Part shown: one piece after another, positions 1 through 64,000 of the stretch | Position numbering within the stretch: the first letter of the stretch is position 1 | How the letters are laid out: each line of letters starts with the position of its first letter | DNA from: Escherichia coli O127:H6 str. E2348/69 | Lineage (GTDB): Bacteria; Pseudomonadota; Gammaproteobacteria; Enterobacterales; Enterobacteriaceae | Length of the DNA: 64,000 nucleotides | Direction: 5' to 3' (one strand) | Assembly (NCBI RefSeq): GCF_000026545.1 | Contig: NC_011601.1 | Notes under the pieces: generated by a model | The model's input: the letters and a program-made list of their open reading frames with translations, nothing else | What the model was told of the DNA's origin: nothing | The model's database searches: none | Program-made: the position numbers and the translations under genes

Positions 1-2079
1 CGCTTTATCCAGCGAACGGAACAGATCTTTATAATCGATAATATAGCCATACTCTTTATCCTCACCGTCCAGCCGGTTCACCCGACAAATCGCCTGAAAC
101 AGCGTATGGTCGGTCATGGTTTTATCAATGTAGAGATAGGTGGCGGACGGCGCGTCAAAGCCAGTCAGCAGCTTATCCACCACGATAAGCAGGCGCATTT
201 GCCCCGGCTCTTCAATAAAACGCTGTTTCACTTCCCGCTCGAACTCGGTAATGCGTGCGGCGGCCTTCTCTTCACTTTGTTCAAAATAGTCAGCCAACAT
301 TTTACGATAGGTGGCGTGTTTAGAGAGTTTCTCCGTTAACCCTTCGCCTGTTTCTTCGCCTTTGATGCTGGCGGCATCGGGGCGATAGCTGGTCACAATC
401 GCTACTTTTCCTGCCAGCTCGGTCTGGCTGAACATCTCGTAAACCTTGCAGGCTTGATAGATACTGCTGCATACCAGCATGGCGTTGCCGCGCCCGTCCA
501 TCAGGCGTGGACGGGTATCCATATCCAACAAAATGTCGTTAACGATCTGCTCCAGCCGCGACTTGCTGGAGAGCAGCTTCTGCATTGATCCCCACTTTTG
601 CTTAAGCTGGGTCCTAGCTAAATTCGACAAGCCGCGAGTCTTGGCTTCAAACCAGTCATCGACCTTTTTCTCTGATGTCAGATACTGGTCAATATCGCGC
701 GCCTCATAGCGCAGATCCAGCACCACACCGTCGGCCACCGCTTCATCAAATTTATAGGTATGGATATAAGGGCCGAACACCTCAACCGACTTCTTCTTAT
801 CTTTCTTCATCAGCGGTGTGCCGGTAAAACCGATAAACAGGGCATCCGGCAGAATGGCAGTCATGGCGTTATGCAGCTTGCCGGATTGTGTGCGGTGGCA
901 CTCATCCACAAAAACAAACAGATCGCCTTTGGCGCAGAATGTTTTCGTCAGGGACTGCTGTAATTCGGTGATAAAGGCGTCGGTAGCCGCATTGTCTTCA
1001 GCTTCGCTGCGACGACCAAATTTATGCACCAGCGAGCAAATAAGCCACGGGTTAGGATGATTGAGCGTTGCGATAAGATCGTTGCCGCTGGAGGTGCGAT
1101 AAATATCTTCATTCACGCCCATAAACACGCTTTCGATCTGTTCATCCAGTTCGGTGCGGTCAGTCACAATCAACACGCGGGAGTTTGGCACATTTTCACG
1201 GATCCACTTCGCCAGCCAGACCATCGTCAGGCTTTTACCCGATCCCTGTGTGTGCCAGATAATACCGCCTTCACGACGGGCAATATGTTGTTTAGCCGCC
1301 TCGACGCCGAAGAACTGATTATGGCGGCAGAGTTTTTTCACCCCGACATCAAAGGCAATGTAATTATGGACGATATCCAACAGCCTGGATTTGCTACACA
1401 GACGACTTAAATGAAAGTCGAGTTTATGTGTATAGTCGCCAGGATTATCTTCTTTCCACTCCAGATAGTATTTTTCCGGGGTTTCGATGGTGCCGTAGCG
1501 CAGGCCCTGCGTATCGTTGCCTGCCATCACTAACTGCATAGTGGTGAAGAAATCGCGGATAAAGGTTTTCTTTTGATTATCGAGATTCTGCCGGATGCCT
1601 TCGCTGACGTGTACTGACGAACGCTTAAGTTCAATCACGCCCAGCGCAATGCCGTTAACGTACAGCACCAGATCCGGGCGCTTGCAGTACTCGCCTTTGA
1701 CCGTCACCTCATCAGCGATGGCGAAATCATTGGCTTGTGGGTTGGCCCAGTCAATCAGCCACACGGTTTGGTTCTGCTCGCCTGCGCCTTCTTTGTCTTT
1801 CACGCCGTAACGCAGCAGGCGATAGACCTCTTTATTGGCGTAATAGAGTTTTTTGCCTTCGCCCAGAGCGGCGGCGGAATCCAGTTGCCGCAACGCCCGG
1901 GTGATCAACGTATCATTAACGCCGCGCCGTTTTAGCCACGCGCTCAGTATATTAGTGTCGATGTTGCTGTTCCCGGTGTACCCGGTGCGGTGACTCAGAT
2001 GGCGGTAACCTAAATCTTCAACAAAAAACTGAATCAGACGCTGCTGTGTGGCGCGTTCGCGCTGGCCCACGGTACTCAA
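1..2079 (-). CDS. hsdR: Type I restriction enzyme R subunit (HsdR), partial; C-terminus runs off the left window edge
   Basis: Reverse-complement translation from ~2079 gives a continuous frame with helicase motifs (WHTQGSGKSLTMVWLA Walker A, FVFVDECHRTQ DEAH-like, GFTGTPL). AAGGAG lies 6 nt upstream of a TTG at 2079; alternative GTG at 2070. Not in ORF track because incomplete. Confidence 0.88.
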   Translation of the reverse strand, partial: MSTVGQRERATQQRLIQFFVEDLGYRHLSHRTGYTGNSNIDTNILSAWLKRRGVNDTLITRALRQLDSAAALGEGKKLYYANKEVYRLLRYGVKDKEGAGEQNQTVWLIDWANPQANDFAIADEVTVKGEYCKRPDLVLYVNGIALGVIELKRSSVHVSEGIRQNLDNQKKTFIRDFFTTMQLVMAGNDTQGLRYGTIETPEKYYLEWKEDNPGDYTHKLDFHLSRLCSKSRLLDIVHNYIAFDVGVKKLCRHNQFFGVEAAKQHIARREGGIIWHTQGSGKSLTMVWLAKWIRENVPNSRVLIVTDRTELDEQIESVFMGVNEDIYRTSSGNDLIATLNHPNPWLICSLVHKFGRRSEAEDNAATDAFITELQQSLTKTFCAKGDLFVFVDECHRTQSGKLHNAMTAILPDALFIGFTGTPLMKKDKKKSVEVFGPYIHTYKFDEAVADGVVLDLRYEARDIDQYLTSEKKVDDWFEAKTRGLSNLARTQLKQKWGSMQKLLSSKSRLEQIVNDILLDMDTRPRLMDGRGNAMLVCSSIYQACKVYEMFSQTELAGKVAIVTSYRPDAASIKGEETGEGLTEKLSKHATYRKMLADYFEQSEEKAAARITEFEREVKQRFIEEPGQMRLLIVVDKLLTGFDAPSATYLYIDKTMTDHTLFQAICRVNRLDGEDKEYGYIIDYKDLFRSLDKA

Positions 2080-2097
2080 AAGGCGCTCCTTAAACCC

Positions 2098-3177
2098 TCA
2101 GCAATGGAACTCCATTACGCGGTTAATGGCAAATTGCAGATTATTATTATCAAACAGCCTCAACTTACGGCTGGCCCAGCGTTCGCCCGCAGGCCACTGG
2201 TGCAGCCCTTCCTTAACGGAGTCCAGCGTTGGTTGACATTCGCCACGGCTCAGCAACCAGTCTACGGTTGCCAGCAACTCCAGACCAAACGGCGATTCAA
2301 AGCCGTCAATTAACTGGCTGACCTGCTCCAGCGCAGGTAGCCACTCTCTGGCTTCGTTGTTCAGATACGCATTAACGTGTTCTTTTTTCTGATCGTTAAA
2401 CCAGATCACATCCAGCGGTTGGCTGTCCGGGATGCGTTTCTCGGCTTTAAGATAGGTGCCGTCCAGCGCATTAAGCAGATGGTTCAGATTGGGCGCATAG
2501 GGGCCATAATAGTGAGCTTCAAACCGCAGTTTGAGGATATCGTCCTGTTGATGCTGCTCAATGGCGCGTTGTAACAGCCAGGCCAGTTTCTGGATTTCCA
2601 GTAGGCTGCACTCCATCCCCAATACCCAGTAGCGACGCACCAGTTCAGCGATGGCGGCTCTGGCGGGAGTGAGCTTTTTTACGCCAGTGCTTTTGGCAAC
2701 GTTCTGGTATTTTTCAGTCGGTTGGTAAATCAGGATATCAACGTCCTGAAGGTCGCCAAGGGCAGATTCAATCTGCGCCCGAACGTCCGGCCAGTTCAAA
2801 CCACCGTTGCCTGCGCCCAGTGGTGGAATGGCGATGGACTGCACGTTCTCTTCAATCAAAAAGCGGCGTAAGTCCTGCAAGCCATCTTCAATCCACTCCA
2901 TGCGGGAATCAGCGCGCCAGTGCTGTTTGGTCGGAAAATTAACAATCCAGCGCGGTCCCATCAGTTCCCCGGTTTCGGTAATGAACATTTTGCCGGTGAT
3001 CACCTGCTTTTGTTTGCAGGCGAGGGCATAGACTTTCATATTTTCGGGGAAGCGCTCTTTAAACATCAACGCGATGCCTTTCCCCATGACACCGACGGTA
3101 TTAACCGTATTCACCAGAGCTTCCACCGGTGCGTCCAGTAAATTGCCTTGTGTATATGTGATCATGAGAAGTACCAT
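2098..3177 (-). CDS. darG: DarG antitoxin (N-terminal macrodomain, ADP-ribosyl-DNA glycohydrolase)
   Basis: 359-aa ORF; macrodomain signature near N-terminus ([26 protein letters not shown]). Alternative ATG at 3165 gives a 4-nt ATGA overlap with the darT stop. Confidence 0.85.
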
Positions 3178-3818
3178 CCAGACCGTGTGTGAACGGACAT
3201 TGTTAGATTACGCTGAAACAGCCATTGTTCTAATTGTAACCTGACCTCTTCGCTGTAACAAATTATCCCATCCAGCAGAGAGATCGGGCAGTGTTGCCAG
3301 ATTAGCGCCTCTGCCTGATAGCGTTCAAATTTAGCCGGATCGTCTGGATCGCGGCGAAAGTCCCGTGCCTGCAAAATGGGCCAGTCGATCTGGTCCAGAC
3401 TATTCAGACTGGTGTAGTAGTTGGTCCAGTTATAGTAAGCATGGCTGTCGGTAAACACGAAGGGCACGTCGTGTGCTGCCACGTTCCGCAAGTTGCTGAC
3501 CAGAATAACGATCTCCTCATTGGGGCGTCGCTTAATGCCGCCGCGCCCGCTGTGGATGTTCATCAGCATTGGCGAGAAGGGGGTAAAATAAAACGGCACA
3601 TAGTCATGCAGTGTCCCGCCCGTTCCGACAGGTACCGGATGCCCGGCACGCTTGCCGATCAGCTCCGGGTTGCCGATATTGATCCAGTTTTCCGCCTGCA
3701 CCAGACTGTTGCCGCAGTGCAGCCCGTTATCCAGAATCCACGGGATATTGTCCCGATGGACGATACGCCAGATCAGGGCTTTTTGCGGGTTGAGGCTGGC
3801 GCTGTAGTCATAGGCCAT
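3162..3818 (-). CDS. darT: DarT toxin (DUF4433 ssDNA thymidine ADP-ribosyltransferase)
   Basis: 218-aa ORF immediately upstream of and overlapping the macrodomain gene; size and sequence as recalled for enteropathogenic E. coli DarT; ATG at 3816-3818. Confidence 0.82.
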
Positions 3819-3829
3819 AGGTTTCCCTT

Positions 3830-5191
3830 CTATATTAAGCGGGTTTTCCCGGTTAACAACTCCTGCATCATCCCCTGTTTAAGCTGACGGGTTTTGTCCA
3901 GACGCTGTTGCAGGGTCTGAATTTCCTTGTCCATATCGGAGAGGATGGTGGCGATGGCGGTTTGTTCTTCTTTTGGCGGAAATGCAAGATGTAATTTCCT
4001 GATAATAGTAAGATTCAACCCACCACGCCCCCCATCACCAGTAGATAAACTTCTCAGTTCCTCATAACGACTGTCGAGGTTATAGAACAGGAATTCTGTG
4101 GAATGATGTTTGCTGGGGAAAATCGCAGCAATAGACTGATTAGTACATAATTCAATGCGATTAATTGCTACAGTCCCTCGAGTCTTTCCTTGTCCTGCCA
4201 ATCCGACTAATACAGAATTTTTAGGCACATACTTTGTACTGGAGTTAACAAGCCCTTCGTCGGTTATATAATCGGCTACAGCATACACCTGTTTTAGGTG
4301 TAATTCGCCGGAACTCATCCAAGGATGAGTTCCTCCCCAATATGCTGAAATTTTAGTACTCGGAGTTCCACCAGCACAGCAGTCAGTAAATTGTCCAATG
4401 CTTGTGACTACCCAATCTTCAGGAATCGCCCCCAACTCGCTCTTTTTATATCCCTTAGCAGAGCCATCTTTGCGCAACGCAAACTGTGGCAAACGGGTTT
4501 TACCAGTCAGTAGTTGCTGCATTGTGGCAGTTTTGATGGACTGTTTTTTTGAGAGTAATTTTTCTAGGGATAGAATCAAGCTATCAACATTGGTTAATAC
4601 ATTAGCAATAGCCTTTTGCTCTACGATATTTTTCGGTATAGATATGCATAACTTCTCTAAAACTGAACGTTTAATCCCTTGGGCCGTTGAACCAGTCGCG
4701 CTTTCAGAAATATATGATTGAAAACGCTCTGATAATAAGATTTGGAGTATTAGTGATGGAGAAAAATTCTCTCTATCTATTTGTAAAAGAATTGTTCTCT
4801 GGCTAAGAATATATTTTTTGTTATCAGGAATAGATGCTGCATTCCCCAGAGGGGCTTCCATTGTGAAAGCTATGTCCCCTTTTTGGGGATGACCGGATGT
4901 CATCCAGCGCTTATATAGTTCTTCGGAACCAAAGTAACATTCAGTAGATAAATCTATATATCCTTTTTTAACATTAGCAGCAGAAAGGGCAACGATATCC
5001 CCATCCCCCCAATCCATTCCAAGTTTTTTGGGAGTTCTGCCGCGATAATCAATTATGTTGGTTGTCAGGTTTAATATCGTGGATACAACCCAATCCTCAG
5101 GAATCATCTCCATCTCAGTCAGCTTATACCCCGCAGGCACACCTTTCCCCACCGTACCCGACCGTTGCTCATTCAGCATTAAATCCACCAT
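3830..5191 (-). CDS. hsdS: Type I R-M specificity subunit (HsdS), two target-recognition domains
   Basis: ~453-aa ORF with the conserved LTGKTRL repeat after each TRD; ATG at 5189-5191 overlaps the hsdM stop by 1 nt (track start 5197 is an alternative GTG). Confidence 0.88.
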   Translation of the reverse strand: MVDLMLNEQRSGTVGKGVPAGYKLTEMEMIPEDWVVSTILNLTTNIIDYRGRTPKKLGMDWGDGDIVALSAANVKKGYIDLSTECYFGSEELYKRWMTSGHPQKGDIAFTMEAPLGNAASIPDNKKYILSQRTILLQIDRENFSPSLILQILLSERFQSYISESATGSTAQGIKRSVLEKLCISIPKNIVEQKAIANVLTNVDSLILSLEKLLSKKQSIKTATMQQLLTGKTRLPQFALRKDGSAKGYKKSELGAIPEDWVVTSIGQFTDCCAGGTPSTKISAYWGGTHPWMSSGELHLKQVYAVADYITDEGLVNSSTKYVPKNSVLVGLAGQGKTRGTVAINRIELCTNQSIAAIFPSKHHSTEFLFYNLDSRYEELRSLSTGDGGRGGLNLTIIRKLHLAFPPKEEQTAIATILSDMDKEIQTLQQRLDKTRQLKQGMMQELLTGKTRLI

Positions 5192-7629
5192 CACCACTCC
5201 AGCCCCATCGCCCGCAAATGCCCGGCCACTTTCTCGCTCAACGCCTCAACGGCGGCTGCAAGTGCTGGCAACGGTTCAGCATAACGCTCTTCCAGCTCCT
5301 TTACGCGCGACGCCAGTTGCTGGGTAATACGCTCTATCTCCGCTTTGATCCCTGCCTGCAATGTTGCCAGCCACTTATCCTGCACTACCAGCGTTTTAAT
5401 CGCTGCTTCATCCAGCGTGGGATAATGTTTAAATACCGCTCGATCCAACGCTTTCTGTGCGGCTTTTAGCGCTTTTTTCGCACTGGCCTCGGCCTTAATC
5501 AGCGCCAGACAGCGGTTCAGCACTGCCAGCTCATCCGGGTCGGCAGGGGTTTTCTTCAACTGTGCCAGACGGGCATTCACCAGCTTTTGCGTCACCTTAT
5601 CTTTATCGTTTTTCGCCTCAGCCAGCAGATCCTCTTCCCCTGCCTGCTCCTCGATGAATTCCACTAGCTGACGACTGGCTTCTTCACTACGCTCCTGCGC
5701 GCGGTTCAGCGCATCCAGCAGTTCCGGGAAACAGCGAATTTCCACCAGCGAACGGGGCAGCACATCGGCCTTGTAGCGCCGTTTGGTAAACTCGAAATCG
5801 TGCGTTTCTTTCCAGATGTTTTTGCCATCTTTGCCTTTCACCGGCTGAAGCTCGCGGATTTGCGCGGCGGCTTGCCAGCCATCCTGCATAATCACATACA
5901 CATCGTCCTGCATGACATCAGCCCAGTAATCCATCAGGATCTGGTACACGCTGTATTTGTTCAGCAACTCACTGTTGGCGTACTGCGCCAATAGCATTTC
6001 GCTGATATCGTGGATTAGCGCTTTGGGTTTATCTCCTTTGCGGATCTCTTCCAGACCTGCCTCTTTTACCCACGACTTAAACGGTAGCAGGCTGCGGGTG
6101 GCAAAATCCTTAAACTCCTGATGAGCCAGAATGGTCGGTTTCACCTGCTGAGCGTCCACTTGCGCCCGGCAGTAACCGGGGTGGTCGTCAGCAAACAGCA
6201 CATTACGCAGGGCAGGGAATACCCGCCAATAATCCTTCAAAGCATCTACATCGCGCACTGGAATACCGCCTTGTAAGTGCGCGGTCAGATCGTGCAAATC
6301 TTCCGGCTCTCCACTCTCGATATAACGAGGAATATTCAGGTTGTAATCATTCCCGGCGATCTCGCTGGAGGGCACCATCCGGCTGTAGCCTGGCACCGTT
6401 CGCTGATGGTTGAACACGTCCACAATACGGTGAATATCTTGGCTACGCAGGCGGTTCTTGTTGCCATCTTTGATAAAGCCCCGACTGGCGTCGATCATAA
6501 AAATGCCTTTGCGGCTGTGGGCGTGCTCTTTATCAATCACAATGATGCACGCCGGGATGCCGGTGCCGTAAAACAGGTTGGCTGGCAAACCAATAACGCC
6601 TTTGATATAGCCCTGCTTGATTAGGTTTTCACGGATATTCGCTTCGGCGTTACCGCGAAACAGTACGCCGTGGGGCAGGATTACCGCGCCTTTGCCGGTA
6701 CTTTTCAGGCTTTTAATGATATGCAACAAAAAAGCATAATCGCCGTTTTTTTCCGGCGGAATACCCCAGCCGAAGCGTTCAAACGGATCTTTTTTTGGCG
6801 TCAGCCCGTTGGTCCAGTTTTTATTGGAAAAAGGCGGGTTCGCCACGGCAAAATCGAAGGCTTTCAGTTTGCCGTTCGCCTCTTTCCACTGCGGATCGCT
6901 CAGCGTATTGCCCTGCCAGATTTTCGCGGTGGCATTGTTATGCAGAATCATGTTCATCCGCGCCAGCGCACTGGTAGCGTTATCCATCTCTTGGCCGAAA
7001 ATCGACAGTCCGCGCCGGGCTTCATCATTCACTTTCAACAGCAGCGAACCAGAGCCACAGGTTGGGTCATAAACCGTTGCATCTCGCGGCGTATCGGGAG
7101 TAATACCAATCACCTTCGCCAGAATACGTGACACCTCCGCCGGAGTGTAAAACTGTCCTTTACTCTTGCCGGATTCGGTTGCGAAGTGACGCATCAGATA
7201 TTCATAGGCATCGCCCAGCAGATCGTCGCCTTCGACCCGGTTGCTGGAGAGATCTAACCCTTCAAAGATACCGACAAGCTTGCTCAGGCGGTCAATCATT
7301 TCCTTGCCTTTGCCGAGTTTATCTTCGTCGTTAAAGTCGGCTTCGTCGATGACGCCCTTCAGGCCGTTCTCTTCCGCCAGCTTGTGGATGATTTTGTTGA
7401 TTTTATCGCCGATCTCTTTGTCATTTTTCAGCGCAACCATATCGTCAAAGCTGGCTCCTTTGGGTATCACGATCATCCCGTAAGGATCGCCTTTATACTT
7501 ATCGGAAACGTACTTCATAAACAGCAGGGTCAGTACATAGTCTTTGTACTGGCTGGCGTCCATCCCGCCACGCAGTTCGTCGCAGCTTGCCCACAGGGAA
7601 GAATAGAGTTCGGTTTTTTTGATAGCCAT
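5191..7629 (-). CDS. hsdM: Type I R-M N6-adenine DNA methyltransferase (HsdM), unusually long (812 aa) with a C-terminal coiled-coil extension
   Basis: HsdM-type N-terminus (ELYSSLWASCDELRGGMDASQYKDYVLTLLFMKYVSDKY), SAM-binding FYTP and catalytic NPPF motifs; ~280 aa alanine/lysine/glutamate-rich helical tail. Confidence 0.88.
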   Translation of the reverse strand: MAIKKTELYSSLWASCDELRGGMDASQYKDYVLTLLFMKYVSDKYKGDPYGMIVIPKGASFDDMVALKNDKEIGDKINKIIHKLAEENGLKGVIDEADFNDEDKLGKGKEMIDRLSKLVGIFEGLDLSSNRVEGDDLLGDAYEYLMRHFATESGKSKGQFYTPAEVSRILAKVIGITPDTPRDATVYDPTCGSGSLLLKVNDEARRGLSIFGQEMDNATSALARMNMILHNNATAKIWQGNTLSDPQWKEANGKLKAFDFAVANPPFSNKNWTNGLTPKKDPFERFGWGIPPEKNGDYAFLLHIIKSLKSTGKGAVILPHGVLFRGNAEANIRENLIKQGYIKGVIGLPANLFYGTGIPACIIVIDKEHAHSRKGIFMIDASRGFIKDGNKNRLRSQDIHRIVDVFNHQRTVPGYSRMVPSSEIAGNDYNLNIPRYIESGEPEDLHDLTAHLQGGIPVRDVDALKDYWRVFPALRNVLFADDHPGYCRAQVDAQQVKPTILAHQEFKDFATRSLLPFKSWVKEAGLEEIRKGDKPKALIHDISEMLLAQYANSELLNKYSVYQILMDYWADVMQDDVYVIMQDGWQAAAQIRELQPVKGKDGKNIWKETHDFEFTKRRYKADVLPRSLVEIRCFPELLDALNRAQERSEEASRQLVEFIEEQAGEEDLLAEAKNDKDKVTQKLVNARLAQLKKTPADPDELAVLNRCLALIKAEASAKKALKAAQKALDRAVFKHYPTLDEAAIKTLVVQDKWLATLQAGIKAEIERITQQLASRVKELEERYAEPLPALAAAVEALSEKVAGHLRAMGLEW

Positions 7630-7668
7630 TAAATATCTCGTTTTGCGCGATAATGTGCCGTAAGTCGG

Positions 7669-7914
7669 TTACAGCAGATCGGTATTCAGACCGGCGGCCT
7701 TTAACCGACGGGTTAAGTTACGCATTTTGCTGAATTCGGTACCGAGGCTCTGGCTCAGACCAGTGCCTTCGCAAAAGGCTTTTGCCGTAATGTGTTCCAG
7801 TTTGTCGGCATATTTAATCATTTGCAGGTGCAGCTCGACGGTGTACTGGTTACGAGGCGCACTGGAAAGTGCCTGCCGGATATGGCGATAAATCTCGTCT
7901 TCATCCATATTCAT
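7669..7914 (-). CDS. Small hypothetical protein (~81 aa) directly upstream of hsdM; possible regulator
   Basis: ORF co-oriented with hsdM and ending 40 bp before its ATG; likely start at internal ATG 7912-7914 (MNMDEDEIYRH...). The track N-terminal extension begins at a TTG and runs through the tandem repeat. Confidence 0.4.
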   Translation of the reverse strand: MNMDEDEIYRHIRQALSSAPRNQYTVELHLQMIKYADKLEHITAKAFCEGTGLSQSLGTEFSKMRNLTRRLKAAGLNTDLL

Positions 7915-7940
7915 GGTAACCACTGGTATAATGGATAAGT

Positions 7941-7967
7941 TAGCTAAATTAGCTAAATTAGCTAAAT
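7941..7967. repeat. Three tandem copies of a 9-bp unit containing the 8-bp palindrome TTAGCTAA
   Basis: TTAGCTAAA TTAGCTAAA TTAGCTAAA read directly; lies ~27 bp upstream of the small ORF start on the minus strand. Confidence 0.85.
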
Positions 7968-9059
7968 GTGGTATCAGGTTCAAGAACTACAGTGGGAGTC
8001 GGATTTGACTGCGCGATTTATGCACGTAAATGCCTTGTGGCGGATTAATGGCTGCAGTATCTTCTCCTTCCGCGCCTGCAAAATCAGGCGTCAGAATTAG
8101 CCTCCTGAAAACCGTTACAGGAGACTTCTCTATAGACTACAATCCTTGTCCCTGACTGCGATTTACTCGATCTATTGTTCGTTCCCTTATAATGCCACTA
8201 TAGATTTTACCGCCTTGGTCGACAACTGCGCCCGCTTTGCCGAATCCCTGATAGAAACCTAGGATCTTGCGCTGTAGCTTACCCTCTGCGGGCGATCTTG
8301 TACTGCTGCAACTCACGCAACACGACCTCATCCCGCCGCATCTTAACGAAAGCCTGCTCAGTGATACTCTCCCCACCATGCCAGAGCAGGTTATTTCTGA
8401 ACCTGATTCTTGTGCGAATATTGCCTCGTGCGGGCTGTGCATCATCGCCGCTCTTTGATAAGAGGCGTCAAAGGTAAGGGGCGTAGCGTTATTAGTTTGG
8501 GCTATACACTTGCGCTACAACTCTTCAAATAGCTATATATCAACAATATTTAGCCATAAACCGTCTACTTCCGTCTCAATTATACTCAAATTAAGGCATG
8601 CGGCATCTTTGTGACACATTTGTTTTTTTTATACAGGTTAGAGTTGACCTGCTCTCCGTTGATTAACTCACATTGTTGTTAACCACGTCTACTTTTAGCA
8701 CGACACTGATGCGTTAACTGAGCGAATGGTCTGCTTTGAGCGAGGAACGGACGTTCGCTTTCGGGTAACCTAACCCATATGCCAGAGGATCTCTAAGAGA
8801 TAATGGGTCGTTTAAGCGTGGCACTTACAGTATCAACGCCTCCGCACCCGACAACGTCTTGACTGCTGCAGATTCACTGAATAGACTGGTGACCTTTATC
8901 TTCATTTTGCGTGCAGCAAAATAAAGTTTTTGACTTACGAAAATCGTCGATTCGACTTAATTATACTAAGGGTTTTATGCTGACTTTTCATTGTGGGATA
9001 CACTAAATTAGTGAGATGAGAATTTATCTAACTGTCATTAACATAAGTAGGATTTAAAA

Positions 9060-9428
9060 ATGGCTAATAGCGAAATTGTTCCGTTTTCTGAAATTGTTAC
9101 AAGCAAAATAGACCTCAATCAAGCTGTAGCTCAAGGTCAAGAGATGACTGATACTCTTAAAAAAATGGGTATCAAAGAAGCGACATTTGATAGTGGAGCT
9201 TACTATAAACATGATCACGAATCGCAGACCACTACTCTTGCAGCTGATGGAATCTTGATGCGGCAGAGCCTCCACATTACAACAGTTATTTTCCGTAACG
9301 AAGGAAGTACTGAACAACAAGCTTTAGAGGAGCTTAATGCTGGTTCTCTGACACAAAAAACCTTAGGTGCATTCTCTGGAGTCTCTCAACAGAGAGCGTC
9401 TGAGCTACTCCAAATTGAAAAAGAATAA
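9060..9428 (+). CDS. Hypothetical protein (122 aa) with a C-terminal helix-turn-helix-like segment
   Basis: ORF in a low-GC block; AGGA ribosome-binding site upstream; C-terminal TQKTLGAFSGVSQQRASELLQIE resembles XRE-type HTH. Confidence 0.5.
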   Translation: MANSEIVPFSEIVTSKIDLNQAVAQGQEMTDTLKKMGIKEATFDSGAYYKHDHESQTTTLAADGILMRQSLHITTVIFRNEGSTEQQALEELNAGSLTQKTLGAFSGVSQQRASELLQIEKE

Positions 9429-9497
9429 TTATAAATAGGTTAGTAACGGCAGTTTTCTGCCGTTACTAAGAGTATTTACTCAAAATTAGGGAGTATT

Positions 9498-9884
9498 ATG
9501 GGATTCAATGACCAGCCCAAAAACCTGAAAAAATCCATTAACGATAAATATAACAGAAGGGTAAAGTCACTTTCTCGGCATCTCGAGGATTTTATTTATC
9601 ATGCAGAAATGAAACTGGACGAATCTATTTCTGGAAGGATTTATCGCAGAAGCGAGATTGAGTCAATTGTTGAGAAAGTAAAAGAATTGATGGCTATCCT
9701 TCCGGCTTCAGATGAACCTCCTTCAATTAATTTTGATATTCTTGAAATCATTGAGAATGCAACAGAAGAAACTCAGCGCATTTTATCAGAAGGACAAAAA
9801 TTCTTCGACAACCTCTCTCCTGAAGAATTGGCAGAAATGATATCAACATTCCAACAAAATAAAAAAGATAGTGAATCTGAGTGA
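9498..9884 (+). CDS. Hypothetical protein (128 aa), acidic and predicted helical
   Basis: ORF 70 bp downstream of and co-oriented with the previous ORF; GGGAG ribosome-binding site; no recognisable motif. Confidence 0.45.
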   Translation: MGFNDQPKNLKKSINDKYNRRVKSLSRHLEDFIYHAEMKLDESISGRIYRRSEIESIVEKVKELMAILPASDEPPSINFDILEIIENATEETQRILSEGQKFFDNLSPEELAEMISTFQQNKKDSESE

Positions 9885-19479: not shown

Positions 19480-21867
19480 ATGATGCACGAAAAGAACATC
19501 GCCCTGCTTTGTGATGAAGCCGACCGGCTTTTGCAACTGAATATCAATCTGCTCCGGCAAATGGTTGATGAGCCGGATGTGTTATCTGACAGTAAGAACG
19601 AAAACGGGCTGCTTTTTGATAAACGGAAAGCGCTGAAAAGAATTGAGGAGCTGGAGGGCGAACAAATCAAAACCGCCCGCAGGGAGATGGTGCTGGCTGT
19701 GGTCGGCACGATGAAGGCGGGCAAATCAACCACCATCAACGCCATTGTGGGGCAGGAAATTCTGCCCAACCGTAACCGCCCCATGACCTCGGTACCGACA
19801 TTGATCCGCCACGTTCCCGGAAAAACGGAACCGGTCCTCCATCTGGAACATATTCAGCCCGTCCGCAATTTATTAATCACACTGCAGGAAAAACTCGCCA
19901 CCCCGGCAGGGCAGCAAGTCGCACAGTCCCTGCAGCAAACCGGGGATACCCGCGAACTACTGGATATTCTGGCGGATGATGTCTGGCTTAAAAATGAATA
20001 CCACGGGGAAGACGAAATCTTTACCGGACTGGCATCGTTAAATGACCTGGTTCGTCTTGCTGCGGCAATGGGGACTGAATTTCCTTTTGACGAATACGCA
20101 GAAGTGCAGAAACTACCGGTGATCGACGTGGCGTTCAGCCACCTGGTGGGAATGGATGCATGTCAGGGAACACTCACACTGCTGGATACCCCCGGCCCTA
20201 ATGAAGCCGGACAACCACAGATGGAAATGATGATGCGGGATCAACTACAGAAAGCCTCTGCGGTGCTGGCGGTGATGGATTACACCCAGATGAACTCGAA
20301 AGCCGATGAGGAGGTTCGTAAAGAGCTTAATGCCATTGCTGACGTCTCAGCCGGTCGTCTGTTTGTGCTGGTCAATAAATTCGATGAAAAAGATCGCAAT
20401 GGTGATGGTGCGGATGCCGTACGCCAGAAGGTGCCAGCAATGCTGAACAGCGATGTGCTGCCCGCCTCCCGCGTTTATCCCGGCTCATCACGTCAGGCGT
20501 ACCTTGCTAACCGTGCGCTTCATGAGTTACGAAAAAACGGTGCGCTTCCGGTTGATGAAGCCTGGGTCGATGATTTTATCAGGGAAGCTTTCGGACCTAT
20601 GGTGGAAGAGGACGACTGGAAAGACAGCACTAAGGTAAATAAAAAGGCAGAAAAACTCTGGAATATATCTCTGATCGATCAACTGATAACGGAAGTCATA
20701 CAGAGCTCCCATTCCAGAGCGGCGGCACTGGCGGTTGACTCTGCCGCCGCAAAACTGATGCAGAATGCAGAAAATATCAGCGAATATCTGTCATTACGTC
20801 ATCAGGGGCTGCAGCAAAGCATTCAGTCACTACAGGCGCATATTACCAGCCTGCTGGCGGATATCCAGGAGATTGAGGAATGTCAGAATCAGGTGACCGG
20901 TGATGTCAGAATGGCCATGGAGGACATCAATACCAAAACCGGGGAATTACTGACGAAGGTCTGTGCCTCACTGGAGGAGGAGCTGAACGACTATTTCAGA
21001 AGCGGTAAACGCAAAGAACAGCAAATGCTGGAGGAAGAAAATTCAGCGCAGCCCCGGGAGAGAAACGCATTCGCTTTCTTTCACGATATTTTCGGAACCG
21101 GAAATCAGCATGACAGGATGCGGGACTTTGATCCGGACAGCCCCGAAATAAAATTCAGTGATCGCAGGGCAGCCCTTGAACTGATGACGCAAATCGAATC
21201 GACCGTGACCAGCCTGCACCGTGAGGCTGAAGCACAGTTCCGGCCTGAGCTGGAGAAAATCGTCAGCGGGATTGAAACAGGTTTTCGTGGCACGGCCCTG
21301 TACGCCACAGAAAACATTGCCGGTCGCATCAATGCCCGCCTGGAGGATGAGGGCTTTACCGTAAAAATCAGTTTTCCGGCAGTCAGCCAGTTACAGACCC
21401 GGCTCGCGGTAAAAATAAATCTGAGTGCGCTTATGGAGGAAAGAACGGAGACCGTCACCCGTCGCCGTCGGCAGAGTGGCGTATGGGGAACCGTTTGTCG
21501 ATGGTTTGGCACCAGTGACCTGGGCTGGGAAAACTATGACGAGGATGTGAGTCGCAGCGTGATCAATATCAACAAGGTCAGAGAGGAAGTTATGTCACTG
21601 ACCCGGGCATATTTCGGGGAGCTGCAGGCATCCATTGAGCAGGATATTAACCAGCCCGTCCGCCAGGAAATCGATGCCTTTTTCTGCGCATTCAGGGAGA
21701 AAGTTGAACAACTGCGTAACACGCTGATTCAGAGCTCTGAAGATCATAAACGCGATCAGCAGGCGCAGGAACGGCTTACCGGGCGACTTCAGGCATTAAA
21801 TGAAAGGGTTCCTGAGCTCATTACTGACAGTAAGGCGCTGAGGGAAGAGCTGGAGACAATGCTGTGA
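19480..21867 (+). CDS. Dynamin-like GTPase, CrfC/YjdA-like (795 aa)
   Basis: G1 GTMKAGKST (nt 19705-19731), G3 DTPGPNE, G4 NKFD; long helical C-terminal region; resembles recalled E. coli CrfC (YjdA) N-terminus. Confidence 0.85.
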   Translation: MMHEKNIALLCDEADRLLQLNINLLRQMVDEPDVLSDSKNENGLLFDKRKALKRIEELEGEQIKTARREMVLAVVGTMKAGKSTTINAIVGQEILPNRNRPMTSVPTLIRHVPGKTEPVLHLEHIQPVRNLLITLQEKLATPAGQQVAQSLQQTGDTRELLDILADDVWLKNEYHGEDEIFTGLASLNDLVRLAAAMGTEFPFDEYAEVQKLPVIDVAFSHLVGMDACQGTLTLLDTPGPNEAGQPQMEMMMRDQLQKASAVLAVMDYTQMNSKADEEVRKELNAIADVSAGRLFVLVNKFDEKDRNGDGADAVRQKVPAMLNSDVLPASRVYPGSSRQAYLANRALHELRKNGALPVDEAWVDDFIREAFGPMVEEDDWKDSTKVNKKAEKLWNISLIDQLITEVIQSSHSRAAALAVDSAAAKLMQNAENISEYLSLRHQGLQQSIQSLQAHITSLLADIQEIEECQNQVTGDVRMAMEDINTKTGELLTKVCASLEEELNDYFRSGKRKEQQMLEEENSAQPRERNAFAFFHDIFGTGNQHDRMRDFDPDSPEIKFSDRRAALELMTQIESTVTSLHREAEAQFRPELEKIVSGIETGFRGTALYATENIAGRINARLEDEGFTVKISFPAVSQLQTRLAVKINLSALMEERTETVTRRRRQSGVWGTVCRWFGTSDLGWENYDEDVSRSVININKVREEVMSLTRAYFGELQASIEQDINQPVRQEIDAFFCAFREKVEQLRNTLIQSSEDHKRDQQAQERLTGRLQALNERVPELITDSKALREELETML

Positions 21868-22769
21868 CTTCACCATTTATTCAACAAATTGCTGATAACC
21901 GGGTATGTCAGGTACTCACCTGTCTTCCTGAAAAATTTGTGGTTGATTTCGCAAACGGAATCGATGTTGCACAGGAGCATATCCGCACGGCCGGAGAGCG
22001 CACGTTCTTCCGGCGTTTAAAAGAGGGGCTGACCGGCGAAGGCGCTGCACGGCAGAATGCCATCAATGCGTCGCTTGCACAGGGCGTTGAGGCGTCCCTG
22101 CGCTGGCTGACGGAGATGACAACGTCACTTGCCACCACAAACTACGCGATTACCCGGGTAAACGACAGGGTCAGTTCACTGGTCAGTGATACAGCCAGGC
22201 TGGCGCATTATTCCGCAGATACGCGGGAGCAGTTACTCACCCTGGCCGATCAGGTTCACCATAAACTGAATCATCTTGAAGAAAAACTCCACCGTGTTGA
22301 CCAGGTTCAGCGGGCGCAGTTACATCTTGAGCAGATATTCTCATGGTGGAGCGCCGGGCGATATGCGTCATTTTCCCCTGCCGGACGTTGTTATGTGGCA
22401 CTTGAAGAGCTTCGCTGGGGCGCGTTTGGTGATGTGATACGTCAGGGCGAAACAGGCCAGGTTAACCAGCTACTGGATATTCTCAGACATAAAGCATTAA
22501 CGCAGATGGCACAGGAGAGTGGCGGTAGTGCAACCGTGCGTCTGAACACTCTGGACTGGCTTGGTGGTCAGGGCCGGGAGCAGGCAGATAACGAGTGGCA
22601 TGACGCGATTAACTGGCTGGGAGACTGGTGCAGTGAAGAGCAGCATCCGGTGATCTGGTCAACCACGCAGGCTGCAGAACACTTACCGGTTCGCATGCCT
22701 CGCCTCTGCTCTGCAGAACGCCTCTCTGAAAGTATGGTCGATGAAATATTTCAGAAGGGGGCTGCATGA
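21864..22769 (+). CDS. Hypothetical protein (301 aa), YjcZ-like partner of the dynamin GTPase
   Basis: Start overlaps the dynamin stop by 4 nt; no nucleotide-binding motif; size and position match YjcZ next to yjdA in K-12 (sequence similarity to YjcZ not verified). Confidence 0.6.
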   Translation: MTSPFIQQIADNRVCQVLTCLPEKFVVDFANGIDVAQEHIRTAGERTFFRRLKEGLTGEGAARQNAINASLAQGVEASLRWLTEMTTSLATTNYAITRVNDRVSSLVSDTARLAHYSADTREQLLTLADQVHHKLNHLEEKLHRVDQVQRAQLHLEQIFSWWSAGRYASFSPAGRCYVALEELRWGAFGDVIRQGETGQVNQLLDILRHKALTQMAQESGGSATVRLNTLDWLGGQGREQADNEWHDAINWLGDWCSEEQHPVIWSTTQAAEHLPVRMPRLCSAERLSESMVDEIFQKGAA

Positions 22770-23836
22770 GTACAGAAATGAAAACGGGGCTGGTGCTGTC
22801 CGGTGGCGGGGCGGTGGGCGCTTATCAGGCGGGAGTGGTTAAGGCACTGGCAGAGTGTGGTACACAGATCAGCATGGTTTCAGGGACCAGCATTGGCGCA
22901 TTCAATGGTGCCATTATCGCGGCCTCTCCCGATCTGTCAGAAGCTGCCGTACGCCTGGAGGCGCTCTGGGAGCATCTGGGGAATAATCAGGTGCTGTCGG
23001 TAAACAGATTGGTTTACTTTTCATTGCTGAAAAAATTGTTCCAGGCAATGAACCTCTGCCAGATCCCCGGACGTGCAGGAGCACTGCTTACGACGCTTCT
23101 TCGCCATATATCGACAATCAACGGGTTTGACAATCTGATGGCTCAGCCGTTGTTGTCAGATGAGCCCCTGACAGCGCTGATGGATCATTATCTTGATACT
23201 GATGCTCTGGCAGACGGGCTACCGCTGTATGTGTCGCTGTACCCCACAGAAGGGGGCATGCAGGATATTATTGACTGCATTCGTGCTGAACTGGGTGTCG
23301 GAACCACGAAAAACGCCGTTTTTCAGCATATCCAGAGCCTGCCCCGCGGACAGCAGAAAGAGGCTCTGCTTGCGTCAGCCGCGCTGCCCCTGCTGTTCCG
23401 TCCCCGTGAGGTTCAGGGGACAATGTTCGGTGATGGTGGTATGGGAGGATGGCGAAATATGCAGGGAAATACCCCTGTGACGCCTCTGGTCGATACCGGA
23501 TGCAATATGGTGATTGTGACGCATCTGAGTGACGGTTTTTTATGGGATCGCAAGGCTTTTCCGGACACCACAATCCTTGAGATCCGTCCCCGGAAAAGGC
23601 TGAAATATGCAGGTGATGGTGGCAACAGCGGCGGTCTGCTCAGTTTTACATCGGCACATACCGACGCCTGGCGTCAGCAGGGCTATGAAGACACGATGCT
23701 GGCGATGGAGCATATCCGGAAACCGCTGGCAGCACGTCAGGCACTGACCCGGTCAGAGGCGGTATTGCAGAAAAGCCTGGATATAACGGAAGAGGCAGAT
23801 TTGGCACTGAGAAACGCGATGGCCCGGATTAAATAA
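22766..23836 (+). CDS. Patatin-like phospholipase (356 aa)
   Basis: Oxyanion-hole GGGxxG (LSGGGAVGAYQAG), nucleophile elbow GxSxG (GTSIG, nt 22883-22897) and catalytic-Asp DGG (FGDGG) motifs; start overlaps the previous stop by 4 nt. Confidence 0.85.
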   Translation: MSTEMKTGLVLSGGGAVGAYQAGVVKALAECGTQISMVSGTSIGAFNGAIIAASPDLSEAAVRLEALWEHLGNNQVLSVNRLVYFSLLKKLFQAMNLCQIPGRAGALLTTLLRHISTINGFDNLMAQPLLSDEPLTALMDHYLDTDALADGLPLYVSLYPTEGGMQDIIDCIRAELGVGTTKNAVFQHIQSLPRGQQKEALLASAALPLLFRPREVQGTMFGDGGMGGWRNMQGNTPVTPLVDTGCNMVIVTHLSDGFLWDRKAFPDTTILEIRPRKRLKYAGDGGNSGGLLSFTSAHTDAWRQQGYEDTMLAMEHIRKPLAARQALTRSEAVLQKSLDITEEADLALRNAMARIK

Positions 23837-24108
23837 AGACGCCCCAAAGAAACGCCACCGCCTGTGGTGGTGTTTTTCCTGTCTGGTGTTATTGAAAATA
23901 TTTTCAGATATATATTATCTGGGTGATGGTTAAGATGAATTTATTTAATTTTGGGGGAAGATACAAAAACAACCAGTGAACATATTTCCGGCGGGTTATC
24001 CGCAATGCTGAAGGTCCGTTGCACTGGCGATGCCGGAATACAGCTTAATACGTGGTTCGCCAGTGAAGGGCTTCTCAGACAATAAACCTCATTCATTTCA
24101 CCCATCAG

Positions 24109-24139
24109 GCCGCGTCTTCTCCGGGAGACGCGGCTTTTT
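24109..24139 (+). terminator. Rho-independent terminator-like hairpin
   Basis: GCCGCGTCT-loop-AGACGCGGC followed by TTTTT, ~270 bp after the patatin gene and before the DUF932 gene. Confidence 0.6.
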
Positions 24140-24175
24140 CATTTATATCGCTTAATCATTCATAAGGAGCAAATC

Positions 24176-24994
24176 ATGAGATTAGCCAGTCGTTTTGGTT
24201 ATGCGAACCAGATACGTCGTGATCGTCCGCTGACACACGAAGAACTGATGCGCCATGTACCGAGTATTTTTGGGGAAAACCGACATACCTCTCGCAGTGA
24301 ACACTATGCGTACATTCCCACTATCACCGTCCTGGAAAATCTGCAGCAGGAAGGCTTTCAGCCGTTCTTTGCCTGCCAGACCCGCGTGCGCGACCAGAGC
24401 CGCCGGGAATACACAAAACACATGCTGCGTCTGCGGCGGGCCGGACAGATAACCGGTCAGCATGTCCCTGAAATTATTCTGCTCAACTCCCATGACGGTT
24501 CATCCAGCTACCAGATGTTACCCGGATATTTTCGTGCCATTTGTACCAATGGACTGGTCTGCGGTCAGTCTCTGGGAGAATTGCGTGTTCCACACCGGGG
24601 AAATGTGGTGGACAAAGTCATTGAAGGGGCTTACGAGGTGGTGGGCGTTTTTGACCGGATAGAGGAGAAGCGTGATGCCATGCAGTCGCTGGTCCTGCCG
24701 CCACCGGCACGCCAGGCGCTGGCACAGGCGGCACTGACTTACCGTTATGGTGACGAACATCAGCCCGTCACCACCGCCGACATTCTGACACCACGACGCC
24801 GGGAGGATTACGGTAAGGACCTGTGGAGTGCTTATCAGACCATCCAGGAGAATATGCTGAAAGGCGGGATTTCCGGTCGCAGTGCAAAAGGAAAACGTAT
24901 CCATACCCGGGCCATTCACAGCATTGATACCGACATTAAGCTCAATCGCGCATTGTGGGTGATGGCAGAAACGCTGCTGGAGAGCATGCGCTGA
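24176..24994 (+). CDS. DUF932-family protein (YfjQ/YafZ-like)
   Basis: 272-aa ORF strongly resembling recalled K-12 CP4-island YfjQ-family proteins. Confidence 0.75.
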   Translation: MRLASRFGYANQIRRDRPLTHEELMRHVPSIFGENRHTSRSEHYAYIPTITVLENLQQEGFQPFFACQTRVRDQSRREYTKHMLRLRRAGQITGQHVPEIILLNSHDGSSSYQMLPGYFRAICTNGLVCGQSLGELRVPHRGNVVDKVIEGAYEVVGVFDRIEEKRDAMQSLVLPPPARQALAQAALTYRYGDEHQPVTTADILTPRRREDYGKDLWSAYQTIQENMLKGGISGRSAKGKRIHTRAIHSIDTDIKLNRALWVMAETLLESMR

Positions 24995-25084
24995 TGCCGT
25001 TTCACTGAAAGTGCAGTCCTGACTCACATCTGTTCCTGCCCCGGGGCTTCTTCCATTCATTTACTTTTTATAAGGAATAACCTC

Positions 25085-25570
25085 ATGACAACCGTTTCGC
25101 ATAATTCCACCACACCTTCTGTTTCCGTAACCACTGCATCAGGGAATAACCCACCTCAGCTGGTTGCCACTCCCGTCCCTGATGAACAGCGCATCAGCTT
25201 CTGGCCGCAGCATTTTGGCCTCATTCCACAGTGGGTGACCCTGGAGCCCCGTGTCTTCGGCTGGATGGACCGTCTTTGCGAAGACTACTGCGGTGGTATC
25301 TGGAATCTGTACACCCTGAACAACGGCGGGGCATTTATGGCACCCGAACCGGATGACGATGATGACGAAACATGGGTACTGTTCAATGCCATGAACGGCA
25401 ACCGCGCTGAAATGAGCCCGGAAGCCGCCGGTATTGCTGCCTGTCTGATGACGTACAGTCATCATGCCTGTCGTACGGAGTGTTATGCCATGACGGTCCA
25501 CTATTACCGGCTGCGGGATTACGCCCTGCAGCATCCGGAATGCAGCGCCATTATGCGCATCATTGACTGA
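25085..25570 (+). CDS. Antirestriction protein (ArdB/KlcA family; YfjX/YeeS-neighbour type)
   Basis: 161-aa ORF with acidic DDDDDE stretch, resembling K-12 YfjX/YafX-type antirestriction proteins. Confidence 0.7.
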   Translation: MTTVSHNSTTPSVSVTTASGNNPPQLVATPVPDEQRISFWPQHFGLIPQWVTLEPRVFGWMDRLCEDYCGGIWNLYTLNNGGAFMAPEPDDDDDETWVLFNAMNGNRAEMSPEAAGIAACLMTYSHHACRTECYAMTVHYYRLRDYALQHPECSAIMRIID

Positions 25571-26062
25571 ATGGAGGCAGGGACAATGCAGCAGCTTTCC
25601 TTTCTGCCCGGAGAGATGACGCCCGGCGAGCGCAGTCTCATTCTGCGGGCCCTGCAAACCCTGGACCGCCATCTTCATGAACCCGGCGTGGCCTTCACCT
25701 CCACCCGTGCGGCACGGGAATGGCTGATTCTGAACATGGCGGGACTGGAGCGGGAAGAGTTCCGGGTGCTGTATCTGAACAACCAGAATCAGCTGATTGC
25801 CGGTGAAACCCTCTTCACCGGCACCATCAACCGTACGGAAGTTCATCCCCGGGAAGTGATTAAACGCGCCCTGTACCACAATGCCGCTGCCGTGGTGCTG
25901 GCGCACAATCACCCGTCCGGTGAAGTCACACCCAGTAAGGCAGACCGGCTTATCACCGAACGTCTGGTACAGGCACTGGGCCTGGTGGATATCCGGGTGC
26001 CGGACCATCTGATAGTCGGTGGCAACCAGGTTTTCTCCTTTGCCGAACATGGTCTGCTTTAA
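25571..26062 (+). CDS. RadC-like JAB/MPN-domain protein (YeeS/YfjY family)
   Basis: HNHPSG JAMM motif; alternative start at MQQLSF (25586). Confidence 0.8.
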   Translation: MEAGTMQQLSFLPGEMTPGERSLILRALQTLDRHLHEPGVAFTSTRAAREWLILNMAGLEREEFRVLYLNNQNQLIAGETLFTGTINRTEVHPREVIKRALYHNAAAVVLAHNHPSGEVTPSKADRLITERLVQALGLVDIRVPDHLIVGGNQVFSFAEHGLL

Positions 26063-26124
26063 CCCGTCACAACCACATCACACCTGTTTTCACTTTTATC
26101 TTCTGTCTTCAGAGGTATCACATC

Positions 26125-26346
26125 ATGAGAATCATCACCCGTGGTGAAGCCATGCGTATTCACCAACAGCATCCTGCATCCCGTCTTTTTCCGTTCTGTA
26201 CCGGTAAGTATCGCTGGCACGGCAGTGCTGAAGCGTATACTGGTCGTGAAGTGCAGGATATTCCCGGCGTTCTTGCCGTGTTTGCAGAACGCCGTAAGGA
26301 CAGTTTTGGCCCGTATGTCCGGCTGATGAGTGTCACCCTGAACTGA
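26125..26346 (+). CDS. YeeT/YfjZ-like DUF987 protein
   Basis: 73-aa ORF near-identical to recalled K-12 YeeT. Confidence 0.8.
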   Translation: MRIITRGEAMRIHQQHPASRLFPFCTGKYRWHGSAEAYTGREVQDIPGVLAVFAERRKDSFGPYVRLMSVTLN

Positions 26347-26508
26347 TGTTCCGTCACCCGGGAAACGAGTACGACCAGATGACCTCAGACGCCGCTGTGG
26401 ATGAGGCCATTCTCATCAATGCATACATCTTCACCGAAACCGGTCAGCGCGCCGGCTGACCTGTCATCGTTAAACCATTCTTAACCACTTTTCAGAGAGG
26501 ATTTTATC

Positions 26509-26883
26509 GTGTCAGACAAACTCTCCGGGATAACTCATCCCGATGACAATCACGACCGCCCCTGGTGGGGGCTTCCCTGCACAGTGAGGCCCTGTTTTGG
26601 CGCTCGTCTGGTGCAAGAGGGTAACCGCCTGCATTACCTTGCTGACCGCGCCGGTATCAGAGGCCGCTTCAGCGACGCAGATGCATACCATCTGGACCAG
26701 GCCTTTCCGCTGCTGATGAAACAACTGGAACTCATGCTCACCAGCGGTGAACTGAATCCCCGATATCAGCATACCGTCACGCTGTATGCAAAAGGGCTGA
26801 CCTGCGAAGCCGACACCCTCGGCTCCTGTGGTTACGTTTATCTGGCTGTTTATCCGACACCAGCACCCGCAACCACCTCATAA
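26509..26883 (+). CDS. cbeA: CbeA/YeeU-family type IV antitoxin
   Basis: 124-aa ORF near-identical to recalled YeeU (MSD...[15 protein letters not shown]...). Confidence 0.85.
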
Positions 26884-26929
26884 CCCCGAAGCTCTCACCT
26901 TTAGCACTACCAGTTACAGAGAACTTAAG

Positions 26930-27304
26930 ATGAAAACATTATCCGACACACATGTACGGGAGGTATCTCGCTGCCCGTCTCCCGTCACCATCTGGCAGAC
27001 ACTGCTCATCCGACTGCTGGACCAGCATTATGGCCTCACACTGAATGACACACCGTTTGCCGATGAACGTGTGATTGAGCAGCATATTGAGGCAGGCATT
27101 TCACTGTGTGATGCAGTTAATTTTCTCGTGGAAAAATACGCGCTGGTGCGTACCGACCAGCCGGGATTCAGCACCTGTCCCCGCTCTCAGTTAATAAACA
27201 GTATTGATATCCTCCGGGCTCGCCGGGCGACCGGCCTGATGACCCGCGACAATTACAGAACGGTAAATAACATTACCCTGGGTAAGTATCCGGAGGCGAA
27301 ATGA
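26930..27304 (+). CDS. cbtA: CbtA/YeeV-family toxin (cytoskeleton-targeting)
   Basis: 124 aa from [26 protein letters not shown]...; the track ORF is N-terminally extended. Confidence 0.85.
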
Positions 27305-27792
27305 TGAAACTGGCCCTGACACTGGAAGCCGACAGCGTTAACGTACAGGCACTGAACATGGGGCGCATTGTCGTTGACGTCGATGGTATTGAGCTCGCTG
27401 AACTGATTAACATGGTCTGCGATAACGGCTACTCCCTTCGTGTTGTTGATGAATCTGACCAGACCTCAGCAGAATGCACGCCACCATTTGCTACCCTTAC
27501 CGGCATACGCTGCAGTACCGCACATATCACGGAAACGGACAACGCCTGGTTGTACTCGCTGTCACACCAGACCAGTGACTTCGGTGAATCAGAATGGATT
27601 CATTTTACAGGTAGCGGATATCTGTTACGTACCGATGCGTGGTCATACCCGGTTCTGCGGCTTAAACGCCTGGGGCTGTCAAAAACGTTCCGTCGTCTGG
27701 TCGTCACACTCATCCGGCGTTATGGCGTCAGTCTCATTCATCTGGATGCCAGCGCTGAATGCCTGCCGGGTTTACCCACTTTCGACTGGTAA
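27301..27792 (+). CDS. YeeW-like protein
   Basis: 163-aa ORF overlapping the cbtA stop, in the position of yeeW in CP4-44. Confidence 0.6.
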
Positions 27793-27803
27793 CCAGGAAC
27801 AAC

Positions 27804-28001
27804 ATGAAATCATTAACCACGGAAACAGCGCTGGATATTCTGATTGCGTGGCTGCAGGACAATATCGACTGCGGATCGGGAATTATCTTTGACAACGATG
27901 AGGATAAAACGGATTCAGCAGCACTGTTGCCCTGTATCGAACAGGCCCGGGAGGATGTCCGTACCCTGCGTCATCTGCAGCTTCTGCACCAGAACCGGTG
28001 A
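27804..28001 (+). CDS. Small hypothetical protein (YpjJ-like)
   Basis: 65 aa from MKSLTTETALDILIAWLQDN... Confidence 0.5.
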   Translation: MKSLTTETALDILIAWLQDNIDCGSGIIFDNDEDKTDSAALLPCIEQAREDVRTLRHLQLLHQNR

Positions 28002-28085
28002 AGCTCACTCACCAGGCTTCATTCCTCTGACGCCAGCCTGCACAGGGCTGGCGTTTTCATTTATCTGCAAAAAGGAATATCGATT

Positions 28086-28928
28086 ATGTCAGATATCACA
28101 ATCTCCCGTCCGGAAGTGGTCAACGGGCATACGGACGTTATCTGCTCAACCAGCATTCGCCACATTCTGGCTGTACGAAAGAGTACACTGTTGCAAATCG
28201 ACACACTTATCCGACAACTGGCTGAAATCTCGGTGCTGACGGAAAGCATCGGAGGTAAAACTGCCCCGGACTGGGCCATGAAACAGGATTTTCGCTGCGG
28301 CTGCTGGCTGATGGAGAAACCCGAAACAGCAATGAAAGCCATTACCCGGAATCTTGATCGCGAAATCTGGCGTGACCTGATGCAACGTTCCGGGATGCTG
28401 TCATTAATGGATACGCAGGCCCGTGATACATGGTACCGGTCACTGGAGTACGATAATTTTCCGGAAATCAGCGAAGCGAACATTCTGAGCACATTTGAAC
28501 AACTGCACCAGAATAAGGATGAGGTGTTTGAGCGAGGGGTGATCAACGTCTTCAGAGGGCTGAACTGGAATTACAAAACCAATTGCCCCTGTAAATTTGG
28601 CAGTAAAATTATCGTCAACAATCTGGTGAGATGGGACCGGTGGGGATTTCATCTTATCACCGGACAACAGGCTGACCGACTCGCCGATCTGGAAAGAATG
28701 TTGCACCTGTTCAGCGGTAAACCAATCCCCGACAACCGGGGAAACATCACCCTTCGTCTGGATGATCACATTCAGTCTGTTCAGGGTAAAGAGAGCTATG
28801 AAGATGAGATGTTCAGCATCAGATACTTTAAGAAGGGCTCCGCGCATATCACGTTCAGAAAGCCAGAACTGGTTGACAGACTGAATGATATTATCGCAAA
28901 ACACTATCCTGATATGCTGGCAGTATAG
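28086..28928 (+). CDS. Hypothetical protein, 280 aa (possibly DUF4942 family), last island gene before serX
   Basis: Clean ORF with ribosome-binding site; family assignment is from memory and unverified. Confidence 0.5.
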   Translation: MSDITISRPEVVNGHTDVICSTSIRHILAVRKSTLLQIDTLIRQLAEISVLTESIGGKTAPDWAMKQDFRCGCWLMEKPETAMKAITRNLDREIWRDLMQRSGMLSLMDTQARDTWYRSLEYDNFPEISEANILSTFEQLHQNKDEVFERGVINVFRGLNWNYKTNCPCKFGSKIIVNNLVRWDRWGFHLITGQQADRLADLERMLHLFSGKPIPDNRGNITLRLDDHIQSVQGKESYEDEMFSIRYFKKGSAHITFRKPELVDRLNDIIAKHYPDMLAV

Positions 28929-29029
28929 CTTTGCCAGTATGCTCAAAGATCGGAAATTGTCCGATAAGATATGATCGCGGGGCATATAAACCGGTTTCAG
29001 ATGGCATACCCGATGGCATACTGTCTGGA

Positions 29030-29070
29030 AGGAAAAATAAAAAAGCGCATGTTAAACAATAACATGCGCT
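29030..29070 (-). terminator. serX rho-independent terminator
   Basis: Perfect 10-bp inverted repeat AGCGCATGTT/AACATGCGCT followed on the minus strand by a T-run, just 3' of the tRNA. Confidence 0.75.
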
Positions 29071-29077
29071 TATAATC

Positions 29078-29165
29078 TGGCGGTGAGGGGGGGATTCGAA
29101 CCCCCGATACGTTGCCGTATACACACTTTCCAGGCGTGCTCCTTCAGCCACTCGGACACCTCACC
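29078..29165 (-). tRNA. serX: tRNA-Ser (anticodon GGA)
   Basis: Reverse complement reads GGTGAGGTGTCCGAGTGGCTGAAGGAGCACGCCTGGAAAGTGTGTATACGGCAACGTATCGGGGGTTCGAATCCCCCCCTCACCGCCA; next to ghrA as in K-12. Confidence 0.9.
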
Positions 29166-29346
29166 AAATTGTCGTTCCTGTCTTGCTGGAACGGGCGCTA
29201 ATTTAGGGAAATCATGACCTGAGGTCAACAAACTTTTTTAAAAAATCGCTCGATTATTCAAACTTCAAGCAATATGCAGTTTTAATAAGCGAAATTTGCT
29301 TTTTTTGCCACCGACCACGGATTTGTTATGCTGGTGGCCTTTGTAG

Positions 29347-30336
<990 letters not shown>

Positions 30337-30390
30337 TAAAGCATCTGGTTTCCTGCTATCCTTGGCGGGAATTGAATACAGGAGAGAGTT

Positions 30391-31128
30391 ATGTATCCCG
30401 TCGACCTTCATATGCATACCGTTGCCAGCACGCATGCATATAGCACATTGAGTGATTACATTGCCCAGGCCAAACAAAAGGGCATTAAACTTTTTGCGAT
30501 CACCGATCATGGCCCGGATATGGAAGATGCGCCGCATCACTGGCACTTCATTAACATGCGTATCTGGCCGCGAGTGGTTGATGGGGTAGGGATCCTGCGC
30601 GGCATCGAAGCTAACATTAAAAATGTTGATGGTGAAATTGACTGCAGCGGCAAAATGTTTGATTCGCTGGATCTGATTATTGCCGGTTTTCATGAGCCGG
30701 TTTTTGCGCCACATGACAAAGCGACCAATACAAAAGCGATGATCGCCACTATCGCCAGCGGCAATGTTCATATAATAAGTCATCCCGGAAATCCACGGTA
30801 TCCAATTGATTTTAAAGCTGTTTCTGAAGCTGCAGTGAAACATCAGGTGGCGCTGGAAATCAATAATTCCTCATTTTTACACTCACGTAAGGGCAGTGAA
30901 GACAACTGTCGTGCGGTAGCCGCAGCGGTACGTGACGCTGGAGGTTGGGTGGCATTAGGCTCGGATTCTCACACTGCGTTTACCATGGGGGAATTTGAAG
31001 AGTGTCTTAAAATCCTCGACGCGGTAGATTTTCCGCCAGAGCGCATTTTGAATGTTTCTCCGCGCCGCTTACTTAACTTCCTTGAATCTCGCGGTATGGC
31101 ACCGATTGCGGAATTTGCAGACCTTTAA
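30391..31128 (+). CDS. ycdX: PHP-domain phosphatase YcdX
   Basis: 245 aa, [18 protein letters not shown]... Confidence 0.93.
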
Positions 31129-31151
31129 TTACTAGTAATGGAAATATATTA

Positions 31152-31706
31152 ATGAATGAGTTTTCTATCCTCTGTCGTGTGCTGGGTTCGCTCTATTACC
31201 GCCAACCGCAAGATCCTTTACTGGTGCCGTTGTTTACCCTGATTCGTGAGGGGAAACTGGCTGCGAACTGGCCACTGGAGCAGGATGAGTTACTGACGCG
31301 TTTACAGAAAAGCTGTGATATGACGCAAGTCTCTGCCGATTACAATGCGTTGTTTATCGGCGATGAATGTGCTGTGCCGCCATATCGTAGCGCATGGGTT
31401 GAGGGCGCAACGGAAGCGGAAGTGCGCGCTTTTCTTTCCGAACGAGGGATGCCACTAGCGGATACGCCAGCCGATCACATCGGCACATTGCTGCTTGCGG
31501 CTTCCTGGCTGGAAGATCAGTCAACGGAAGATGAGAGCGAAGCACTGGAAACACTGTTCAGTGAGTATCTGTTACCCTGGTGTGGTGCGTTCCTTGGCAA
31601 AGTGGAGGCCCATGCAACTACGCCTTTCTGGCGCACCATGGCACCGCTAACCCGCGATGCTATTAGTGCAATGTGGGACGAGCTGGAAGAAGATTCTGAA
31701 GAGTAA
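31152..31706 (+). CDS. ycdY: Chaperone YcdY
   Basis: 184 aa, K-12 synteny. Confidence 0.9.
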   Translation: MNEFSILCRVLGSLYYRQPQDPLLVPLFTLIREGKLAANWPLEQDELLTRLQKSCDMTQVSADYNALFIGDECAVPPYRSAWVEGATEAEVRAFLSERGMPLADTPADHIGTLLLAASWLEDQSTEDESEALETLFSEYLLPWCGAFLGKVEAHATTPFWRTMAPLTRDAISAMWDELEEDSEE

Positions 31707-31807
31707 ATGTGATCTGCATCACTCATAACTGCAACGGGTAATTTGTTGTTGCATAAAATGTGTGCTCGATCTCATTCATGGCCGCGTTTTCTGCTATCAT
31801 GCGCGGC

Positions 31808-32299
31808 ATGAACATACTTCTCTCTATTGCAATCACAACAGGCATTCTCTCCGGTATCTGGGGATGGGTGGCTGTTTCCCTGGGCTTACTAAGCTGGGCG
31901 GGCTTCCTGGGCTGTACGGCCTACTTTGCCTGCCCGCAAGGTGGGCTGAAAGGGCTGGCGATCTCCGCTGCAACCCTGCTTAGTGGCGTGGTGTGGGCGA
32001 TGGTCATTATTTACGGTAGTGCACTGGCACCACATCTGGAAATACTTGGTTATGTCATAACCGGTATTGTCGCGTTTCTGATGTGTATCCAGGCCAAACA
32101 GCTGCTGCTTTCATTTGTTCCGGGGACGTTTATAGGCGCATGCGCGACGTTTGCCGGGCAGGGTGACTGGAAACTGGTGTTACCTTCGCTGGCGCTTGGA
32201 CTGGTATTTGGTTACGCAATGAAAAACAGCGGCCTGTGGTTGGCGGCGCGTAGTGCAAAGACGGCTCACCGTGAGCAGCAAATCAAAAATAAAGCGTGA
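31808..32299 (+). CDS. ycdZ: Inner membrane protein YcdZ
   Basis: 163 aa from MNILLSIAITTG...; track ORF extended upstream. Confidence 0.88.
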   Translation: MNILLSIAITTGILSGIWGWVAVSLGLLSWAGFLGCTAYFACPQGGLKGLAISAATLLSGVVWAMVIIYGSALAPHLEILGYVITGIVAFLMCIQAKQLLLSFVPGTFIGACATFAGQGDWKLVLPSLALGLVFGYAMKNSGLWLAARSAKTAHREQQIKNKA

Positions 32300-32362
32300 G
32301 GGGCACTCACGCTTTCGCTTAAACCGTAAAATGCCGGATGATAATTCCGGCTTTTTTATCTA

Positions 32363-33196
32363 TCAGGATTCCGGTGGAACCGACATATGGCGGTATTTCA
32401 CCAGAATGTCATTCTGCCGTTCTGCTTTATTTTGCAAATCCCACAGACCACGGTCGATACCATCATTAATCAGGAAAATGACCCCTGTTTCGATAGCCGA
32501 CATCAGGCACAGCATAACAGGTTCGTTCGAGGTGTAACCCACTTCCCCTTCCAGCAAGCGCTGGTAGTCAATAAAGCGGAAAACCCCGGCCTGAACTTCA
32601 TAAGAAAGTATCGTCTTACTGGTGTTCACCGAGGAGAGGATCTCACCGGTACTCACATTGACGACGCGCAGGTTCACGGCAATCTGATCGAGCTGGTATT
32701 GCGTGTCGGCACCGATCCCAAAATATCTTGCCCCAACCCCGCCCGATTTGACGTTGCTTTCATAACCGATAATCGAACCTTCAACCATGATATTTGCCGC
32801 CGTTAAAGATTGCAGCGGGATTCGGTTATTAATGGCAACTGTGCCGTTTTCTTGTGCCGCACGAATAATCTTGCGCTCGTTAAGCAGATTTTGTAAGCCC
32901 TGGCGCTCCAGCGGTATAAACCAGCGAGAATCTTTCAATGCCGTGACCAGCATTGCCGTGGCGCTTTGCGGAACAGCAGTGGAGAAGTTACTTGCCGGGT
33001 AGGGTTTAAATTGCCCGGTTTCGTCCTGAATGTTGTATACCGAAACAAAGATCTTACCCGTCGGCGCTGGCAGATGGGTCAAATCTTTGTAGCTCTGAGC
33101 ACGAGGCATTAATGTCGGTCTGGCGGCTTCTTTAGGCGGGGCGGTTAAGCATCCGCTCAGTAACATGACGGCAACCAAAAGAAATAAGCGCTGCAT
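32363..33196 (-). CDS. csgG: Curli secretion channel CsgG
   Basis: 277 aa, lipoprotein signal ...LLSGC. Confidence 0.95.
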   Translation of the reverse strand: MQRLFLLVAVMLLSGCLTAPPKEAARPTLMPRAQSYKDLTHLPAPTGKIFVSVYNIQDETGQFKPYPASNFSTAVPQSATAMLVTALKDSRWFIPLERQGLQNLLNERKIIRAAQENGTVAINNRIPLQSLTAANIMVEGSIIGYESNVKSGGVGARYFGIGADTQYQLDQIAVNLRVVNVSTGEILSSVNTSKTILSYEVQAGVFRFIDYQRLLEGEVGYTSNEPVMLCLMSAIETGVIFLINDGIDRGLWDLQNKAERQNDILVKYRHMSVPPES

Positions 33197-33222
33197 GATT
33201 ATTTTCCTTATGAAGCTGGGGC

Positions 33223-33639
33223 TTAAAAATCGGTTGAGTTATTTTGTAAACCCGAAACCTGGATGGTCGAGGTTTGTCCGGTTTTACGATCTGTCACGTT
33301 CAACTGCAATTGACCATCGCGGTTAGCAATATCAACAATATAATCGTTGGTCACCATGCGGCCCGGTTTACCGGTATTAATATTCGACAGTAGCCCACCC
33401 AAAATTTGTGACTGGATGGCCTGAGTAAAGTTATCTAACGCTGATGGCGTTTCAATACCAAAGTCATCGCTATAGCTCGGATCTTTATAAGAGTTTTGTG
33501 CCTGGGCGCTATTTAATAAAAAAGCACCGTTATTTGGGTTACCACCAAAGTTTGGATTACGGAACTGGAAAGTCATGGTTCCAGCCCAACTTAATGGCGA
33601 AATAAGCATGAGTAGAACTACTGCATGTTTGACACGCAT
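33223..33639 (-). CDS. csgF: Curli assembly protein CsgF
   Basis: 138 aa. Confidence 0.93.
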
Positions 33640-33663
33640 TGCAGCCTCCGAACAATTTTTTAT

Positions 33664-34053
33664 TTAAAATTCATCATGCGCCAAATCGCCCGTACTTAAT
33701 AACGCCTGATTTATCTGGCGACGATTTAGTGCTTCTTCAGTTTGAATCAGTGCAAAGACGACAGTTTTCTCGAAGTCTCTTTTCAACGGAAATAAAAAAG
33801 TCTGGAAAATAACGTCCTGATTCACCGTTATTGTGATCCAGCTTCCCCATCGTGCACTGGGCCTTTCATTAATCGTTAAGTTACCCGTATAGTCACTTTC
33901 CCATTTATCACTAAAGGCTCGGTAAAAATCATGGCCAATAGATGAAACAGTATGGTCAGTTAACAATCCCGGGACTTCTACCTCAACGGCGTGAAGATTC
34001 CCTGCGGCGAACAGAAATTCTGCCGCCACAATCCAGCGTAAATAACGTTTCAT
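33664..34053 (-). CDS. csgE: Curli assembly protein CsgE
   Basis: 129 aa. Confidence 0.93.
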
Positions 34054-34057
34054 GGCT

Positions 34058-34708
<651 letters not shown>

Positions 34709-35461
34709 GATGAAACCCCACTTTTTTTATTGATCGCACACCTGACAGCTGCCTCTAAAATAGAAGCACCAGAAGTACTGACAGATGTTGCACTGCTGTG
34801 TGTAGTAATAAATCAGCCCTAAATGGGTAAAATATAAAACTAATGGATTACATCTGATTTCAATCTAGCCATTACAAATCTTAAATCAAGTGTTAAACAT
34901 GTAACTAAATGTAACTCGTTATATTAAAATGTTAACCTTAAGGTTTTATTAAGTTTAGAAATGATAGAAAAGTTGTACATTTGGTTTTTATTGCACAATT
35001 TTAAAAAATCATACAAATGGTGCTAACTTACTAATAATGCATATAAAAAATATTTCGCTGTAGTCCTTTCGTCATGTAAAACGTTCTTGTTTTTTCTCCA
35101 TACCACCGTGGACAATTTTTTACTGCAAAAAGACGAGGTTTGTCACGGCTTGTGCGCAAGACATATCGCAGCAATCAGCGACGGGCAAGAAGAATGACTG
35201 TCTGGTGATTTTTGATAGCGGAAAACGGAGATTTAAAAGAAAACAAAATATTTTTTGCGTAGATAACAGCGTATTTACGTGGGTTTTAATACTTTGGTAT
35301 GAACAAAAAAAGAAAAATACAACGCGCGGGTGAGTTATTAAAAATATTTCCGCAGACATACTTTCCATCGTAACGCAGCGTTGACAAAATACAGGTTGCG
35401 TTAACAACCAAGTTGAAATGATTTAATTTCTTAAATGTACGACCAGGTCCAGGGTGACAAC
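34709..35461. promoter_or_regulatory. csgD-csgB divergent intergenic regulatory region
   Basis: ~750-bp AT-rich spacer between divergent csgDEFG and csgBAC operons; known to carry both promoters and multiple regulator binding sites. Confidence 0.8.
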
Positions 35462-35917
35462 ATGAAAAACAAATTGTTATTTATGATGTTAACAATACTG
35501 GGTGCGCCTGGGATTGCAGCCGCAGCAGGTTATGATTTAGCTAATTCAGAATATAACTTCGCGGTAAATGAATTGAGTAAGTCTTCATTTAATCAGGCAG
35601 CCATAATTGGTCAAGCTGGGACTAATAATAGTGCTCAGTTACGGCAGGGAGGCTCAAAACTTTTGGCGGTTGTTGCGCAAGAAGGTAGTAGCAACCGGGC
35701 AAAGATTGACCAGACAGGAGATTATAACCTTGCATATATTGATCAGGCGGGCAGTGCCAACGATGCCAGTATTTCGCAAGGTGCTTATGGTAATACTGCG
35801 ATGATTATCCAGAAAGGTTCTGGTAATAAAGCAAATATTACACAGTATGGTACTCAAAAAACGGCAATTGTAGTGCAGAGACAGTCGCAAATGGCTATTC
35901 GCGTGACACAACGTTAA
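35462..35917 (+). CDS. csgB: Minor curlin nucleator CsgB
   Basis: 151 aa from MKNKLLFMMLTILGAPGIAAA. Confidence 0.95.
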   Translation: MKNKLLFMMLTILGAPGIAAAAGYDLANSEYNFAVNELSKSSFNQAAIIGQAGTNNSAQLRQGGSKLLAVVAQEGSSNRAKIDQTGDYNLAYIDQAGSANDASISQGAYGNTAMIIQKGSGNKANITQYGTQKTAIVVQRQSQMAIRVTQR

Positions 35918-35957
35918 TTTCCATTCGACTTTTAAATCAATCCGATGGGGGTTTTAC

Positions 35958-36413
35958 ATGAAACTTTTAAAAGTAGCAGCAATTGCAGCAATCGTATTCT
36001 CTGGTAGCGCTCTGGCAGGTGTTGTTCCTCAGTACGGCGGCGGCGGTAACCACGGTGGTGGCGGTAATAATAGCGGCCCAAATTCAGAGCTGAACATTTA
36101 CCAGTACGGTGGCGGTAACTCTGCTCTTGCTCTGCAAGCTGACGCCCGTAACTCTGATCTGACCATTACCCAGCACGGCGGCGGTAACGGCGCAGATGTT
36201 GGCCAAGGTTCTGATGACAGCTCAATCGATCTGACTCAGCGTGGTTTCGGCAACAGCGCTACTCTTGATCAGTGGAATGGTAAAGATTCTACTATGACTG
36301 TTAAACAGTTCGGTGGCGGTAACGGTGCTGCTGTTGACCAGACTGCATCTAACTCCAGCGTTAACGTCACTCAGGTTGGCTTTGGTAACAACGCGACCGC
36401 TCATCAGTACTAA
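35958..36413 (+). CDS. csgA: Major curlin subunit CsgA
   Basis: 151 aa with Gln/Asn-rich repeats. Confidence 0.95.
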   Translation: MKLLKVAAIAAIVFSGSALAGVVPQYGGGGNHGGGGNNSGPNSELNIYQYGGGNSALALQADARNSDLTITQHGGGNGADVGQGSDDSSIDLTQRGFGNSATLDQWNGKDSTMTVKQFGGGNGAAVDQTASNSSVNVTQVGFGNNATAHQY

Positions 36414-36434
36414 TACATCCTCTGTATTAAAGAA

Positions 36435-36459
36435 ACAGGGCGCAAGCCCTGTTTTTTTT
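36435..36459 (+). terminator. Rho-independent terminator after csgA
   Basis: ACAGGGC-GCAA-GCCCTGT hairpin followed by T8. Confidence 0.8.
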
Positions 36460-36471
36460 CGGGAGAAGAAT

Positions 36472-37236
<765 letters not shown>

Positions 37237-37330
37237 GTTTCTGAACAACTCACGTTGCTGAGCAGAAAAATGCGATTTAACCAAAAAGCCTGCTGTACAC
37301 TTAAGAAACAAGAAGGTGTAAGGAGGCGTT

Positions 37331-37864
37331 ATGAAAACGCGTATTCATGTTGTGCAGGGTGATATTACCAAACTGGCCGTTGATGTGATTGTGAATGCGG
37401 CTAATCCGTCATTAATGGGAGGCGGCGGCGTCGATGGGGCCATTCATCGCGCAGCGGGTCCGGCGCTGCTGGATGCCTGTTTAAAAGTCAGGCAGCAGCA
37501 GGGCGATTGCCCTACGGGGCATGCCGTTATTACGCTTGCAGGCGATCTTCCCGCTAAAGCCGTAGTGCACACCGTCGGGCCAGTCTGGCGTGGTGGTGAA
37601 CAAAACGAAGACCAGCTTTTGCAGGATGCCTATCTCAATAGCCTACGACTGGTGGCGGCAAACAGCTATACGTCAGTGGCTTTTCCTGCAATCAGTACTG
37701 GGGTTTATGGTTATCCTCGTGCGGCAGCGGCTGAAATCGCAGTAAAAACCGTTTCAGAATTTATTACCCGTCACGCTTTACCCGAACAGGTATACTTTGT
37801 CTGTTATGATGAAGAAAACGCCCACCTCTACGAAAGACTCCTTACCCAACAAGGAGATGAATGA
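37331..37864 (+). CDS. ymdB: O-acetyl-ADP-ribose deacetylase (macrodomain) YmdB
   Basis: 177 aa; macrodomain motifs ([23 protein letters not shown]). Confidence 0.93.
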
Positions 37865-39287
37865 TTTGCCTCGGCTGGCGAGCGCGGTGCTGCCACTGTG
37901 TTCGCAACATCCCGGTCAGTGTGGACTTTTTCCTCTGGAGAAAAGTCTGGATGCGTTTGCCGCCCGGTATCGTCTGGCTGAAATGGCAGAGCATACGCTG
38001 GATGTTCAGTATTACATCTGGCAGGACGATATGTCGGGTCGGTTACTGTTTTCCGCCCTGTTAGCCGCAGCAAAGCGTGGCGTTCGCGTACGTTTGTTGC
38101 TGGACGACAACAATACGCCCGGACTTGATAACATTTTACGCTTGCTTGACAGCCATCCACGCATTGAAGTCCGGCTTTTTAATCCTTTCTCGTTTCGCTT
38201 GCTACGTCCGCTTGGTTATATCACCGACTTTTCCCGTCTCAATCGCCGTATGCACAATAAAAGTTTCACTGTCGATGGCGTGGTGACGCTGGTGGGAGGA
38301 CGAAATATTGGTGATGCCTATTTTGGTGCAGGGGAAGAGCCACTTTTTTCGGATTTAGATGTCATGGCAATAGGAGCCGTGGTAGAGGACGTTGCCGATG
38401 ATTTCGCCCGCTATTGGTATTGCAAATCGGTTTCCCCCTTACAGCAGGTGCTGGATGTCCCGGAAGGTGAAATGGCAGATCGCATCGAGTTACCCGCCTC
38501 CTGGCATAACGATGTCATGACGCATCGTTACTTACGCAAAATGGAATCCAGTCCGTTTATAAATCATCTGGTTGATGGAACGTTGCCGCTTATCTGGGCG
38601 AAAACACGTTTATTAAGTGATGATCCGGCGAAAGGGGAGGGCAAGGCAAAACGGCATTCACTGTTACCGCAGCGCCTGTTCGATATCATGGGCTCACCCA
38701 GTGAACGCATCGATATTATCTCTTCCTATTTTGTACCGACACGTGCAGGTGTGGCGCAACTCTTACGGATGGTGAGAAAAGGGGTAAAGATTGCGATCCT
38801 AACCAATTCTCTTGCCGCTAACGATGTTGCTGTCGTCCATGCAGGATACGCGCGCTGGCGCAAAAAATTGCTCCGCTATGGGGTGGAATTATATGAGCTC
38901 AAGCCGACGCGTGAACAAAGTAGTACGTTACACGATCGCGGCATAACCGGTAATTCAGGGGCCAGCCTGCATGCTAAAACCTTTAGTATCGATGGTAAAA
39001 CGGTGTTTATCGGCTCTTTCAATTTCGATCCGCGTTCAACGTTGCTCAATACTGAAATGGGCTTCGTGATAGAGAGCGAAACGCTGGCACAGTTAATTGA
39101 TAAACGCTTTATTCAGAGCCAGTATGATGCGGCCTGGCAGCTCCGTCTGGACAGGTGGGGACGGATCAACTGGGTTGATCGTCATGCAAAGAAAGAGATT
39201 ATTCTCAAAAAAGAACCCGCCACCAGTTTCTGGAAGCGGGTTATGGTCAAACTGGCGTCGATATTGCCCGTGGAATGGTTATTGTAA
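37857..39287 (+). CDS. clsC: Cardiolipin synthase C (ClsC/YmdC), two HKD motifs
   Basis: Phospholipase-D family; start chosen at MNDLPRL (exact start uncertain). Confidence 0.88.
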
Positions 39288-39294
39288 ACGCGGC

Positions 39295-40452
39295 TTAACG
39301 GGCAGGTGCTTTATCGTTCTCACGCTTAACAACCGGTTTACCAGAGAACAAAAACTTCAATAATGGGATGCGTAAATGAATTTCATACAGAATTATCGCA
39401 ATCCCTACTACGAATATCAGGCCACAGAGAAAACCAAGCCAGTTGGAGGTGATGTGTGGTGTAATGTATGCGCCGAAAAACAGCGTTAACGGGTGGTGAA
39501 CCAGATAGATAAACAGCGATGCGTTAACAAAATAAGTCACCCGCGCTGACTGGAAGTTAAGCAAACGGTGGCCAAAGGAGAAGACCACATTCACCATCCA
39601 CAGACCGAGGACCATAGTGATCACCGACTCGGTTTCATACATCCAGGCATCGCCACTGCCATAGCGCTGGTTGAGTAAATAAGCGACAAACGCCAATGCT
39701 GCTGCAAGGGTACAGCCACGAGACGGCGTGGTAAACAAGGCTTTAAGATGAGGGAAAATGAAAGCCAGTGCGCCGAGGATAAAGAACGGCAAATAAAATA
39801 ACGTTTGCATGACAATAAAATTGAACATGCCGTTACTCAGAATGGGTGGATACACAATAAAAATCGTTCTTCTTATTACCGCATAACCGATGCCGAGGCA
39901 CAAAAAAATCACCGATAATTTTACCATCGAGAATTTTTTATTCGTTTTATCAGAATTTTCTAAATTATTTCTGATGCGTTTAAATATCCATACGCACAGC
40001 GTCGTCATGACCACTAACACCAGTAAAAACCACAGGTGTGATATTAATTCCCAGGCCAACGTATTATATTTGTCATACAATGACAGCCCAGGCCAACTTT
40101 CCGCTTTCCCTTTGACGTATTGCAGCATAATAAATTGCGGCAATGTCAGTAAGGGGATGGCTGTTAACATCGGGATCCCTACACGTTCGACACGTACTTT
40201 CCACCATTTTTTCAAGGGATAGCGTAAAAAAAGCATGTAGGAAAAGTACCCGGATATAACGAAAAACACCTGCATGCGGAACGAGTGGATGAAGTCATTA
40301 AAAAGGGTCAGCCACAATGACGGTTCGGCGCTATTCACATGCCATGTATGGCTCGAATAGATTAAAGAAATATGAAAAGGGATCCCTAACAACATCAGCC
40401 AGGCGCGGATGGAGTCGAGGAAATATTCACGTTGCGCGGGTACTGGATTCAT
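39295..40452 (-). CDS. opgC: Glucans biosynthesis protein C (OpgC/MdoC)
   Basis: 385-aa polytopic membrane protein. Confidence 0.92.
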
Positions 40453-40734
40453 ATATGGTTAACTAATCTCGGATTTTTCGTCTTATCCCTGTCGGGTTAT
40501 GCCTTTAGGCTTGTTGCCATAGCGACACCGACCTGACCGCGCCAGGCGCAGGCTTCAAGGTTTTTATGCATAGCATCATCGCTACCACTAACCAGAATGG
40601 AAGCGTCTGTAAGACGGTTGATAAATAAATTTGCTGGCAAACCCTACACGAAGTCGATGCTTCTGTCTTTAGGAGAAGCACGGAAAGTGAAAACGGTTGC
40701 AATCAGGTGCTTAATCCATGAGCCAGTGTGCTGA

Positions 40735-44917
<4,183 letters not shown>

Positions 44918-44927
44918 AAACGTAGTT

Positions 44928-45026
44928 GCCTGATGCGCTACGCTTATCAGGCCTACATCGCTCCTGCAATGTGTTGATTTTGCAAGATTTTGTAGGTCGG
45001 ATAAGGCGTTCACACCACATCTGGCA
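44928..45026. repeat. REP (repetitive extragenic palindromic) elements
   Basis: GCCTGATGCGCTACGCTTATCAGGCCTACA and TGTAGGTCGGATAAGGCGTTCAC... units downstream of opgH. Confidence 0.7.
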
Positions 45027-45089
45027 AAATCAACGAGCCAATAAAAATACCGGCGTTATGCCGGTATTTTTTTACGGAAGAGGTATCAA

Positions 45090-45317
45090 ATGCGTTTAAT
45101 TGTGGTGAGCATCATGGTGACCTTGCTGAGTGGCTGTGGCAGCATTATTAGCCGCACTATACCGGGGCAGGGGCATGGCAACCAATATTATCCCGGTGTG
45201 CAATGGGATGTGCGTGACTCCGCCTGGCGTTATGTCACGATCCTTGATCTGCCATTCTCCCTGGTTTTTGATACTTTACTGCTGCCGATCGACATTCATC
45301 ATGGCCCGTATGAGTAA
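45090..45317 (+). CDS. yceK: Lipoprotein YceK
   Basis: 75 aa with lipobox LLSGC. Confidence 0.88.
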   Translation: MRLIVVSIMVTLLSGCGSIISRTIPGQGHGNQYYPGVQWDVRDSAWRYVTILDLPFSLVFDTLLLPIDIHHGPYE

Positions 45318-45692
45318 TTAACGTTCATCCCACTCATCAGCTGCTGCGCGTCCTTCCTCGGTATCCAGCGGTGGCTCAAGCTGAAATTCCCCCTCGTCCC
45401 ATTCATGTAATGTATTCTCATCTTGCCACTCCTGGCGGATCTCTATCTCATCATAGTCGCCGTCAAAGACACTTTGCGCAGCTTCACCGCTAAGCATGGG
45501 TAAACATTCACCTTCTTCCCCTTCGTCGGCAAAAAACTCAACTTGCCACATGATGTCGCCGTCCTGCAAAACGTATTTTTGGGCATTGAACTGTTGCACA
45601 TTCGCGTTTTCGGCGTCGATGCCGGGGTTGTCTGCAAGAAATTCTTCGCGTGCAGCGTCAATGGCTTCTTCAAGCATTGCGTACATGGTCAT
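45318..45692 (-). CDS. msyB: Acidic protein MsyB
   Basis: 124 aa, highly acidic. Confidence 0.9.
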   Translation of the reverse strand: MTMYAMLEEAIDAAREEFLADNPGIDAENANVQQFNAQKYVLQDGDIMWQVEFFADEGEEGECLPMLSGEAAQSVFDGDYDEIEIRQEWQDENTLHEWDEGEFQLEPPLDTEEGRAAADEWDER

Positions 45693-45774
45693 CACGATTC
45701 TCCCTTTGAGTTGATGAGGTTTCAGGGAAAAGGATAGCTGATTCTCCGCTTTTGCAAGTATGAAAGGCGAAAAA

Positions 45775-47001
45775 TCAGTTCGATATCTGGGGGATTCGAC
45801 GACGACGTAGACTGTTCCATGAATAGACTGCGTTGAATAACACGACGCCAGCGGTGACGAGAAATACCGCCCTGAAACCGTAGTTCGCTGAAATCGCTGC
45901 TCCCATCAATGGTCCGGTAACGTTGCCAATATCACGAAACGATTGGTTATAGCTGAAGATACGCCCGGCGATCTGGTTGCTCGAGTTATAAACTAATAGT
46001 GTCTGTACGGCGGGGAGTAGTGCACCATCGGCGGCACCGAGCAAAAAACGTAAAATCCCAAGTTGTAATGGCGTCTGAACGTAAGACATTGGGATCAACA
46101 GCAGTACAGAAAAGATCAGCGCTGTAATCAGGATCTTTTCGGGTCCGATTCGATCGCCAAGTTTGCCGAGTCGTGGTGCACTTAGCAGAGCCGCCACGCC
46201 TGGCACCGAGGCGATCATGCCACTGATAAAGGCGACGTTACTGACGTTACCCGCCAGTTCGCGGACATACAGCGTCAGAATGGGGGCAATTGAGCCCGTC
46301 GCCACCTGGATGATTAACGTAGTGACAAACAGGCTGAGTACCAGTTTCGGGTTTTTAAGTGATGTCACCACTTCCCGCATGTGCAGCATCTCTTTTTTGC
46401 TGACCGGCTGGAATTTTTCTCTGATGCAGAACAGGGTGACGAAAAAGCAGAGTATGAGCACACTGGCGGTAATAAAGAATACCGGACGTAAGCCGTAGCT
46501 ATCGGCGAGCAAACCGCCAGCCATTGGGCCGAGCAACGCGCCGCTAACGCCGCCTGTGGAGAGCGTACCCAGCGCCCAGCCGCTTTTATTACGCGGTACT
46601 TGTGTGGCGATAAGAGCATTAGCGTTGGGGACAAATCCGCCAAGTAACCCAAGAAGCGCCCGCAGGATCAAAAACTGCCAGATATTTTGTGCCAGCCCCA
46701 TCAACACCATCACGATGCCCATGCCGAGGGCAGAGCGTAATAGCATGAGTTTTCGGCCTTTACGGTCGGCGAGTCCACCCCAAAACGGTGAGGCGATGGC
46801 CGAAAATAAAAATGTAATGCTGAAGACAATACCGGACCACATATTCAAGGCGGAGTGGCCCGTAACGCCAAGCTGCTCAACGTAGAGGGGTAAGAAGGGC
46901 ATTACCAGGCTGAAGGCGGCACCCGTAAGAAAACAGCCTAGCCAGGCGACGATCAGGTTTCGTTTCCAGTTTATAGGGGTGTCATTTTCACAGGGTGACA
47001 T
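45775..47001 (-). CDS. mdtG: MFS multidrug efflux transporter MdtG
   Basis: 408 aa. Confidence 0.92.
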
Positions 47002-47172
47002 AGCAATCCGCTGTTGGTGCGCCAGGCGCGGTGAACATAAGAAGAAAAGATAAGCACACTAATTATGCGCCCGACTTCCAGGGGGCGCAATCCAGAGAGC
47101 TTTTATCGCTAAATCAGGGGGATTTGCTGTGGTAATGCCGGATGCTATTCTCAAGCATCCGGCTTGGGAGAT

Positions 47173-48093
47173 TTAATAGCGTGAAGGAACGCCTTCCGGA
47201 CGTGTTTTAAAGCGACGGTGTAACCACATATACTGCTCTGGTGCCATCATGATGCATTTTTCGACCACTTTGTTCATCCACGCGGCGGTAGTTTCGGCAT
47301 CATCCAGCGGCGGAGAACACTCTGGCGGCAGCATAATCAACTGATACCCTTTGCCATCTGGCTTACGGCGTGGAACGAAGGGCACCAGACATGCGCCGGA
47401 CATCCGTGCCAGCATCCAGGTTCCGGTCGTGGTCGCAGCCTGCTCAACGGCAAACAACGGGACAAAAACGCTTGAGCGCGGGCCGTAATCATGATCCGGT
47501 GCGTACCAGACCACTTCGCCTTTTTTCAGGGTTTTAATCATGCCTTTTAAATCTTTGCGGTCGAGCATCGATTTATTTGAGCGCAAACGGCCCCAGGTTT
47601 GTAGCCAGTCAATCAGTGGATTATCGTTCGGGCGGTAAACGCCAATCCCCGGTTCCTGCATACCAAACTGCCGCGCACCAAGCTCCAGTGTCAGAAAATG
47701 GATGCCAACTAACAGGATGCCGCGTTTTTGCGCCTGCACGTCACGAATGTGTTCCATGCCGATCACTTCCGTCCAGCGGGCGATTCTGCGGTCCGGCCAG
47801 AACCACGCCATGCCGGTTTCCATCAGGCCCATGCCAACGGATTCGAAATTCTTCACCACCATTTTACGGCGTTCTTGTTCGCTCATTTCCGGGAAGCACA
47901 GTTCCAGGTTGCGATGCACAATTTTTGCGCGTCGTTTCATAAAACGTAACGCAAGTTTTCCTAATCCACAACCGAGGCGGTAGATAACCGGGTAGGGCAA
48001 TTGCACGACCAACCAAAGTACGCCAATACCCAACCAGGTTAACCAATAACGCGGATGAAGCAGTGCGGTGGAGAACTTGGGTAGATTCGTCAT
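47173..48093 (-). CDS. lpxL: Lipid A lauroyl acyltransferase LpxL (HtrB)
   Basis: 306 aa from [17 protein letters not shown]. Confidence 0.93.
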
Positions 48094-48317
48094 ATCAATC
48101 CTGTTTTTCAACCTATACGGGCAATTGTATGTATTGTCGCATTTTTTCGTCTGCAACCAAAATTTGTGACTGAAGACTGGGCGAAATTGCCGCGCTTGTA
48201 AATAACAAATAATTTTTAATGCTAAAATGTAGCGTAAAATGTGTGGATGTTAATTATCGATAATTGCTATATCATGCCGCGGATTTTTACTTTCCCATCT
48301 CGCAGGAACCGTACACC

Positions 48318-49370
48318 ATGCCAGTGTTACACAACCGCATTTCCAACGACGCGTTAAAAGCCAAAATGTTGGCTGAGAGCGAACCGCGAATCACCATTTC
48401 GTTTTATAAGTACTTCCACATCGCAGATCCTAAGGCGACCCGTGACGCTTTATATCAGCTGTTTACCGCGCTGGATGTTTTTGGGCGAGTGTATCTGGCG
48501 CATGAGGGCATTAACGCGCAAATCAGCGTACCTGCGAGCAATGTTGAAACATTTCGCGCGCAGCTTTATGCCTTCGACCCGGCTTTAGAGGGCTTACGCC
48601 TGAATATCGCGTTGGATGATGACGGGAAATCCTTCTGGGTACTGCGCATGAAGGTCCGTGATCGTATCGTTTCCGACGGTATTGACGATCCTCACTTTGA
48701 TGCCAGCAATGTGGGTGAGTATCTGCAAGCGGCGGAAGTGAACGCCATGCTTGACGATCCCGATGCATTGTTTATCGACATGCGTAACCACTATGAGTAT
48801 GAAGTGGGGCACTTTGAAAACGCGCTGGAAATTCCGGCAGATACCTTCCGTGAGCAGCTGCCAAAAGCAGTCGAGATGATGCAGGCACATAAAGATAAAA
48901 AAATCGTTATGTACTGCACCGGCGGCATTCGTTGTGAAAAGGCCAGTGCCTGGATGAAACATAACGGATTCAACAAAGTCTGGCATATCGAGGGCGGAAT
49001 TATTGAATACGCCCGTAAGGCGCGCGAGCAGGGCTTGCCGGTGCGTTTTATTGGCAAAAATTTTGTTTTTGACGAGCGGATGGGCGAACGTATATCTGAT
49101 GAGATTATCGCGCATTGCCACCAGTGCGGTGCGCCGTGCGACAGCCATACCAACTGTAAAAATGATGGCTGCCATCTGCTGTTTATTCAGTGTCCAGTAT
49201 GTGCGGAAAAATACAAAGGTTGTTGTAGTGAGATTTGCTGCGAAGAAAGCGCGTTACCGCCAGAGGAACAGCGACGCCGTCGGGCAGGACGTGAAAATAG
49301 CAATAAGATCTTTAATAAGTCTCGTGGACGTCTGAATACAACACTGGGCATTCCTGATCCAACAGAGTAA
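48318..49370 (+). CDS. trhO: tRNA uridine(34) hydroxylase TrhO (YceA), rhodanese domain
   Basis: 350 aa from [16 protein letters not shown]. Confidence 0.92.
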
Positions 49371-49411
49371 ATATCATTGCCGGATGCGTGCCATCCGGCA
49401 ACATTTCACTC

Positions 49412-49987
49412 TTACTTCTGCTGTACGCCTTCCACTGAAATAATAAGATCCACTTCCTGAGACGCTGGACCTAAATCTGTCTTGATATTGAAGTCTTTGA
49501 GCTTAATTTTGCCTTCGGCCTCAAAGCCTGCACGTTTACCGCCCCACGGGTCGTCACCCTGACCAATTAATTTCGCTTCCAGTGTGACGGGCTTGGTTAC
49601 ACCATTCAGCGTCAGATCGCCGGTAATATCCAGTTCGTCACCGTCTTTCTTCACGCTGGTGGAGGTGAATGTTGCCTGTGGATATTTTGCAGTATTGAGG
49701 AAATCTGCACTGCGAAGATGTTTATCGCGTTCGGCGTGATTAGTATCGACGCTGGTGGTGTTAATTGTCACATTCACTTTATCGGCAGCTGGATTTTTTT
49801 CATCAAAGGTAAAAGTACCGTCGAAATCTTTAAAGGTGCCGTATAACCAGCTATAGCCAAGGTGCTGTATGCGGAAGTTAACAAAGGCGTGCTGACCTTC
49901 TTTGTCAATTTTGTAATCGGCGGCAACCGCTGAACCGGCAGAGAACATCAGGGAAGCGAAGGTTAAACCAAGCAGGCTTTTTTTCAT
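49412..49987 (-). CDS. yceI: Periplasmic protein YceI
   Basis: 191 aa with signal peptide. Confidence 0.92.
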
Positions 49988-49990
49988 TTT

Positions 49991-50557
49991 TTATACTCCA
50001 TAGTCAGATGACGACTTTCCCAGCATGCACTTCAGAGTGTCGTCTTTATCGATGAAATGATGCTTCAGGGCCATAAATCCGTGCATAACGGACAGTACTA
50101 CGACGCTCCACGCGAGCCAAAAATGCAGGGCACCGGCAAAGTCAGCCTGTGCGCCAGCGTCGGCGAGGGTCGCGGGGACGTCAAACCAGCCAAAAACGCT
50201 GATCGGTTTACCATCGGCAGTTGAGATCAGATAGCCGCTGATGCCGATGGCGAACAGCAATAAGTACAATGCGAGATGTCCAGCCTTTGCGCCAAGACGA
50301 GTCATGGGCGAATAACTCTGCAGCGGACCCGGCGGTGGAGATATGACGCGCCACAGAACGCGAATAACCAGCCCCATCATTAACAAAATACCGATGCTTT
50401 TATGCAGTTCGGGTGCTTTGTGATACCAGCCATCGTAATAACTGAGCGTGACCATCCACAGACCTAAAGCAAACATGCCGTAGACAATAATTGCGCTTAG
50501 CCAATGGAAGGCCGCAGATATAACACCATAGCGTTCAGGGGTATTTGTGAATGACAT
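49991..50557 (-). CDS. yceJ: Cytochrome b561 homolog YceJ
   Basis: 188 aa from MSFTNTPERYGVISAAFHW. Confidence 0.9.
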   Translation of the reverse strand: MSFTNTPERYGVISAAFHWLSAIIVYGMFALGLWMVTLSYYDGWYHKAPELHKSIGILLMMGLVIRVLWRVISPPPGPLQSYSPMTRLGAKAGHLALYLLLFAIGISGYLISTADGKPISVFGWFDVPATLADAGAQADFAGALHFWLAWSVVVLSVMHGFMALKHHFIDKDDTLKCMLGKSSSDYGV

Positions 50558-50979
50558 AAGTGCATCCAAAACGAATTTGCGAGAGAAAGAAAATGGCGTG
50601 TCGGAGAATGAATTGCAACACAAAAATAACAAATTGAATGATATTTATTTTTATTTCAATAATTTTGAATTAATAATGAAAGAATCTTCATAAGTTTAGT
50701 GGGTTCAGCATCTGGAAGGTCTAGTGAGTGCTGTAGAGGCAGGAAGAATCTCATTCAATTTTTCACGCTAAATGAAAGGGAGATTAAATATTTGTCAGTT
50801 TATGTCAGTGCGGAAAAACTAAAAATAAAACACGTAGATTAGGTCCATAATTGCTAATAGTCCCCAGAGAAAAAGATAAAGCATCAGATGCTCGCGAATA
50901 TTATTAATGAGATAGTTCACCAACCGACGCATTAAATACCCCTGTAAAAACGGCCTCATTCTGGAGGCCGTAATGATGA

Positions 50980-52098
50980 TTATTGGAAGCGGGAAAGCCT
51001 GAATGGCGTCAAATCAAAATCGCTTTTTTTGTCTTGCGCAAAATCGGCAGCTATTTCCCCTAAAACTGACGCAAATTTAAAACCGTGCCCACTCAGGCCG
51101 GTAATAAGCAGGGTATTATCGTGGCCGGGTAAGGTATCGATAATAAAATCCTCGTCAGGCGAATTATCATAGGTGCAGGCAGCGCCGTACAGGCAGCAGC
51201 CGATACCCGGCAACACATTGCGCAAGAACGGGAAGGCTTCCGAACCATCGCTGACCACTTCCGCAAACGGAACACGTTCATCCGCTGAATGGATAACCTG
51301 GCCTCCGTTATGTTTGCCAATCTTCAACGCGTCGTTTTCTGCCGGAAAACCATAATATTGATCGCCATTGGGCAGTTCACCGGTAAATGCCGGGAATTTA
51401 TTCTTCACGCTATAGCGGCCATCGGCCTGATACCAGGCAAATACTTTGCGTACGGGCAGGACAGGCAGCTCCGGGAGTAGGTCTTTTACCCATGTTCCCG
51501 CGCAGACAATCGCTTTTTTCGCCTGATACTCACCGTCAGCCGTTTCAATAGTTACGCCATCATCGTCATGACGAATTGCGGTGACCGGGCAGTTGAACAG
51601 CTGCGCACAGCCCGCTTCCTTCGCCAGTTGGATCCAGGTTTTAATCGCCAGTTCGCTGCGCAAAAAACCGGAATCAGTTTCAAATAAACCGATGTAGTTG
51701 TCCGGGACGCGTATTTCTGGCCAGCGGGCCATAATCCCTTGCGCGTCGAGCTTTTCAACGTTGAGTTGCCACTGTTCGGCGCTGTGGGCGACGTTGGCGA
51801 GAAATGCGGAGTCAGCCGGACCGAGGTTAATGACACCAGAGCGTACAAAAATGGGATCATCTTCGTTGTGGCGGGAAAGTTCATCCCACAGCATTTGCGC
51901 GCGGAGGACCAGCGGGACATACTTTTCGCCTTCACCATAAGCATGGCGAATTAATCGCGTATCGCCGTGGTGGCTGCCGTGTTGATGCGGTGGCATATGG
52001 GCGTCGGTCATTAGCACGTTTAAACCGGCGCGGGTTGCATAATACCCGGCGGCAGCGCCTACGGAACCGCTGCCAATAATGATGAGATCGTATTTCAT
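50980..52098 (-). CDS. solA: N-methyl-L-tryptophan oxidase SolA
   Basis: 372 aa; FAD-binding GSGSVG. Confidence 0.93.
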
Positions 52099-52212
52099 TT
52101 TTTTCTCTCTGCTCTCATGGTTTAAGCAGAGTAATTAACTGAATGCAGATATACAACCCAGAAATGGTAAAGGCACCGGTGAGGTGCCTTTTGGGTGGAT
52201 GGTCATGTCATG

Positions 52213-52467
52213 TTAATGACGCCGATACTCGTTTACCTGGAAATCACCGGATTCAATTTTGGCGATTCCTGCTTCTAATATCGAAATAAATTGTCTGGCA
52301 ACATCAGTGGTTAACCAGAGCGTCTGACCAACTTCAGTCCCTTCCTGCTCGGACTTATTTGGGGTCTGGTAGTGCAAACGCAACATCAGCGCATCATAGC
52401 TATCAACGGTGCTGATGTCCCACCCTACGAGCGGATGTGTCTGAATGACTTCATTATTTTTTTCCAT
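52213..52467 (-). CDS. bssS: Biofilm regulator BssS
   Basis: 84 aa. Confidence 0.9.
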   Translation of the reverse strand: MEKNNEVIQTHPLVGWDISTVDSYDALMLRLHYQTPNKSEQEGTEVGQTLWLTTDVARQFISILEAGIAKIESGDFQVNEYRRH

Positions 52468-52756
52468 CATGGCCCCCTAATTCGTGTTACTAGACAACGT
52501 TATTCGAGGTTCAATGCGTTTTTATCTGAAGCAACTTCAGTATACCAATAAGTAAGGGTATTCACCGAATTTTTAAAGGGGGGAGCAGATAAATTTCTGC
52601 TTTTAAGATTTATATGAACAATAAAACAGCATGTCATTCATATTTTTTTAGCATATTGTGCAATTATTTTGAGGAAGTGTAGAAATTTTGTACTCACAAT
52701 TCGCAAGTAAAATAAAAAAGCCGGGGCGACCCGGCAAAAACAAAAATCACTGCATA

Positions 52757-53002
52757 TTATTCGCTGACAAACCAGTCATCGGCGCTTTCCCACGTTTCCT
52801 GGAGAATTTCGCTAATGCGCTGTTTATCTTCTTTTGTCGCGCCAATAACCGATAAATTATTTGCTGCGGCATAACGTACCGATACGTGGCCTTCATTATC
52901 AGGAAACGCATACTGAATACGGCGGGAAAGTTCGCCAGCCAGGGCGTCAATAGCCCCAGCTGGCAATGGAGAAGTTTTCGCTATGGTGACTTCAATTCGC
53001 AT
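52757..53002 (-). CDS. dinI: DNA damage-inducible protein DinI
   Basis: 81 aa from MRIEVTIAKTSPLPAGAIDAL. Confidence 0.92.
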   Translation of the reverse strand: MRIEVTIAKTSPLPAGAIDALAGELSRRIQYAFPDNEGHVSVRYAAANNLSVIGATKEDKQRISEILQETWESADDWFVSE

Positions 53003-53021
53003 AATAGCCCCCTGTTGAATA

Positions 53022-53041
53022 TACTGGTTATTTATACAGGT
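53022..53041 (-). promoter_or_regulatory. LexA (SOS) box upstream of dinI
   Basis: Minus-strand ACCTGTATAAATAACCAGTA (CTGT-N8-CCAG) 20 bp upstream of the dinI ATG. Confidence 0.6.
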
Positions 53042-53075
53042 AAAATAACCTAATGACAACAGGAAGCTACGATTT

Positions 53076-54122
53076 TTATTGTTTAACGGACCAGCGTACC
53101 GTTTCTCCGGCGAGGAATGGCACCAGCGTGTCATCAGTCAGTGCGATGCTTTCAGCAACCTGTTGCTCTTCACGTACCAGTTCGATGAATGTGTCGTTGA
53201 CCGGCAAGCCATAGAACTGCGGGCCGTTTACAGAACAGAATGCTTCAAAGTGCTGCAAAGCATTCATCTCTTCAAAGACGGTAGCGTAACTGCCCAGCGC
53301 GGTTGGGGCGTTGAAACAGCCTGCGCAGCCGCAGCTGCTCTCTTTGCGATGACGTGCATGTGGCGCAGAATCCGTTCCGAGGAATACACGATTAAAACCG
53401 CTGGCGACCAGTTCACGCAATGCCTGTTGGTGGATATTGCGTTTGAGGATGGGTAGACAATACAGGTGCGGACGCACGCCACCAACCAGCATATGGTTGC
53501 GGTTAAACATCAGATGCTGCGGAGTGATGGTGGCAGCCAGCCGTTCATTTCCGTCACGGACATAGTCGGCAGCGTCTTTGGTGGTGATGTGCTCAAAAAC
53601 GACTTTCAGTGCAGTCAGGCGCTGGCGCAGCGGTTCCATCACGCTTTCTATAAAGCGCGCTTCACGATCAAAAATGTCGATATCTGCATGTGTTACTTCA
53701 CCATGCACCAGTAGCGGCATACCGATTTTTTCCATGCGCTCAAGTACCGGCATGATTGCGTCAACTGACGTAACGCCGTGGCTGGAGTTAGTGGTTGCGT
53801 TTGCCGGATAAAGTTTTGCAGCGGTGAACACGCCTTCGTTAAATCCGCGCTCCAGCTCATTAGGATCCAGCGAATCTGTTAAATAACAGGTCATCAGCGG
53901 GGTGAAATCGTGCCCGGCAGGTACGGCGTCAAGAATGCGCTGGCGATACGCTACGGCAGCCTCAACGGTGGTCACGGGCGGAGCCAGATTGGGCATTACG
54001 ATAGCCCGTCCATAAATTTCGCTGGTATACGGCACGACAGTTTTTAACATGTCGCCATCGCGGAGGTGAAGGTGCCAGTCGTCTGGGCGGCGGATCTTTA
54101 ATACCTGGGATGGTGCAGTCAT
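53076..54122 (-). CDS. pyrC: Dihydroorotase PyrC
   Basis: 348 aa. Confidence 0.95.
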
Positions 54123-54227
54123 TAATCTCTATGCTCCGGCTGAAGGGATGTTTTTGCCGGACACAAAGGATAAGCGGAAACGTTTTCCTTTGCACGAAAA
54201 ATAAAGGGCGCGAATGCGCCCTCGTGA

Positions 54228-54788
54228 TTAATCAGTAAACGGAATGACAATTTCGCCTGGCTTCACTTCAATGCCTTTCGCCAGTTTCTTCGCCATTGCT
54301 TCGCCCTGGCTGCCATCTTCGCGCAGGACGTAAGCAGGTTGCTGGTTAAAGTAATTGCGTAATGCCTGGTTTAAATAGGGAAGCAACGTTTGCATCACCG
54401 TTTGCATTTTTTCCGGTTGTACCGTCGCATCGACCACTTCCATCTCTTTCAGGAAGATCGCGCCTTTTTCTTTATCAAACACGGGCAGCGCTTTCAGCTT
54501 CAGTTTCATGGTCGCTTTCTGGCTACCGAACAGGGAGTTCATGTCCAGATTGGCGTCTCCGGTTAGGGTAACCTTATTCGGCTCTTCGCGACCAATTTGG
54601 CTGGTCAGGTTTGTCAGAACAATATGGGCGTCAGCCACGCCGGGTAAACCGATATCTTTTGAGAAATTATTATGTTTCGCAAGCGACTGGTTAATTTCTT
54701 GTTCGGTGATGGTGTATTGGGTGAGTTGATTACAGCCAACGAGCAGGCCACTGACGATCAATGCAGCGGCAAATAAAAACTTGTTCAT
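54228..54788 (-). CDS. yceB: Lipoprotein YceB
   Basis: 186 aa from MNKFLFAAALIVSGLLVGC. Confidence 0.9.
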   Translation of the reverse strand: MNKFLFAAALIVSGLLVGCNQLTQYTITEQEINQSLAKHNNFSKDIGLPGVADAHIVLTNLTSQIGREEPNKVTLTGDANLDMNSLFGSQKATMKLKLKALPVFDKEKGAIFLKEMEVVDATVQPEKMQTVMQTLLPYLNQALRNYFNQQPAYVLREDGSQGEAMAKKLAKGIEVKPGEIVIPFTD

Positions 54789-54921
54789 GGTAGTCCTCGA
54801 CATGAAATCTGCGTCAATATCCTGACACAACGCAGCATGTGTCACCAGCGATAAACGCGCCAGCAGAAAAAACTGAAAACGGCGGCAACCCGCGAATACA
54901 GGCTGCCGCGGCGGGTCAGGA

Positions 54922-55569
54922 TTAAATCGCCATTGATGATAACAAATTGAGTTGTGTCTGTTTCGCCATATTATCGCGGTAATCAGCAACGCGGCTTGGC
55001 CAGTTGATTCCGGCTACTAGCGTCAGATTACGCAGGAGCGGAAATAGCTGAATATCATCTTCCGAAAGTTCGCCATTCACGGCGTTCGGTTTGACGATCA
55101 GTTTGTCCAGCGCACGTAAATCATCGCTGATATTCTTAATCAGACCGTCAGAGTGGGCCAGCAGGTCGGCAAAATTACCCGCGCTGGCCTCTTTCTTGTC
55201 GACGAAATATTTGCGCGCGGCAGGAGTAGAAAACTCATCAAATGCCGATTTGGCAAAACGCGGCAACAGCAGTTTGTTGGCGTAGCCATTGACCTTGCGC
55301 AGCCACTCTTCAATGGCAGGGGAACGTTTGCCGGTCAGTAACGGTTTGCCGTCGAGTTTATCGACATAGTGAACGATGTCCATGCTTTCTGGCATATAGC
55401 GGCTGTCATCTTTTTGCAGAATGGGAACCTGTTTTTGACCGACCATCCGGGTGGGTGTTTCTGCGTCGTCGTTGAGCAGAACATGTAATTCGACGGGGAT
55501 ATTTTTCAGGCCGAAAATCATGCGGGCTTTGAGGCAGTAAGGGCAGTGATCGTAAATGTATAGCTTCAC
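54922..55569 (-). CDS. grxB: Glutaredoxin 2
   Basis: 215 aa with CPYC active site. Confidence 0.95.
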   Translation of the reverse strand: MKLYIYDHCPYCLKARMIFGLKNIPVELHVLLNDDAETPTRMVGQKQVPILQKDDSRYMPESMDIVHYVDKLDGKPLLTGKRSPAIEEWLRKVNGYANKLLLPRFAKSAFDEFSTPAARKYFVDKKEASAGNFADLLAHSDGLIKNISDDLRALDKLIVKPNAVNGELSEDDIQLFPLLRNLTLVAGINWPSRVADYRDNMAKQTQLNLLSSMAI

Positions 55570-55632
55570 GTGACTCCTCCATTTGGCTATCAGTTCACTT
55601 TCAGTATGGAGGAGTCAGGGGGGAGTATCAAA

Positions 55633-56841
55633 TCAGGCGTCGCGTTCAAGCAAACGACGCGCGGCGCGTTTCTGGCTAAACTGCCAACCCAGCGCAAGGA
55701 AAGTGAAGATGCCAATAATGCCCAGCATCATCCACGGAAGCTCTGGCTGGTGCGCCGATTTGCCCAGGTCAAACAGCCAGCCGCCACCGATATAACCAAT
55801 AGCGCCGCCAATCGCCAGACCCAGACGGCTAAACCCCATATAGCTGCCGCGAGCTCTTGCGTCTGCCAGCGAAGCACTTAAGGTTTCACGCGCAGGCTCG
55901 GCAATGATCGACCCGATATAAAACAGACAAATCAGGGTGAAAAGTTGTTGCAGGCCGCTGACCATGCCTACTGGCATCATGCTTAATGACATTATTAACA
56001 GCCCAGCCATTAACCGGTGTTCCAGACGAAAATGCTTTTCACTCCAGCGGGCGATAGGGTAGAGCAACGTTAACGACAGACACGCTTCAATGGCATACAT
56101 CCATTTAACGGCAGAGGGCGCGCCAGCCACGTCGTTGACCATAATTGGCAGCATCAGCATCACTTGTACAGCCAGCATGTAGTAACCCGCCAGCGTCAGG
56201 ACATAGGTGACAAAACGCTTGTCGCGCATCACGCGGGTCATGCCTTCGCGAACGGGCGTGCGTACGGTGGAGAGTTTCCATGCCGGTAACAACCACGCAT
56301 TGAACGCTGCACACAGCACAAACAAAACTGCCCCTGTGGCGCAGACCAGGCGAAAGTCGTATTGCAACAGCCAGCTCCCCAACAATGCGCCAATGACCGC
56401 ACCGGCACTGTCCTGCATCATCAACAGCGAGAAAAAACGACCACGCTGTTGTGGACGGATTAGTTTCACCACCAGCGCCGAACGCGGAGGATCAAACAAC
56501 GTGCCGCCGAGTCCCGAAAGCAGGCATGAAAACCACAGTAGCCACGGTTCGTGGGCGATACCCATTGTGGCGAATCCGGCGGCACGCATCAGCATACCGG
56601 TGACAATCATCGGTTTGGCACCAAAGCGGTCGGCAATTGCGCCGCCGAAAATACCCAGACCTTGCTGAATAAACTGGCGTAGACCGAGGGCAATACCGAC
56701 CATGACGGCGGCCCAGCCCATTTGATCAACGAAGCGGATAGAGATCAGCGGGAAGACAACAAAGAACCCCAGCACGACCAGCATATTATCGATGAGCAGG
56801 AAATATTTACCCAGGTTCCTCGCCTGCGACACGCGGGACAT
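55633..56841 (-). CDS. mdtH: MFS transporter MdtH
   Basis: 402 aa from [14 protein letters not shown]. Confidence 0.92.
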
Positions 56842-57076
56842 TTCCCCTCCCGGGAAATAAAAGATGAGCACTTTCTATTCTGCATTGCCGCTAAGACTTT
56901 TCCCATCACTTCGGGGACAATATTTTTTTATCAAAACGTCGCTTTGATAGAGAGTTTTTATCAAATATGTGAATAATGCAGAAAATGGCATTCTGGACTT
57001 TTCACAGGGTCTGGTTGCGCAGGTATAGTAATACTTACAGCGTATTAAAGACGTTACGGGAAGGAGTAGGTATAGA

Positions 57077-58319
<1,243 letters not shown>

Positions 58320-58320
58320 A

Positions 58321-59244
58321 GTGAAAAAATTACGTATCGGCGTAGTGGGGTTAGGCGGCATTGCGCAAAAAGCGTGGTTACCGGTGCTGGCGGCAGCGTC
58401 TGACTGGACGTTACAAGGTGCGTGGTCGCCTACGCGCGCGAAAGCCCTGCCAATTTGTGAAAGCTGGCGCATTCCTTATGCCGATTCGTTATCCAGCCTT
58501 GCCGCCAGTTGCGATGCGGTTTTTGTGCATTCCAGCACCGCCAGCCACTTTGACGTGGTCAGTACGTTACTCAATGCGGGGGTACATGTCTGTGTCGATA
58601 AACCGCTGGCAGAAAATCTGCGCGATGCTGAACGGCTGGTGGAACTTGCGGCGCGGAAAAAACTGACGTTGATGGTCGGTTTTAACCGTCGTTTCGCACC
58701 ACTCTACGGAGAGTTAAAAACGCAACTCGCCACCGCAGCCTCGCTAAGAATGGATAAACATCGTAGCAATAGCGTCGGGCCACACGATCTTTATTTCACG
58801 TTGCTGGATGATTATTTGCATGTGGTTGATACCGCGCTGTGGTTGTCTGGCGGCAATGCAACTCTCGAAAGCGGTACGTTGCTGACCAATGAGTCCGGCG
58901 AAATGCTGTTTGCCGAGCACCATTTTTCGGCCGGTCCTTTGCAGATCACCACCTGTATGCATCGCCGTGCCGGAAGCCAGCGTGAAACCGTGCAGGCCGT
59001 GACTGACGGTGCGCTCATCGACATTACGGATATGCGCGAATGGCGTGAGGAGCGTGGGCAGGGCGTAGTGCATAAACCGATTCCTGGTTGGCAGAGTACG
59101 CTTGAGCAACGTGGATTTGTCGGCTGTGCGCGGCACTTCATTGAATGCGTGCAAAATCAGACAGTTCCGCAAACAGCCGGCGAACAGGCCGTGCTGGCGC
59201 AACGTATCGTTGACAAGATCTGGCGCGATGCGATGAGTGAATAA
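58321..59244 (+). CDS. yceM: Oxidoreductase YceM (MviM)
   Basis: 307 aa from a GTG start; Rossmann fold (GVVGLGGIAQKAW). Confidence 0.9.
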   Translation: MKKLRIGVVGLGGIAQKAWLPVLAAASDWTLQGAWSPTRAKALPICESWRIPYADSLSSLAASCDAVFVHSSTASHFDVVSTLLNAGVHVCVDKPLAENLRDAERLVELAARKKLTLMVGFNRRFAPLYGELKTQLATAASLRMDKHRSNSVGPHDLYFTLLDDYLHVVDTALWLSGGNATLESGTLLTNESGEMLFAEHHFSAGPLQITTCMHRRAGSQRETVQAVTDGALIDITDMREWREERGQGVVHKPIPGWQSTLEQRGFVGCARHFIECVQNQTVPQTAGEQAVLAQRIVDKIWRDAMSE

Positions 59245-59266
59245 ACCCTGTAACATCTGGCGGTAG

Positions 59267-60889
<1,623 letters not shown>

Positions 60890-60928
60890 CGATACATTCC
60901 GGCCCGCAGTGCAGGCCGGAGTTAATCT

Positions 60929-61345
60929 TCAGATCGAAATCTTTTTACTGCCGCGATGGGTTGTTGAGGTCTGACCGTTCGCCCCATACAGCGTCGGTTC
61001 CTGATGCGGTTTCAACATTTCCAGCGCCTGTTGATTGCGTTCAATCTGTCCTTCCAGTAACCAGCCGTTATGTTGATTCAGTTGGCGTAGTTGCTGCGTT
61101 TTGCCAGTAATTTCCTGCCAGCGTTGACTAATATCAACGCTATTTGCTGTATTGGGTTCTTTCCTGCGTAACTGTTCGAGGTAATCCAGCGTCGCCAGCA
61201 GTGAGCTTTTTTGTTCTGTAATCCATTGCAACTGGCTGCCGTTGATCTGCCCCATAGAGAGATGTTGCTGCTCTTGATCCATTACCGTTTTGAGATCGTT
61301 AAGCACAGCGGACATCTGGTCGAGGATCTCTGCAAGACGCGTCAT
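60929..61345 (-). CDS. flgN: Flagellar export chaperone FlgN
   Basis: 138 aa. Confidence 0.93.
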   Translation of the reverse strand: MTRLAEILDQMSAVLNDLKTVMDQEQQHLSMGQINGSQLQWITEQKSSLLATLDYLEQLRRKEPNTANSVDISQRWQEITGKTQQLRQLNQHNGWLLEGQIERNQQALEMLKPHQEPTLYGANGQTSTTHRGSKKISI

Positions 61346-61349
61346 ACGA

Positions 61350-61643
61350 TCAATTACTCTGCAAGTCTTGCTGCGCTTCGTTGATCAGCGCATCGGCAAT
61401 TTTGCCGGTGTCCATTTTTAGTTCACCGTTACGAATCGCCAGTTTTAACGCTTCGACACGTTCAAGATTGATATCGCTGCTGCCGGGTTGCATCAGTTTT
61501 GCTTGCGCGTCGCTTAACGTCACACTGGTGCTGGTGGAGGCTGTTGTTTTTGCCGCTCGGGTGTTTGTTACCGGCGCGTCAGTGGTTTCGCGCGGTTGAA
61601 CGGTGCTTACTGGCTTCAGAGGCGAAGTGCGATCAATACTCAT
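61350..61643 (-). CDS. flgM: Anti-sigma-28 factor FlgM
   Basis: 97 aa. Confidence 0.93.
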
Positions 61644-61686
61644 GGTTTATTCCTCATTGAGGGCGCTTTTATCATGTGTTGCTTAT

Positions 61687-61713
61687 TTATCGGCAAGGGA
61701 CGGGTAATCTTTA
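61687..61713 (-). promoter_or_regulatory. Sigma-28 (FliA) class 3 promoter for flgMN
   Basis: Minus strand reads TAAA-N15-GCCGATAA, the sigma-28 consensus, upstream of flgM. Confidence 0.7.
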
Positions 61714-61718
61714 ACAGC

Positions 61719-62378
61719 TTACAGGTTTATAAGAATATTCCCATCTGCATCAACAACGCCGCTGACCACTTGTCCCGATATCATGCGCACCCGCGCATTC
61801 TGTGCGACGGCTGCATTGTTCAGCGCCTGACCTTCTGCGTTGGCGCTAAACCCATCACCGCTGGCGATCACGTTGACACGTTGTCCCGCTTTTACCCGCC
61901 ATGCCTGGCGAAAGTGGGTTAACTGGATAGGTTGATCGGGTGATAGATCGCGCAGGCTAACGGCATCAACAAGTTGATTGATATCCAGCACCGTACGCGG
62001 TGGCAAGGTATCCAGCCGTCCGCGTTTCAGTTTGACATTGCCAGCTTCCAGCTTTCCTCCACGCACAATGGGCATCGCGGCAACCACATAATTTCCTGTG
62101 GCCTGCACATTAACCTGTAAATATCGTTTGTCGTTACCGCAGCGTGCCAACACATTCACATTGCCCCACAGACGGGAATTATTGCTCATCGAAAGCAATG
62201 GCTGATCGCACGGCGGTAGCAGATTGGGTGCTGTACGAATAGAAACACGAACCTCATCACTTACCCCCGCGAGTTGGGCGCTAAAAAAGTTGTGCAATTG
62301 CGATGTGAGATTGCTCGCCGTACTTAACGGACTGAACAGTATCGCGATGATCGCCACGCTACGTTTTATTGTCAGCAT
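61719..62378 (-). CDS. flgA: Flagellar P-ring assembly chaperone FlgA
   Basis: 219 aa with signal peptide. Confidence 0.93.
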   Translation of the reverse strand: MLTIKRSVAIIAILFSPLSTASNLTSQLHNFFSAQLAGVSDEVRVSIRTAPNLLPPCDQPLLSMSNNSRLWGNVNVLARCGNDKRYLQVNVQATGNYVVAAMPIVRGGKLEAGNVKLKRGRLDTLPPRTVLDINQLVDAVSLRDLSPDQPIQLTHFRQAWRVKAGQRVNVIASGDGFSANAEGQALNNAAVAQNARVRMISGQVVSGVVDADGNILINL

Positions 62379-62532
62379 TTTCGTCCCCAGCCATTTCTAC
62401 AACGTGAATTGTACCTGTCCGCAATGACCATCAACGGCATAAATAGCGACCCATTTTGCGTTTATTCCGCCGATAACGCGCGCGTAAAGGCATTTAAGCT
62501 GATGGCCGAATTTTGATACCTGCGGAGGAGAT

Positions 62533-62949
62533 ATGCTCGATAAGCTCGACGCCGCCTTACGTTTTCAACAAGAGGCGCTCAATCTGCGCGCCCAGCGTCA
62601 GGAAGTGCTGGCAGCAAACATCGCCAATGCCGATACCCCTGGTTATCAGGCGCGCGATATCGATTTTGCCAGTGAACTTAAAAAAGTCATGCAACGTGGA
62701 CGGGATGCAACCAGTGTGGTTGCTCTGACGATGACCTCAACGAAACACATTCCGGCGCAGGCGCTGACGCCTCCTTCCGCAGAACTGCAATACCGTATTC
62801 CGGACCAGCCTTCGCTTGACGGTAATACTGTCGATATGGATCGCGAACGCACCCAGTTTGCCGATAACAGCCTGCAATACCAGATGAGCCTTAGCGCGTT
62901 GAGCGGGCAGATCAAAGGCATGATGAACGTTTTACAGAGCGGAAATTAA
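62533..62949 (+). CDS. flgB: Flagellar basal-body rod protein FlgB
   Basis: 138 aa. Confidence 0.95.
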
Positions 62950-62952
62950 CGG

Positions 62953-63357
62953 ATGGCACTGCTGAATATTTTTGATATCGCCGGGTCGGCGTTAACTGCC
63001 CAGTCCCAGCGCCTGAACGTGGCGGCCAGTAATCTGGCGAATGCTGATAGCGTCACCGGTCCCGATGGACAGCCATATCGGGCAAAACAGGTGGTATTCC
63101 AGGTTAACGCTGCGCCAGGTGCTGCGACAGGCGGCGTAAAGGTTGCCGATGTTATAGAAAGTCAGGCTCCGGACAAACTGGTTTATGAACCGGGTAATCC
63201 GCTGGCGGATGCAAAGGGCTACGTGAAAATGCCAAACGTTGATGTCGTCGGAGAGATGGTTAACACCATGTCGGCGTCACGCAGTTATCAGGCCAATGTT
63301 GAAGTGCTCAACACGGTGAAAAGCATGATGCTGAAAACCCTTACGCTCGGTCAATAA
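62953..63357 (+). CDS. flgC: Flagellar basal-body rod protein FlgC
   Basis: 134 aa. Confidence 0.95.
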
Positions 63358-63368
63358 AGGAGAAAGCT

Positions 63369-64000: not shown

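Follow-up and report, generated by a model that had tools for sequence, protein, structure and literature searches.

A DarTG2 toxin-antitoxin pair as probable cargo within a type I restriction operon of enteropathogenic Escherichia coli E2348/69

Introduction

What is a DNA-modifying toxin, together with its antitoxin, doing between the specificity and restriction genes of a type I restriction-modification operon? The position could mark a partnership between the two systems, or it could be a place into which unrelated genes are exchanged. We addressed this question in a window of 64,000 nucleotides, the whole stretch of DNA that was analysed, whose first 8 kb shares 100% nucleotide identity with E. 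coli O127:H6 E2348/69. The link between DarTG and a type I locus of enteropathogenic E. coli (EPEC) that the original prediction drew is therefore literally this locus. Its darT and darG genes are the characterised toxin and antitoxin of EPEC E2348/69 (Lawaree et al., Cell Rep 2020; PMC7003065), and the locus has been published as the “RRDM” phage-defence island (RptR-RMS-DarTG-M48; Zhang et al., Nucleic Acids Res 2025; PMC12255303). Insertion of DarTG in type I operons was noted by Jankevicius et al. (2016). The literature thus already covers the proteins and their chemistry, their embedding in a type I operon, the regulator and the island's activity against phages, and the locus adds nothing to it.

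The reading that we favour, at a probability of roughly 90% for all of its parts jointly, is that EPEC DarTG2 sits as cargo in the hsdS-hsdR interval of a seven-gene RRDM island read as a single transcript, that restriction and DarTG are independent layers of defence, and that the position they share is a general slot.

Organisation of the locus

Both genes lie on the minus strand between hsdS and hsdR, where open reading frames of 218 aa and an overlapping 355-359 aa had been predicted. The co-oriented cluster comprises not the five genes first described but seven, rptR-hsdM-hsdS-darT-darG-hsdR-M48, the additions being rptR upstream and an M48 peptidase gene downstream of hsdR. The successive junctions measure 39, -1, 11, -4, 18 and -1 bp. 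The features are:

7941..7983, minus strand: island promoter/operator, a -35 box (TTGAAC, 7983..7978) and three TAGCTA boxes (motif location; PMC12255303)
7669..7908, minus strand: rptR, first gene of the island, a 79-aa transcriptional repressor (ORF and translation; RefSeq WP_000343040.1)
5191..7629, minus strand: hsdM, type I methyltransferase subunit, 812 aa, 39 bp 3' of rptR (PADLOC, TIGR00497, PDB relatives, RefSeq WP_000985463.1)
3830..5191, minus strand: hsdS, specificity subunit, 453 aa from the ATG at 5191 (PADLOC Specificity_I 5.3e-153; RefSeq coordinates; junction sequence)
3162..3818, minus strand: darT (DarT2 class), ssDNA thymidine ADP-ribosyltransferase toxin, 218 aa, ATG start (profile models, 7omv match, RefSeq WP_000312835.1, enzymology in PMC7003065)
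2098..3165, minus strand: darG, DNA ADP-ribosyl glycohydrolase antitoxin, 355 aa (profile models, structure matches, RefSeq WP_000634203.1, function in PMC7003065)
1..2079, minus strand: hsdR, type I restriction/translocase subunit, partial (PADLOC, TIGR00348, EcoR124I HsdR match, RefSeq WP_000108733.1)

As a type I restriction-modification operon should, the cluster has genes for HsdM, HsdS and HsdR, all in the same orientation. HsdM scored 1425 bits against PADLOC MTase_I and 280.8 bits against TIGR00497 (cut-off 242.75), and its PDB relatives include EcoR124II HsdM (1.3e-64). HsdR scored 1204 bits against PADLOC REase_I and 540 bits against TIGR00348 (cut-off 284.55). The start of the window cuts hsdR, leaving 693 of its 1031 codons visible; the full gene is present in the source genome, where the M48 gene (WP_001122107.1) lies 3' of it, beyond the window, and overlaps its stop. 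The 79-aa RptR gene, whose accession is the one named in PMC12255303, the three TAGCTA operators upstream of it and the M48 gene after hsdR together identify the RRDM island. The island is bordered by IS elements and lies within a tRNA-Ser-associated genomic island.

The gene boundaries could be fixed closely. The longest hsdS frame opens at a GTG at 5197, and the annotated hsdS start shares 1 nt with the hsdM stop. The hsdS stop (TAG, 3830-3832) is followed by an 11-bp gap (AAGGGAAACCT), exactly the length predicted, and then by the ATG of darT. For darG a longer frame exists (2098..3177, 359 aa), while the RefSeq start gives 355 aa and an ATG that overlaps the TGA of darT by 4 nt, as ATGA. 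A gap of about 20 bp had been estimated between darG and hsdR; this was nearly right, the precise figure being 18 bp, from the darG stop to a TTG at 2079 that is preceded by an AAGGAG Shine-Dalgarno sequence and falls opposite the ATG start in alignments with sister HsdR proteins. The left edge first drawn for the DarTG module, at 2068, has to be moved, as it falls 11 nt inside hsdR.

Identity and activity of DarT and DarG

The assignment of the 218-aa protein to DarT is borne out by the NCBIfam equivalog NF048013 (262.6 bits, cut-off 150, matching all of profile positions 1-204), Pfam PF14487 (2.8e-53, positions 1-201 of 201), PADLOC DarT (1.4e-74) and the Thermus DarT structure 7omv (4.8e-26). 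The 355-aa protein is likewise DarG (NF048014, 451.2 bits, cut-off 250), and the N-terminal macrodomain expected of it matches Pfam Macro (4.7e-21) and the structures 5m31 (4.2e-55, residues 1-152) and 5m3i (1.5e-53). Its C-terminal DarT-binding domain, residues 183-351, matches the M. tuberculosis DarG chain 7yk3_B (5.4e-13). The E-values of the DarT and DarG model matches run from 1e-53 to 1e-135, so chance matching is not a concern. The guanine-specific DarTG1 class, defined by an antitoxin with a NADAR domain (PMC11543638), was ruled out, the antitoxin here being a macrodomain protein with no NADAR match.

The original prediction called for alignment to characterised homologues, and the functional residues are all in place. 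Thermus DarT2 R51, Y71, H119 and E160 align with EPEC DarT R57, Y77, H126 and E170; the catalytic E170 falls at the E160A position of 7omv, and Y77 is the Tyr of the ARTD H-Y-E motif. R57 and H126 are DarT2-specific: in the Thermus enzyme R51 serves in proton abstraction and H119 in thymine coordination, DarT1 having Asn there (PMC11543638). The published mutagenesis set, G49, E170 and the DNA-binding residues R57, M84, M86, R92, R166 and R193, was found at the published positions. The catalytic Lys of DarG, K80, is present within NFPTKQHWR (K80 in T. aquaticus also) and was published as K54, because the older gene model began at Met27.

Another check proposed at the outset, toxicity of DarT and rescue by DarG, had already been published on these very proteins. 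EPEC DarT uses NAD+ to ADP-ribosylate thymine of ssDNA at TTT/TCT, so that replication stalls, and is inactive on dsDNA; E170A abolishes its activity and the G49D variant lowers viability (PMC7003065). The DarG macrodomain strips ADP-ribose from DNA, its C-terminal domain binds and sequesters DarT (binding by two-hybrid assay), and DarG alone neutralises the toxin, with no Hsd protein needed (PMC7003065). DarT from E2348/69 already serves as a genome-editing effector, as a DarT2 ‘append editor’ (PMC13368585).

Transcription and phage defence

The three direct TAGCTA palindromes bound by RptR were located at 7964..7959, 7955..7950 and 7946..7941, where they overlap the -10 boxes (AGCTAATTT). 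The promoter upstream of rptR is active and is repressed by RptR binding to the three boxes, and the mRNA of hsdM, the only gene measured, rises more than 15-fold on phage infection (PMC12255303). Promoter-like sites showed no excess (11 against 9.0 ± 3.4 expected), nor did terminator-like sites (9 against 9.7 ± 3.5); one weak promoter-like site, with 9/12 matches, lies in the 3' end of darT (3261..3233). The tight junctions and the lack of surplus promoter- or terminator-like sites suggest that the seven genes from rptR to M48 are read as one transcript from the rptR promoter.

The restriction layer would cut unmethylated incoming DNA, while DarTG would act as an abortive-infection backstop, modifying replicating phage DNA once DarG falls behind DarT. 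The two would be independent and complementary, although the published assays, all on the entire island, report on both at once: the island blocks several phages and cuts T7 plating 1000-fold (PMC12255303). [quoted passage not shown]

Distribution and the hsdS-hsdR slot

The darTG pair occurs in 248 of 5,426 complete E. coli genomes, and each of those 248 also has at least 80% of the 8-kb operon stretch. In 243 of 249 records the pair itself reaches at least 99% identity. Functional dependence could account for the co-occurrence of darTG and the operon stretch, but acquisition on one occasion, with vertical and horizontal spread afterwards, accounts for it equally well. Among the 248 operons the target-recognition regions of hsdS vary: coverage of the 8 kb falls to 84-95%, with identities of mostly 95-99%. 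A frameshifted darT accompanies the operon in one natural E. coli strain.

In sister operons of E. coli, related to RRDM at 72% (RptR), 74% (HsdM), 79% (HsdR) and 66% (M48) amino acid identity, a GmrSD-like DUF262 gene pair replaces darTG. Homology stops at the last residues of HsdS and restarts at the first residues of HsdR. Judged from these sequences, the hsdS-hsdR junction is probably a general cargo slot, filled via recombination in the conserved gene ends, by which cargo would be swapped in. Because the sister operons carry an unrelated pair there, the position probably marks no specific partnership between DarTG and restriction. Five plasmid loci were sampled, from Zymomonas, Moraxella, Sulfitobacter, Burkholderia and Bacillus, and the genes listed beside DarTG2 there included none annotated as type I hsd. 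In E. coli this operon family has DarTG in some members and a GmrSD-like pair in others, and the breakpoints fall exactly where hsdS stops and hsdR starts; it thus offers a clean natural system for studying cargo exchange, and the comparison of cargoes bears on possible cross-talk between restriction and DarTG.

Alternative explanations

The toxin-antitoxin pair might chiefly keep the restriction operon or island from being lost, by post-segregational killing, with phage defence secondary. This possibility was raised by Jankevicius et al. (2016) and sits well with the flanking IS elements and the tRNA-Ser-associated setting, but we consider it unlikely. The phage defence by DarTG1 and DarTG2 and the modification of phage DNA in P. 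aeruginosa speak against a secondary role, and retention of the operon alongside a frameshifted darT implies that the toxin is unnecessary for it to be kept. Addiction and defence are, however, not mutually exclusive.

PrrC occupies the hsdS-hsdR slot in prr loci. There the restriction complex itself keeps PrrC latent; DarT, in contrast, has an antitoxin of its own. By analogy, and in line with the original prediction, DarTG could be functionally wired to the restriction enzyme, remaining inactive as long as the type I complex stays intact and being triggered once a phage anti-restriction protein (Ocr, for example) disables that complex; we give this somewhat less credence still. Reduced plating of T7, which encodes Ocr (PMC12255303), and the retention of the operon stretch in all 248 genomes would be in keeping with it. 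However, DarG is a dedicated inhibitor of DarT that suffices without any Hsd protein, DarTG2 defends when cloned alone and stands apart from annotated hsd genes in the sampled plasmids of other genera, and the sister operons hold an unrelated pair in the same slot. Functional coupling more broadly, whether by release or up-regulation of DarTG when HsdMSR is disabled (e.g., by T7 Ocr) or by translation of darT-darG gating production of HsdR from its unusual TTG start, appears just as improbable; if true, it would make the slot a dedicated ‘backup’ position analogous to that of PrrC. Membership among the PrrC-type guards of type Ic enzymes, in which an anti-restriction factor releases an anticodon nuclease from latency imposed by the Hsd complex, was rejected on the identity of the cargo: it is DarT and DarG, with no PrrC homologue. 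HsdR here is only distant kin of the EcoR124I R protein (7.9e-35).

Mutual influence between DarT ADP-ribosylation and HsdM/HsdS adenine methylation on the same DNA, posed as a question by Jankevicius et al. (2016) and suggested by the adjacency of darTG to hsd genes, is highly improbable, as DarT acts on ssDNA thymine in TTT/TCT and not on dsDNA (PMC7003065), and a near-constant darTG beside a variable hsdS indicates that DarT is not co-evolving with the recognition sequence.

Comparison with known systems

Independent layers in a general slot remain our preferred reading, and the locus can be set against its known counterparts. The RRDM island is the same DNA, with the same accessions for RptR, HsdM, HsdS, DarT, DarG, HsdR and M48 and the same -35 and TAGCTA boxes; the sole difference is that the window ends in hsdR, leaving the 3' part of that gene and M48 outside. 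The DarTG of Lawaree et al. consists of the same proteins and differs only in DarG numbering. The DarT2 of Thermus sp. 2.9 (7omv), the T. aquaticus DarG macrodomain (5m31) and M. tuberculosis DarT-DarG (7yk3) belong to the same fold families and have the catalytic residues and two-gene order in common with EPEC. However, EPEC DarT shares only ~30-34% identity with these relatives and prefers TTT/TCT to TNTC (PMC7003065), and the genomic context differs in the loci compared.

The published parallel in arrangement is TgvAB, which likewise places a second defence module inside an hsd operon, the type I operon of V. cholerae VPI-2, and a TgvAB-like DUF262 pair fills the identical slot in the E. 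coli sister operons. The cargoes themselves differ: a type IV nuclease pair in TgvAB, an anticodon nuclease in PrrC, and in EPEC an ADP-ribosylating toxin-antitoxin pair.

Identity of the DarTG pair and its place in the operon

Over window 1-8000 the sequence shows 100% identity to the E. coli O127:H6 E2348/69 chromosome, in which RefSeq annotates darT and darG; the minus strand of these 8 kb carries a tight gene run.

Genes of the operon (window coordinates)
7669..7908, minus: rptR, 79 aa; 39 bp to hsdM
5191..7629, minus: hsdM, 812 aa; 1-nt overlap with hsdS
3830..5191, minus: hsdS, 453 aa; 11 bp to darT
3162..3818, minus: darT, 218 aa; 4-nt ATGA overlap with darG
2098..3165, minus: darG, 355 aa; 18 bp to hsdR
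From TTG 2079 past the window start, minus: hsdR, 693 of 1031 codons visible

In the source genome, hsdR is followed with a 1-nt overlap by an M48 peptidase gene. Re-reading of the ORFs and junctions bore out the lengths, coordinates and gaps that the original prediction gave for hsdS-darT-darG-hsdR. Its span of 2068-3830 located the pair properly, although position 2068 already lies within hsdR, which the window edge cuts; its unit of five genes was right as to their common orientation, but the cluster comprises seven.

Every DarT model gave an end-to-end match to the 218-aa protein (NCBIfam equivalog NF048013, 262.6 bits with the cut-off at 150; Pfam PF14487, 2.8e-53; PADLOC DarT, 1.4e-74), and among solved structures it is closest to Thermus DarT 7omv (4.8e-26) and M. 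tuberculosis DarT 7yk3_A. Alignment places R57, Y77, H126 and E170 at Thermus R51, Y71, H119 and E160, so that all four residues, whose roles have been described (PMC11543638), are conserved. The match of E170 to Thermus E160 was the catalytic Glu check proposed for the DarT call, which is upheld. On sequence grounds, namely the His that coordinates thymine and the pairing with a macrodomain protein, the protein is assigned to the DarT2 class rather than to DarT1, which is guanine-specific and partnered by a NADAR antitoxin (PMC11543638). Membership of DarTG1 was ruled out, as the antitoxin is a macrodomain protein without NADAR.

The partner protein, DarG (355 aa), scored 451.2 bits against the DarG equivalog (cut-off 250). 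Its N-terminal domain is a macrodomain by profile match, with residues 1-152 aligning to the DarG macrodomain structures of T. aquaticus (4.2e-55) and M. tuberculosis (1.5e-53), and the C-terminal half matches the part of M. tuberculosis DarG that binds DarT (7yk3_B, 5.4e-13). The macrodomain-bearing DarG that had been proposed was thereby confirmed. A 359-aa start was dropped in favour of the ATGA-coupled 355-aa start, which is the RefSeq model and from whose first residue the protein aligns with the T. aquaticus and M. tuberculosis macrodomains. The catalytic Lys is K80; this is the published K54, the older gene model having begun at Met27 (window 3087). With a start at Met27 the protein would lose the first conserved strand of the macrodomain, whose alignment with T. 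aquaticus DarG begins at residue 1.

GTG 2070 was rejected as the hsdR start, since TTG 2079 aligns with the ATG of the HsdR proteins from two related E. coli operons (strains A37 and CT29). The TTG codon (window 2077-2079) is preceded by an AAGGAG Shine-Dalgarno sequence, and the homologous codon is ATG in both of these sister operons, which carry GmrSD-like cargo. The TTG start may serve to adjust the dosage of HsdR, which is encoded after the toxin-antitoxin pair.

Published work on the locus

The locus is already known: its proteins, their chemistry, the embedding in a type I operon, the regulator and the anti-phage activity of the island have all been published. That DarTG can be inserted in type I operons had been remarked on as early as 2016 (Jankevicius et al.). 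EPEC DarT ADP-ribosylates ssDNA, not dsDNA, at TTT/TCT and is inactive as E170A; wild-type darT could not be cloned, and G49D, an attenuated variant, is lethal to cells and blocks replication (Lawaree et al., 2020, PMC7003065). In the same study, the modification was removed by EPEC DarG but not by its K54A mutant, and the DarG C-terminal domain alone bound DarT and rescued cells. Both G49 and E170 are at their published positions in the window's DarT. The suggested tests of darT toxicity and rescue by darG are thus answered by work on these very proteins.

Zhang et al. (2025, PMC12255303) described the seven-ORF RRDM island (rptR-hsdM-hsdS-darT-darG-hsdR-M48), with the same protein accessions as here and with DarTG2 embedded between hsdS and hsdR; this is the link of DarTG to type I R-M loci in enteropathogenic E. 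coli that the original prediction mentioned. They reported a promoter and three TAGCTA operators of the repressor RptR upstream of rptR, a more than 15-fold rise of hsdM upon infection, and protection by the cloned island against Trib, Baz, TB34, lambda-vir and T7 (1000-fold for T7). We located the promoter and TAGCTA operators at window 7941-7983. EPEC DarT2 has since been turned into a genome editor (PMC13368585); the window's DarT has every residue that was mutated for this purpose, and the E2348/69 protein already serves as a genome-editing effector. The locus as read here adds nothing to this literature and represents a true positive for spotting a defence locus in raw sequence.

Transcription of the operon

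The chemistry and toxin-antitoxin logic, the single RptR-controlled promoter upstream of rptR and the defence provided by the whole island have been shown. One transcript from this promoter would cover all seven genes (the mRNA measured in the paper was that of hsdM only), and such co-transcription is suggested by the tight junctions together with the lack of any excess of promoter-like or terminator-like sites. A consensus scan of the operon returned 11 promoter-like sites, against 9.0 ± 3.4 in shuffles, and nine terminator-like sites, against 9.7 ± 3.5. Internal promoters or terminators splitting the operon were discounted, their count being no higher than in shuffled sequence. The sole candidate for separate darG/hsdR transcription is a sigma-70-like site at 3261..3233 on the minus strand (TTGTTA-17-TACAAT, 9/12 matches), within the 3' part of darT and shortly before darG; the scan places it at chance level, and it gives no evidence for a promoter.

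Other features of the window

A stretch of low GC (window 8500-10900, 0.35-0.41) separates the island promoter from an IS3 element, and a genomic island is integrated beside tRNA-Ser at approximately 29078-29165.

Further features (window coordinates)
9060-9428, plus: hypothetical ORF in the low-GC stretch
9498-9884, plus: hypothetical ORF in the low-GC stretch
10465-10881, minus: hypothetical ORF in the low-GC stretch
19480-23836, plus: dynamin-family (795 aa), RdcB-family (301 aa) and patatin-like phospholipase (356 aa) genes, tRNA-Ser island
25085-25570: antirestriction protein (161 aa)
26509-27304: CbtA/YeeU toxin-antitoxin pair, tRNA-Ser island
37331-37864, plus: ymdB, macrodomain O-acetyl-ADP-ribose deacetylase, core genome

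A PADLOC scan of RptR, M48 and the three hypothetical ORFs gave no matches. The dynamin/RdcB/patatin set, with weak PADLOC matches (LeoBC, 1.6e-05; phospholipase effector, 6e-06), may be an uncharacterised defence module. As the antirestriction gene lies within the tRNA-Ser island, it shares one island with the type I restriction operon. The ymdB gene is a second macrodomain gene, approximately 34 kb from darG.

DarG-like proteins were found in 311 phage records, among them H171-H183 from Salmonella, Serratia, Klebsiella and Erwinia phages; the majority match the macrodomain part only. These matches fit the recently described phage anti-DarTG2 factor AdfM. In Thermus phage phiMa (H166) the DarG-like gene is nearly full-length (coverage 91%, identity 45.6%).

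DarTG as probable cargo between hsdS and hsdR

PrrC sits between hsdS and hsdR in prr loci. This analogy of position underlay the proposal that DarTG fires once restriction has been subverted, and two further points favour it: T7 is still restricted by the island despite encoding the anti-restriction protein Ocr (PMC12255303), and every darTG-bearing E. coli genome also holds this operon. The pair occurs in 248 of 5,426 complete E. coli genomes, and the same 248 contain 80% or more of the 8-kb operon. Identity of the pair reaches 99% or more in 243 of 249 records, and coverage of the 8-kb stretch falls to 84-95% among the darTG-bearing genomes, which fits variable hsdS target-recognition regions. 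In a natural variant of the operon, from E. coli STEC2017-197, darT is a frameshifted pseudogene (L009:4662-5051) while darG, hsdMSR, rptR and M48 are intact, and immediately upstream is an anti-phage dGTPase gene.

The A37 and CT29 operons resemble that of EPEC in RptR (72% identity), HsdM (74%), HsdR (79%) and M48 (66%), with two DUF262 genes in the hsdS-hsdR slot.

GmrSD-like cargo in the sister operons
L003:3539-6974: A37, two DUF262 genes
L002:11072-14567: CT29, two DUF262 genes

The pair matches GmrSD-like profiles (PADLOC families HEC-06, Orf5 and SspE). Homology to the EPEC operon ends at the last HsdS residues (...QGMMQELLTGKTRL), i.e., at the hsdS stop, and picks up at the first HsdR residues, M/L-S-N/T-V-G-Q-R-E-R, i.e., at the hsdR start. 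This arrangement lends support to the mention of a 'recombination hotspot' by Zhang et al. (PMC12255303).

A slot that accepts unrelated cargo speaks against a PrrC-like trigger, as does the neutralisation of DarT by its own sufficient antitoxin, DarG. DarTG2 also works without Hsd proteins elsewhere: cloned DarTG2 operons give defence by themselves (PMC13309987), and no annotated type I hsd genes were among the listed neighbours of DarTG2 at five plasmid loci (Zymomonas, Moraxella, Sulfitobacter, Burkholderia and Bacillus), neighbourhoods that are indicative given the incomplete PLSDB gene table. We therefore consider the trigger proposal very improbable. On plasmid p1 of Moraxella osloensis (L005:1274-10381; DarT 60.8% identical), DarTG2 has a large DNA methyltransferase gene and a RelB/YafQ pair to one side of it and DEAD/DEAH helicase and GIY-YIG nuclease genes to the other, and may be a further case of DarTG within a different multi-gene defence system.

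Taken together, the E. coli distribution, the sister-operon cargo and the plasmid contexts lead us to favour DarTG2 as an autonomous module in a general cargo slot; restriction and DarTG would act as independent, complementary layers. The comparison bears on the question of cross-talk between restriction and DarTG, and one E. coli operon family holding either DarTG or a GmrSD-like pair, with exact breakpoints, offers a clean natural system for cargo exchange. The DUF262 pair within the sister type I operons resembles the arrangement of TgvAB in V. cholerae VPI-2.

Follow-up and report, generated by a model that had tools for sequence, protein, structure and literature searches.

The long C-terminal tail of an Escherichia coli HsdM marks a widespread family of type I restriction-modification systems

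Introduction

Models of the structure and mechanism of type I restriction enzymes are based on HsdM subunits with short tails, such as those of EcoKI, EcoR124I, and PacII, and the classical families IA to IE were set by genetic complementation, antibody cross-reaction, and DNA hybridisation. In PacII, the C-terminal tail of HsdM forms a four-helix bundle with the conserved regions of HsdS, and deleting it abolishes assembly (PMC9613975); the C-terminal tail of EcoKI HsdM likewise serves as the HsdS anchor (PMC2647291). The two HsdM subunits of canonical enzymes contact each other through their N-terminal and catalytic domains (PMC9613975).

Some type I loci are described as parts of defence systems. 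The EPEC RRDM island as a whole protects against phages (PMC12255303), and experiments have shown activity of the VPI-2 type I system, which methylates GATGN6CTT (PMC12409362; PMC11411939). In EcoprrI, the restriction complex keeps the cargo, PrrC, latent (10.1101/2024.01.29.577857). No described role for a long HsdM tail was found in the published literature, and the accessible portions of the papers on RRDM, VPI-2, and embedded defence systems, and of the Loenen review, do not discuss such a tail.

Here, I describe the tail of the 812-residue HsdM encoded in a window of 64,000 nucleotides (the whole stretch of DNA that was analysed) from E. coli O127:H6 str. E2348/69.

Results

The features of the locus are collected in Table 1. 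The hsdM product has 812 residues, as the initial annotation had stated, and is 100% identical to WP_000985463.1, the RefSeq 'type I restriction-modification system subunit M' of E. coli E2348/69. Its assignment as a type I HsdM rests on an HsdM_N domain, on a gamma-class N6-adenine methyltransferase domain that carries the previously noted motifs FYTP (residues 160-163) and NPPF (264-267), and on the presence of hsdS and hsdR in the same locus. It scored 280.8 bits against TIGR00497 (hsdM), above the curated equivalog cut-off of 242.75, with a match restricted to residues 71-444. The PADLOC model MTase_I PDLC03027 (1425 bits) aligned residues 1-812 to model positions 1-810, which places the protein among long-tailed HsdMs with residues 445-812 included, and matches to PDLC03022 and PDLC03031 likewise extended to residues 806-809. 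By sequence, the protein is nearer to PacII, 3LKD, and EcoR124I than to EcoKI. Because solved HsdMs measure 445-544 aa, plus one of 638 aa, it exceeds textbook HsdMs by ~290-310 aa, which bears out the earlier impression of an unusually long subunit.

Table 1. Coordinates of hsdM, its parts, and neighbouring genes within the window.
Feature	Coordinates	Strand	Basis
hsdM, 812 aa + stop, WP_000985463.1	5191..7629	(-)	ORF; RefSeq annotation; TIGR00497; PADLOC MTase_I PDLC03027
HsdM N-terminal domain, residues 10-121	7267..7602	(-)	Pfam PF12161, E 2.6e-17
N6-adenine methyltransferase catalytic domain, residues 135-441	6307..7227	(-)	Pfam PF02384, E 9.6e-104
Tail part 1, residues 445-625, conserved mixed alpha/beta subdomain (predicted)	5755..6297	(-)	AlphaFold2 pLDDT >90; conserved residues
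Tail part 2, residues 626-784, long-helix arm (predicted)	5278..5754	(-)	
Tail part 3, residues 787-807, terminal helix, proposed HsdS-docking	5209..5271	(-)	Conservation; natural fusions
hsdS, 453 aa, two recognition domains	3830..5191	(-)	Pfam Methylase_S, two stretches; RefSeq annotation
darT, embedded cargo	3162..3818	(-)	Pfam DarT, E 2.5e-53; NCBIfam toxin_DarT, 262.6 bits
darG, embedded cargo	2098..3165	(-)	NCBIfam antitoxin_DarG, 451 bits; Macro domain
hsdR, N-terminal ~693 codons	1..2079	(-)	RefSeq annotation; Pfam HSDR_N, SWI2_SNF2, T1R_D3-like
rptR, 79-aa HTH-like repressor of the island	7669..7908	(-)	RefSeq annotation; Pfam HTH_73; characterised in PMC12255303

The initial annotation had placed the end of the methyltransferase core at residue ~520 and had marked 5191-6050, which corresponds to HsdM residues 527-812 plus the stop codon, as a ~280-aa coiled-coil extension. 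The core in fact ends earlier: Pfam N6_Mtase stops at residue 441, TIGR00497 at 444, and the alignment to the HsdMs of PacII, 3LKD, and EcoR124I is reliable until ~450, directly past NIPRYIESGEPED. Because all of these end at ~441-450, the extra module comprises residues ~445-812; it is thus real, but with ~360-365 aa larger than proposed. Past the catalytic domain the chain runs on for about 365 residues, where canonical short-tailed HsdMs carry ~35-60.

A domain search of the tail, which had been suggested at the outset, gave nothing credible beyond residue 444 in Pfam and NCBIfam, with either the whole protein or the tail alone as query. Pfam detected neither Methylase_S nor another domain in residues 445-812, so that the protein is not an HsdM-HsdS fusion or a single-chain type IIG/ISP enzyme. 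No solved structure of the tail was found: the best match to PDB sequences, using the tail or a 29-sequence tail profile as query, had an E-value of only 0.08, residues 450-812 had no PDB match, and Foldseek searches of the PDB with the whole HsdM model matched the core alone.

AlphaFold2 modelled full-length HsdM with a pLDDT of 94.1 and a pTM of 0.91, and the tail alone with a pLDDT of 92.5 and a pTM of 0.82. Residues ~445-812 are confidently predicted to fold autonomously into a conserved C-terminal module, in place of the canonical tail of 35-60 residues. Part 1 is aromatic-rich and conserved, with predicted helices and strands, and has no Pfam or PDB match. It opens with a near-invariant AHLxGGIPxxD...YW and includes a YDVYQxLMDYWxxxMQDD block; H451, G454, G455, P457, W468, W520, Y559, Y562, Y568, W569, D575, D576, and W585 are near-invariant. 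In part 2, antiparallel helices (626-662, 698-738, and 741-784) and a turn region (663-697) whose length differs among relatives make up an acidic arm that is about 60 Å long in the predicted structure and variable in the length of its tip. The terminal helix of part 3 comes after a conserved ERYxxPLPxL turn and ends in HLxxMG, with R782, Y783, L787, V801, H804, L805, M808, and G809 conserved around it. AlphaFold2 gives helices of 28, 41, 44, and 21 residues for ~626-812, where Ala, Glu, Lys, Leu, Arg, and Gln make up 60-72% of the sequence. The helical peptide quoted in the initial annotation, AEASAKKALKAAQKALDRAVFKHYPTLDEAAIKTL, is found there at residues 713-747. The coiled-coil description fits the composition of ~626-812 but not the mixed alpha/beta residues 445-625. 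Across the family, the tail has a median net charge of -18 and a median pI of 5.0; the idea of a DNA-binding tail was rejected on account of this acidity, which makes protein binding likelier.

The tail is very widespread. It was recovered in 2,362 cluster representatives at E ≤ 1e-3 and in 1,277 at E ≤ 1e-10, counted as protein clusters at 50% identity from bacteria and methanogenic archaea, and at least 557 matches were found in species-representative genomes, again with methanogenic archaea among them. Within the best 120 of 933 word-index matches, the tail followed the N6_Mtase core in every protein long enough to span the region ahead of it, and it had the same placement in Pfam-scanned relatives. 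Related genome loci were gathered with a 6-sequence tail alignment; the hsdM products have a median length of 817 aa, and 62 of the 65 complete genes encode 793-1020 aa. Even a Streptococcus homologue of 854 aa aligned to the very end of the tail. With a dN/dS of ~0.08, compared with 0.03-0.05 for the core, the tail is under purifying selection. These data also bear on whether the long ORF could be an annotation or assembly artefact, created by read-through of hsdM or by fusion with a downstream gene. Solely the unusual length relative to EcoKI or EcoR124I speaks for this, and its probability is negligible: this ORF runs uninterrupted in 248 E. coli genomes and likewise in hundreds of species, the junction at residues 441-480 is among the most conserved regions of HsdM, and the predicted structure is continuous and confident. 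An artefactual fusion is refuted by the conservation data.

The long tail characterises a type I family that is widespread and horizontally mobile and to which the E. coli locus belongs. The family includes the experimentally active EPEC island (PMC12255303) and a V. cholerae VPI-2-like locus. Since the length is normal in so widespread a family, the 812-aa HsdM is no oddity of E2348/69, though it is uncharacterised. The initial annotation had considered the case in which this length is normal in a well-characterised type I subfamily whose tail has a known role; the length is indeed normal in a large subfamily, while no published role of the tail was found.

The E. coli locus is the published RRDM defence island with DarTG as its cargo, and it has the layout of the family, hsdM(long)-hsdS-(cargo slot)-hsdR-YgjP-like metallopeptidase. 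The hsdM stop codon and the hsdS start codon share one base (TGATG), an overlap that couples the two genes translationally and counts in favour of a tail lying near HsdS. hsdR continues past the start of the window (full HsdR, 1031 aa), and the next gene, outside the window, encodes a YgjP-like/M48 peptidase (YgjP-like, E 1.4e-61). The order hsdM, hsdS, hsdR was constant in 60 related loci, and a YgjP-like gene immediately followed hsdR in all 54 assessable loci of the tail family. The slot between hsdS and hsdR was occupied in 44 of the 60 by GmrSD, Schlafen/HATPase, ABC ATPases, DarTG, Fic, SMODS, or other genes, and cargo was absent, with a gap of at most 300 bp, in eight. A tail specific to DarTG loci was ruled out, as the tail occurs with other cargo or with none.

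Natural gene fusions bear on the position of the tail. In 8 of 109 aligned relatives (P0133, P0148, P0150, P0154, P0167, P0180, P0182, and P0192), the last helix of the tail leads through an 'LLTG..RLPGF' linker into an HsdS recognition domain, one per protein, and a conserved-region helix. In loci L008 and L073, the fused gene is followed by hsdR and the peptidase gene, with no separate hsdS. These fusions of HsdM, tail, and half an HsdS bring the C-terminus of the tail next to HsdS; they demonstrate compatible chain ends and not a binding interface. An hhalign comparison of the tail profile with the HsdS of the locus, asking whether the terminal helices came from the HsdS conserved region, gave no signal, and the terminal helix resembles the canonical C-terminal tail, or an HsdS conserved-region helix, in position only.

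By analogy with canonical enzymes, I consider it somewhat probable, at slightly better than an even chance, that this tail takes over HsdS anchoring from the short canonical one and also provides an arm for protein interaction, most plausibly with HsdR. Its terminal helix or helices would dock on the coiled coil of the HsdS conserved regions, as the canonical tail does, and would in this way anchor the M2S1 methyltransferase; a protein-protein surface absent from canonical enzymes would come from the globular part and the arm. I infer both the docking position and the partner of the arm. Among the contacts that the initial annotation had suggested, the one with HsdS gains indirect support from the canonical anchors, the fusions, and the two loci lacking hsdS, whereas HsdR or the YgjP-like peptidase is hinted at by co-divergence only.

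The fused relatives, which have a single recognition domain, are probably dimers, comparable to half-S homodimers (PMC3874165). This, and the long amphipathic helices of the arm, would suit a homo-dimerisation coiled coil that joins two HsdM subunits or two complexes. I find such a role improbable: in the confident AlphaFold2 monomer the tail helices pair as intramolecular hairpins and therefore leave little coiled-coil surface unsatisfied, and the canonical M-M contact is made by other domains (PMC9613975).

In 46 distant loci, tail divergence followed HsdR (Spearman 0.90) better than the protein's own catalytic core (0.71), with a partial rho of 0.79 when the core was controlled for and most of the signal in the globular part (0.77), although these correlations use a single reference, ignore shared phylogeny, and may simply be better for faster-evolving segments. 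The partial rho was 0.39 with the HsdS C-terminal conserved region and 0.67 with the peptidase, and the arm alone reached 0.63 with the peptidase. Taken at face value, the weaker co-divergence with HsdS points to partners other than HsdS. Together with the acidity of the module, this pattern would fit a tail that is mainly an HsdR-docking or -regulating arm, which would bring in or place the motor subunit or act as a gate between methylation and restriction, with HsdS anchoring secondary. Such an emphasis is possible but on the whole doubtful, given the limits of the correlations and an HsdR of ordinary length and domain layout with no obvious new partner domain; it is also compatible with an HsdS-anchor role.

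The constant peptidase gene, the frequently filled slot, the arm-peptidase co-divergence, and the PrrC precedent in EcoprrI (10.1101/2024.01.29.577857) would also accord with a platform for the YgjP-like/SprT-like metallopeptidase or the cargo, coupling the state of the complex to proteolysis or effector release. This is unlikely, as cargo is so diverse and sometimes missing that a specific docking site for each is implausible, and the link to the peptidase consists of gene linkage and co-divergence, not physical association. The distant Streptococcus homologue cuts both ways: no YgjP-like gene lies directly downstream of hsdR in its hsdM-hsdS-hsdR locus, and yet the tail is there.

Discussion

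The tail is a ~360-residue module with neither a Pfam family nor a solved structure, in a very widespread and mobile type I family. Defining it would yield a new domain family, would explain how long-tailed complexes assemble, and possibly also why a YgjP-like peptidase is constant and embedded defence cargo frequent. For this window, the outcome mostly amends the earlier description: such a length is usual in the family, and the tail is no simple coiled coil. A bolder view, to which I assign a low probability, is that three features, the long tail, the YgjP/SprT-like metallopeptidase to which it is invariably linked, and the cargo slot, define a distinct type I architecture with the arm as a signalling or docking element. 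The arm might then bring in the peptidase so that restriction complexes on DNA are cleared or inactivated, as a built-in device for restriction alleviation or turnover, or it might signal that the complex is inhibited and so unleash embedded effectors such as DarT.

The closest solved HsdMs are PacII M1/M2 (PDB 7VRU/7VS4) and the S. thermophilus HsdM (3LKD), which share the N-terminal and gamma-class N6-adenine methyltransferase domains at ~32-33% identity (phmmer E 2e-76 to 1.5e-74; Foldseek E ~1e-30) and likewise partner with a two-domain HsdS. They differ by ending 35-55 residues past the NIPRY motif, in a short C-terminal tail that becomes part of the four-helix bundle with HsdS, and no more than half of the E. 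coli model is matched by Foldseek (TM-score normalised to query ≤0.50). The HsdMs of EcoR124I (type IC; E 1.3e-64) and EcoKI (type IA; E 5.8e-22) agree in subunit role, domain order, and catalytic motifs, but are only 520-529 aa long; no YgjP-like gene is known from their loci.

The type IIG/ISP enzymes BpuSI (3S1S), DrdV (7LO5), and BsaXI (8W0P) have a helical connector between methyltransferase and recognition domain, which the fused relatives resemble in carrying the tail between these two. Their structural matches are restricted to the core (TM-score normalised to query 0.32-0.34), and the E. coli HsdM, in contrast, has no recognition, nuclease, or ATPase domain. EcoprrI-PrrC is similar in having an accessory defence gene in the hsdS-hsdR slot; coupling of cargo to the restriction complex belongs to EcoprrI, while DarTG is likened to PrrC by gene position. 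The V. cholerae locus has an hsdM with the tail (57% tail identity), hsdS, two GmrSD-like genes, hsdR, and a YgjP-like gene. It is likened by gene layout to the VPI-2 type I system (VC1769-VC1765), which differs from the E. coli island in that its embedded cargo is TgvAB and not DarTG.

Locus and extent of the HsdM tail

The 812-aa HsdM (WP_000985463.1) belongs to an operon-like block on the minus strand, rptR-hsdM-hsdS-darT-darG-hsdR, and the genome record of E2348/69 shows a YgjP-like/M48 metallopeptidase gene after hsdR. This block has been published as the RRDM defence island (RptR, R-M system, DarTG2, M48), which protected E. coli from several phages when cloned; the RRDM paper says nothing about HsdM length or its C-terminus (PMC12255303). 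The hsdM stop and hsdS start share one base within a TGATG, which suggests translational coupling of the two genes. RefSeq uses an ATG for hsdS, and the ORF listing gives a GTG 6 nt upstream. Two small ORFs with no annotation other than "hypothetical protein" lie in the AT-rich stretch upstream of rptR (GC 0.36-0.40 vs ~0.51 around it), which is followed by remnants of IS3, IS66, and IS30.

Features of the locus (positions in the window)
Feature	Position	Strand	Description
AT-rich stretch	~8500-10500		upstream of rptR
Small ORF	9498-9884	plus	"hypothetical protein"
Small ORF	9060-9428	plus	"hypothetical protein"
rptR	7908..7669	minus	79-aa HTH-like repressor
hsdM	7629..5191	minus	812 aa
HsdM core	6298-7629		HsdM before the tail
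TGATG	5189-5193		hsdM stop/hsdS start
hsdS	5191..3830	minus	453 aa
darTG	2098-3818		occupant of the cargo slot
darT	3818..3162	minus	DarT toxin
darG	3165..2098	minus	DarG antitoxin
hsdR	2079..off window	minus	full protein 1031 aa

The initial annotation had described a ~280-aa coiled-coil extension, corresponding to HsdM residues 527-812, behind a core ending at ~520. The ORF bears out the length of 812 aa, the FYTP and NPPF motifs are both present, and the helical peptide that had been quoted lies at residues 713-747, but the core end was placed too far downstream. The Pfam N6_Mtase match ends at residue 441, the TIGR00497 match at residue 444, and the alignment with solved HsdMs is reliable up to ~450, directly after NIPRYIESGEPED. 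This leaves ~445-812, about 365 residues, as the non-canonical part (hereafter the tail), at a position where canonical HsdMs (EcoKI, EcoR124I, PacII, 3LKD) have a tail of 35-60 residues. The proposed size, unlike the boundary, comes near the net excess of ~290-310 aa over the solved HsdMs compared, which are mostly 499-544 aa long.

Predicted fold of the tail

AlphaFold2 predicted the whole HsdM with a pLDDT of 94.1 and a pTM of 0.91 (109-sequence alignment), and the tail by itself with a pLDDT of 92.5 and a pTM of 0.82 (29-sequence alignment); on these models the tail is predicted to be a folded module and no floppy low-complexity appendage. Three parts can be distinguished in the predicted structure. 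Residues 445-625 form a mixed alpha/beta subdomain rich in conserved aromatics, built from short helices (448-478), a beta-hairpin (479-489), helices (493-589), and strands (591-621), and carrying two signature blocks, AHLxGGIPxxD...YW and YDVYQxLMDYWxxxMQDD. Residues 626-784 comprise long predicted helices at 626-662, 698-738, and 741-784, and in the turn at 663-697 relatives have up to ~90 inserted alignment columns, the pattern expected of an exposed hairpin tip. A terminal helix (787-807) follows a conserved ERYxxPLPxL turn and ends in HLxxMG. The term coiled coil may be fair for roughly the last 185 residues alone, and the remainder of the tail is mixed alpha/beta.

The domain search that had been proposed for this region found no Pfam or NCBIfam model that matches the tail, and a PDB sequence search with the tail, profile included, returned no match; in Foldseek, the best match to the tail was no lower than E 0.07. 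One relative with a complete tail, P0124 (799 aa, N-terminally truncated), continues into a further C-terminal region of ~310 residues that had no Pfam match.

Long-tailed HsdMs are widespread and under purifying selection

HMMER, run exhaustively over 1.84 billion cluster representatives, detected the tail in 2,362 of them at E<=1e-3 and in 1,277 at E<=1e-10. A word-index search gave 933 matches, which were more redundant; in the best 120 of these, an N6_Mtase core preceded the tail wherever the protein was long enough to tell. Scanning one genome per species yielded at least 557 confirmed matches, and those listed include Gamma-, Alpha-, and Deltaproteobacteria, Campylobacterota, Cyanobacteria, Planctomycetota, Chloroflexota, Nitrospirota, Gemmatimonadota, Poribacteria, and three methanogenic archaea. 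Plasmid matches extend the range to Rhodococcus (Actinomycetota) and Bacillota, and an 854-aa HsdM of Streptococcus salivarius is 31% identical to the E. coli protein over residues 3-808.

By the length distribution, a tail of this length is normal within a large family: the 65 complete hsdM genes encode a median of 817 aa, and 62 of them fall between 793 and 1020 aa. The PADLOC model MTase_I PDLC03027 (810 positions) matched the E. coli HsdM end to end, and database models of this type include the tail implicitly; the lengths of the remaining MTase_I models lie between 410 and 1236 positions. Given this median and this spread, the "typical" 500-530 aa of the initial annotation is right for the classical model enzymes and does not describe HsdMs at large. 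In a few species genomes (loci L023, L035, and L082) the tail-bearing ORF has just 483-600 aa, and these hsdM genes are probably frameshifted or split.

The tail is under purifying selection, since its dN/dS against Edwardsiella, Dickeya, and Enterobacter orthologues is ~0.08, compared with 0.03-0.05 for the core. Among the conserved parts of the system it nevertheless diverges fastest: averaged over 46 distant loci, its identity to the E. coli sequence is 0.53, behind the peptidase (0.57), the HsdS C-terminal helix (0.64), HsdR (0.67), and the HsdM core (0.79).

A four-gene chassis and its cargo slot

Eighty fetched loci (L014-L093) were examined with the E. coli proteins as seeds for phmmer and hmmsearch, and the gene order was invariant, hsdM-hsdS-...-hsdR-YgjP-like peptidase. 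The YgjP-like/SprT-like peptidase gene lies directly 3' of hsdR in 54 of 54 assessable loci, bacterial and archaeal, and of 60 loci, 44 have more than 1 kb between hsdS and hsdR and just 8 have <=300 bp. From this order and these intervals, the long-tailed family is a chassis of four genes that includes a slot for cargo. Twelve loci carry an insert of >300 bp between hsdM and hsdS. The core of the E. coli protein is 74-78% identical to those of the methanogenic archaea (L066, L070, L092), and identity across bacterial phyla is 74-88%; values so far above the expectation for vertical descent point to the whole chassis having spread horizontally, recently and over a wide range.

Cargo is very diverse across the slots of related loci, and includes Schlafen-AlbA2/HATPase_c_4 proteins paired with large ATPases, GmrSD-type enzymes, AAA_21/ABC ATPases, DarTG, Fic, NucS-like, KAP NTPase, SMODS, and Zeta toxin. 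The annotated slot of an IncC Citrobacter plasmid contains a TrlF ATPase and an RNA-binding protein, that of a Rhodococcus plasmid a TIGR02391 protein, and metagenomic loci with an empty slot were seen. A V. cholerae contig reads hsdM(tail)-hsdS-two GmrSD-like genes-hsdR-YgjP-like; the VPI-2 T1RM/TgvAB cluster, whose activity has been shown by experiment, is arranged in this way (PMC11411939, PMC12409362). A tie between the tail and DarTG, the E. coli cargo, was ruled out, because the tail occurs with other cargo and with an empty slot; it is independent of DarTG and a property of the chassis.

A proposed role for the tail

Each HsdM of a canonical enzyme has a short C-terminal tail that packs on the conserved-region coiled coil of HsdS; in PacII the two form a four-helix bundle, and the complex no longer assembles when the tail is deleted (PMC9613975). 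The C-terminal domain of EcoKI HsdM (residues 470-529) is likewise required for assembly (PMC2647291). Natural fusions, which place the C-terminus of the long tail next to HsdS, were found in 8 of 109 aligned relatives (P0133, P0148, P0150, P0154, P0167, P0180, P0182, and P0192). Here the last helix of the tail continues directly into an 'LLTG..RLPGF' linker, which leads to one HsdS recognition domain and a conserved-region helix. The C-terminus of P0192, KQGMMQELLTGRTRLI, is nearly the same as that of E. coli HsdS, and two such loci (L008 and L073) have the fused gene without a separate hsdS. Such fusions probably work as homodimers that recognise palindromic targets.

I infer that the tail docks on HsdS, its terminal helices likely being the equivalent of the canonical HsdS anchor. 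The tail would then amount to a ~330-residue insertion that separates the catalytic domain from the HsdS-docking helix, supplying a globular subdomain and an acidic arm. Across the tail family the median net charge is -18 and the median pI 5.0, and this predicted negative charge speaks for contacts with protein and against binding to DNA. The arm may act towards HsdR, the peptidase, or the cargo. Controlling for the core, the partial rho of tail co-divergence was 0.79 with HsdR, 0.67 with the peptidase, and 0.39 with the HsdS helix, which suggests, as a lead from a crude test confounded by phylogeny and rate differences, that the tail tracks HsdR and the peptidase more closely than the HsdS helix.

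Comparison with known HsdMs

Judged by all sequence-level criteria, the E. coli protein is a bona fide HsdM, and its island is functional (PMC12255303). A literature search for a long HsdM tail found no paper describing one. The tail is real, conserved, and without a published description. It is no anomaly of this gene, since a large family has it as its norm, and it is a good target for domain definition and for a complex structure. A more striking pattern than the tail is formed by its companions, the invariant peptidase and the cargo slot. The E. coli HsdM departs from structurally characterised HsdMs in lacking their short C-terminal tail: the nearest solved structures (PacII M1/M2, 3LKD, and EcoR124I HsdM) cover only its first ~450 residues, and reach a TM-score normalised to the query of <=0.50 against its model.

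Follow-up and report, generated by a model that had tools for sequence, protein, structure and literature searches.

Upstream of the hsdM gene of Escherichia coli O127:H6 str. E2348/69, a small gene is preceded by a tandem array of short palindromes, and the locus raises the question of whether these palindromes are operator sites through which the small protein controls the whole restriction-modification (R-M) operon. Our analysis of the 64,000-nucleotide (64-kb) stretch of DNA around the locus, hereafter the window, which matches the chromosome of this enteropathogenic (EPEC) strain at 100% identity, leads to the answer that the small gene is rptR and that the three TTAGCTAAA units are, almost beyond doubt, the RptR operator array in the promoter of the RptR-RMS-DarTG-M48 island, an explanation that no finding of the analysis contradicts. 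Both the gene and its operator repeats are already known, since this very locus of E2348/69 was studied by Zhang et al. (Nucleic Acids Res 2025; PMC12255303), who named the protein RptR for "RMS-proximal transcriptional regulator". The dimer structure, repeat binding, repression, 6-bp core, two-site need and induction on infection were established by experiment in that work, while the identity of locus and protein, the mapped coordinates and the conservation across genera of the protein, the phased sites and the operon position come from the present analysis.

The repeat array and its position

Three exact TTAGCTAAA 9-mers stand on the plus strand in the context GGATAAG-TTAGCTAAA-TTAGCTAAA-TTAGCTAAA-TGTGG; an earlier note, made from the letters alone, had described the repeats rightly and placed them one base off, at 7941-7967 instead of 7940-7966. 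Each unit holds an exact TTAGCTAA octamer (7940-7947, 7949-7956 and 7958-7965), which can be seen directly in the sequence to be its own reverse complement, just as the note had said of the 8-bp core. Tandem Repeats Finder delimits the array as 7936-7967, with a period of 9, 3.6 copies and 95% matches. The array is not due to chance, because TTAGCTAA occurs four times in the 64-kb window where 0.64 occurrences are expected, three of the four being within the array, and the phased pair pattern TAKMTANNNTAKMTA occurs twice where 0.05 are expected, both times within the array. Counted from the ATG at 7908, the TAGCTA cores lie at -56, -47 and -38, and the array begins 31 bp upstream of this ATG and 25 bp upstream of the in-frame ATG at 7914, the latter distance having been given before as about 27 bp. 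The features of the locus are collected in Table 1.

Table 1. Coordinates of the operator array, the promoter and the genes of the rptR operon in the window
Feature	Position	Strand	Description	Basis
RptR operator array	7940..7966		three 9-bp direct repeats, TTAGCTAAA on the plus strand, TTTAGCTAA in gene orientation	sequence; PMC12255303
DR1	7966->7958		TAGCTA core 7959..7964	sequence; DR naming from PMC12255303
DR2	7957->7949		TAGCTA core 7950..7955	sequence; DR naming from PMC12255303
DR3	7948->7940		TAGCTA core 7941..7946, minimal RptR site	sequence; PMC12255303
Fourth position in 9-bp phase	7932..7937		one step downstream of DR3; TATCCA in gene orientation, not a permitted site	
-35 box	7978..7983	minus	TTGAAC, 17 bp from TAATTT	sequence; PMC12255303
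Functional -10 box	7955..7963	minus	AGCTAATTT, 5' box of PMC12255303, overlapping DR1 and DR2	
Alternative in-frame start	7909..7914	minus	ATG AAT, two codons upstream of ATG 7908	sequence
rptR	7669..7908	minus	79 aa + stop, first gene of the defence operon	RefSeq WP_000343040.1, PF24718, 9R2Z
hsdM	5191..7629	minus	type I methyltransferase subunit, 812 aa	TIGR00497, 280.8 bits (cut-off 242.75); annotation
hsdS	3830..5191	minus	specificity subunit	annotation; profile search
darT	3162..3818	minus	DNA ADP-ribosyltransferase toxin	NF048013, 262.6 bits (cut-off 150); annotation
darG	2098..3165	minus	DNA ADP-ribosylglycohydrolase antitoxin	NF048014, 451 bits (cut-off 250); annotation
hsdR	1..2079	minus	5' part, gene continuing past the window start	NZ_CP059840.2 annotation mapped to the window

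The small gene and its operon

It is certain that the product of the small gene belongs to the RptR/HTH_73 family, of which it is the type member. In fact, 79 of its 79 residues match chain A of the PDB entry 9R2Z (100% identity in a PDB sequence search), and the accessions and distances of PMC12255303 agree with the locus, which together identify the protein as RptR. The PDB entry is titled "Transcription factor", and its citation was found in PMC12255303 only. Against Pfam the protein is recognized as HTH_73 (PF24718) with an E-value of 1.1e-28 over model positions 2-70/71, and searches of NCBIfam and PADLOC gave no family match. The residues Glu25, Glu58, Ser60, Lys61, Leu69, Ala72 and Leu74 (79-aa numbering), listed in PMC12255303 for alpha-4 DNA recognition and dimerisation, are all present in the protein of the window.

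The start codon in E. coli is ambiguous between 7908 and 7914. The open reading frame ends with a stop codon at 7669-7671 on the minus strand and has two in-frame ATGs, of which the one at 7914 gives the 81-codon frame of the earlier note and the one at 7908 gives the 79-aa form used for both RefSeq WP_000343040.1 and the crystallised protein; the frame thus stands, with a shorter product in the annotation. Homologues from other genera align with the 79-aa form. The start region of other E. coli alleles consists of a duplicated hexamer, ATGAAT-ATGAAT, where the first ATG (equivalent to 7914) is invariant across seven aligned alleles and the second (equivalent to 7908) is ATA in ECONIH1, UK_Dog and FXCREC123, so that in this species the 81-aa start has to be taken seriously beside the annotated one.

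Downstream of rptR, hsdM starts at 7629 after a gap of 39 bp, which bears out the adjacency noted earlier and shortens by one base the distance given for it. The operon runs in the order rptR-hsdM-hsdS-darT-darG-hsdR, with hsdR as the sixth gene and, by annotation, an M48 peptidase gene after it outside the window; since darT and darG lie between hsdS and hsdR, the locus is a type I R-M system with an embedded DarTG module. All the accessions of Fig. 1 of PMC12255303 compared here, namely WP_000343040.1, WP_000985463.1, WP_000228010.1, WP_000312835.1, WP_000634203.1, WP_000108733.1 and WP_001122107.1, are those annotated at this locus, and the seven-gene RptR-RMS-DarTG-M48 island is reported there to guard E. 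coli against several phages.

The promoter and the action of RptR on it

The -10 box was placed by mapping the distances of PMC12255303 onto the window sequence, which they fit when counted from the ATG at 7908 (repeats at 58 to 31 bp, -10 boxes at 51 and 42, -35 box at 72). The hexamer TAATTT of the functional box reads 7960->7955 and sits at the junction of DR1 and DR2. Scrambling of this 5' -10 box abolishes reporter activity and it alone of the two is needed, while scrambling of the -35 box attenuates the reporter (PMC12255303). A consensus promoter scan missed the island promoter owing to the weak resemblance of TAATTT to TATAAT; the matches that it gave elsewhere (8225->8197 on the minus strand and 8114-8143 on the plus strand) are both at chance level.

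As for the protein, RptR is a homodimer of four-helix subunits according to a 1.3 A crystal structure and size-exclusion chromatography (PMC12255303). In gel shifts it binds a 60-bp probe with the three repeats and not a scrambled one, the binding being cooperative with a Hill coefficient of 3.4 and a KD of about 185 nM, and in GFP reporters it represses the native promoter about 10-fold (PMC12255303). Gel shifts, GFP reporters and point mutants in the same work also established that the repeats overlap the -10 box and that RptR bound to them represses the island promoter, that RptR needs no more than the 6-bp palindrome TAGCTA as its site, T and A being tolerated at the G and C positions, and that two intact repeats suffice for full repression. 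These promoter and repression assays used multicopy plasmids with arabinose-induced RptR in K-12 hosts, and not the EPEC chromosome (PMC12255303). The proposals made from the letters alone, that the phased palindromes are operators and the small protein autoregulates its R-M operon, have thus both been borne out by experiment at the E2348/69 locus.

Putting these observations together, the mechanism is most likely the following. Transcription proceeds on the minus strand from a sigma-70 promoter with the -35 box TTGAAC (7983->7978), a 17-bp spacer and the -10 box TAATTT, the start site itself being one that we infer. The 9-kDa four-helix homodimer of RptR would insert both of its alpha-4 helices into one major groove and so read the TAGCTA of each 9-bp unit, a single-groove geometry predicted from an AlphaFold 3 model and mutagenesis rather than a co-crystal (PMC12255303). 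Dimers on neighbouring units cooperate and occlude the -10 box together with the start region, two units being enough, so that rptR, hsdM, hsdS, darT, darG and hsdR are all repressed by RptR in a negative autoregulation. Phage infection would then lift the repression, hsdM mRNA having been found to rise more than 15-fold after infection (PMC12255303).

The reading of two adjacent units as one 17-bp palindrome, TTAGCTAA-A-TTAGCTAA, under a single conventional HTH dimer was dropped, because each 6-bp core is a dimer site by mutagenesis and gel shifts and because sites parted by a scrambled unit still work (PMC12255303).

For the presumed de-repression step, the M48 Zn-metallopeptidase encoded by the last gene of the rptR operon is an obvious but weakly supported candidate for the relieving factor. 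If it did remove RptR on infection, which we consider unlikely, RptR and M48 would pair as repressor and protease in the manner of CapH/CapP of CBASS. That the peptidase is an obligate partner of RptR is a reading weakened by the rptR-headed operons of Aeromonas and Methylomonas, where no M48 gene is found within 10 kb downstream.

Conservation in other genera

A database search yielded 685 relatives of RptR, nearly all of them 79 aa long with PF24718, and relatives with 73-90% identity are found in Enterobacterales, Vibrio, Shewanella, Aeromonas, Methylomonas, Nitrosomonas and an alphaproteobacterial MAG. In an alignment of 12 sequences that covers Enterobacterales, Vibrio, Shewanella, Aeromonas, Methylomonas and Nitrosomonas, the C-terminal recognition/dimerisation helix GTEFSKMRNLT.RLK.AGL is invariant, as are the seven residues named above. 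Moreover, the rptR homologue heads a defence-type operon in all five taxa examined. For example in V. cholerae, it is followed by hsdM (808 aa), hsdS, a pair of AAA_21 ATPase and SLFN_AlbA_2 genes, and hsdR; in Methylomonas and Nitrosomonas, by an hsdM remnant and then an ATPase/AlbA_2 pair as in V. cholerae; and in Aeromonas, by an SNF2/NOV_C helicase, AAA ATPases and a DUF1156 protein.

The operator sites are conserved along with the protein. When 160 bp upstream of each homologue were scanned, every one showed two to four TA[G/T][C/A]TA palindromes at a strict spacing of 9 bp, located 28-58 bp upstream of the start codon: TAGATA at -58, TAGCTA at -49 and -40 and TATCTA at -31 in V. cholerae; TAGCTA at -47, -38 and -29 in Methylomonas; TATATA at -50, TAGCTA at -41 and TATATA at -32 in Nitrosomonas; and TAGCTA at -46 and -37 in Aeromonas. 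Across these taxa the palindromes keep both their 9-bp spacing and their distance to the start codon while the flanking sequence is not conserved, in agreement with the survey of 80 promoters in PMC12255303.

Copy number among E. coli strains

The region is present in 248 of 5,426 complete E. coli genomes, and the three-unit array, by gapless matches, in only three of these 248 assemblies, all of which are E2348/69 or O127:H6. Sixty of the 248 alleles, evenly spaced down the ranking, were inspected individually, the remainder being inferred from identity bands; one of the sixty is E2348/69 itself, one is interrupted by an IS, and the remaining 58 each lack exactly 9 bp, so that they have two units. 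A synthetic one-unit query and a synthetic four-unit query found no gapless match in E. coli genomes, and their best matches were the two-unit and the three-unit allele, respectively. Given the three gapless matches, the 58 two-unit records out of 58 and the missing one- and four-unit matches, the three units represent a single-step expansion specific to one lineage, E. coli alleles normally have two, and the array cannot be called hypervariable. Copy number, whose variation between strains the earlier note had proposed to check, thus varies only between three and two.

The third repeat may be a recent slipped-strand expansion limited to the O127:H6 lineage, a proposal better grounded than that of the M48 peptidase acting on RptR. 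If it is true, the published three-site strain would carry an unusual allele, under tighter repression, of a promoter for which two sites are normal. As the units are identical, removal of any one of them keeps the -35 box, the 17-bp spacer and the -10 box. In a keyword search of the main text of PMC12255303, neither other E. coli strains nor slippage were mentioned.

One idea about the third TAGCTA unit was that it compensates for the loss of a fourth site. The position one 9-bp step downstream of DR3 is the permitted variant TATCTA in the two-copy strains CFSAN061761, ECONIH1 and UK_Dog, and it is TATCCA, as in E2348/69, in the two-copy strains 319, 88-3493 and O157:H7 FRIK804; the idea was dropped since these latter strains have the same TATCCA with two copies.

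As a separate observation, FXCREC123 carries an IS5 within the promoter-distal unit, with a CTAA target duplication, and this insertion parts the -35 box from the -10 box.

Alternative explanations

Several other explanations of the locus have to be weighed against that of RptR and its operators. That the array has no regulatory role and is a microsatellite or contingency repeat varying between strains is suggested by the difference in copy number (three units in E2348/69, two in CFSAN061761) and by the resemblance of the extra unit to a slipped-strand duplication, but the variation is minimal, with three units in just the O127:H6 assemblies, the uniform 9-bp difference of all other sampled full-length matches and the failure of both synthetic queries. 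Furthermore, phased palindromes are kept upstream of homologues in other bacterial orders, and scrambled repeats lose RptR binding and repression (PMC12255303). The cross-genus conservation and the published gel shifts and reporters refute this explanation, which is to be considered highly improbable; the common strain-variable microsatellite that the earlier note had named as a case against its own proposal is not what is found, copy number being nearly fixed at two. The repeats could also be coding, as there is a mechanical open reading frame at 7669-7983 which, from a TTG start at 7983, would give a 104-aa protein with the repeats translated into an N-terminal LAN-LAN-LAN extension (LANLANLAN). 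The probability of this is close to nil: homologues are 79 aa long and start at the aligned methionine, their upstream regions are out of frame and not conserved as protein, the TTG at 7983 belongs to the functional -35 box TTGAAC, and the 79-aa protein folds, dimerises and binds DNA (PMC12255303).

The remaining alternative comes from the controller (C) proteins of type II systems, which the note had taken as its analogy. C proteins such as C.AhdI, C.PvuII and C.Esp1396I are small homodimeric autoregulators encoded within the R-M operon, and through binding to repeated palindromic operators within their own promoter they control toxic restriction genes. Their HTH is of the Xre type, their C-box operators are long and are bound across two major grooves, they both activate and repress, and their genes as a rule stand ahead of that of the nuclease. 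RptR is like them in being a small dimeric autoregulator that acts on repeated palindromes and heads an R-M operon, and RptR is called "akin to" C proteins in PMC12255303, so that the small protein might itself be a true C protein, an activator/repressor switch with an Xre-type HTH that acts on C-boxes and times nuclease expression. This is very doubtful, however. In a Pfam search HTH_73 is the sole significant match of RptR, with no match to HTH_3 or Xre, whereas C proteins belong to the Xre-type HTH (Pfam HTH_3 and relatives), and a PDB sequence search found no relative of the protein besides RptR itself (9R2Z). The sites of RptR are 6-bp palindromes at every 9 bp, each TAGCTA probably read in a single groove as the AlphaFold model suggests, in contrast to the paired long palindromes of C proteins with two major grooves per dimer; repression alone has been shown for RptR, while C proteins activate and repress; and the gene that directly follows rptR is hsdM of a type I system, not the nuclease gene. 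Because the Xre-type HTH, the long C-box operators and the position before the nuclease gene are all absent here, the resemblance of RptR to C proteins is functional only and the two are not homologous; the analogy holds for function and fails for descent.

A wider likeness exists to CapH/CapP of CBASS and to BrxR/WYL regulators, in each of which a small repressor, as with RptR, stands at the head of a phage-defence operon and holds its expression down until infection occurs. BrxR of BREX-type islands has a WYL sensor domain, and CapH has a cognate protease, CapP, whereas RptR is a single 79-aa domain with no sensor or partner described. CapH/CapP is cited beside RptR as a defence-island repressor in PMC12255303.

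Implications

The preferred explanation thus remains that of rptR and its operator array. Since both the operator and the autoregulator had been predicted correctly from the raw sequence, the value of the present result is that of a positive control and not of a new discovery. The two-repeat norm, the IS5 in one operator and the ambiguous start codon are additions which should be useful when one generalises from E2348/69.

For a long time the regulation of type I restriction systems was believed to be purely post-translational. That controller proteins are not a standard part of such systems, as the note had remarked, was true until 2025, and RptR has since been shown to be widespread beside type I systems in Gammaproteobacteria (PMC12255303). 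What RptR represents is transcriptional control of type I restriction systems together with their embedded defence cargo, exerted by a 79-aa repressor that, on the AlphaFold model, would read a 6-bp palindrome within a single DNA groove in an unusual manner.

Variation of the operator among E. coli strains

The repeat array that RptR binds, overlapping the -10 box, shows minimal variation in copy number across the species. Our comparison of 248 E. coli genomes (60 inspected individually, the rest inferred from identity bands) revealed three units (window 7940-7966) only in three O127:H6 (E2348/69) assemblies, while two units fit every other full-length allele, and neither one-unit nor four-unit alleles were found among these genomes. 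Because three units are confined to the O127:H6 assemblies and two are seen elsewhere, the atypical allele is the one carried by the published model strain E2348/69. One further 9-bp step along from the repeats, a fourth position (window 7932-7937) is also polymorphic among E. coli strains: E2348/69, 88-3493 and O157-type strains have TATCCA there, and some strains with two units have TATCTA, a permitted variant of the RptR site.

In E. coli FXCREC123, an IS5 element lies within the promoter-distal TTAGCTAAA unit, flanked by a CTAA target-site duplication. The -35 box thereby ends up on one side of the insertion, and the -10 box with the two TAGCTA sites that remain on the other. The IS5 target motif is present within the repeat unit itself.

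Start region of rptR and integrity of the island

Variation extends to the start region of rptR (window 7903-7914), where other E. coli alleles have a tandem ATGAAT duplication. All E. coli alleles compared keep the first ATG (7914), but ECONIH1, UK_Dog and FXCREC123 have ATA in place of the second, at 7908, which is the start in the annotation. The true start codon of rptR in E. coli is therefore ambiguous. In strain 319 (L017) and O157:H7 FRIK804 (L019), the annotation gives rptR as a pseudogene truncated at the C-terminal end despite an intact two-unit operator, which suggests ongoing decay of the island in that lineage.

Downstream, HsdM (window 5191-7629) has 812 aa, and its best-scoring TIGR00497 stretch spans residues 71-444 only. 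The C-terminal ~370 residues gave no family match in the family profile search, and seem to contain many charged residues and much coiled coil. The V. cholerae HsdM orthologue adjoining rptR has 808 aa, and therefore this C-terminal extension is conserved.

On the other side, the flank upstream of the rptR promoter occupies window 8137-13867, where the IS3 and IS66-family elements mark the island edge. The CFSAN061761 flank is unlike that of the window, and genes for a GTPase and an Ag43 adhesin are reached there instead.

Features of the rptR locus in the window and of related loci in other genomes
Feature	Sequence	Coordinates	Strand
Hypothetical gene	window	9060-9428	+
Hypothetical gene	window	9498-9884	+
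IS3 element	window	10899-12070	
IS66-family tnpB fragment	window	about 12125-12223	
IS66-family transposase	window	12254-13867	
IS5 insertion (equivalent window ~7953-7966)	L003 (E. coli FXCREC123, NZ_CP196168.1)	3080-4290	
Island headed by RptR homologue	L012 (Aeromonas contig)	10001-20240	
AAA_21 ATPase / SLFN_AlbA_2 pair	L013 (Methylomonas)	10486-14267	
AAA_21 ATPase / SLFN_AlbA_2 pair	L014 (V. cholerae)	14052-17806	

Cargo and mobility of rptR-headed islands

In V. cholerae, hsdS and hsdR are separated by two genes, one for an AAA_21 ATPase of ~875 aa and one for a SLFN_AlbA_2/HATPase_c_4 protein of ~385 aa, in the exact place occupied by darTG in EPEC; the pair has been mentioned without an assigned function (PMC12255303). 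In Methylomonas and Nitrosomonas, rptR is followed by an hsdM remnant and then by the same pair. In Aeromonas, the RptR homologue has two TAGCTA sites and is the first gene product of a non-type I island. The other products are a 1180-aa SNF2/NOV_C helicase, two ATPases (one AAA, one AAA_21), a protein of 197 aa and a 965-aa DUF1156 protein, and a BrxR/WYL regulator gene lies upstream of the island.

RptR homologues are also encoded by 76 plasmid records in PLSDB, including those of Escherichia, Acinetobacter, Vibrio, Phytobacter and Yersinia ruckeri. Conjugative or mobilizable plasmids account for 47 of the 76, and therefore RptR travels with mobile elements.

Follow-up and report, generated by a model that had tools for sequence, protein, structure and literature searches.

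A gene-free kilobase beside the hsd–DarTG module of Escherichia coli E2348/69: a probable C4/IsrK immunity relic joined at hairpins to a neighbouring cassette

The window analysed here, a stretch of DNA of 64,000 nucleotides, is identical in sequence to E. coli O127:H6 E2348/69 (EPEC), and the locus in question is a decayed genomic island adjoining tRNA-Ser. Its left module holds an M48 peptidase gene, hsdR, darG, darT, hsdS, hsdM and an HTH_73 gene, which is the final annotated gene of this hsd–DarTG module and diverges from the RNA relic described below (Table 1). Between the HTH_73 gene and a gene for a 122-aa protein at 9060, RefSeq/PGAP places zero features over 1151 bp (7909–9059). This bears out the original prediction of about 1 kb devoid of credible ORFs, and makes the empty stretch a little longer than first noted. 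The longest ORFs within it measure 102 aa (8137–8445, minus strand), 63 aa (8267–8458, plus strand) and 59 aa (8298–8477, plus strand). No ORF in 7909–9059 matched a protein family, and a Pfam search of these ORFs at E ≤ 1 returned no match. Since the block recurs in about 250 further complete E. coli genomes, unannotated there save for short fragment ORFs, the absence of genes is not a chance fluctuation.

Table 1. Coordinates (positions in the window) and evidence for features in and around the gene-free stretch.
Feature	Position	Strand	Evidence
HTH_73 gene, 79 aa	7669..7908	-	PGAP CDS; Pfam PF24718, 99.6 bits; phrog_30666
9-bp tandem repeat TTAGCTAAA, ~3.5 copies	7936..7970	none	repeat family D1, palindromes I9/I10, sequence
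Relic of IsrK / c4-a1b1-type leader	8059..8133	+	sub-threshold Rfam matches, comparison with L005
Pseudogene, 153–156-aa enterobacterial hypothetical-protein family (e.g. WP_000201175.1)	8136..8440	+	three-frame translation, tblastn
AT-rich spacer, GC 0.39	8441..8630	none	conserved only within the hsd–DarTG block family
Segment L	8631..8691	+	common to a K. pneumoniae IncFII/IncR plasmid
Twin-hairpin repeat, HP1 then HP2	8687–8752	+	nhmmer profile match 8692–8760, E 4e-17
HP1, degenerate copy: GTCTACT-TTTAGCACGA-CACTGAT	8687..8710	+	nhmmer, regular-expression scan, alignment
Element R, ~105 nt	8728..8832	+	sequence comparison across cassettes
HP2: GTCTGCT-TTGAGCGAGG-AACGGAC	8729..8752	+	left-module end, right-cassette start, pattern scan
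AT-rich 5' non-coding region of the 122-aa/128-aa operon	8833..9059	+	95% identical together with the genes in L170/L171
122-aa (9060–9428) and 128-aa (9498–9884) cassette genes	9060..9884	+	PGAP CDS
Stump of third cassette gene, 605 aa in relatives	9904..10107	+	ORF list; L170 homology ends at 10151
Truncated HP1: GTCCGCT-CTTGGCAC	10128..10142	+	sequence

The original prediction also described a shift from GC-normal to AT-rich composition. The overall drop is real, from about 0.51 to 0.37 across the stretch, but it is not a single step: the GC content is 0.51 at 8134–8440, 0.39 at 8441–8630, 0.51 at 8692–8760 and 0.37 at 8833–9059, equal to that of the downstream genes (0.37). The region 7909–9059 is a mosaic and not a single feature or functional unit. 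At its left edge, in the divergent intergenic region, lies the tandem repeat TTAGCTAAA, which is possibly an operator.

An Rfam covariance-model scan, proposed with the original prediction as a check, returned two sub-threshold matches, both at 8059–8133, and nothing credible in 8440–9070. The models are c4-a1b1 (34.3 bits versus a gathering score of 46.7) and isrK (33.7 bits versus 50). Present at this position are two adjacent 5' stem-loops with the conserved GCAAAAUC loop, the second stem containing one non-standard pair, and these are joined straight to the ribosome-binding region of the downstream gene. The 3' intrinsic terminator of IsrK is absent from the relic, where seven unaligned bases replace the terminator region of the model, and a search for C4 RNA (RF01695) in 7000–10500 of the window at E ≤ 1 gave no match. 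An intact relative in E. coli F2_81 (L005) contains isrK (67.2 bits, above threshold) and C4 (71.8 bits), then a ribosome-binding site and an ATG. It retains the IsrK terminator, and its c4-a1b1 score of 41.7 bits is also below the gathering score. In the alignment to this locus the C4 segment is missing from EPEC, and the EPEC sequence consists of the left flank of a first repeat and the right flank of a second. A deletion of about 180 bp between two AAACCGTTACAGG direct repeats would account for the loss of both the IsrK terminator and the C4 RNA, and the same deletion would have placed the a1/b1 stem-loops directly against the ribosome-binding site of the gene that follows. The loss of the start codon and reading frame of this gene would have come afterwards.

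In phage P1, a1/b1 and a2/b2 are the targets of C4 RNA, and the C4 gene lies between them in immI. When compared with the C4 immunity of P1/P7 (immI: a1/b1, c4, a2/b2, icd-ant) and with IsrK of Gifsy-1 (RF01695, RF03163, RF01394), the sequence at 8059–8133 aligns to both stem-loops. It is homologous to the intact isrK–C4–gene locus of E. coli F2_81 and, as in these systems, the first gene of the operon under control comes next. Unlike them, it falls below both gathering thresholds, contains neither the C4 RNA nor the IsrK terminator, and precedes a controlled gene that is a pseudogene. A C4 locus (RF01695) needs an intact gene after the target ribosome-binding site, whereas in EPEC TAG/ACT stands at the homologous position of the ATG and the reading frame is interrupted. 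By these comparisons, the relic appears to be what is left of a defunct antisense-RNA immunity locus of the P1/P4-type C4/IsrK kind, a fossil instead of a working member. As a side observation, CDS calls named "Ash family protein" sit over the C4 antisense RNA gene, which suggests that an RNA gene is being repeatedly mis-annotated as protein-coding.

The original prediction had raised the idea of a decayed gene, with the ORFs at 8137–8458 as remnants. This idea holds for 8136–8440. A tblastn search with an intact 156-aa relative (L007 9023–9493) recovers pieces in all three forward frames with stops between them (E 1e-15). The match to the 153–156-aa family covers residues 3–102, homology ends at about residue 102, and the DNA identity is 78.8% over 8109–8431. 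The start codon is lost, at least three frame changes and in-frame stops have accumulated, and an uninterrupted ORF of about 153–156 codons with a start codon is absent from 8136–8440. The family numbers 608 homologues without a Pfam domain, and intact members adjoin "Ash"/C4 in islands. In a pairwise comparison with E. coli WCHEC025943 (L006), identity over the pseudogene is 90.7% and indels occur, while in this pair the hsd and dar genes share 97.7–99.8% identity.

Among the proposed remnants, the plus-strand ORF at 8267–8458 is a true in-frame fragment, and the minus-strand ORF at 8137–8445 is the mere antisense of the pseudogene. The latter is the longest ORF of the stretch and begins with ATG, but we regard it as extremely improbable that these 102 codons are a real unannotated gene: the ORF lies exactly antisense to a demonstrable pseudogene, has no Pfam match, and receives no PGAP call in E2348/69 or in relatives. 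The sole CDS called at this position in a relative is a plus-strand fragment, and the region has acquired indels between close relatives. The remains at 8059–8440 are most likely inert and would persist by hitch-hiking with selected defence genes. A conserved ORF-free kilobase beside a defence operon can be dead freight, not a regulator.

The AT-rich spacer that follows the pseudogene has no Rfam match, and a phage collection searched with 8440–9060 gave no match. Segment L adjoins a truncated transposase gene on the K. pneumoniae IncFII/IncR plasmid, and other copies of the twin hairpin are preceded by sequence weakly similar to it. Three further origins were considered for this part of the stretch and rejected. 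The end of the truncated transposase beside L in the Klebsiella plasmid has no similarity to 8440–8640; an inverted copy of L, as expected of a transposon end, was not found elsewhere in the window; and the HTH_35/HTH_3 genes located after the 153-aa gene where the island is intact share no tblastx or blastn similarity with 8470–9059.

The right-hand boundary of this material is sharp. The block 7900–8752/8761 occurs in about 250 E. coli genomes at 90–100% identity, always beside hsd–DarTG and with varying downstream cargo. Homology to the left module ends at 8752–8761, and homology to the right cassette begins at 8729: the window from 8729 to 10151 is 95% identical to L170/L171, whose left context differs. 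The overlap between the modules is the 24-nt HP2 (8729–8752), and the step in composition coincides with this sharply defined junction. The stretch is the seam of two independently inherited modules that meet at a hairpin repeat. The right module begins with HP2 and the 105-nt R element, continues with an AT-rich putative promoter/leader, the 122-aa and 128-aa genes and the 605-aa stump, and ends in a truncated HP1. For the cassette genes, 29 homologues of 115–127 aa cover 91–100% of the query, the gene pair or triplet is conserved, and both the 122-aa and 128-aa genes are real genes. The truncated HP1 at 10128..10142 is the shortened right end of the cassette and is followed by debris of IS3, IS66 and IS30. 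In L170, an intact right-end HP1 follows the 605-aa gene, and in relatives of the EPEC locus the cassette ends with HP1 directly before a GTPase gene. Taken together, we consider it probable that the kilobase is the wreck of a C4/IsrK immunity locus joined at hairpins to the untranslated front of the next cassette.

The original prediction had offered a long leader or non-coding RNA of the gene at 9060 as another explanation. Part of this idea stands: 8729–9059 has been inherited along with the 122-aa/128-aa genes, at 95% identity, in a locus whose context is unrelated. A structured non-coding RNA is unsupported by folding z-score, covariation and Rfam. That the whole kilobase serves as a 5' leader or regulatory RNA is very unlikely, given that 7909–8752 belongs to the other module and is found with unrelated downstream genes, and that the sole Rfam matches in the stretch are those of the relic. 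A promoter-like site, TTGACT-17-TAGACT at 8859–8887, matches 9 of 12 positions, which is not above chance expectation; the promoter scan returned 4 sites versus 4.0 expected. The R element has pairable segments, but its folding stability is not above background (z-score -0.21 on the plus and -0.3 on the minus strand) and the covariation of 15 copies (0.124) equals that of shuffled alignments (0.122). We rejected R as a structured cis-regulatory or small RNA on the grounds that it gives no thermodynamic or covariation signal. R follows HP2 in several cassettes, those of a 111-aa acidic gene, DUF2971, an IS110 transposase gene and the 122-aa operon. On one Klebsiella plasmid it lies 100 nt upstream of the IS110 transposase gene, and a role as IS110 bridge RNA was dropped, since R is found equally ahead of a secreted-protein gene and, as noted, of DUF2971, the 111-aa gene and the 122-aa operon. 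A reading of R/HP2 as the 5' end of a protein (MSEERKF...) was likewise discarded: the variation looks codon-like, but the ORFs are short (median 16 aa) and most R copies contain an in-frame TAA.

Each hairpin consists of a 7-bp stem and a 10-nt loop, and the loop sequences are conserved. Written as patterns, HP1 reads GTCCGCT-YNTGGCACRR-AGCGGAC and HP2 reads GTCYGCT-NTGAGCGARRA-RCGGAM. Across 41 twin copies, 84.6% of cells are paired versus 35–47% with the partner slid. Covariation in the same copies is suggestive but marginal, with 8 double-change cells versus 3.8 ± 1.8 in shuffles (reached by 11 of 500) next to many uncompensated mismatches, and 17 pair types versus 13.2 (reached by 9 of 500). 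At several variable positions of the arms, pairing is lost with no compensating change, and the variation is also compatible with a short reading frame, SA(L/M/V)SE(E/K)R(T/K), in which the ORFs are short (median 16 aa). The twin motif matches at 3426 places in 2231 of 5426 complete E. coli genomes (41%), with a median of 1 and a maximum of 5 copies per genome; among the records listed, no annotated feature lies over these matches. The HP2 pattern occurs on more than 120 IMG/VR contigs, where the sequence past ...CGGAM(R)TT differs in nearly every copy; as this set was retrieved with the HP2 pattern itself, variation within HP2 is censored by the search. Two or more copies are present at 34 of 146 loci, and at 30 of these 34 all copies share one orientation. 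On the motif strand, the order HP2–cargo–HP1 was found in 64 neighbour pairs and HP1 followed at a distance by HP2 in one, a raw count that may include redundant prophages. Unrelated cargo lies between HP2 and HP1 in phage P2, lambdoid prophages, islands and plasmids, including defence-type genes such as DarTG, PLD nuclease, TIR and SIR2. The TGGCAC of the HP1 loop was considered as a sigma-54 promoter and rejected for its wrong spacing to any GC element (by inspection only). With regard to ERIC elements, a search of the window for the ERIC2 primer sequence gave no match.

This arrangement recalls integron cassettes, in which unrelated small cargo units are parted by a structured repeat that keeps one orientation and has sharp breakpoints; as in integrons, a tyrosine recombinase gene adjoins some arrays and is divergent from the first site in L036. 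The differences are considerable. HP repeats are conserved in sequence, unlike attC sites, which are conserved in structure, and they lack RYYYAAC/GTTRRRY core sites: HP2 is followed by GTTCGCT, GTTTACA, ATTGCTA and others, with no matching inverse core (by inspection only). Each HP unit has two types of end, HP2 on the 5' side and HP1 on the 3' side, its cargo genes lie on either strand, and the arrays reside in prophages, satellites, islands and plasmids instead of on an integron platform. The recombinase of about 200 aa scores 15.9 bits against the integron-integrase model TIGR02249, for which the cut-off is 265. Its size and weak matches to tyrosine-type DNA invertase models (24.9 bits) are reminiscent of FimB/FimE, but this score is far under the cut-offs (222), and the HP sites are direct, not inverted, with no invertible segment seen.

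The two hairpin types flank this recombinase gene at some loci, with an HP1-like end on one side and an HP2-like end on the other (L036, L040, L063, L115 and L166–L168). The protein is little beyond a catalytic domain (Pfam PF00589, 68.5 bits). The gene occurs in about 7 of 121 viral loci and is missing from the window and from most motif-bearing loci; marine relatives of the recombinase have the HP1-like end only. We infer that the HP1–spacer–HP2 twin is a recombination site at cassette boundaries, where HP2–cargo–HP1 cassettes would be exchanged. The likely enzyme would be the 200-aa recombinase, which, being absent in EPEC, would have to act in trans. Tentatively, and with more doubt than confidence, HP1 and HP2 may be proposed as the ends of a widespread cassette-exchange system in Enterobacterales, whose cargo, often anti-phage genes, would be cut out and inserted at HP1–spacer–HP2 junctions by this enzyme in trans. 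The link between recombinase and hairpins may be a coincidence, or the recombinase gene could itself be just another piece of cargo. Also, sharp common breakpoints could come from homologous recombination at short conserved sequences instead of from a dedicated enzyme.

The last point leads to the reading of the hairpins as terminators or insulators between cargo genes, with ordinary homologous recombination at conserved sequences creating the breakpoints. A 7-bp stem with a 10-nt loop is compatible with termination, a T-rich run (GTTCGTTTTC) often follows HP2, the P2 hairpins are located after the tail-fibre operon ends and before the FI promoter region, and short conserved sequences can serve as anchors for exchange. 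We find this unlikely. A terminator scan detected nothing at 8687–8760, its only hits being at 8387–8405 (plus) and 9440–9469 (minus). The hairpins keep a fixed orientation although their cargo may be encoded on either strand, the loop sequences are conserved, and neither the strict HP2–cargo–HP1 order (64:1) nor the precision of the breakpoints resembles generic terminators. An improbable alternative of another kind takes the twin hairpin as a MITE-like element, derived from a recombinase-encoding unit of about 0.8 kb, that inserts alone and mobilises cargo secondarily. A candidate parent exists in the recombinase gene between an HP1-like left and an HP2-like right end, and the twin has the same ends around a spacer of 13–20 nt. 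Both flanks of twin copies vary, and the 3426 motif places in E. coli genomes would suit such an element. Against it stand the low copy number per genome (median 1, maximum 5) and the failure to identify a target-site duplication or terminal inverted repeat. Cargo with one HP2 at one end and one HP1 at the other is also better suited to cassette boundaries than to insertion of a whole element.

The fossil is ordinary, and the hairpin junction is the interesting part of the locus. If the cassette-exchange proposal is true, it would explain base-pair-precise cargo swaps in defence hotspots, those of P2-like phages and lambdoid prophages as well as those of P4-type islands and plasmids, and the EPEC seam at 8687–8752 would be one such exchange junction. 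A recombination site would provide a testable mechanism, with defined sites and a candidate enzyme, for the fast turnover of cargo in phage and satellite hotspots, as well as a simple sequence tag for finding new cargo cassettes. Among the variable loci of P2-like phages (Z/fun and TO regions), a P2 variant and many P2-like prophage contigs have the cargo of the FI–G interval flanked by HP2 and HP1. This position in P2-like phages is known to vary and to be enriched in defence genes (Rousset et al. 2022, PMC9122126). Neither PMC9122126 nor a 2026 preprint (10.64898/2026.02.27.708500) makes mention of hairpins, repeats or recombination sites. Nothing was found in the literature for the motif as a literal string. 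Site-specific recombination at P2 variable loci has reportedly been proposed already, as the title of a paper by Nilsson et al. from 2004 (Mol. Biol. Evol. 21:1–13) implies, and that paper probably describes part of the hairpin junction.

The window is 100% identical to E2348/69 (EPEC), and a position in NZ_LT827011.1 minus 1,152,000 gives the window position. The host region is a strongly decayed mosaic island ending at a tRNA-Ser gene; past the IS debris follows the GTPase/Ag43/YeeS-T-U-CbtA backbone usual for such islands. PGAP annotates no feature between 7909 and 9059, ORFs in this interval do not exceed 102 aa, and a Pfam search of them gave zero matches, as the original prediction of about 1 kb without a credible ORF had it. 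The noted shift from GC-normal to AT-rich composition was also confirmed and is stepwise: the GC content is 0.51 (8134–8440), 0.39 (8441–8630), 0.51 over the hairpins and 0.37 (8833–9059), the last value being that of the downstream genes. The stretch is real and, for the most part, now has an ordinary explanation: a gene and an RNA locus, both decayed, and after them the leader that belongs to the next cassette. The sole feature deserving follow-up is the hairpin junction at 8687–8752.

This junction is a seam between two modules. About 250 complete E. coli genomes carry the block 7900–8752/8761 at 90–100% identity; it adjoins hsd-DarTG in every case, and its homology always ends at the same point. 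The genes that follow vary: a 459-aa gene in O157 strains, ParA and two further genes in WCHEC025943, and a 314-aa gene in SCU-104. Two metagenomic contigs (L170 and L171) share 95% identity with 8729–10151, have an unrelated left flank, and carry a complete cassette of 122-aa, 128-aa and 605-aa genes. Since the left block ends at 8752/8761 and the right homology starts at 8729, the modules overlap in 8729–8752, and this overlap assigns the non-coding front to the cassette.

The left module is a type I restriction-modification operon, hsdR-darG-darT-hsdS-hsdM, that encloses darT-darG, with the M48 peptidase gene at one end and the HTH_73 gene at the other. In about 250 E. coli genomes the whole module is kept at 98–100% identity, with variable hsdS. 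The interval from the HTH_73 gene to the IsrK-like relic holds about 3.5 tandem copies of the partly palindromic 9-bp unit TTAGCTAAA, which might serve the HTH protein as an operator array.

Coordinates of the features in the window and, where marked by an L-number, in related loci or contigs
Feature	Position	Remarks
Left neighbours: M48 peptidase gene, hsdR, darG, darT, hsdS, hsdM, 79-aa HTH_73 gene	1–7908	All minus strand; HTH_73 gene 7669–7908
Tandem repeat	7936–7970	
c4-a1b1 and isrK matches	8059–8133	Plus strand
L segment	8631–8691	Before the twin; TTGACCTGCTCTCCGTTGATTAA at 8647–8668
HP1	8687–8710	
HP2	8729–8752	
Non-coding front of cassette	8729–9059	R element (8728–8832, 105 nt) and AT-rich stretch
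Right neighbours: two hypothetical genes	9060–9428, 9498–9884	Then IS3/IS66/IS30 debris
122-aa/128-aa/605-aa cassette	9060–10107	L170 5001–8029; L169 5001–5762
Truncated hairpin	10128–10142	
IS pile-up	10899–17561	
tRNA-Ser gene	29078–29165	End of island
Ash CDS and RNA		L005 (E. coli F2_81): CDS 5860–6045, RNA 5883–5971; also L007 8887–9045, L016 7865–8023
HP2 in P2-like prophage contig		L119 5331–5353
Tyrosine recombinase genes (~200 aa)		L036 57–665; L040 9938–10546; L166–L168 6001–6603; L037 10001–10603
Acidic 111-aa gene after R		L021, L022, L024, L026, L031, L034–L036

Behind the HTH_73 gene lies a fossil C4/IsrK immunity locus. The Rfam scan proposed with the original prediction returned two matches, both below the gathering score: c4-a1b1 (34.3 bits vs 46.7) and isrK (33.7 bits vs 50). 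Both 5' stem-loops are aligned; the IsrK terminator is not. A weak E. coli match labelled 'ash family protein' pointed to strain F2_81, where the homologous locus is intact, with isrK (67.2 bits) and C4 antisense RNA (71.8 bits) above threshold and AAACCGTTACAGGAGAC...ATG after C4 as the gene start. In the alignment, EPEC joins the left flank of the first AAACCGTTACAGG copy to the right flank of the second, which points to a deletion of about 180 bp between these direct repeats that would have cost the locus its terminator and its C4 RNA. The relic is like the P1/P7 C4 and Gifsy-1 IsrK systems, yet it falls outside them: its score is sub-threshold, C4 and terminator are missing, and the target gene is dead. 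The 'ash family protein' CDS calls (Pfam PF10554, Phage_ASH) sit right over the gene for the C4 antisense RNA (Rfam C4, 71.8 bits), and the supposed Ash proteins may be no more than an artefact of translating this conserved RNA gene.

The gene behind the relic is a member of a 153–156-aa family that counts 608 homologues in Enterobacterales and lacks any Pfam domain; in intact islands the order is 'Ash'/C4, this gene, then HTH_35 and HTH_3 genes. The window copy is a pseudogene. Its ATG is missing, residues 3–18, 16–55, ~57–96 and 97–102 are spread over three frames with stops in between, and similarity to the family stops near 8440. These pieces identify the plus-strand ORF at 8267–8458 as a true fragment, and for this ORF the suggested decayed gene at 8137–8458 stands. 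Between EPEC and WCHEC025943 the pseudogene segment is 90.7% identical, with indels, compared to 97.7–99.8% for the hsd and dar genes, which is consistent with relaxed constraint. We infer that the hsd-DarTG module carries the relic along as inert freight.

HP2, an imperfect hairpin (GTCTGCT-TTGAGCGAGG-AACGGAC), equals the module overlap. HP1, eighteen bases upstream, is degenerate in the window; its consensus in other loci is GTCCGCT-YNTGGCACRR-AGCGGAC. A profile search with both hairpins and their spacer (the twin) found several copies per locus in a single orientation, with one to three unrelated genes between. Of 5426 complete E. coli genomes, 2231 contain a canonical twin, at 3426 places in all, with no annotated feature over it among the matches listed. 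The HP2 pattern alone occurs in more than 120 IMG/VR contigs among the matches listed; in these, the same few backbones recur on the left (P2-like phage immediately next to the region upstream of FI, lambdoid prophage, or the twin), and the right flank past ...CGGAM(R)TT differs in nearly every copy. On the motif strand, HP2 is followed by 0.6–6 kb of cargo and then HP1 in 64 neighbour pairs; HP1 followed by HP2 occurs 18 times adjacently (the twin) and once at a distance. A phage P2 variant holds cargo between HP2 (next to FI) and HP1 (next to the gene for tail-fibre assembly), within the backbone flanks TCTGACA and TGTCAGA. Relatives of the EPEC locus end the cassette with HP1 and TGTCAGATGAGG or AGCCAGATTAGG directly before the GTPase gene, and the EPEC-type cassette in L170 has HP1 at its closing end.

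Stem pairing is kept in 84.6% of cells, compared to 35–47% with the partner slid, and a modest excess of compensatory changes (9–34 of 500 shuffles, by measure) is at most suggestive. A short reading frame would fit the variation, yet the ORFs are too short for genes. In the P2-like prophage contig L119, the cargo some 300–2750 nt downstream of HP2, towards the tail-fibre side, appears by eye from N-terminal sequences to be a DarT/DarG-like pair (macro-domain and DUF4433-like protein), a system of the type that the EPEC left module also carries.

A candidate recombinase accompanies these repeats in some loci. In L036, a locus with the motif, a divergent 202-aa protein beside the first copy matches Pfam PF00589 (68.5 bits) and is essentially a bare tyrosine-recombinase catalytic domain. 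The family is 77–95% identical over Enterobacterales, Proteus/Providencia and marine gammaproteobacteria; in prophages, islands and ICEs it occupies cargo regions, with TIR, SIR2, SMC-like and DUF3800 genes as neighbours. Read antisense to the gene, the unit starts with an HP1-like end (GTCCGCT-YNTGGCACAG), together with a terminator-like palindrome, and finishes with an HP2-like end (...TTATGAGCGAGGARYGGAM); E. coli, Proteus and several of the viral contigs all show both ends. Because the unit has these ends, the 70-nt twin looks like the same two ends minus the gene. No copy of the recombinase was found in the EPEC window. An inverted near-copy (TTAATCAACGGGAGCACGTCAG) of the L-segment sequence TTGACCTGCTCTCCGTTGATTAA lies beside the Proteus recombinase unit (L168), about 120 nt past the HP2-like end, and weak relatives occur upstream of other twin copies; this sequence might make up a third part of the junction element.

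The anatomy, both module boundaries, the pseudogene and the hairpins' distribution and order are observed directly. From these data we infer that cassettes recombine at their boundaries through HP1 and HP2, with the small recombinase acting on both. The reading as a cassette-exchange system is tentative, possible rather than probable. The rival readings of the hairpins are terminators combined with homologous recombination, and a MITE-like element. Two further rivals address the stretch itself. A long leader or non-coding RNA of the gene at 9060 survives in part: 8729–9059 is the cassette's own front, and a search for RNA structure in R gave no sign of it. A real minus-strand gene is very unlikely: its 102-aa ORF is only the antisense of the pseudogene.

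In its working the hairpin system resembles integron cassettes. It is no integron, though: IntI and, on inspection, attC core sites are absent, there are two kinds of ends, and the repeats are conserved in sequence. Site-specific recombination at P2 variable loci was reportedly proposed by Nilsson et al. in 2004, as the title of their paper implies. The same authors may have described the hairpin repeats earlier. In P2 the hairpins lie at the Z/fun locus, whose variability is known, and the hotspots of P2 and P4 are recognised as reservoirs of defence genes (PMC9122126). Recent hotspot papers (PMC9122126; 10.64898/2026.02.27.708500) do not mention the HP1/HP2 repeats.

In the AT-rich part of the cassette front, a promoter scan found one promoter-like site, no better than chance. 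The EPEC cassette is shortened: only a 67-aa stump of its third gene is left, and a truncated hairpin comes after it. IS3, IS66 (ISEc47), IS30 and more IS3 copies or fragments are piled up between the cassette and the GTPase/Ag43 backbone, which probably explains the lost right end. The 122-aa and 128-aa genes are part of a conserved two- or three-gene cassette with the 605-aa gene, also present in Pectobacterium, Cellvibrio, Stenotrophomonas and metagenomes. Pfam, PHROG and NCBIfam searches of the 122-aa/128-aa cassette gave no match; by its position it is a candidate for a defence cassette. R also heads cassettes with DUF2971, an IS110 transposase gene or a 111-aa acidic protein gene. The last is the commonest and starts about 85 nt past R. 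Its very acidic product (MNNIPSMPQLGIYVSKIDP...DDDDDSPDDE...) has no family matches, and its composition is reminiscent of DNA-mimic anti-restriction proteins.

Follow-up and report, generated by a model that had tools for sequence, protein, structure and literature searches.

The closest described relatives of the locus considered here are RdcA (CrfC/YjdA) and RdcB (YjcZ) of E. coli K-12. They activate DgcE, a diguanylate cyclase, by way of its MASE1 membrane domain (PMC6510439). RdcA binds RdcB, and GTP inhibits RdcA; the role of these two proteins, the sole characterised members of the kinship, lies in c-di-GMP signalling and not in immunity (PMC6510439). Eleos, by comparison, is made up of consecutive dynamin-like proteins (bioRxiv 10.1101/2022.05.11.491447), while the patatins of CBASS are membrane-degrading effectors that stay off until activated. 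In E. coli E2348/69, the window (64,000 nucleotides of contig NC_011601.1) harbors, from 19480/19483 to 23836, co-oriented genes for a dynamin-family GTPase, a YjcZ/RdcB-family protein and a patatin phospholipase, hereafter the trio. They make up a self-contained, horizontally mobile three-gene cargo of a CP4-type integrative island at tRNA-Ser.

Layout of the operon and its products

The features of the locus are as follows.

19379..19482, + strand: 5' untranslated/intergenic region of the operon, with an SD-like AAGGTG at 19473-19478
19480..21867, + strand: ORF1, dynamin-family GTPase, RdcA/CrfC/YjdA paralogue (795 aa; WP_000544657.1)
19693..20379, + strand: G domain of ORF1 (aa 72-300), with G1 K82/S83, G2 T103, G3 D236-G239 and G4 N299-D302
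20560..20679, + strand: dimorphic cassette 1 of ORF1 (aa about 361-400), with two allelic forms among E. coli
20998..21204, + strand: insertion of the trio-type dynamin (aa about 507-575), a gap in the core RdcA alignment
21864..22769, + strand: ORF2, YjcZ/RdcB-family all-helical partner (301 aa, GTG start; WP_000203541.1)
22766..23836, + strand: ORF3, patatin-like phospholipase (356 aa; WP_000102671.1)
22889-22891 and 23432-23434, + strand: ORF3 active-site codons, Ser42 and Asp223, respectively
23853-23872, + strand: terminator-like hairpin and T-run from a consensus scan, 17 nt past the ORF3 stop

The genes are packed into a single unit, the stop codons of the first two overlapping the start codons that follow. 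ORF1 and ORF2 meet in a GTGA at 21864-21867 (context ...CTGTGAC...) and ORF2 and ORF3 in an ATGA at 22766-22769 (...GCATGAG...), exactly the co-oriented arrangement with 4-nt overlaps that an earlier note on this DNA had described. RefSeq places the start of ORF1 at the second ATG (19483, giving 794 aa), and the AAGGTG at 19473-19478 fits this start better than the one at 19480. The native 5' region has been kept in E2348/69 despite an upstream Ag43/Cah deletion, with 99.5% identity between 19379..19482 and the cah-dynamin intergenic region of O157:H7 (L088 7235-7338). A consensus scan of the 5' region yielded no promoter-like sites above shuffle expectation. The hairpin after ORF3 agrees with a transcription unit of three genes; the scan found 8 terminator-like sites in the region versus 4.9 +/- 2.4 in shuffles, which is no clear excess. 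All three genes are under purifying selection, and no transmembrane segment is found in any of the three proteins.

The motifs that the earlier note had read in ORF1 and ORF3 are present at the residues it gave, with Pfam matches far beyond chance, and both catalytic centres are intact in the predicted proteins. ORF1 matches Dynamin_N (5.4e-18, residues 72-300) and carries G76TMKAGKST84 (with K82), T103, D236TPGPNE242 and N299KFD302, G1 to G4 being conserved across 27 orthologues. Its C-terminal half, described in the note as helical, returned weak coiled-coil-type Pfam matches and nothing stronger. ORF2 matches the YjcZ family (PF13990) end to end (3.2e-70, residues 26-296); this is its sole family match, and no GTPase or NTPase family is matched at E <= 0.001, in keeping with the claim that it lacks a nucleotide-binding motif. 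The proposed kinship with CrfC/YjdA and YjcZ also holds: over their full lengths, ORF1 is 33% identical to K-12 RdcA and ORF2 30% identical to K-12 RdcB, which at the level of sequence establishes them as paralogues of this GTPase-partner pair.

ORF3 matches Patatin (PF01734, 2e-24, residues 9-239) through G13GGxxG18, G40TS42IG44 and D223GG, and G13GGxxG18, G40xS42xG44 and D223G224 are invariant in its 27 orthologues. Its AF2 model (pLDDT 79) ends in a single long helix (aa 296-355). The best Foldseek match is PlpD (1e-11), followed by CapV/CapE (about 1e-7 to 1e-8) and VipD (1e-7).

The insertion of ORF1 combines a DFDPxxPxIxF motif with a charged linker and a short patch of hydrophobic and aromatic residues, an architecture kept in the 27 orthologues. 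Among E. coli alleles, cassette 1 is 55-57% identical, as against 95-100% in its flanks, and a second dimorphic cassette inside the insertion (aa about 521-560) is 32% identical. The two cassettes reassort independently, and YjcZ is nearly invariant. Windowed dN/dS is below 1 throughout, and the dimorphism could stem from simple recombination among old lineages instead of selection.

Distribution, neighbourhood and prior notice

Of 5426 complete E. coli genomes, 2432 have the dynamin gene and 2498 the patatin gene, presence being counted at >= 80% coverage; about 45% carry the module, in the cargo slot of CP4-type islands and in up to 4-5 copies each. This abundance may reflect hitch-hiking, because the trio sits within the semi-conserved YeeP/Ag43 ... 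DUF932 part of these islands. Conserved co-occurrence, which the note had put forward as a check, is borne out in other species: among 80 loci retained from a one-genome-per-species scan, 27 non-redundant ones have the three genes as a block, with the same order and overlaps, in Gamma- and Betaproteobacteria and one Kiritimatiellota MAG, and on plasmids as well. Hosts of these loci include Escherichia albertii, Pantoea, Erwinia, Pseudomonas, Gallionella, Paraburkholderia, Allochromatium, Thiodictyon and Marinospirillum, together with one Pontiellaceae MAG. The trio is also present in Vibrio vulnificus, Pseudomonas fluorescens and Pectobacterium, and IS-flanked copies lie on IncF plasmids. The three genes move as a set among remotely related bacteria and between kinds of replicon. 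The trio was not found in phage collections. Its surroundings vary among loci, as expected for a mobile cargo module. The third gene is a patatin in every trio, with no effector swapping seen; a patatin gene again follows distant YjcZ representatives, and one locus (L093) pairs a DUF3944-YjcZ fusion with a patatin of the same subfamily, without a dynamin.

The E2348/69 island, integrated at tRNA-Ser, also bears a type I R-M/DarTG locus, a CbeA/CbtA pair and an antirestriction gene. The note was right about this shared island, but the R-M/DarTG locus does not lie beside the trio; the two are about 12 kb apart, with a block of IS elements between them. The suggestion of a defence-island setting stands for part of the family, since defence-type genes or WYL regulators occur nearby in about half of the independent trio lineages, the other half or so of those surveyed having no recognisable defence neighbour. 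In the flanking sequence retrieved for 29 trio loci, WYL-type regulators of three families were detected at 13, with a detector that is imperfect and also matches in 6 of 52 control pair loci. The trio has BREX as its neighbour in V. vulnificus, and in P. fluorescens it is close to a SIR2 gene and a BrxR-type regulator. In Erwinia, Pantoea and Paraburkholderia it is flanked by PDC-M27 genes. A JukA-like gene follows immediately downstream in four loci, a MADS mad2-like methyltransferase lies nearby in Allochromatium, and PDC-S24 (3e-178) is adjacent in HdN1. This evidence for defence is circumstantial.

The operon is unnamed, yet it has been noticed before, and hence the novelty claimed in the note was largely right but overstated. 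PADLOC-DB v2 has no model for the trio, which falls outside Eleos, CBASS and the RdcA equivalog alike. A 2026 transcriptome paper called the operon a putative dynamin defence system and reported its strong up-regulation in E. coli MP1 lysogenised by Kapi1 (PMC12922286). DefensePredictor (2026) lists this dynamin, in an operon of identical 4366-nt geometry, as a 'Predicted novel defense gene', with log-odds of 6.7-7.7, and 'dynamin' is absent from its table of tested systems (PMC13092281). Elsewhere, the label 'membrane modeling genes' has been used (PMC13182975). The literature searched contains no report, for the trio, of phage protection, toxicity, GTPase-gated lysis or interaction between its patatin and the GTPase pair.

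Candidate function

We give an even chance to the reading that the trio is a conflict system in which the GTPase/YjcZ pair gates the patatin effector. The dynamin-like GTPase, a soluble protein, would bind its YjcZ partner in the manner of RdcA and RdcB, and their complex would keep the phospholipase silent. A trigger, most plausibly phage infection or the entry of another mobile element, would release or activate the lipase, and degradation of inner-membrane phospholipids would then stop the cell, as in abortive infection or conflict. The trigger might be sensed by the dynamin's variable insertion loop or by way of a drop in GTP; in the model for RdcA, the nucleotide-free form is proposed to be active. 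YjcZ may be the lipase-proximal adaptor, because the dynamin-less variant keeps the YjcZ domain and the patatin with another N-terminal module. Favouring this reading are the 4-nt overlaps, the conserved co-occurrence, the WYL and defence-type neighbours, the DefensePredictor call, the up-regulation in lysogens, the gated-patatin precedents and the dimorphic cassettes of the dynamin next to a nearly invariant YjcZ. The invariable patatin is unusual for sensor-effector immune systems and counts against defence, as do the lineages lacking a recognisable defence neighbour, the possible hitch-hiking in E. coli, the missing PADLOC model and the role of the characterised relatives in biofilm signalling.

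A rather unlikely alternative is a membrane-homeostasis or signalling device, in which the GTPase pair would dock on the membrane or a membrane protein and the patatin would remodel or remove lipids locally (for repair, vesiculation or envelope stress) or make a lipid signal, to the benefit of host or island physiology, e.g., biofilm or aggregation. The control of DgcE via MASE1 by the sole characterised homologues (PMC6510439), the 'membrane modeling' label (PMC13182975), the part played by bacterial dynamins in membrane repair (B. subtilis DynA, cited in PMC12922286) and the half of loci without defence neighbours are consistent with it, but the proteins have no transmembrane segment. The trio directly follows the aggregation adhesin Ag43/Cah in many E. 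coli; this linkage is, however, missing in S88-type E. coli and in all non-Escherichia loci. Moreover, the patchy, mobile, plasmid-borne, IS-flanked and WYL-paired occurrence is the pattern of a conflict system rather than of housekeeping.

It is unlikely that the module serves the mobile element itself, either by addiction or stabilisation, with the GTPase pair restraining a toxin-like lipase, or as a weapon against rival plasmids or islands rather than phages. The trio is always on integrative islands or plasmids, reaches 4-5 copies in an E. coli genome and is missing from phage collections, and its neighbours include establishment-type genes (antirestriction, RadC/JAB, CbeA/CbtA, DUF932). 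Its position within islands nevertheless varies, the Pectobacterium trio lying at the far end, after DUF4942, and anti-phage islands are the more typical place for WYL regulators and for neighbours of the BREX, PDC and Juk-like kinds. The similar presence of dynamin and patatin genes also speaks against addiction or rivalry between elements, as there is no preferential loss of the lipase gene. This alternative overlaps the defence hypothesis, and sequence separates the two poorly.

That the patatin is a host-directed virulence factor like ExoU or VipD, with the GTPase pair as chaperone or regulator, is highly improbable: ExoU and VipD are among its fold and sequence matches and the island occurs in EPEC, EHEC and ExPEC strains, but the closest matches span the catalytic core only, ORF3 shows no secretion signal or effector-type extra domain, no secretion-system genes adjoin the trio, and its carriers include free-living Gallionella, Thiodictyon, Allochromatium and Marinospirillum as well as commensal and soil E. 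coli.

Comparison with known systems

The trio and RdcA/RdcB (K-12 locus L007) have two protein families in common, identically ordered and overlapping by 4 nt, and K82 and T103 of ORF1 occupy the same positions as in RdcA. The trio differs by its third, translationally coupled patatin gene, by the roughly 60-aa insertion of its dynamin and by its mobile, patchy occurrence, whereas RdcA/RdcB are fixed chromosomally between yjdM and proP. ORF1 scores 567.8 bits against the NCBIfam CrfC model, below the cut-off of 1146, and the trio dynamin falls outside the core RdcA clade in 200/200 bootstraps; the pair without a patatin makes up a clade of its own, confined to Enterobacteriaceae. Most parsimoniously, core RdcA/RdcB would have arisen by loss of the lipase and then been put to use in c-di-GMP control, a direction that depends on the root of the tree.

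Like Eleos (LeoA/LeoBC), the trio has a bacterial dynamin-like GTPase and occurs in islands with defence genes. The similarity of ORF1 to LeoBC is marginal (weak HMM matches, 1.6e-5), and the remote-homology column of DefensePredictor points to Eleos LeoBC too (PMC13092281). Unlike Eleos, the trio combines one dynamin with a non-GTPase YjcZ partner and a lipase.

ORF3 shares the patatin fold and Ser-Asp dyad of CBASS CapV/CapE, but its best structural match is PlpD and not CapV, it scores 22.5 against NCBIfam CBASS_lipase (cut-off 200), and the PADLOC CBASS effector models match residues 9-73 only. In contrast with CBASS, no CD-NTase or any cyclase lies in or adjoins the operon. CapV/CapE filaments and VipD-Rab5 are gated-patatin precedents among its fold matches. 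VipD of Legionella, a patatin phospholipase A1 activated by binding of the GTPase Rab5 (PDB 4KYI), offers a precedent for a GTPase-switched patatin. VipD differs in being a secreted effector that works with a small GTPase of the host and in possessing a C-terminal domain dedicated to Rab binding; the C-terminus of ORF3 is one long helix instead. The likeness is one of analogy and not of homology of the regulatory part.

ORF1 is of the dynamin family, as are the animal Mx GTPases and B. subtilis DynA, which are antiviral. Neither is known to have a lipase partner. In the stalk of Mx, a variable insertion, the specificity loop L4, evolves rapidly, and the variable insertion of ORF1, as far as its sequence pattern indicates, resembles this loop.

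The operon and its island

The three genes of the trio share one orientation and overlap at both junctions, with GTGA between ORF1 and ORF2 and ATGA between ORF2 and ORF3. The ORF listing and the junction reads both agree with the earlier note, which had described three overlapping, co-oriented ORFs at these positions, and each motif that it quoted for ORF1 and ORF3 was found at the residues to which it had been assigned.

Features of the trio and its island in window coordinates (for the island gene order, these equal the coordinates of L001, the home island locus, minus 701)
1-7629, minus strand: type I R-M operon with darT-darG between hsdS and hsdR (RefSeq annotation)
5191-7629, minus strand: hsdM (RefSeq)
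3830-5191, minus strand: hsdS (RefSeq)
3162-3818, minus strand: darT (RefSeq)
2098-3165, minus strand: darG (RefSeq)
up to 2079, minus strand: hsdR (RefSeq)
16973-17844: YeeP-like 'GTPase family protein', frameshifted
18047-19465: Ag43/Cah autotransporter remnant (RefSeq pseudogene ~18176-19438)
19480-21867, plus strand: ORF1, dynamin, 795 aa (RefSeq 'dynamin family protein')
21864-22769, plus strand: ORF2, YjcZ, 301 aa, GTG start (RefSeq 'diguanylate cyclase regulator RdcB family protein')
22766-23836, plus strand: ORF3, patatin, 356 aa (RefSeq 'patatin-like phospholipase family protein')
23853-23872: hairpin and T-run, 3' of the ORF3 stop codon

RefSeq starts ORF1 at its second ATG (19483), which better fits the SD-like AAGGTG at 19473-19478. 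A promoter scan 5' of ORF1 returned no site above shuffle expectation. Window 19300-24150 is matched at 100% by NZ_CP059840.2.

The island that bears the trio ends at a tRNA-Ser gene (window ~29078-29165). Its order runs from hsdR-darG-darT-hsdS-hsdM through an IS block, the frameshifted YeeP-like GTPase gene and the Ag43/Cah remnant to the trio, 3' of which come DUF932, antirestriction, RadC/JAB (yeeS) and yeeT genes, a CbeA/CbtA-type toxin-antitoxin pair, and DUF5983, DUF957 and DUF4942 genes. The trio had been placed in a mobile island beside the R-M/DarTG locus, the CbtA/CbeA pair and an antirestriction gene; all of these do belong to the same island, but ~12 kb, with IS3, IS66 and IS30 elements (~10899-16730) in between, separate the R-M/darTG operon from the trio.

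Compared with that of O157:H7, the cah gene of E2348/69 has lost its final 1.15 kb, including the stop codon, and its 5' part has been replaced as well. The remnant ORF runs into the former cah-dynamin intergenic region, where it stops at 19463-19465, and the 104-nt region 5' of the dynamin gene has been kept, with 99.5% identity to O157:H7. In other E. coli, an intact Ag43/Cah gene is followed by 110 nt and then by the trio, while in S88-type islands the trio comes directly after the YeeP-like GTPase gene, without an adhesin. Since the adhesin can be present or absent 5' of the trio among E. coli islands, the trio is cargo, carried in a variable slot of CP4-type elements, and not an accessory of Ag43. 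Elsewhere, the YeeP-like GTPase gene is intact and again neighbours the trio (E. coli S88, E. albertii, Serratia oryzae, P. fluorescens and Paraburkholderia); this recurrence may simply reflect a common island backbone. Weak LeoA/LeoBC matches (~1e-11) were obtained with the copy from Paraburkholderia. On the other side of the trio, the 340-nt gap between the patatin and DUF932 genes contains a stretch (window 24028-24146) that matches the 'DUF905 family protein' annotation of other E. coli and is probably a remnant in E2348/69. The gap ends in a strong terminator-like hairpin with a 13-bp stem (24107-24136), and in S88-type islands it harbors two additional hypothetical genes.

Proteins, distribution and descent of the trio

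By its G domain sequence, ORF1 is a member of the dynamin superfamily (Dynamin_N PF00350, 5.4e-18, residues 72-300, in Pfam), and its G1 residues K82/S83, T103, the DxxG and the NKxD motifs are conserved in all 27 orthologues. Its sequence match in the PDB is the Nostoc BDLP (2J68, 1.8e-7), over the G domain only. The trio-type dynamins have an insertion of ~60 aa (~507-575 in ORF1) that is missing from RdcA and in which 'YFxEGK' is followed by a charged linker, a short hydrophobic/aromatic patch, a basic stretch and 'DFDPxxPxIxF'; the hydrophobic patch is only suggestive of membrane binding. ORF2 matches YjcZ (PF13990, 3.2e-70) from end to end in Pfam. Going by its motifs and predicted fold, ORF3 is a patatin-like phospholipase (Patatin PF01734, 2e-24, in Pfam). 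Its oxyanion GGGxxG, nucleophile GxS42xG and catalytic D223G motifs are invariant in the 27 orthologues, as are the subfamily-specific residues G227 G228, Q233 G234 N235 T236 P237 and L241, and its predicted structure consists of a patatin core and a single long C-terminal helix (296-355). The earlier note had named CapV of CBASS as a patatin phospholipase that serves as a membrane-degrading effector. A Foldseek search returned the patatin fold and ranked PlpD best, followed by CapV/CapE and then VipD, the probability being 1.0 to all of these and to patatin; the VipD structure entry, 4KYI, is a complex with the GTPase Rab5. No transmembrane segments were found in ORF1, ORF2 or ORF3.

Among complete E. 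coli genomes, 2432 of 5426 have the dynamin gene and 2498 of 5426 the patatin gene at a coverage of at least 80%, in 1 to 5 copies per genome. This corresponds to carriage of the trio by ~45% of complete E. coli, including EPEC, EHEC and ExPEC. Public data (P0017, P0024, P0042 and other entries) contain many E. coli patatins shortened to ~200-260 aa, some of them under the wrong name 'ferredoxin reductase', and also a few proteins that look like fusions of YjcZ or the dynamin with the patatin and are likely to be frameshifts or assembly artefacts.

The conserved co-occurrence of the three genes, which the earlier note had proposed as a check, was borne out when a dynamin alignment with K-12 RdcA among its members was used to scan a single genome of each species. 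Of the 80 kept loci that were classified, 27 non-redundant ones have the full trio, from Gamma- and Betaproteobacteria and one Pontiellaceae MAG, and 52, every one in Enterobacteriaceae, have only the dynamin and YjcZ genes; these pair-only loci are the chromosomal rdcA-rdcB orthologues, with the K-12 order phn/yjdM - rdcA - rdcB - proP. Three loci were cut by contig ends. A single locus has the dynamin gene alone (L025, 181-2610, from an Oceanospirillales MAG). It codes for a trio-type dynamin of 809 aa, with no YjcZ or patatin detected; a 291-aa ORF follows the dynamin gene, and the opposite strand carries two large genes. Patatin orthologues with 45-65% identity occur in Pectobacterium, Yersinia, Erwinia, Plesiomonas, Providencia, Vibrio, Budvicia and Pseudomonas, and contigs of P. 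fluorescens, V. vulnificus and Pectobacterium have the dynamin, YjcZ, patatin order with overlaps. IncF plasmids of Klebsiella, Enterobacter and E. coli also carry the trio, with IS elements on either side. The genes that flank the trio differ almost wholly from lineage to lineage, and such near-complete turnover marks it as an autonomous mobile module. No match was found in GenBank phages (tblastn), IMG/VR or PHROGs, which indicates that the module is not phage-borne.

With 510 clusters at 50% identity among 1.84 billion proteins, the YjcZ family is small, and a patatin gene again follows the genes of its distant members. In a gammaproteobacterial locus without dynamin (L093, 6001-8630), a 532-aa fusion of DUF3944, a Ubiq_cyt_C_chap-like domain and YjcZ precedes a patatin gene that overlaps it by 4 nt; the patatin belongs to the same subfamily and is 38% identical to ORF3, and the two genes lie beside parE/parC. 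That YjcZ and the patatin are kept there without the dynamin marks them as the tightest link in the module. This locus, in which the dynamin is swapped, is the sole variant, and effector swapping, i.e., dynamin and YjcZ genes with another third gene, was not seen among the loci surveyed. The flanks of the trio contain no conserved fourth gene, with patchy recurrence only of WYL regulators, the YeeP-like GTPase and a JukA/MsyB-like gene.

The trio also places RdcA/RdcB (CrfC/YjcZ) in an evolutionary setting; clamp binding and DgcE activation are the functions between which opinion on this pair is divided (PMC6510439). Budvicia and Serratia oryzae have the trio-type genes that are the nearest relatives of the Enterobacteriaceae pair (K-12 rdcA-rdcB, L007, and loci L033-L087). 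In an unrooted NJ tree of the dynamins, both the pair-only clade and the split that unites the core with Budvicia and Serratia oryzae have 200/200 support; support in the YjcZ tree is 20/200. The nesting of the core RdcA/RdcB inside the trio clade is an argument from parsimony, the dynamin tree being unrooted. Because the trio type is much the more diverse (minimum identity of 33% vs 53%), has a far wider taxonomic range and includes even the remotest YjcZ relatives, it is more parsimonious that an ancestor of the Enterobacteriaceae lost the patatin. The biofilm regulator RdcA/RdcB may thus descend from the mobile trio, domesticated and without its lipase.

Defence context and possible mechanism

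In a small hand-made survey, about half of the independent lineages had defence-type or WYL neighbours, which speak circumstantially for a role in defence or conflict; the others had none. Many trio loci have a WYL-domain regulator encoded upstream, three different families of these being represented, and in V. vulnificus, Gallionella and P. putida it directly adjoins the trio; their count, 13 of 29 trio loci, is approximate, as the jackhmmer detector also matched 6 of 52 control loci. In V. vulnificus, the trio has BREX genes 3 kb downstream, a BrxR-type regulator, SIR2 and an ADP-ribosylglycohydrolase are encoded in its vicinity in P. fluorescens, and a MADS mad2-like methyltransferase gene is near it in Allochromatium. 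In HdN1, PDC-S24 (3e-178) is directly downstream. Genes matching the PADLOC candidate defence system PDC-M27 (A/B/C-like) adjoin the trio in two unrelated lineages, upstream and behind a WYL regulator in Erwinia and Pantoea (L010/L011, ~1076-6861) and downstream in Paraburkholderia (L018, ~12494-15852), which could reflect either common island residence or a functional link. A gene for a JukA/MsyB-like acidic protein comes directly after the patatin gene in four loci of Pseudomonas, Erwinia and Pantoea (L002, 11090-11428; L010, 11394-12218; L011, 11412-11876; L014, 11479-12216, the last matching PADLOC JukA at 1e-31).

The trio has already been flagged as a candidate in two 2026 papers. DefensePredictor lists E. 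coli 'dynamin family proteins' of 794 and 798 aa as 'Predicted novel defense gene', with log-odds of 7.7 and 6.7 (PMC13092281). The operon span of its ECOR entry, 2850-7215, equals 1071 + 906 + 2397 - 8 nt, exactly the trio, and its dynamin accessions belong to the WP_0005446xx-7xx block that also contains the fetched alleles. 'Dynamin' is missing from its table of tested systems (PMC13092281). The other paper, which reports induction of the operon in Kapi1 lysogens, labelled it a putative dynamin phage defence system and, in the literature, found nothing to link the lipase with the dynamin (PMC12922286). Experimental work on the function of the trio, including phage protection, was not found in the literature searched.

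Nine alleles from E. coli and E. albertii were compared, with identities of 97-100% for YjcZ and 87-100% for both the patatin and the dynamin. The differences in the dynamin are clustered in short cassettes, at aa 361-400 and 521-560 and, more weakly, at 461-500 and 661-700. Each of the two main cassettes has two forms, which reassort independently (A+a in E2348/69, B+b in S88, B+a in strain 1450), and the 521-560 cassette falls within the trio-specific insertion. A specificity-determining surface would be expected to look like this. However, windowed dN/dS was <1 throughout, which does not demonstrate positive selection in the cassettes, and old recombining lineages therefore account for the pattern equally well.

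A scheme for the module can be drawn by analogy with RdcA/RdcB, regulators of c-di-GMP that act on the MASE1 domain of DgcE. RdcA binds RdcB; its K82A variant, unable to bind GTP, is fully active and the hydrolysis-deficient T103D variant inactive, from which it was concluded that GTP inhibits RdcA, which is active when free of nucleotide (PMC6510439). By the same logic, a GTP-loaded ORF1/ORF2 complex would keep the patatin inactive until a trigger turned the complex into a lipase-activating form acting through YjcZ. Possible triggers are a component of a phage or MGE, which the variable insertion or the cassettes would recognise, and a drop in GTP upon infection. The activated patatin would then hydrolyse phospholipids, leading to growth arrest or death. 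The Rab5-activated VipD and the ligand-activated CapV/CapE are precedents for a gated ORF3, and a role as lipase adaptor is likely for the small, structurally unclassified YjcZ family.

The core idea of the earlier note survives this analysis. It is very probable that the three genes work together, and a role in defence or in inter-element conflict, competition between MGEs included, is mildly favoured; the specific gating scheme, built on analogy, is possible, with somewhat less than an even chance of being correct. A still broader picture can be proposed, in which nearly half of E. coli would carry an unnamed immune system whose dynamin reads infection via an Mx-L4-like loop or GTP depletion and whose YjcZ adaptor unleashes a membrane-destroying patatin, with RdcA/RdcB as its domesticated, lipase-less descendant linking immunity to c-di-GMP signalling; taken as a whole, it is rather unlikely. 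The mechanism is directly testable, given the obvious mutational handles at both catalytic sites (K82 and T103 of ORF1, S42 and D223 of ORF3). If the trio is an immune or conflict system, it constitutes a common, unnamed addition to the defence repertoire of E. coli, also present on Klebsiella and Enterobacter IncF plasmids, and a second, mechanistically different use of a dynamin-like GTPase in bacterial immunity, in which the effector is a recognisable enzyme. Without a role in defence, the trio would still be a widespread GTPase-lipase module on pathogenicity islands.

Comparison with known systems

ORF1 aligns with RdcA over its full length at 33% identity, and ORF2 is 30% identical to RdcB. 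In K-12 rdcA-rdcB and in the trio alike, a YjcZ-family gene lies directly downstream with overlapping codons. Nevertheless, ORF1 scores 567.8 bits with the CrfC equivalog model NF007368, below its curated cut-off of 1146, and lies outside the core RdcA clade (200/200 support); judged by its sequence, it is a paralogue of RdcA, not RdcA itself.

Identity with CBASS was rejected, as no CD-NTase cyclase is encoded among the trio genes or their annotated neighbours; ORF3 reaches 22.5 bits with the CBASS lipase model NF041079, whose cut-off is 200, and its match to PADLOC CBASS effector models is limited to residues 9-73. The trio was likewise distinguished from Eleos, which has two or three consecutive genes for dynamin-like GTPases, whereas ORF1 is a lone GTPase gene, ORF2 matching nothing but YjcZ and ORF3 nothing but Patatin. 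ORF1 matches PADLOC LeoBC at 1.6e-5 (22 bits), with no stretch passing alone, and does not match LeoA.

The earlier note knew of no described system of this kind, and scans of the three proteins against PADLOC-DB v2, NCBIfam and PHROGs indeed returned no named system and no phage family, but a claim of complete novelty is too strong in view of the two 2026 papers. The trio is best described as an unnamed variant among the 'NTPase-controlled effector modules on defence or mobile islands'.

Follow-up and report, generated by a model that had tools for sequence, protein, structure and literature searches.

The DNA analysed here, a stretch of 64,000 nucleotides referred to below as the window, comes from the chromosome of EPEC E2348/69 (100% identity). 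Positions 24176-28928 run exactly from the first start codon to the last stop codon of nine ORFs, all on the + strand and just where the earlier note had placed them, in the order DUF932, ArdB, RadC-like JAB, DUF987/YeeT, CbeA, CbtA, a full-length DUF5983/YeeW, DUF957 and DUF4942. The same nine genes are annotated, with identical sequence, in the RefSeq record of E2348/69, and the Pfam E-values of the module genes lie far beyond chance. The module and its hairpins are as follows.

24107..24136, + strand: GC-rich hairpin with a 13-bp stem, then a T tract (terminator-like scan)
24176..24994, + strand: DUF932 protein of the YfjQ/YafZ type, 272 aa, function unknown (Pfam PF06067, 4e-48)
25085..25570, + strand: ArdB/KlcA-family antirestriction protein, 161 aa (Antirestrict, PF03230, 2.5e-37)
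25586..26062, + strand: RadC-like JAB/JAMM protein of the YeeS type (Pfam RadC, 8e-45; RefSeq start 25586)
26125..26346, + strand: DUF987 protein of the YeeT/YkfH/YpjJ type, 73 aa (PF06174, 8e-40)
26509..26883, + strand: CbeA/YeeU type IV antitoxin, 124 aa, GTG start (PF06154, 1e-54)
26930..27304, + strand: CbtA/YeeV toxin, 124 aa (PF06755, 6e-61)
27301..27792, + strand: full-length DUF5983 protein, 163 aa (Pfam DUF5983_N, 2e-31; DUF5983, 2e-22)
27804..28001, + strand: small acidic protein annotated as DUF957, 65 aa, pI 4.5 (RefSeq annotation)
28029..28055, + strand: GC-rich hairpin with an 11-bp stem and a T tract, between DUF957 and DUF4942 (terminator-like scan, sequence read)
28086..28928, + strand: DUF4942 protein, 280 aa, the final gene before the island end (PF13708, 9e-69)

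The first hairpin lies about 40 nt 5′ of the DUF932 start, at the left boundary of the conserved module; in K-12 a corresponding hairpin, built on another stem sequence, precedes yfjQ and yafZ. Because of the second hairpin, DUF4942 may be transcribed separately from the genes preceding it. The RadC-like gene has an alternative in-frame ATG at 25571, touching the ardB stop, and the start of the DUF5983 gene overlaps the cbtA stop by 4 nt. The DUF932 protein has a computed pI of 9.5, and a structure search with it returned no relative of solved structure. The 27804-28001 ORF had no match in the Pfam copy used.

Several of the module proteins belong to families with published biochemistry. ArdB is related to KlcA (PDB 2KMG) and to the ArdB of CFT073 PAI II (PDB 2WJ9), all three falling in a common Pfam family, and its residues 26-161 are near-identical to 2WJ9 (E=3e-98), although the N-terminal ~25 residues differ. 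Its close homologues ArdB-CFT, YfjX and YafX relieve type IA-ID restriction in vivo, blocking restriction strongly and modification barely (anti-modification mostly <3-fold; PMC2836571), by an indirect mechanism. Judged by sequence, the E2348/69 protein is thus nearly identical to one with demonstrated in vivo antirestriction activity. CbeA matches PDB 2INW (5e-78) and 2H28, YeeU (4.5e-74). CbtA binds FtsZ and MreB and thereby blocks cell division and elongation (PMC5624674); the E2348/69 sequence retains F65, a determinant of the published CbtA activity, and has Cys at residue 15 as in YpjF and YkfI, while residues 5-15 have diverged. In K-12 the CbeA homologues YafW and YfjZ neutralise YkfI and YpjF, the toxins homologous to CbtA. 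In the translation of the RadC-like gene the motif HNHPSGEVTPSKAD (HxHx7Sx2D) can be seen directly. LfgB, the paralogue in CP4-57, cleaves the antitoxin MqsA, and it follows from published work on such close homologues that this JAMM protein would be a metalloprotease-type enzyme.

The module occupies one end of an island whose insertion site in E2348/69 is the last 14 bp of the tRNA-Ser gene serX. The features that define this end, together with a stretch upstream of the module, are listed here.

16973..19438, + strand: frameshifted YeeP/YfjP-type GTPase gene, IsrC-like sRNA match and truncated Ag43/Cah gene (annotation, tblastn, Rfam)
29043..29071, - strand: intrinsic-terminator hairpin for serX (terminator-like scan)
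29078..29091, no strand: 14-bp attachment core TGGCGGTGAGGGGG, the 3′ end of serX (repeat comparison)
29078..29165, - strand: tRNA-Ser(GGA) gene serX, the integration target (ARAGORN, Rfam)

The nine same-strand genes stop about 150 bp short of the right end of the island, and a second copy of the 14-bp core lies 60.9 kb leftward, outside the window and just upstream of the island integrase. The serX terminator hairpin is supplied by the island right end in place of the native one, and the native serX 3′ flank (the K-12 sequence) is now found at the left junction, beside the integrase. The GTPase/IsrC-like/Ag43 stretch commonly makes up the upstream portion of the conserved distal segment. On our best explanation, which we consider probable as a whole, the module forms the integrase-distal end of a 60.9-kb island that carries a tyrosine-type integrase, and belongs to its conserved backbone. 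The Shigella SRL pathogenicity island and other serX/serW islands share with this one the tRNA-Ser target, the integrase, DUF3987 and an Inovirus Gp2-type gene, and a DUF4942 gene is among the updated annotations of the SRL ORFs. The other serX/serW islands differ in cargo, which in E2348/69 includes lifA/efa1, nleB, nleE and espL together with many IS remnants.

The earlier description of a CP4-type module agrees with Pfam, with the RefSeq annotation and with a tblastn of the module proteins against K-12, from which the K-12 identities given here are taken. The further statement that the genes follow the canonical order of the K-12 CP4 islands holds for the first seven of them; in the synteny comparison with CP4-44, CP4-57 and CP4-6 the last two, DUF957 and DUF4942, were without an intact counterpart, as tblastn found no match to DUF4942 and no intact DUF957 in any of the three. 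The eighth gene had been labelled YpjJ-like, but K-12 YpjJ is the DUF987 protein positioned between yfjY and yfjZ and is therefore the YeeT homologue. CP4-44 (yeeP-flu-yeeR-yeeS-yeeT-cbeA-cbtA-yeeW) has the upstream GTPase and Ag43 in common with E2348/69, and its yeeS, yeeT, cbeA and cbtA are 99, 97, 91 and 88% identical to RadC, DUF987, CbeA and CbtA in the same order. It differs in having yeeR where E2348/69 has DUF932 and ArdB, in the reduction of yeeW to a 64-aa stub holding just the first ~55 codons of DUF5983 (the K-12 match covers only residues 6-60) and of DUF957 to a 30-codon remnant, and in lacking DUF4942, an integrase and the dynamin-RdcB-patatin cassette that sits between Ag43 and DUF932 in E2348/69. 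CP4-57 (yfjP-yfjQ...yfjX/lfgA-yfjY/lfgB-ypjJ-yfjZ-ypjF) and CP4-6 (ykfA-yafZ...yafX-ykfG-ykfH-yafW-ykfI) share the order DUF932 ... ArdB-RadC-DUF987-antitoxin-toxin at the island end, and the toxin end of CP4-6 adjoins a tRNA gene, thrW, as the E2348/69 module adjoins serX. In contrast, identities between these two islands and the module are just 61-82%, with 71-75% for DUF932 and ArdB against yfjQ/yfjX and yafZ/yafX (DUF932 alone, 73-74% to yfjQ and yafZ) and 78% for the RadC-like protein against YfjY/LfgB; four to five additional small genes separate DUF932 from ArdB, and DUF5983, DUF957 and DUF4942 are missing. A region common to the K-12 P4-like prophages, close to their attachment sites, has already been described in the literature.

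Of 5426 complete E. coli genomes, 5425 contain sequence that matches the module, at a median of four places per genome, and 3597 contain at least 80% of the module query. The module is a well-known conserved end-piece of an E. coli island inserted at a tRNA-Ser gene, and nearly all of it has already been described. DUF4942 is the sole truly uncharacterised member, as the earlier note had supposed in calling the 280-aa gene the least characterised; it is no orphan, since it belongs to a named Pfam family (PF13708) with 2229 cluster representatives at E<=0.001. Its AF2 model is confident (pLDDT 89), and searches of the PDB returned no solved structural neighbour. In PHROG 6263, a profile named "DNA methyltransferase", it is the N-terminal portion that the protein matches. 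Homologues of 460-516 aa bear a C-terminal EPSAGxG...NPPF methyltransferase domain, and the phage fusions share with the EPEC protein a DUF4942 domain with invariant W95, D201, H254 and N267. The EPEC protein, however, stops where their adenine-methyltransferase domain starts, and both the SAM-binding motif and the NPPF motif are absent from it. Neighbours of DUF4942 on phage and plasmid DNA include SSB, RecA, C5/Dam methylases and a KorA-IncC-KorB plasmid context. Most likely DUF4942 recognises nucleic acid without being catalytic; the same domain stands N-terminal to a minimal adenine-methyltransferase core in some phage proteins, and in E2348/69 it may have been kept as a stand-alone accessory protein of mobile elements.

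The presence of a type I restriction system in the same island, also noted earlier, is confirmed by the block at the start of the window.

1..7908, - strand: RRDM defence island, comprising hsdR (cut by the window start), darG, darT, hsdS, hsdM and rptR (Pfam, annotation)

The block, a type I system with DarTG, has been published as the RRDM defence island, and its proteins have the same accessions as in that paper (PMC12255303). Its HsdM is atypically long (812 aa), and it encodes its own repressor. We inspected five RRDM contexts (E2348/69, YJ1, O157:H7 17B6-2, 2013C-4538 and STEC2017-197), and in all five RRDM lies 8-17 kb upstream of the module, in the same orientation and beside tRNA-Ser, an arrangement that holds both at serX and at serW. 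The linkage is therefore older than E2348/69, and the pair travels together as one island architecture. Co-residence is a trait of the island family and not evidence of a one-off composite.

The earlier suggestion of a composite of separately acquired pieces, with co-residence an accident of mosaic assembly, survives in weakened form. Remnants of IS100, IS3, IS66 and IS30 flank RRDM (see also PMC12255303) and fill the window from 10.9 to 16.7 kb, RRDM occurs in 272 of the 5426 genomes as against 5425 for the module, and identity between E2348/69 and YJ1 steps from 99.0% (hsdR-darG-darT) through 96.6% (hsdS-hsdM-rptR) to about 95% (module). We nevertheless regard this origin as unlikely, though still deserving some weight, because the same order and orientation recur beside the module at tRNA-Ser in five of five contexts, three of which have no annotated transposase or IS gene between the two. 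An improbable alternative is that the two are functionally coupled, ArdB acting as an establishment brake: it would protect the as yet unmethylated chromosome of a new host against cleavage by the island's type I enzyme while methylation proceeds to completion. The strong antirestriction and slight anti-modification effects of ArdB homologues would suit such a brake, as would the linkage in all five contexts, and RRDM's own repressor suggests that establishment control matters. However, with RRDM in about 5% of E. coli genomes and the module in almost all, RRDM cannot be what ArdB evolved for; YJ1 has a truncated ArdB gene yet an intact RRDM; and other routes of restriction alleviation for type I systems are mentioned in the literature.

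A shade less credible is the view that the module is decaying prophage debris without current function. Copies in K-12 break off at the DUF5983, DUF957 and DUF4942 end, the adjoining GTPase and Ag43 genes are pseudogenes in E2348/69, and many DUF4942 database entries are partial. Yet all nine ORFs are intact in E2348/69, the strains that match best, O157:H7, O55:H7 and O111 among them, carry the same nine genes at 99.8-100% identity, 1046 records have a best match of 95% identity or more, homologues are kept into Salmonella, Citrobacter and Serratia, and homologues of ArdB and CbtA are demonstrably active (PMC2836571, PMC5624674). It is very improbable that the module works as a defence against phages in its own right, say by abortive infection through CbtA with RadC as sensor or protease: the island is rich in defence cargo (RRDM in E2348/69, while the islands that correspond to it elsewhere have Zorya, a dGTPase and genes for contact-dependent inhibition, CDI) and the RadC paralogue LfgB cleaves an antitoxin, but a scan of seven module proteins (CbeA, CbtA and DUF987 left out) gave no PADLOC model match, ArdB is an anti-defence protein, and a phage phenotype was not found in the literature retrieved.

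We favour the reading that the module serves the island itself. Assuming an addiction role, cells that lose the island would be penalised by the toxin-antitoxin pair, and ArdB, perhaps with its neighbours, would help the DNA to survive entry into a new host. The DUF5983, DUF957 and DUF4942 genes have been lost in K-12 and DUF4942 is frameshifted in YJ1, so these three are dispensable once the island is resident. An element bearing both ArdB and a type I system is not paradoxical, because ArdB blocks restriction and hardly modification. RRDM protects DH5alpha by 10^3-10^7 (PMC12255303), and DH5alpha carries yfjX and yafX (PMC2836571); a separate EcoR124I-like system in E2348/69 itself restricts about 10^4-fold. 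The one basis for supposing that ardB is silent in the established state is that the resident restriction works. In an established island the module genes may be largely silent, which would explain how ArdB coexists with the island's functional type I system, RRDM.

Nine co-oriented open reading frames fill positions 24176-28928 of the window, exactly as the earlier note had listed them, and the ORF reading, the Pfam assignments and the RefSeq annotation, which contains the same nine genes, bear this out at a level far above chance.

Genes of the module at 24176-28928, in order, all on the plus strand, with Pfam E-values
Gene 1: DUF932 protein, 4e-48
Gene 2: ArdB (Antirestrict/ArdB, PF03230), 2.5e-37
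Gene 3: RadC-like JAB protein, 8e-45
Gene 4: DUF987 protein, 8e-40
Gene 5: CbeA antitoxin (PF06154), 1e-54
Gene 6: CbtA toxin (PF06755), 6e-61
Gene 7: DUF5983 protein, N- and C-terminal domains, 2e-31 and 2e-22
Gene 8: DUF957 protein, 65 aa, 27804-28001, from the RefSeq annotation
Gene 9: DUF4942 protein (PF13708), 9e-69, profile positions 1-190 of 190

The DUF957 ORF had no Pfam match in the copy searched, even at E<=1, and an NCBIfam search of the module recognized RadC alone. No solved-structure relatives of DUF932 and DUF5983 were found, and the PADLOC defence-system models gave zero matches for DUF932, ArdB, RadC, DUF5983, DUF957 and DUF4942. Long ORFs in antisense or alternative frames, such as one of 303 aa on the minus strand at 25139-26050, had no family match and were taken as spurious. 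In stretches inspected from other strains (L007 36546-37229, L066 37902-38585 and L067 38938-39582), an extra gene of 215-227 aa separates DUF987 from the gene for the YeeU antitoxin, and one copy of it is annotated as "antitoxin of toxin-antitoxin stability system"; E2348/69 lacks this gene and has a 162-bp gap in its place.

The nine module proteins were compared by tblastn with CP4-44, CP4-57 and CP4-6, the cryptic P4-like prophages of MG1655. The canonical K-12 order proposed for the whole module holds for the genes from DUF932 to the toxin and fails for the last three. The order DUF932, ArdB, RadC, DUF987, antitoxin, toxin on a single strand is that of the K-12 CP4 modules. Four genes are 88-99% identical to CP4-44 (RadC 99% to yeeS, DUF987 97% to yeeT, CbeA 91% to cbeA and CbtA 88% to cbtA), and six are 61-82% identical to CP4-57 and CP4-6, DUF932 and ArdB being 71-75% identical to yfjQ/yfjX (CP4-57) and yafZ/yafX (CP4-6). 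In CP4-44, however, yeeR occupies the place held here by DUF932 and ArdB. Full-length DUF5983, DUF957 and DUF4942 are not part of the K-12 canon. K-12 yeeW is a stub with only the first ~55 codons of DUF5983, whereas the gene is full length here; DUF957 is reduced to a 30-codon remnant in CP4-44; and tblastn found no DUF4942 counterpart in any of the three prophages. These three genes do belong to a wider E. coli version of the module. The likeness among these K-12 regions, and their location near prophage attachment sites, has already been published (PMC5371832). The earlier note had correctly identified a well-known module with one gene mislabelled: it called gene 8 YpjJ-like, but K-12 YpjJ is a DUF987 protein encoded between yfjY and yfjZ, a homologue of YeeT, so the label does not fit the DUF957 gene.

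The module is a ubiquitous, paralogous island backbone. A match to window positions 24000-29200 is present in 5425 of 5426 complete E. coli genomes, with a median of four matching places per genome, and 3597 of the 5426 contain at least 80% of this stretch in one place. The best-matching strains, O157:H7, O55:H7 and O111 among them, are 99.8-100% identical over it, and three records of E2348/69 itself match it at 100%. In E2348/69 the copy studied here lies next to a tRNA gene.

Features at the right end of the island
29043-29071, minus strand: replacement intrinsic terminator hairpin for serX, supplied by the right end of the island (29043-29077)
29078-29165, minus strand: serX, tRNA-Ser(GGA)

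The last 14 nt of serX, TGGCGGTGAGGGGG, are repeated 60.9 kb leftward, directly upstream of a tyrosine-type integrase gene, and the sequence that follows serX in K-12 sits at the island's left junction, away from the tRNA. Together the repeat and the relocated native flank define the island as record positions 1120166-1181077. The nine-gene module is its integrase-distal end, at the attachment site, and the DUF4942 stop codon lies ~150 bp from the island end. The remaining island cargo comprises lifA/efa1, nleB, nleE, espL and numerous IS remnants. The displaced native flank carries its own hairpin (20070-20166 of L003, the stretch to the left of the window), and from phoH to the left junction (L003 18024-20166) E2348/69 lacks the K-12 genes pgaABCD, dgcT and ycdU and has a DUF2726 gene instead. 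The exact boundaries, including the terminator that the island supplies to serX, are a small useful point.

A type I restriction system is indeed co-resident in this island, as the earlier note had stated, and it belongs to the published defence island RRDM.

RRDM features in the window
1-7908, continuing to the left: hsdR (running off the window's left edge), darG, darT, hsdS, hsdM, plus a small HTH gene
7669-7908, minus strand: the small HTH repressor gene

The darT and darG genes are embedded between hsdS and hsdR, and the protein accessions of 1-7908 are the same as those of RRDM, which consists of RptR, a type I restriction system, DarTG2 and an M48 peptidase and which gave phage protection of 10^3 to >10^7 when cloned in DH5alpha (PMC12255303). 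Its HsdM is unusually long (812 aa). We rejected Hobson et al. 2008 as proof of native RRDM activity because that paper treats a different, EcoR124I-like hsd locus.

The presence of restriction and antirestriction genes in one island had been taken to suggest a composite of separately acquired pieces. In favour of this, IS remnants lie on either side of RRDM, which is found in only 272 genomes, and this fits horizontal acquisition. The inference was nevertheless over-read, since the same RRDM-module linkage recurs in all five RRDM contexts that we inspected (E2348/69, YJ1, O157:H7 17B6-2, 2013C-4538 and STEC2017-197). All five share one arrangement: M48-hsdR-darG-darT-hsdS-hsdM-rptR, a variable spacer, a GTPase gene (Ag43/Cah usually next), variable cargo, and finally DUF932-ArdB-JAB-DUF987-YeeU-CbtA-DUF5983-DUF957-DUF4942 followed by tRNA-Ser. 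The exceptions are in the YJ1 module, which lacks DUF932 and has a truncated ArdB and a frameshifted DUF4942. Three of the five contexts have no annotated transposase or IS gene between RRDM and the module. The linkage is thus a property of the island family and not a peculiarity of E2348/69, and with insertion at serX in three contexts and at serW in two, the family has therefore spread across lineages and over two tRNA loci. In other strains, the corresponding islands at serW/serX (L065 1-15797; L067 1-6188 and 26655-28016) have type I Zorya, loci for contact-dependent inhibition and an anti-phage dGTPase beside RRDM; this island family acts as a carrier of defence cargo.

The ArdB protein has a PF03230 domain and matches the solved ArdB-fold structures 2WJ9 (E=3e-98) and 2KMG (1e-19), and its residues 26-161 are near-identical to the crystallized CFT073 ArdB (PDB 2WJ9). 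CFT073 ArdB, YfjX and YafX relieve type IA, IB, IC and ID restriction 10- to 9000-fold in vivo, with little anti-modification activity and no direct binding in vitro (PMC2836571). By analogy with these proteins, E2348/69 ArdB would be expected to act in antirestriction. Because ArdB spares modification, its presence in the same island as a restriction system is not contradictory. Resident restriction is active even where the chromosome has ardB genes: RRDM is functional in DH5alpha, a strain with both yfjX and yafX, and a separate EcoR124I-like system restricts ~10^4-fold in E2348/69 itself (PMC2518929). From this we infer that, in an established island, its ardB is poorly expressed.

The antitoxin and toxin genes (PF06154 and PF06755) are adjacent, in that order, with a 46-nt gap. 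CbeA matches the YeeU structures 2INW and 2H28, and CbtA retains F65, a residue with a demonstrated role in FtsZ interaction (PMC5624674). Toxin toxicity and its neutralization have been shown for the K-12 homologues YkfI/YafW and YpjF/YfjZ, and by analogy the E2348/69 pair would be expected to behave likewise. CbtA is ~96% identical to K-12 CbtA over residues 16-124, and 10 of 11 positions differ in residues 5-15, including Cys at residue 15; this segment (window 26930-26975) looks like a small recombinant patch in a region implicated in MreB binding. R15C abolishes MreB binding by K-12 CbtA, but YpjF and YkfI, with a natural C15, still stop elongation (PMC5624674). We therefore rejected a loss of MreB targeting through Cys15, and no loss of function can be deduced for E2348/69 CbtA. 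The RadC-like protein has the RadC Pfam domain and an intact HxHx7Sx2D metal-binding motif, HNHPSGEVTPSKAD; its CP4-57 paralogue YfjY, renamed LfgB, reportedly acts as a protease on the antitoxin MqsA, cleaving it (PMC10846083).

Features between RRDM and the module
9060-9884: low-GC stretch (36-40%) with two hypothetical ORFs of 122 and 128 aa, between rptR and the IS cluster
10900-19438: clustered fragments of IS3, IS66 and IS30, together with a YeeP-type GTPase gene carrying a frameshift and an Ag43 gene that lacks both ends
17961-18197: match to an IsrC-like sRNA (RF00124)
19480-23836, between the Ag43 fragment and DUF932: three-gene cassette encoding a 795-aa GTPase of the dynamin family, a 301-aa protein of the RdcB/YjcZ family and a 356-aa patatin-like phospholipase

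The island's central part (10900-19438) is heavily degraded, in contrast to the intact end module. The ORFs at 9060-9884 have no Pfam match, and related islands hold other cargo in this slot (ParA genes, an anti-phage dGTPase, other hypotheticals), so that it looks like a variable cargo hotspot. The three-gene cassette had only weak matches in PADLOC (LeoBC, 1.6e-05; phospholipase effector, 6e-06) and could act at the membrane in defence or stress; at least 80% of 16900-24175, which contains it, is found in 607 E. coli genomes. GC-rich hairpins at 24107-24136 and 28029-28055 are both followed by an identical TTTTCATTTAT tail and immediately precede DUF932 and DUF4942, respectively; they may terminate the preceding units or act as attenuators. 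A hairpin whose stem sequence differs occupies the equivalent place at K-12 yfjQ and yafZ. A leading-region-type single-strand promoter upstream of DUF932 was rejected, because two short terminator-like hairpins account for the fold z-score there (-3.45, plus strand). A search upstream of DUF932 for a long promoter-forming hairpin found none, and a sigma-70 promoter scan gave one site against 5.2 expected by chance.

DUF4942 is a large family, with 2229 cluster representatives at E<=0.001, in which W95, D201, H254 and N267 are invariant across a 70-sequence alignment. The AlphaFold2 model is confident (pLDDT 89, pTM 0.82) and predicts a helical N-terminal part and an alpha/beta C-terminal part. 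Sequence searches of solved structures with the single sequence and with the 70-sequence profile gave no matches, and Foldseek of the model against the PDB gave nothing better than E=0.26. Among the predicted viral protein structures of BFVD there were only four significant matches, of which three were phage proteins, uncharacterized or unnamed, and the fourth was a 531-aa protein with the label "Type I restriction enzyme".

DUF4942 is not an acidic DNA mimic, since the family is neutral to basic with a median pI of 7.3. The label "restriction methylase" borne by some DUF4942 proteins is ruled out here: the 280-aa EPEC protein has no methyltransferase Pfam match, SAM-binding motif I or catalytic motif IV (sought as N/D-P-P-F/Y/W), and these motifs are confined to the C-terminal extension of 460-468-aa homologues. 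Some homologues of 460-516 aa have an added class I methyltransferase core, marked by EPSAGxG and NPPF motifs, and the EPEC protein ends before that core; DUF4942 matches the N-terminal part of the profile of PHROG 6263, "DNA methyltransferase". Distant stand-alone homologues have SSB, RecA, helicases and C5/Dam methylases as neighbours in phage regions; another adjoins Tn7-like genes, and one homologue on an IncP-like plasmid fragment follows korA-incC-korB and directly precedes a C5 methylase. From architecture alone, our best guess is that DUF4942 serves mobile elements as a non-catalytic domain for nucleic-acid recognition. A more specific version seems to us improbable: that DUF4942 is the DNA-recognition domain of phage minimal N6-adenine methyltransferases and, standing alone at the very ends of tRNA-Ser islands, on IncP-like plasmids and in the early regions of phages, a new kind of establishment or anti-defence factor. 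Such a protein might occupy or mask DNA sites or act at the island end, and if this were true the islands would have a second means of entry protection in addition to ArdB.

The module, its toxin-antitoxin pair, the ArdB protein and the neighbouring RRDM have all been published already, so the module is of little weight as a discovery and no surprise to a specialist. Measurements of RRDM activity in native strains should allow for the ArdB module, which is linked to it in every context inspected. A study of structure and function could reasonably be aimed at DUF4942, a widespread mobile-element protein found in some cases fused to a methyltransferase core.

Follow-up and report, generated by a model that had tools for sequence, protein, structure and literature searches.

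The junction between accessory DNA and serX in Escherichia coli O127:H6 str. E2348/69 is almost certainly the tRNA-proximal att junction of IE2, a 61-kb integrative element of the SRL-PAI/OI-43/48/SpLE1 group. The boundaries, the repeats, the identity of the integrase, the empty site, and the origin of the terminator were demonstrated, and no result contradicted the structural reading. The window, which is the whole 64,000-nt stretch of DNA that was analysed, corresponds to positions 1152001-1216000 of NZ_LT827011.1 (hereafter the record). The 40-kb segment directly left of the window (L002) was examined together with it, and locus L001 is identical to window positions 1-34000. The features used are listed below, in window coordinates unless L002 is named.

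1-29077: right-hand 29 kb of island IE2, the remaining 31.8 kb lying past the left window edge
CP4-like module (RefSeq annotation): DUF932, antirestriction, yeeS, yeeT, yeeU/cbtA, DUF5983, DUF957, and DUF4942 genes
28086-28928, + strand: DUF4942 protein gene, the last island gene and the end of the CP4-like module (Pfam DUF4942, E = 8.7e-69)
28929-29077: arm of the tRNA-proximal att junction on the island side, corresponding to one of the two reconstructed attP arms
28957-28966, + strand: TTGTCCGATA, candidate accessory-factor site, also present in L002, where it lies between repeat and integrase gene
29001-29009 and 29013-29021, + strand: two direct ATGGCATAC repeats with a 12-bp period, candidate integrase arm-type sites
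29033-29071, - strand: predicted island-borne intrinsic terminator, now ending serX transcription (terminator scan, fold)
29078-29091: 14-bp att core and direct repeat TGGCGGTGAGGGGG, the last 14 nt of serX, with the second copy at L002 8152-8165
29078-29165, - strand: serX, intact tRNA-Ser(GGA) with encoded CCA (ARAGORN; Rfam tRNA, 53.8 bits; identical to K-12 serX)
29398-30336, + strand: ghrA, the first core gene right of the junction (RefSeq, K-12 alignment)
L002 8326-9543: intact tyrosine integrase gene, 405 aa (Arm-DNA-bind_3, Phage_int_M, and Phage_integrase domains)

In the proposed mechanism, the P4-family tyrosine integrase, whose gene is at the far end, would have recombined the 14-bp attP core of the circular island with the last 14 nt of serX, an integration that would leave serX intact. 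All sequence downstream of the tRNA would thereby have been replaced by island DNA, with an island hairpin 6 nt past the CCA end now ending serX, and the ancestral serX terminator with a 14-nt ser'X stub would have been displaced by 61 kb, to the integrase gene. The 149-bp spacer between the DUF4942 gene and the tRNA would then be one attP arm with paired ATGGCATAC, the matching pair being on the other arm, upstream of the integrase.

Iguchi et al. 2009 is said to have defined IE2 and to be the source of its nomenclature. The island was found here to be about 61 kb long, to lie at about 1.12-1.18 Mb, and to carry genes for a TcdA/TcdB-type glycosyltransferase (lifA-like) and NleE as well as nleB* and EspL* genes. 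The published IE2 has 61.2 kb at 1121572..1182762 and contains lifA-like, nleE2, nleB*, and espL* (PMC2813277); lifA/efa1-like, nleE2, and nleB and espL pseudogenes have also been given as its content (PMC5685641). Judged by its sequence, the accessory DNA left of serX is thus the published island, and the finding is already known. As a published island of a well-characterised family, it holds no surprise for a specialist. The two repeats are 60,912 bp apart (record 1120166-1181077), with the 14-bp core on each side, and the value of the analysis is mainly in annotation, in giving these boundaries to the base.

The integrase end and a possible capacity for excision

The first-pass annotation had reported neither an integrase nor a repeat of the tRNA 3' end in the window, and the searches agree. 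Using the integrase of IE2 itself as a tblastn query, no integrase was found in the window (best E 0.41), and the RefSeq annotation of the window lists IS transposases only and no integrase. A second copy of the serX 3' end was likewise absent from the window in searches with a 25-mer and a 19-mer (up to 3 mismatches) and with the 14-mer (up to 2 mismatches). One additional 14-mer match, at 12685, was rejected in view of its position within the gene of an IS66-family transposase and because a match with 2 mismatches is no better than chance.

The same annotation had placed the other boundary left of hsdR, outside the window, and had proposed a repeat search over 1-29000 and upstream; this search located the boundary where it was expected, with nothing inside the window and an exact 14-bp copy to its left. 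The exact 14-mer TGGCGGTGAGGGGG occurs once in L002 (8152-8165, equal to record 1120152-1120165) and once in the window, in the same orientation, and no copy beyond these two boundary copies was present in the 104 kb examined. From the left copy to window base 1, the distance is 31,836 bp. It was found with the exact 14-mer and missed in L002 by the 25-mer and the 19-mer (up to 3 mismatches), because similarity is confined to the 14 nt of the repeat and is lost entirely outside it. The DNA that precedes the integrase gene consists, in order, of a K-12-type serX terminator, TGGCGGTGAGGGGG, and unrelated sequence. The integrase gene adjoins the repeat and starts 160 bp into the island from it, and the N-terminal domain of the product matches solved arm-binding domains of CP4-like integrases. 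The integrase gene, the 14-bp repeat, and an AlpA-family gene (L002 11214-11501) all lie 29-32 kb left of the window.

Joining of the two island ends through the core gave a reconstructed attP of 323 bp. The second ATGGCATAC pair is at L002 8284-8304, again with a 12-bp period, 22 bp upstream of the integrase start codon, so that attP holds four direct ATGGCATAC copies in total, two per arm. Any 9-mer present at least three times was obtained in only 3 of 5000 shuffles of the 323-bp attP. Because the integrase has an Arm-DNA-bind_3 domain, the ATGGCATAC repeats are read as candidate arm-type sites of this enzyme. TTGTCCGATA is present in two direct copies in attP, one per arm, and might be an accessory-factor site. 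In four diverged copies of the arm, the nine variable columns all lie outside TGGCATAC, TTGTCCGATA, and the hairpin, a comparison of low power in which the motifs were defined post hoc.

SRL-PAI has a recombination directionality factor, Rox. Turner et al. 2004 reportedly deals with the SRL attP. Precise excision of SRL-PAI requires its own integrase (PMC7545054), and site-specific excision per cell has been put at 1.8e-3 for OI-43 and 2e-4 for OI-48 (PMC3064760). By analogy with OI-43/48 and SRL-PAI, IE2 may still be able to excise. A tentative combined proposal, which we place somewhat short of even likelihood, is that the (A/G)TGGCATAC pairs would be undescribed arm-type integrase sites of the SRL/OI-48/IE2 attP, that the upstream pair would serve integrase autoregulation, and that IE2 would be excision-competent. 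An excision-competent IE2 could shed or pass on its lifA-like effector, type I RM system, and DarTG together, as one unit.

Among the alternatives, the one that survives best is that IE2 was first integrated site-specifically but reached E2348/69, or persists there, as a fixed segment, through homologous recombination with its flanks and with no excision. Window positions 27500-30500 are 100% identical in three EPEC O127:H6 E2348/69 assemblies, the junction being kept in 3/3, and this constancy, together with the many IS elements and pseudogenes of the interior and the occurrence of the junction in 25% of the complete genomes, a frequency compatible with vertical or homologous-recombination spread, speaks for such a history. 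We nevertheless regard it as rather unlikely, since IE2 retains an intact integrase, two intact repeats, and two intact attP arms, with 98% identity to their counterparts in OI-48, an island with an excision rate of 2e-4 per cell. Far less probable is loss of the integration machinery with the other boundary decayed or undefined, a fallback raised in the first-pass annotation; it would fit the lack of an integrase or repeat within the window and an interior heavy with IS elements and pseudogenes, but it fails on the intact 405-aa three-domain integrase, the perfect 14-bp repeat, and the AlpA-family gene found left of the window. Both repeats being present as well, IE2 is a structurally complete element and no decayed remnant.

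The serX side and its terminator

The tRNA-Ser(GGA) gene at 29078-29165 is the sole tRNA gene that ARAGORN finds in the window. The earlier description of a complete serX, a hairpin terminator, and then ghrA was borne out by ARAGORN, Rfam, the terminator scan, and RefSeq. It had called this arrangement "as in K-12" and had suggested a comparison with the K-12 ycdU-serX region, and that comparison located the junction: K-12 is near-identical from ghrA through serX, and the identity breaks off at the 3' end of the tRNA. The likeness to K-12 therefore holds on the ghrA side only and not beyond the tRNA 3' end. Left of 29078, neither K-12 nor the empty-site strains showed homology. In the genome-wide search, genomes that lack the island align only from query position 142 or 150, equal to window position 29070 or 29078. 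The accessory genes had been said to begin about 150 bp from the tRNA, which is right for the coding sequence, as the DUF4942 stop at 28928 is 149 bp from the tRNA 3' end, and not for the island DNA, which starts at the tRNA 3' end itself. Base composition has no step at the junction; since it is silent there, the case for the boundary rests on comparison.

The hairpin at 29043-29071 (- strand) has a 12-bp stem with 5 G-C pairs and begins 6 nt past the CCA end. It is followed by a U-tract at 29033-29042 (the hairpin, then TTTTATTTTT, with the tail given as UUUUAUUUUU) and folds at -17.6 kcal/mol, with z = -8.0 against dinucleotide shuffles. A GC-containing hairpin with a U-tract just past the 3' end of the transcript corresponds to a predicted intrinsic (Rho-independent) terminator. 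The hairpin is unchanged in four diverged island copies. The ancestral serX terminator is GAGCUCGUACGAAAGUACGAGCUUUUUUU (-21.2 kcal/mol), which is carried by K-12 and by the empty-site strains; in E2348/69 it lies at the integrase end of the island, where it adjoins the 14-nt ser'X stub. Since the hairpin differs from the terminator of K-12 and the empty-site strains, and since homology ends at the tRNA, the terminator is island-borne; as far as sequence comparison goes, the hairpin at 29033-29071 is island DNA and not the K-12 serX terminator. The first-pass annotation had taken it for the own terminator of serX, and this does not hold, as the K-12, empty-site, and junction alignments place the ancestral one at the integrase end, with the present one supplied by the island. 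That the hairpin is nonetheless ancestral, with an island that starts about 150 bp away and an insertion outside the tRNA gene, would suit its position where a tRNA terminator is expected and the end of the first island coding sequence 149 bp from the tRNA, but is highly improbable, as the K-12 and empty-site terminator differs from the one here, the alignment stops at the tRNA 3' end, the true ancestral terminator is at the integrase-side junction, and the three-way alignment of attB with the left and right junctions refutes it.

Of 5426 complete E. coli genomes, 1355 (25%) have the 149-bp arm joined directly to tRNA-Ser(GGA), at serX as well as serW sites. In about one-quarter of complete E. 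coli genomes, tRNA-Ser(GGA) would thus be ended by the island hairpin instead of the ancestral terminator. Strain DA33137 (locus 1497-1744) has the same arm, terminator, and 14-bp core at serW, beside infA, and from this copy it follows that the island family uses the 3' ends of both tRNA-Ser(GGA) genes, serX and serW, which are identical to each other.

An Rfam scan of the left junction gave sub-threshold matches only; the match to MicC (36 bits against a gathering score of 90) is driven by the terminator hairpin and was set aside as chance. In the core genome right of serX, Rfam matches to the ES056 sRNA (34764-34855), the ES036 (CssrF) sRNA (44949-44991), and the PyrC leader (54123-54172) all exceed their gathering scores and are unrelated to the island junction.

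The empty site

The attB site was reconstructed from the left flank through the 14-mer and the right flank (1601 bp). It was found uninterrupted in other E. coli genomes, with 100% coverage in one piece and 99.4% identity, and 416 genomes cover at least 80% of it. In the three-way alignment, attB consists of the left half of the left junction and the right half of the right junction, and the overlap is the 14-bp core. As the empty site is uninterrupted elsewhere, both IE2 boundaries are fixed to the base.

The gene order at the empty site of FHI_NMBU_03 is phoH, DUF2726, serX, ghrA. Outside the island, past its integrase end, L002 likewise has a DUF2726 gene and then phoH. In this region (L002 6812-8151), E2348/69 and its empty-site relatives (e.g., FHI_NMBU_03) are without pgaABCD, dgcT, and ycdU between phoH and serX; one DUF2726 gene replaces these K-12 genes, a difference that is independent of IE2.

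In the ycdU-serX spacer of K-12 (L003 14023-14565), three extra copies of the 19-nt serX 3' end are present downstream of serX at 181-bp spacing. These copies include the 14-bp att core and lie in RtT-like tandem repeats, two units of which reach the Rfam RtT gathering score, so that the att core is present four times in tandem in K-12. Because of these copies, a partial serX repeat at this locus is not in itself proof of an island boundary, and it is the empty-site comparison that settles the boundary.

Island content and relation to known islands

Left of serX, the RefSeq annotation gives the CP4-like module, a set of three genes (dynamin/RdcB/patatin), a region rich in IS elements, and a type I RM operon interrupted by darTG. 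The island part of L002 contains IS debris, espL*, nleB*, nleE, the lifA-like gene, DUF3987 and AlpA-family genes, and the tyrosine integrase gene, and the IE2 interior as a whole has many IS elements and pseudogenes. The DarT/DarG pair sits between hsdR and hsdS of the type I RM operon (window 1-7629, - strand; PADLOC, DarG 1.4e-127 and DarT 1.4e-74), and a gene for an M48 metallopeptidase is just upstream of hsdR, in L002. The dynamin-family, RdcB-family, and patatin-like phospholipase genes (window 19483-23836, + strand) have overlapping stop and start codons. With weak PADLOC matches (LeoBC, 1.6e-5; phospholipase effector, 6e-6), this block could be a putative defence or membrane-remodelling module. 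No PADLOC match was obtained for DUF4942 or DUF932. The IS-rich stretch (window 10899-19438) contains IS3, ISEc47 (IS66 family), and an IS30 copy split by another IS3-family element, as well as a frameshifted YeeP-like GTPase gene and a doubly truncated AIDA/Ag43-like gene; an Rfam IS102 RNA match at 17961-18197 is barely over threshold (47.6 against 46 bits). The lifA-like gene of IE2 contributes to attaching-and-effacing lesion formation (PMC5685641). IE2 also bears the DarTG/type I RM defence cluster. Any remaining capacity for excision would be of some, if modest, practical relevance to the stability of the strain.

[quoted passage not shown] 2011, PMC3064760). IE2 has the same perfect TGGCGGTGAGGGGG repeats, a P4-family integrase beside a ser'X stub, and a precise empty site, and by these sequence features it is a member of the SRL-PAI/OI-43/48/SpLE1 group of serX/serW islands with a different cargo. 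OI-48/SpLE1 shares its target, the serX 3' end (OI-43 is at serW), and its layout, which runs from the ancestral terminator, the cryptic ser'X, and the integrase to the CP4-like module, intact serX, and ghrA. The OI-48 integrase has 98% aa identity to that of IE2 (400 aa in O157 and 405 aa in IE2), only two bases distinguish the left junctions over the interval between terminator and integrase start, and the O157:H7 right end is 98.7% identical to window 27500-30500. These matches of integrase, left junction, and right end place IE2 in the OI-48 family. The cargo differs, OI-48 having ter, urease, and iha, and IE2 having the lifA-like gene, nleE2, nleB*, espL*, and a DarTG-containing type I RM system. 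As the upstream core gene, O157 has ycdU and E2348/69 has the DUF2726 gene.

SRL-PAI is also in serX with the same 14-bp repeats (PMC3064760). Its P4-family integrase gene is reported to be 99% identical at the nucleotide level to those of OI-43/48 and 15 bp longer, which, by the published description, fits the 405 aa of IE2. Its cargo of antibiotic resistance and fec genes is unlike that of IE2.

IE2 further resembles P4/CP4-type islands such as CP4-57 at ssrA and KpLE2 at leuX in its tyrosine integrase with an N-terminal arm-binding domain, in a tRNA 3'-end target that is regenerated on integration, in its AlpA-family regulator, and in the YeeU/CbtA toxin-antitoxin module at the integrase-distal end. 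That the toxin-antitoxin end faces the tRNA raised the idea of an island that is inverted or not at serX, which was rejected, as OI-48 has the same layout. In IE2, the integrase gene adjoins the cryptic tRNA stub and the toxin-antitoxin end adjoins the intact tRNA gene, whereas CP4-57 and KpLE2 have the opposite arrangement of these two ends.
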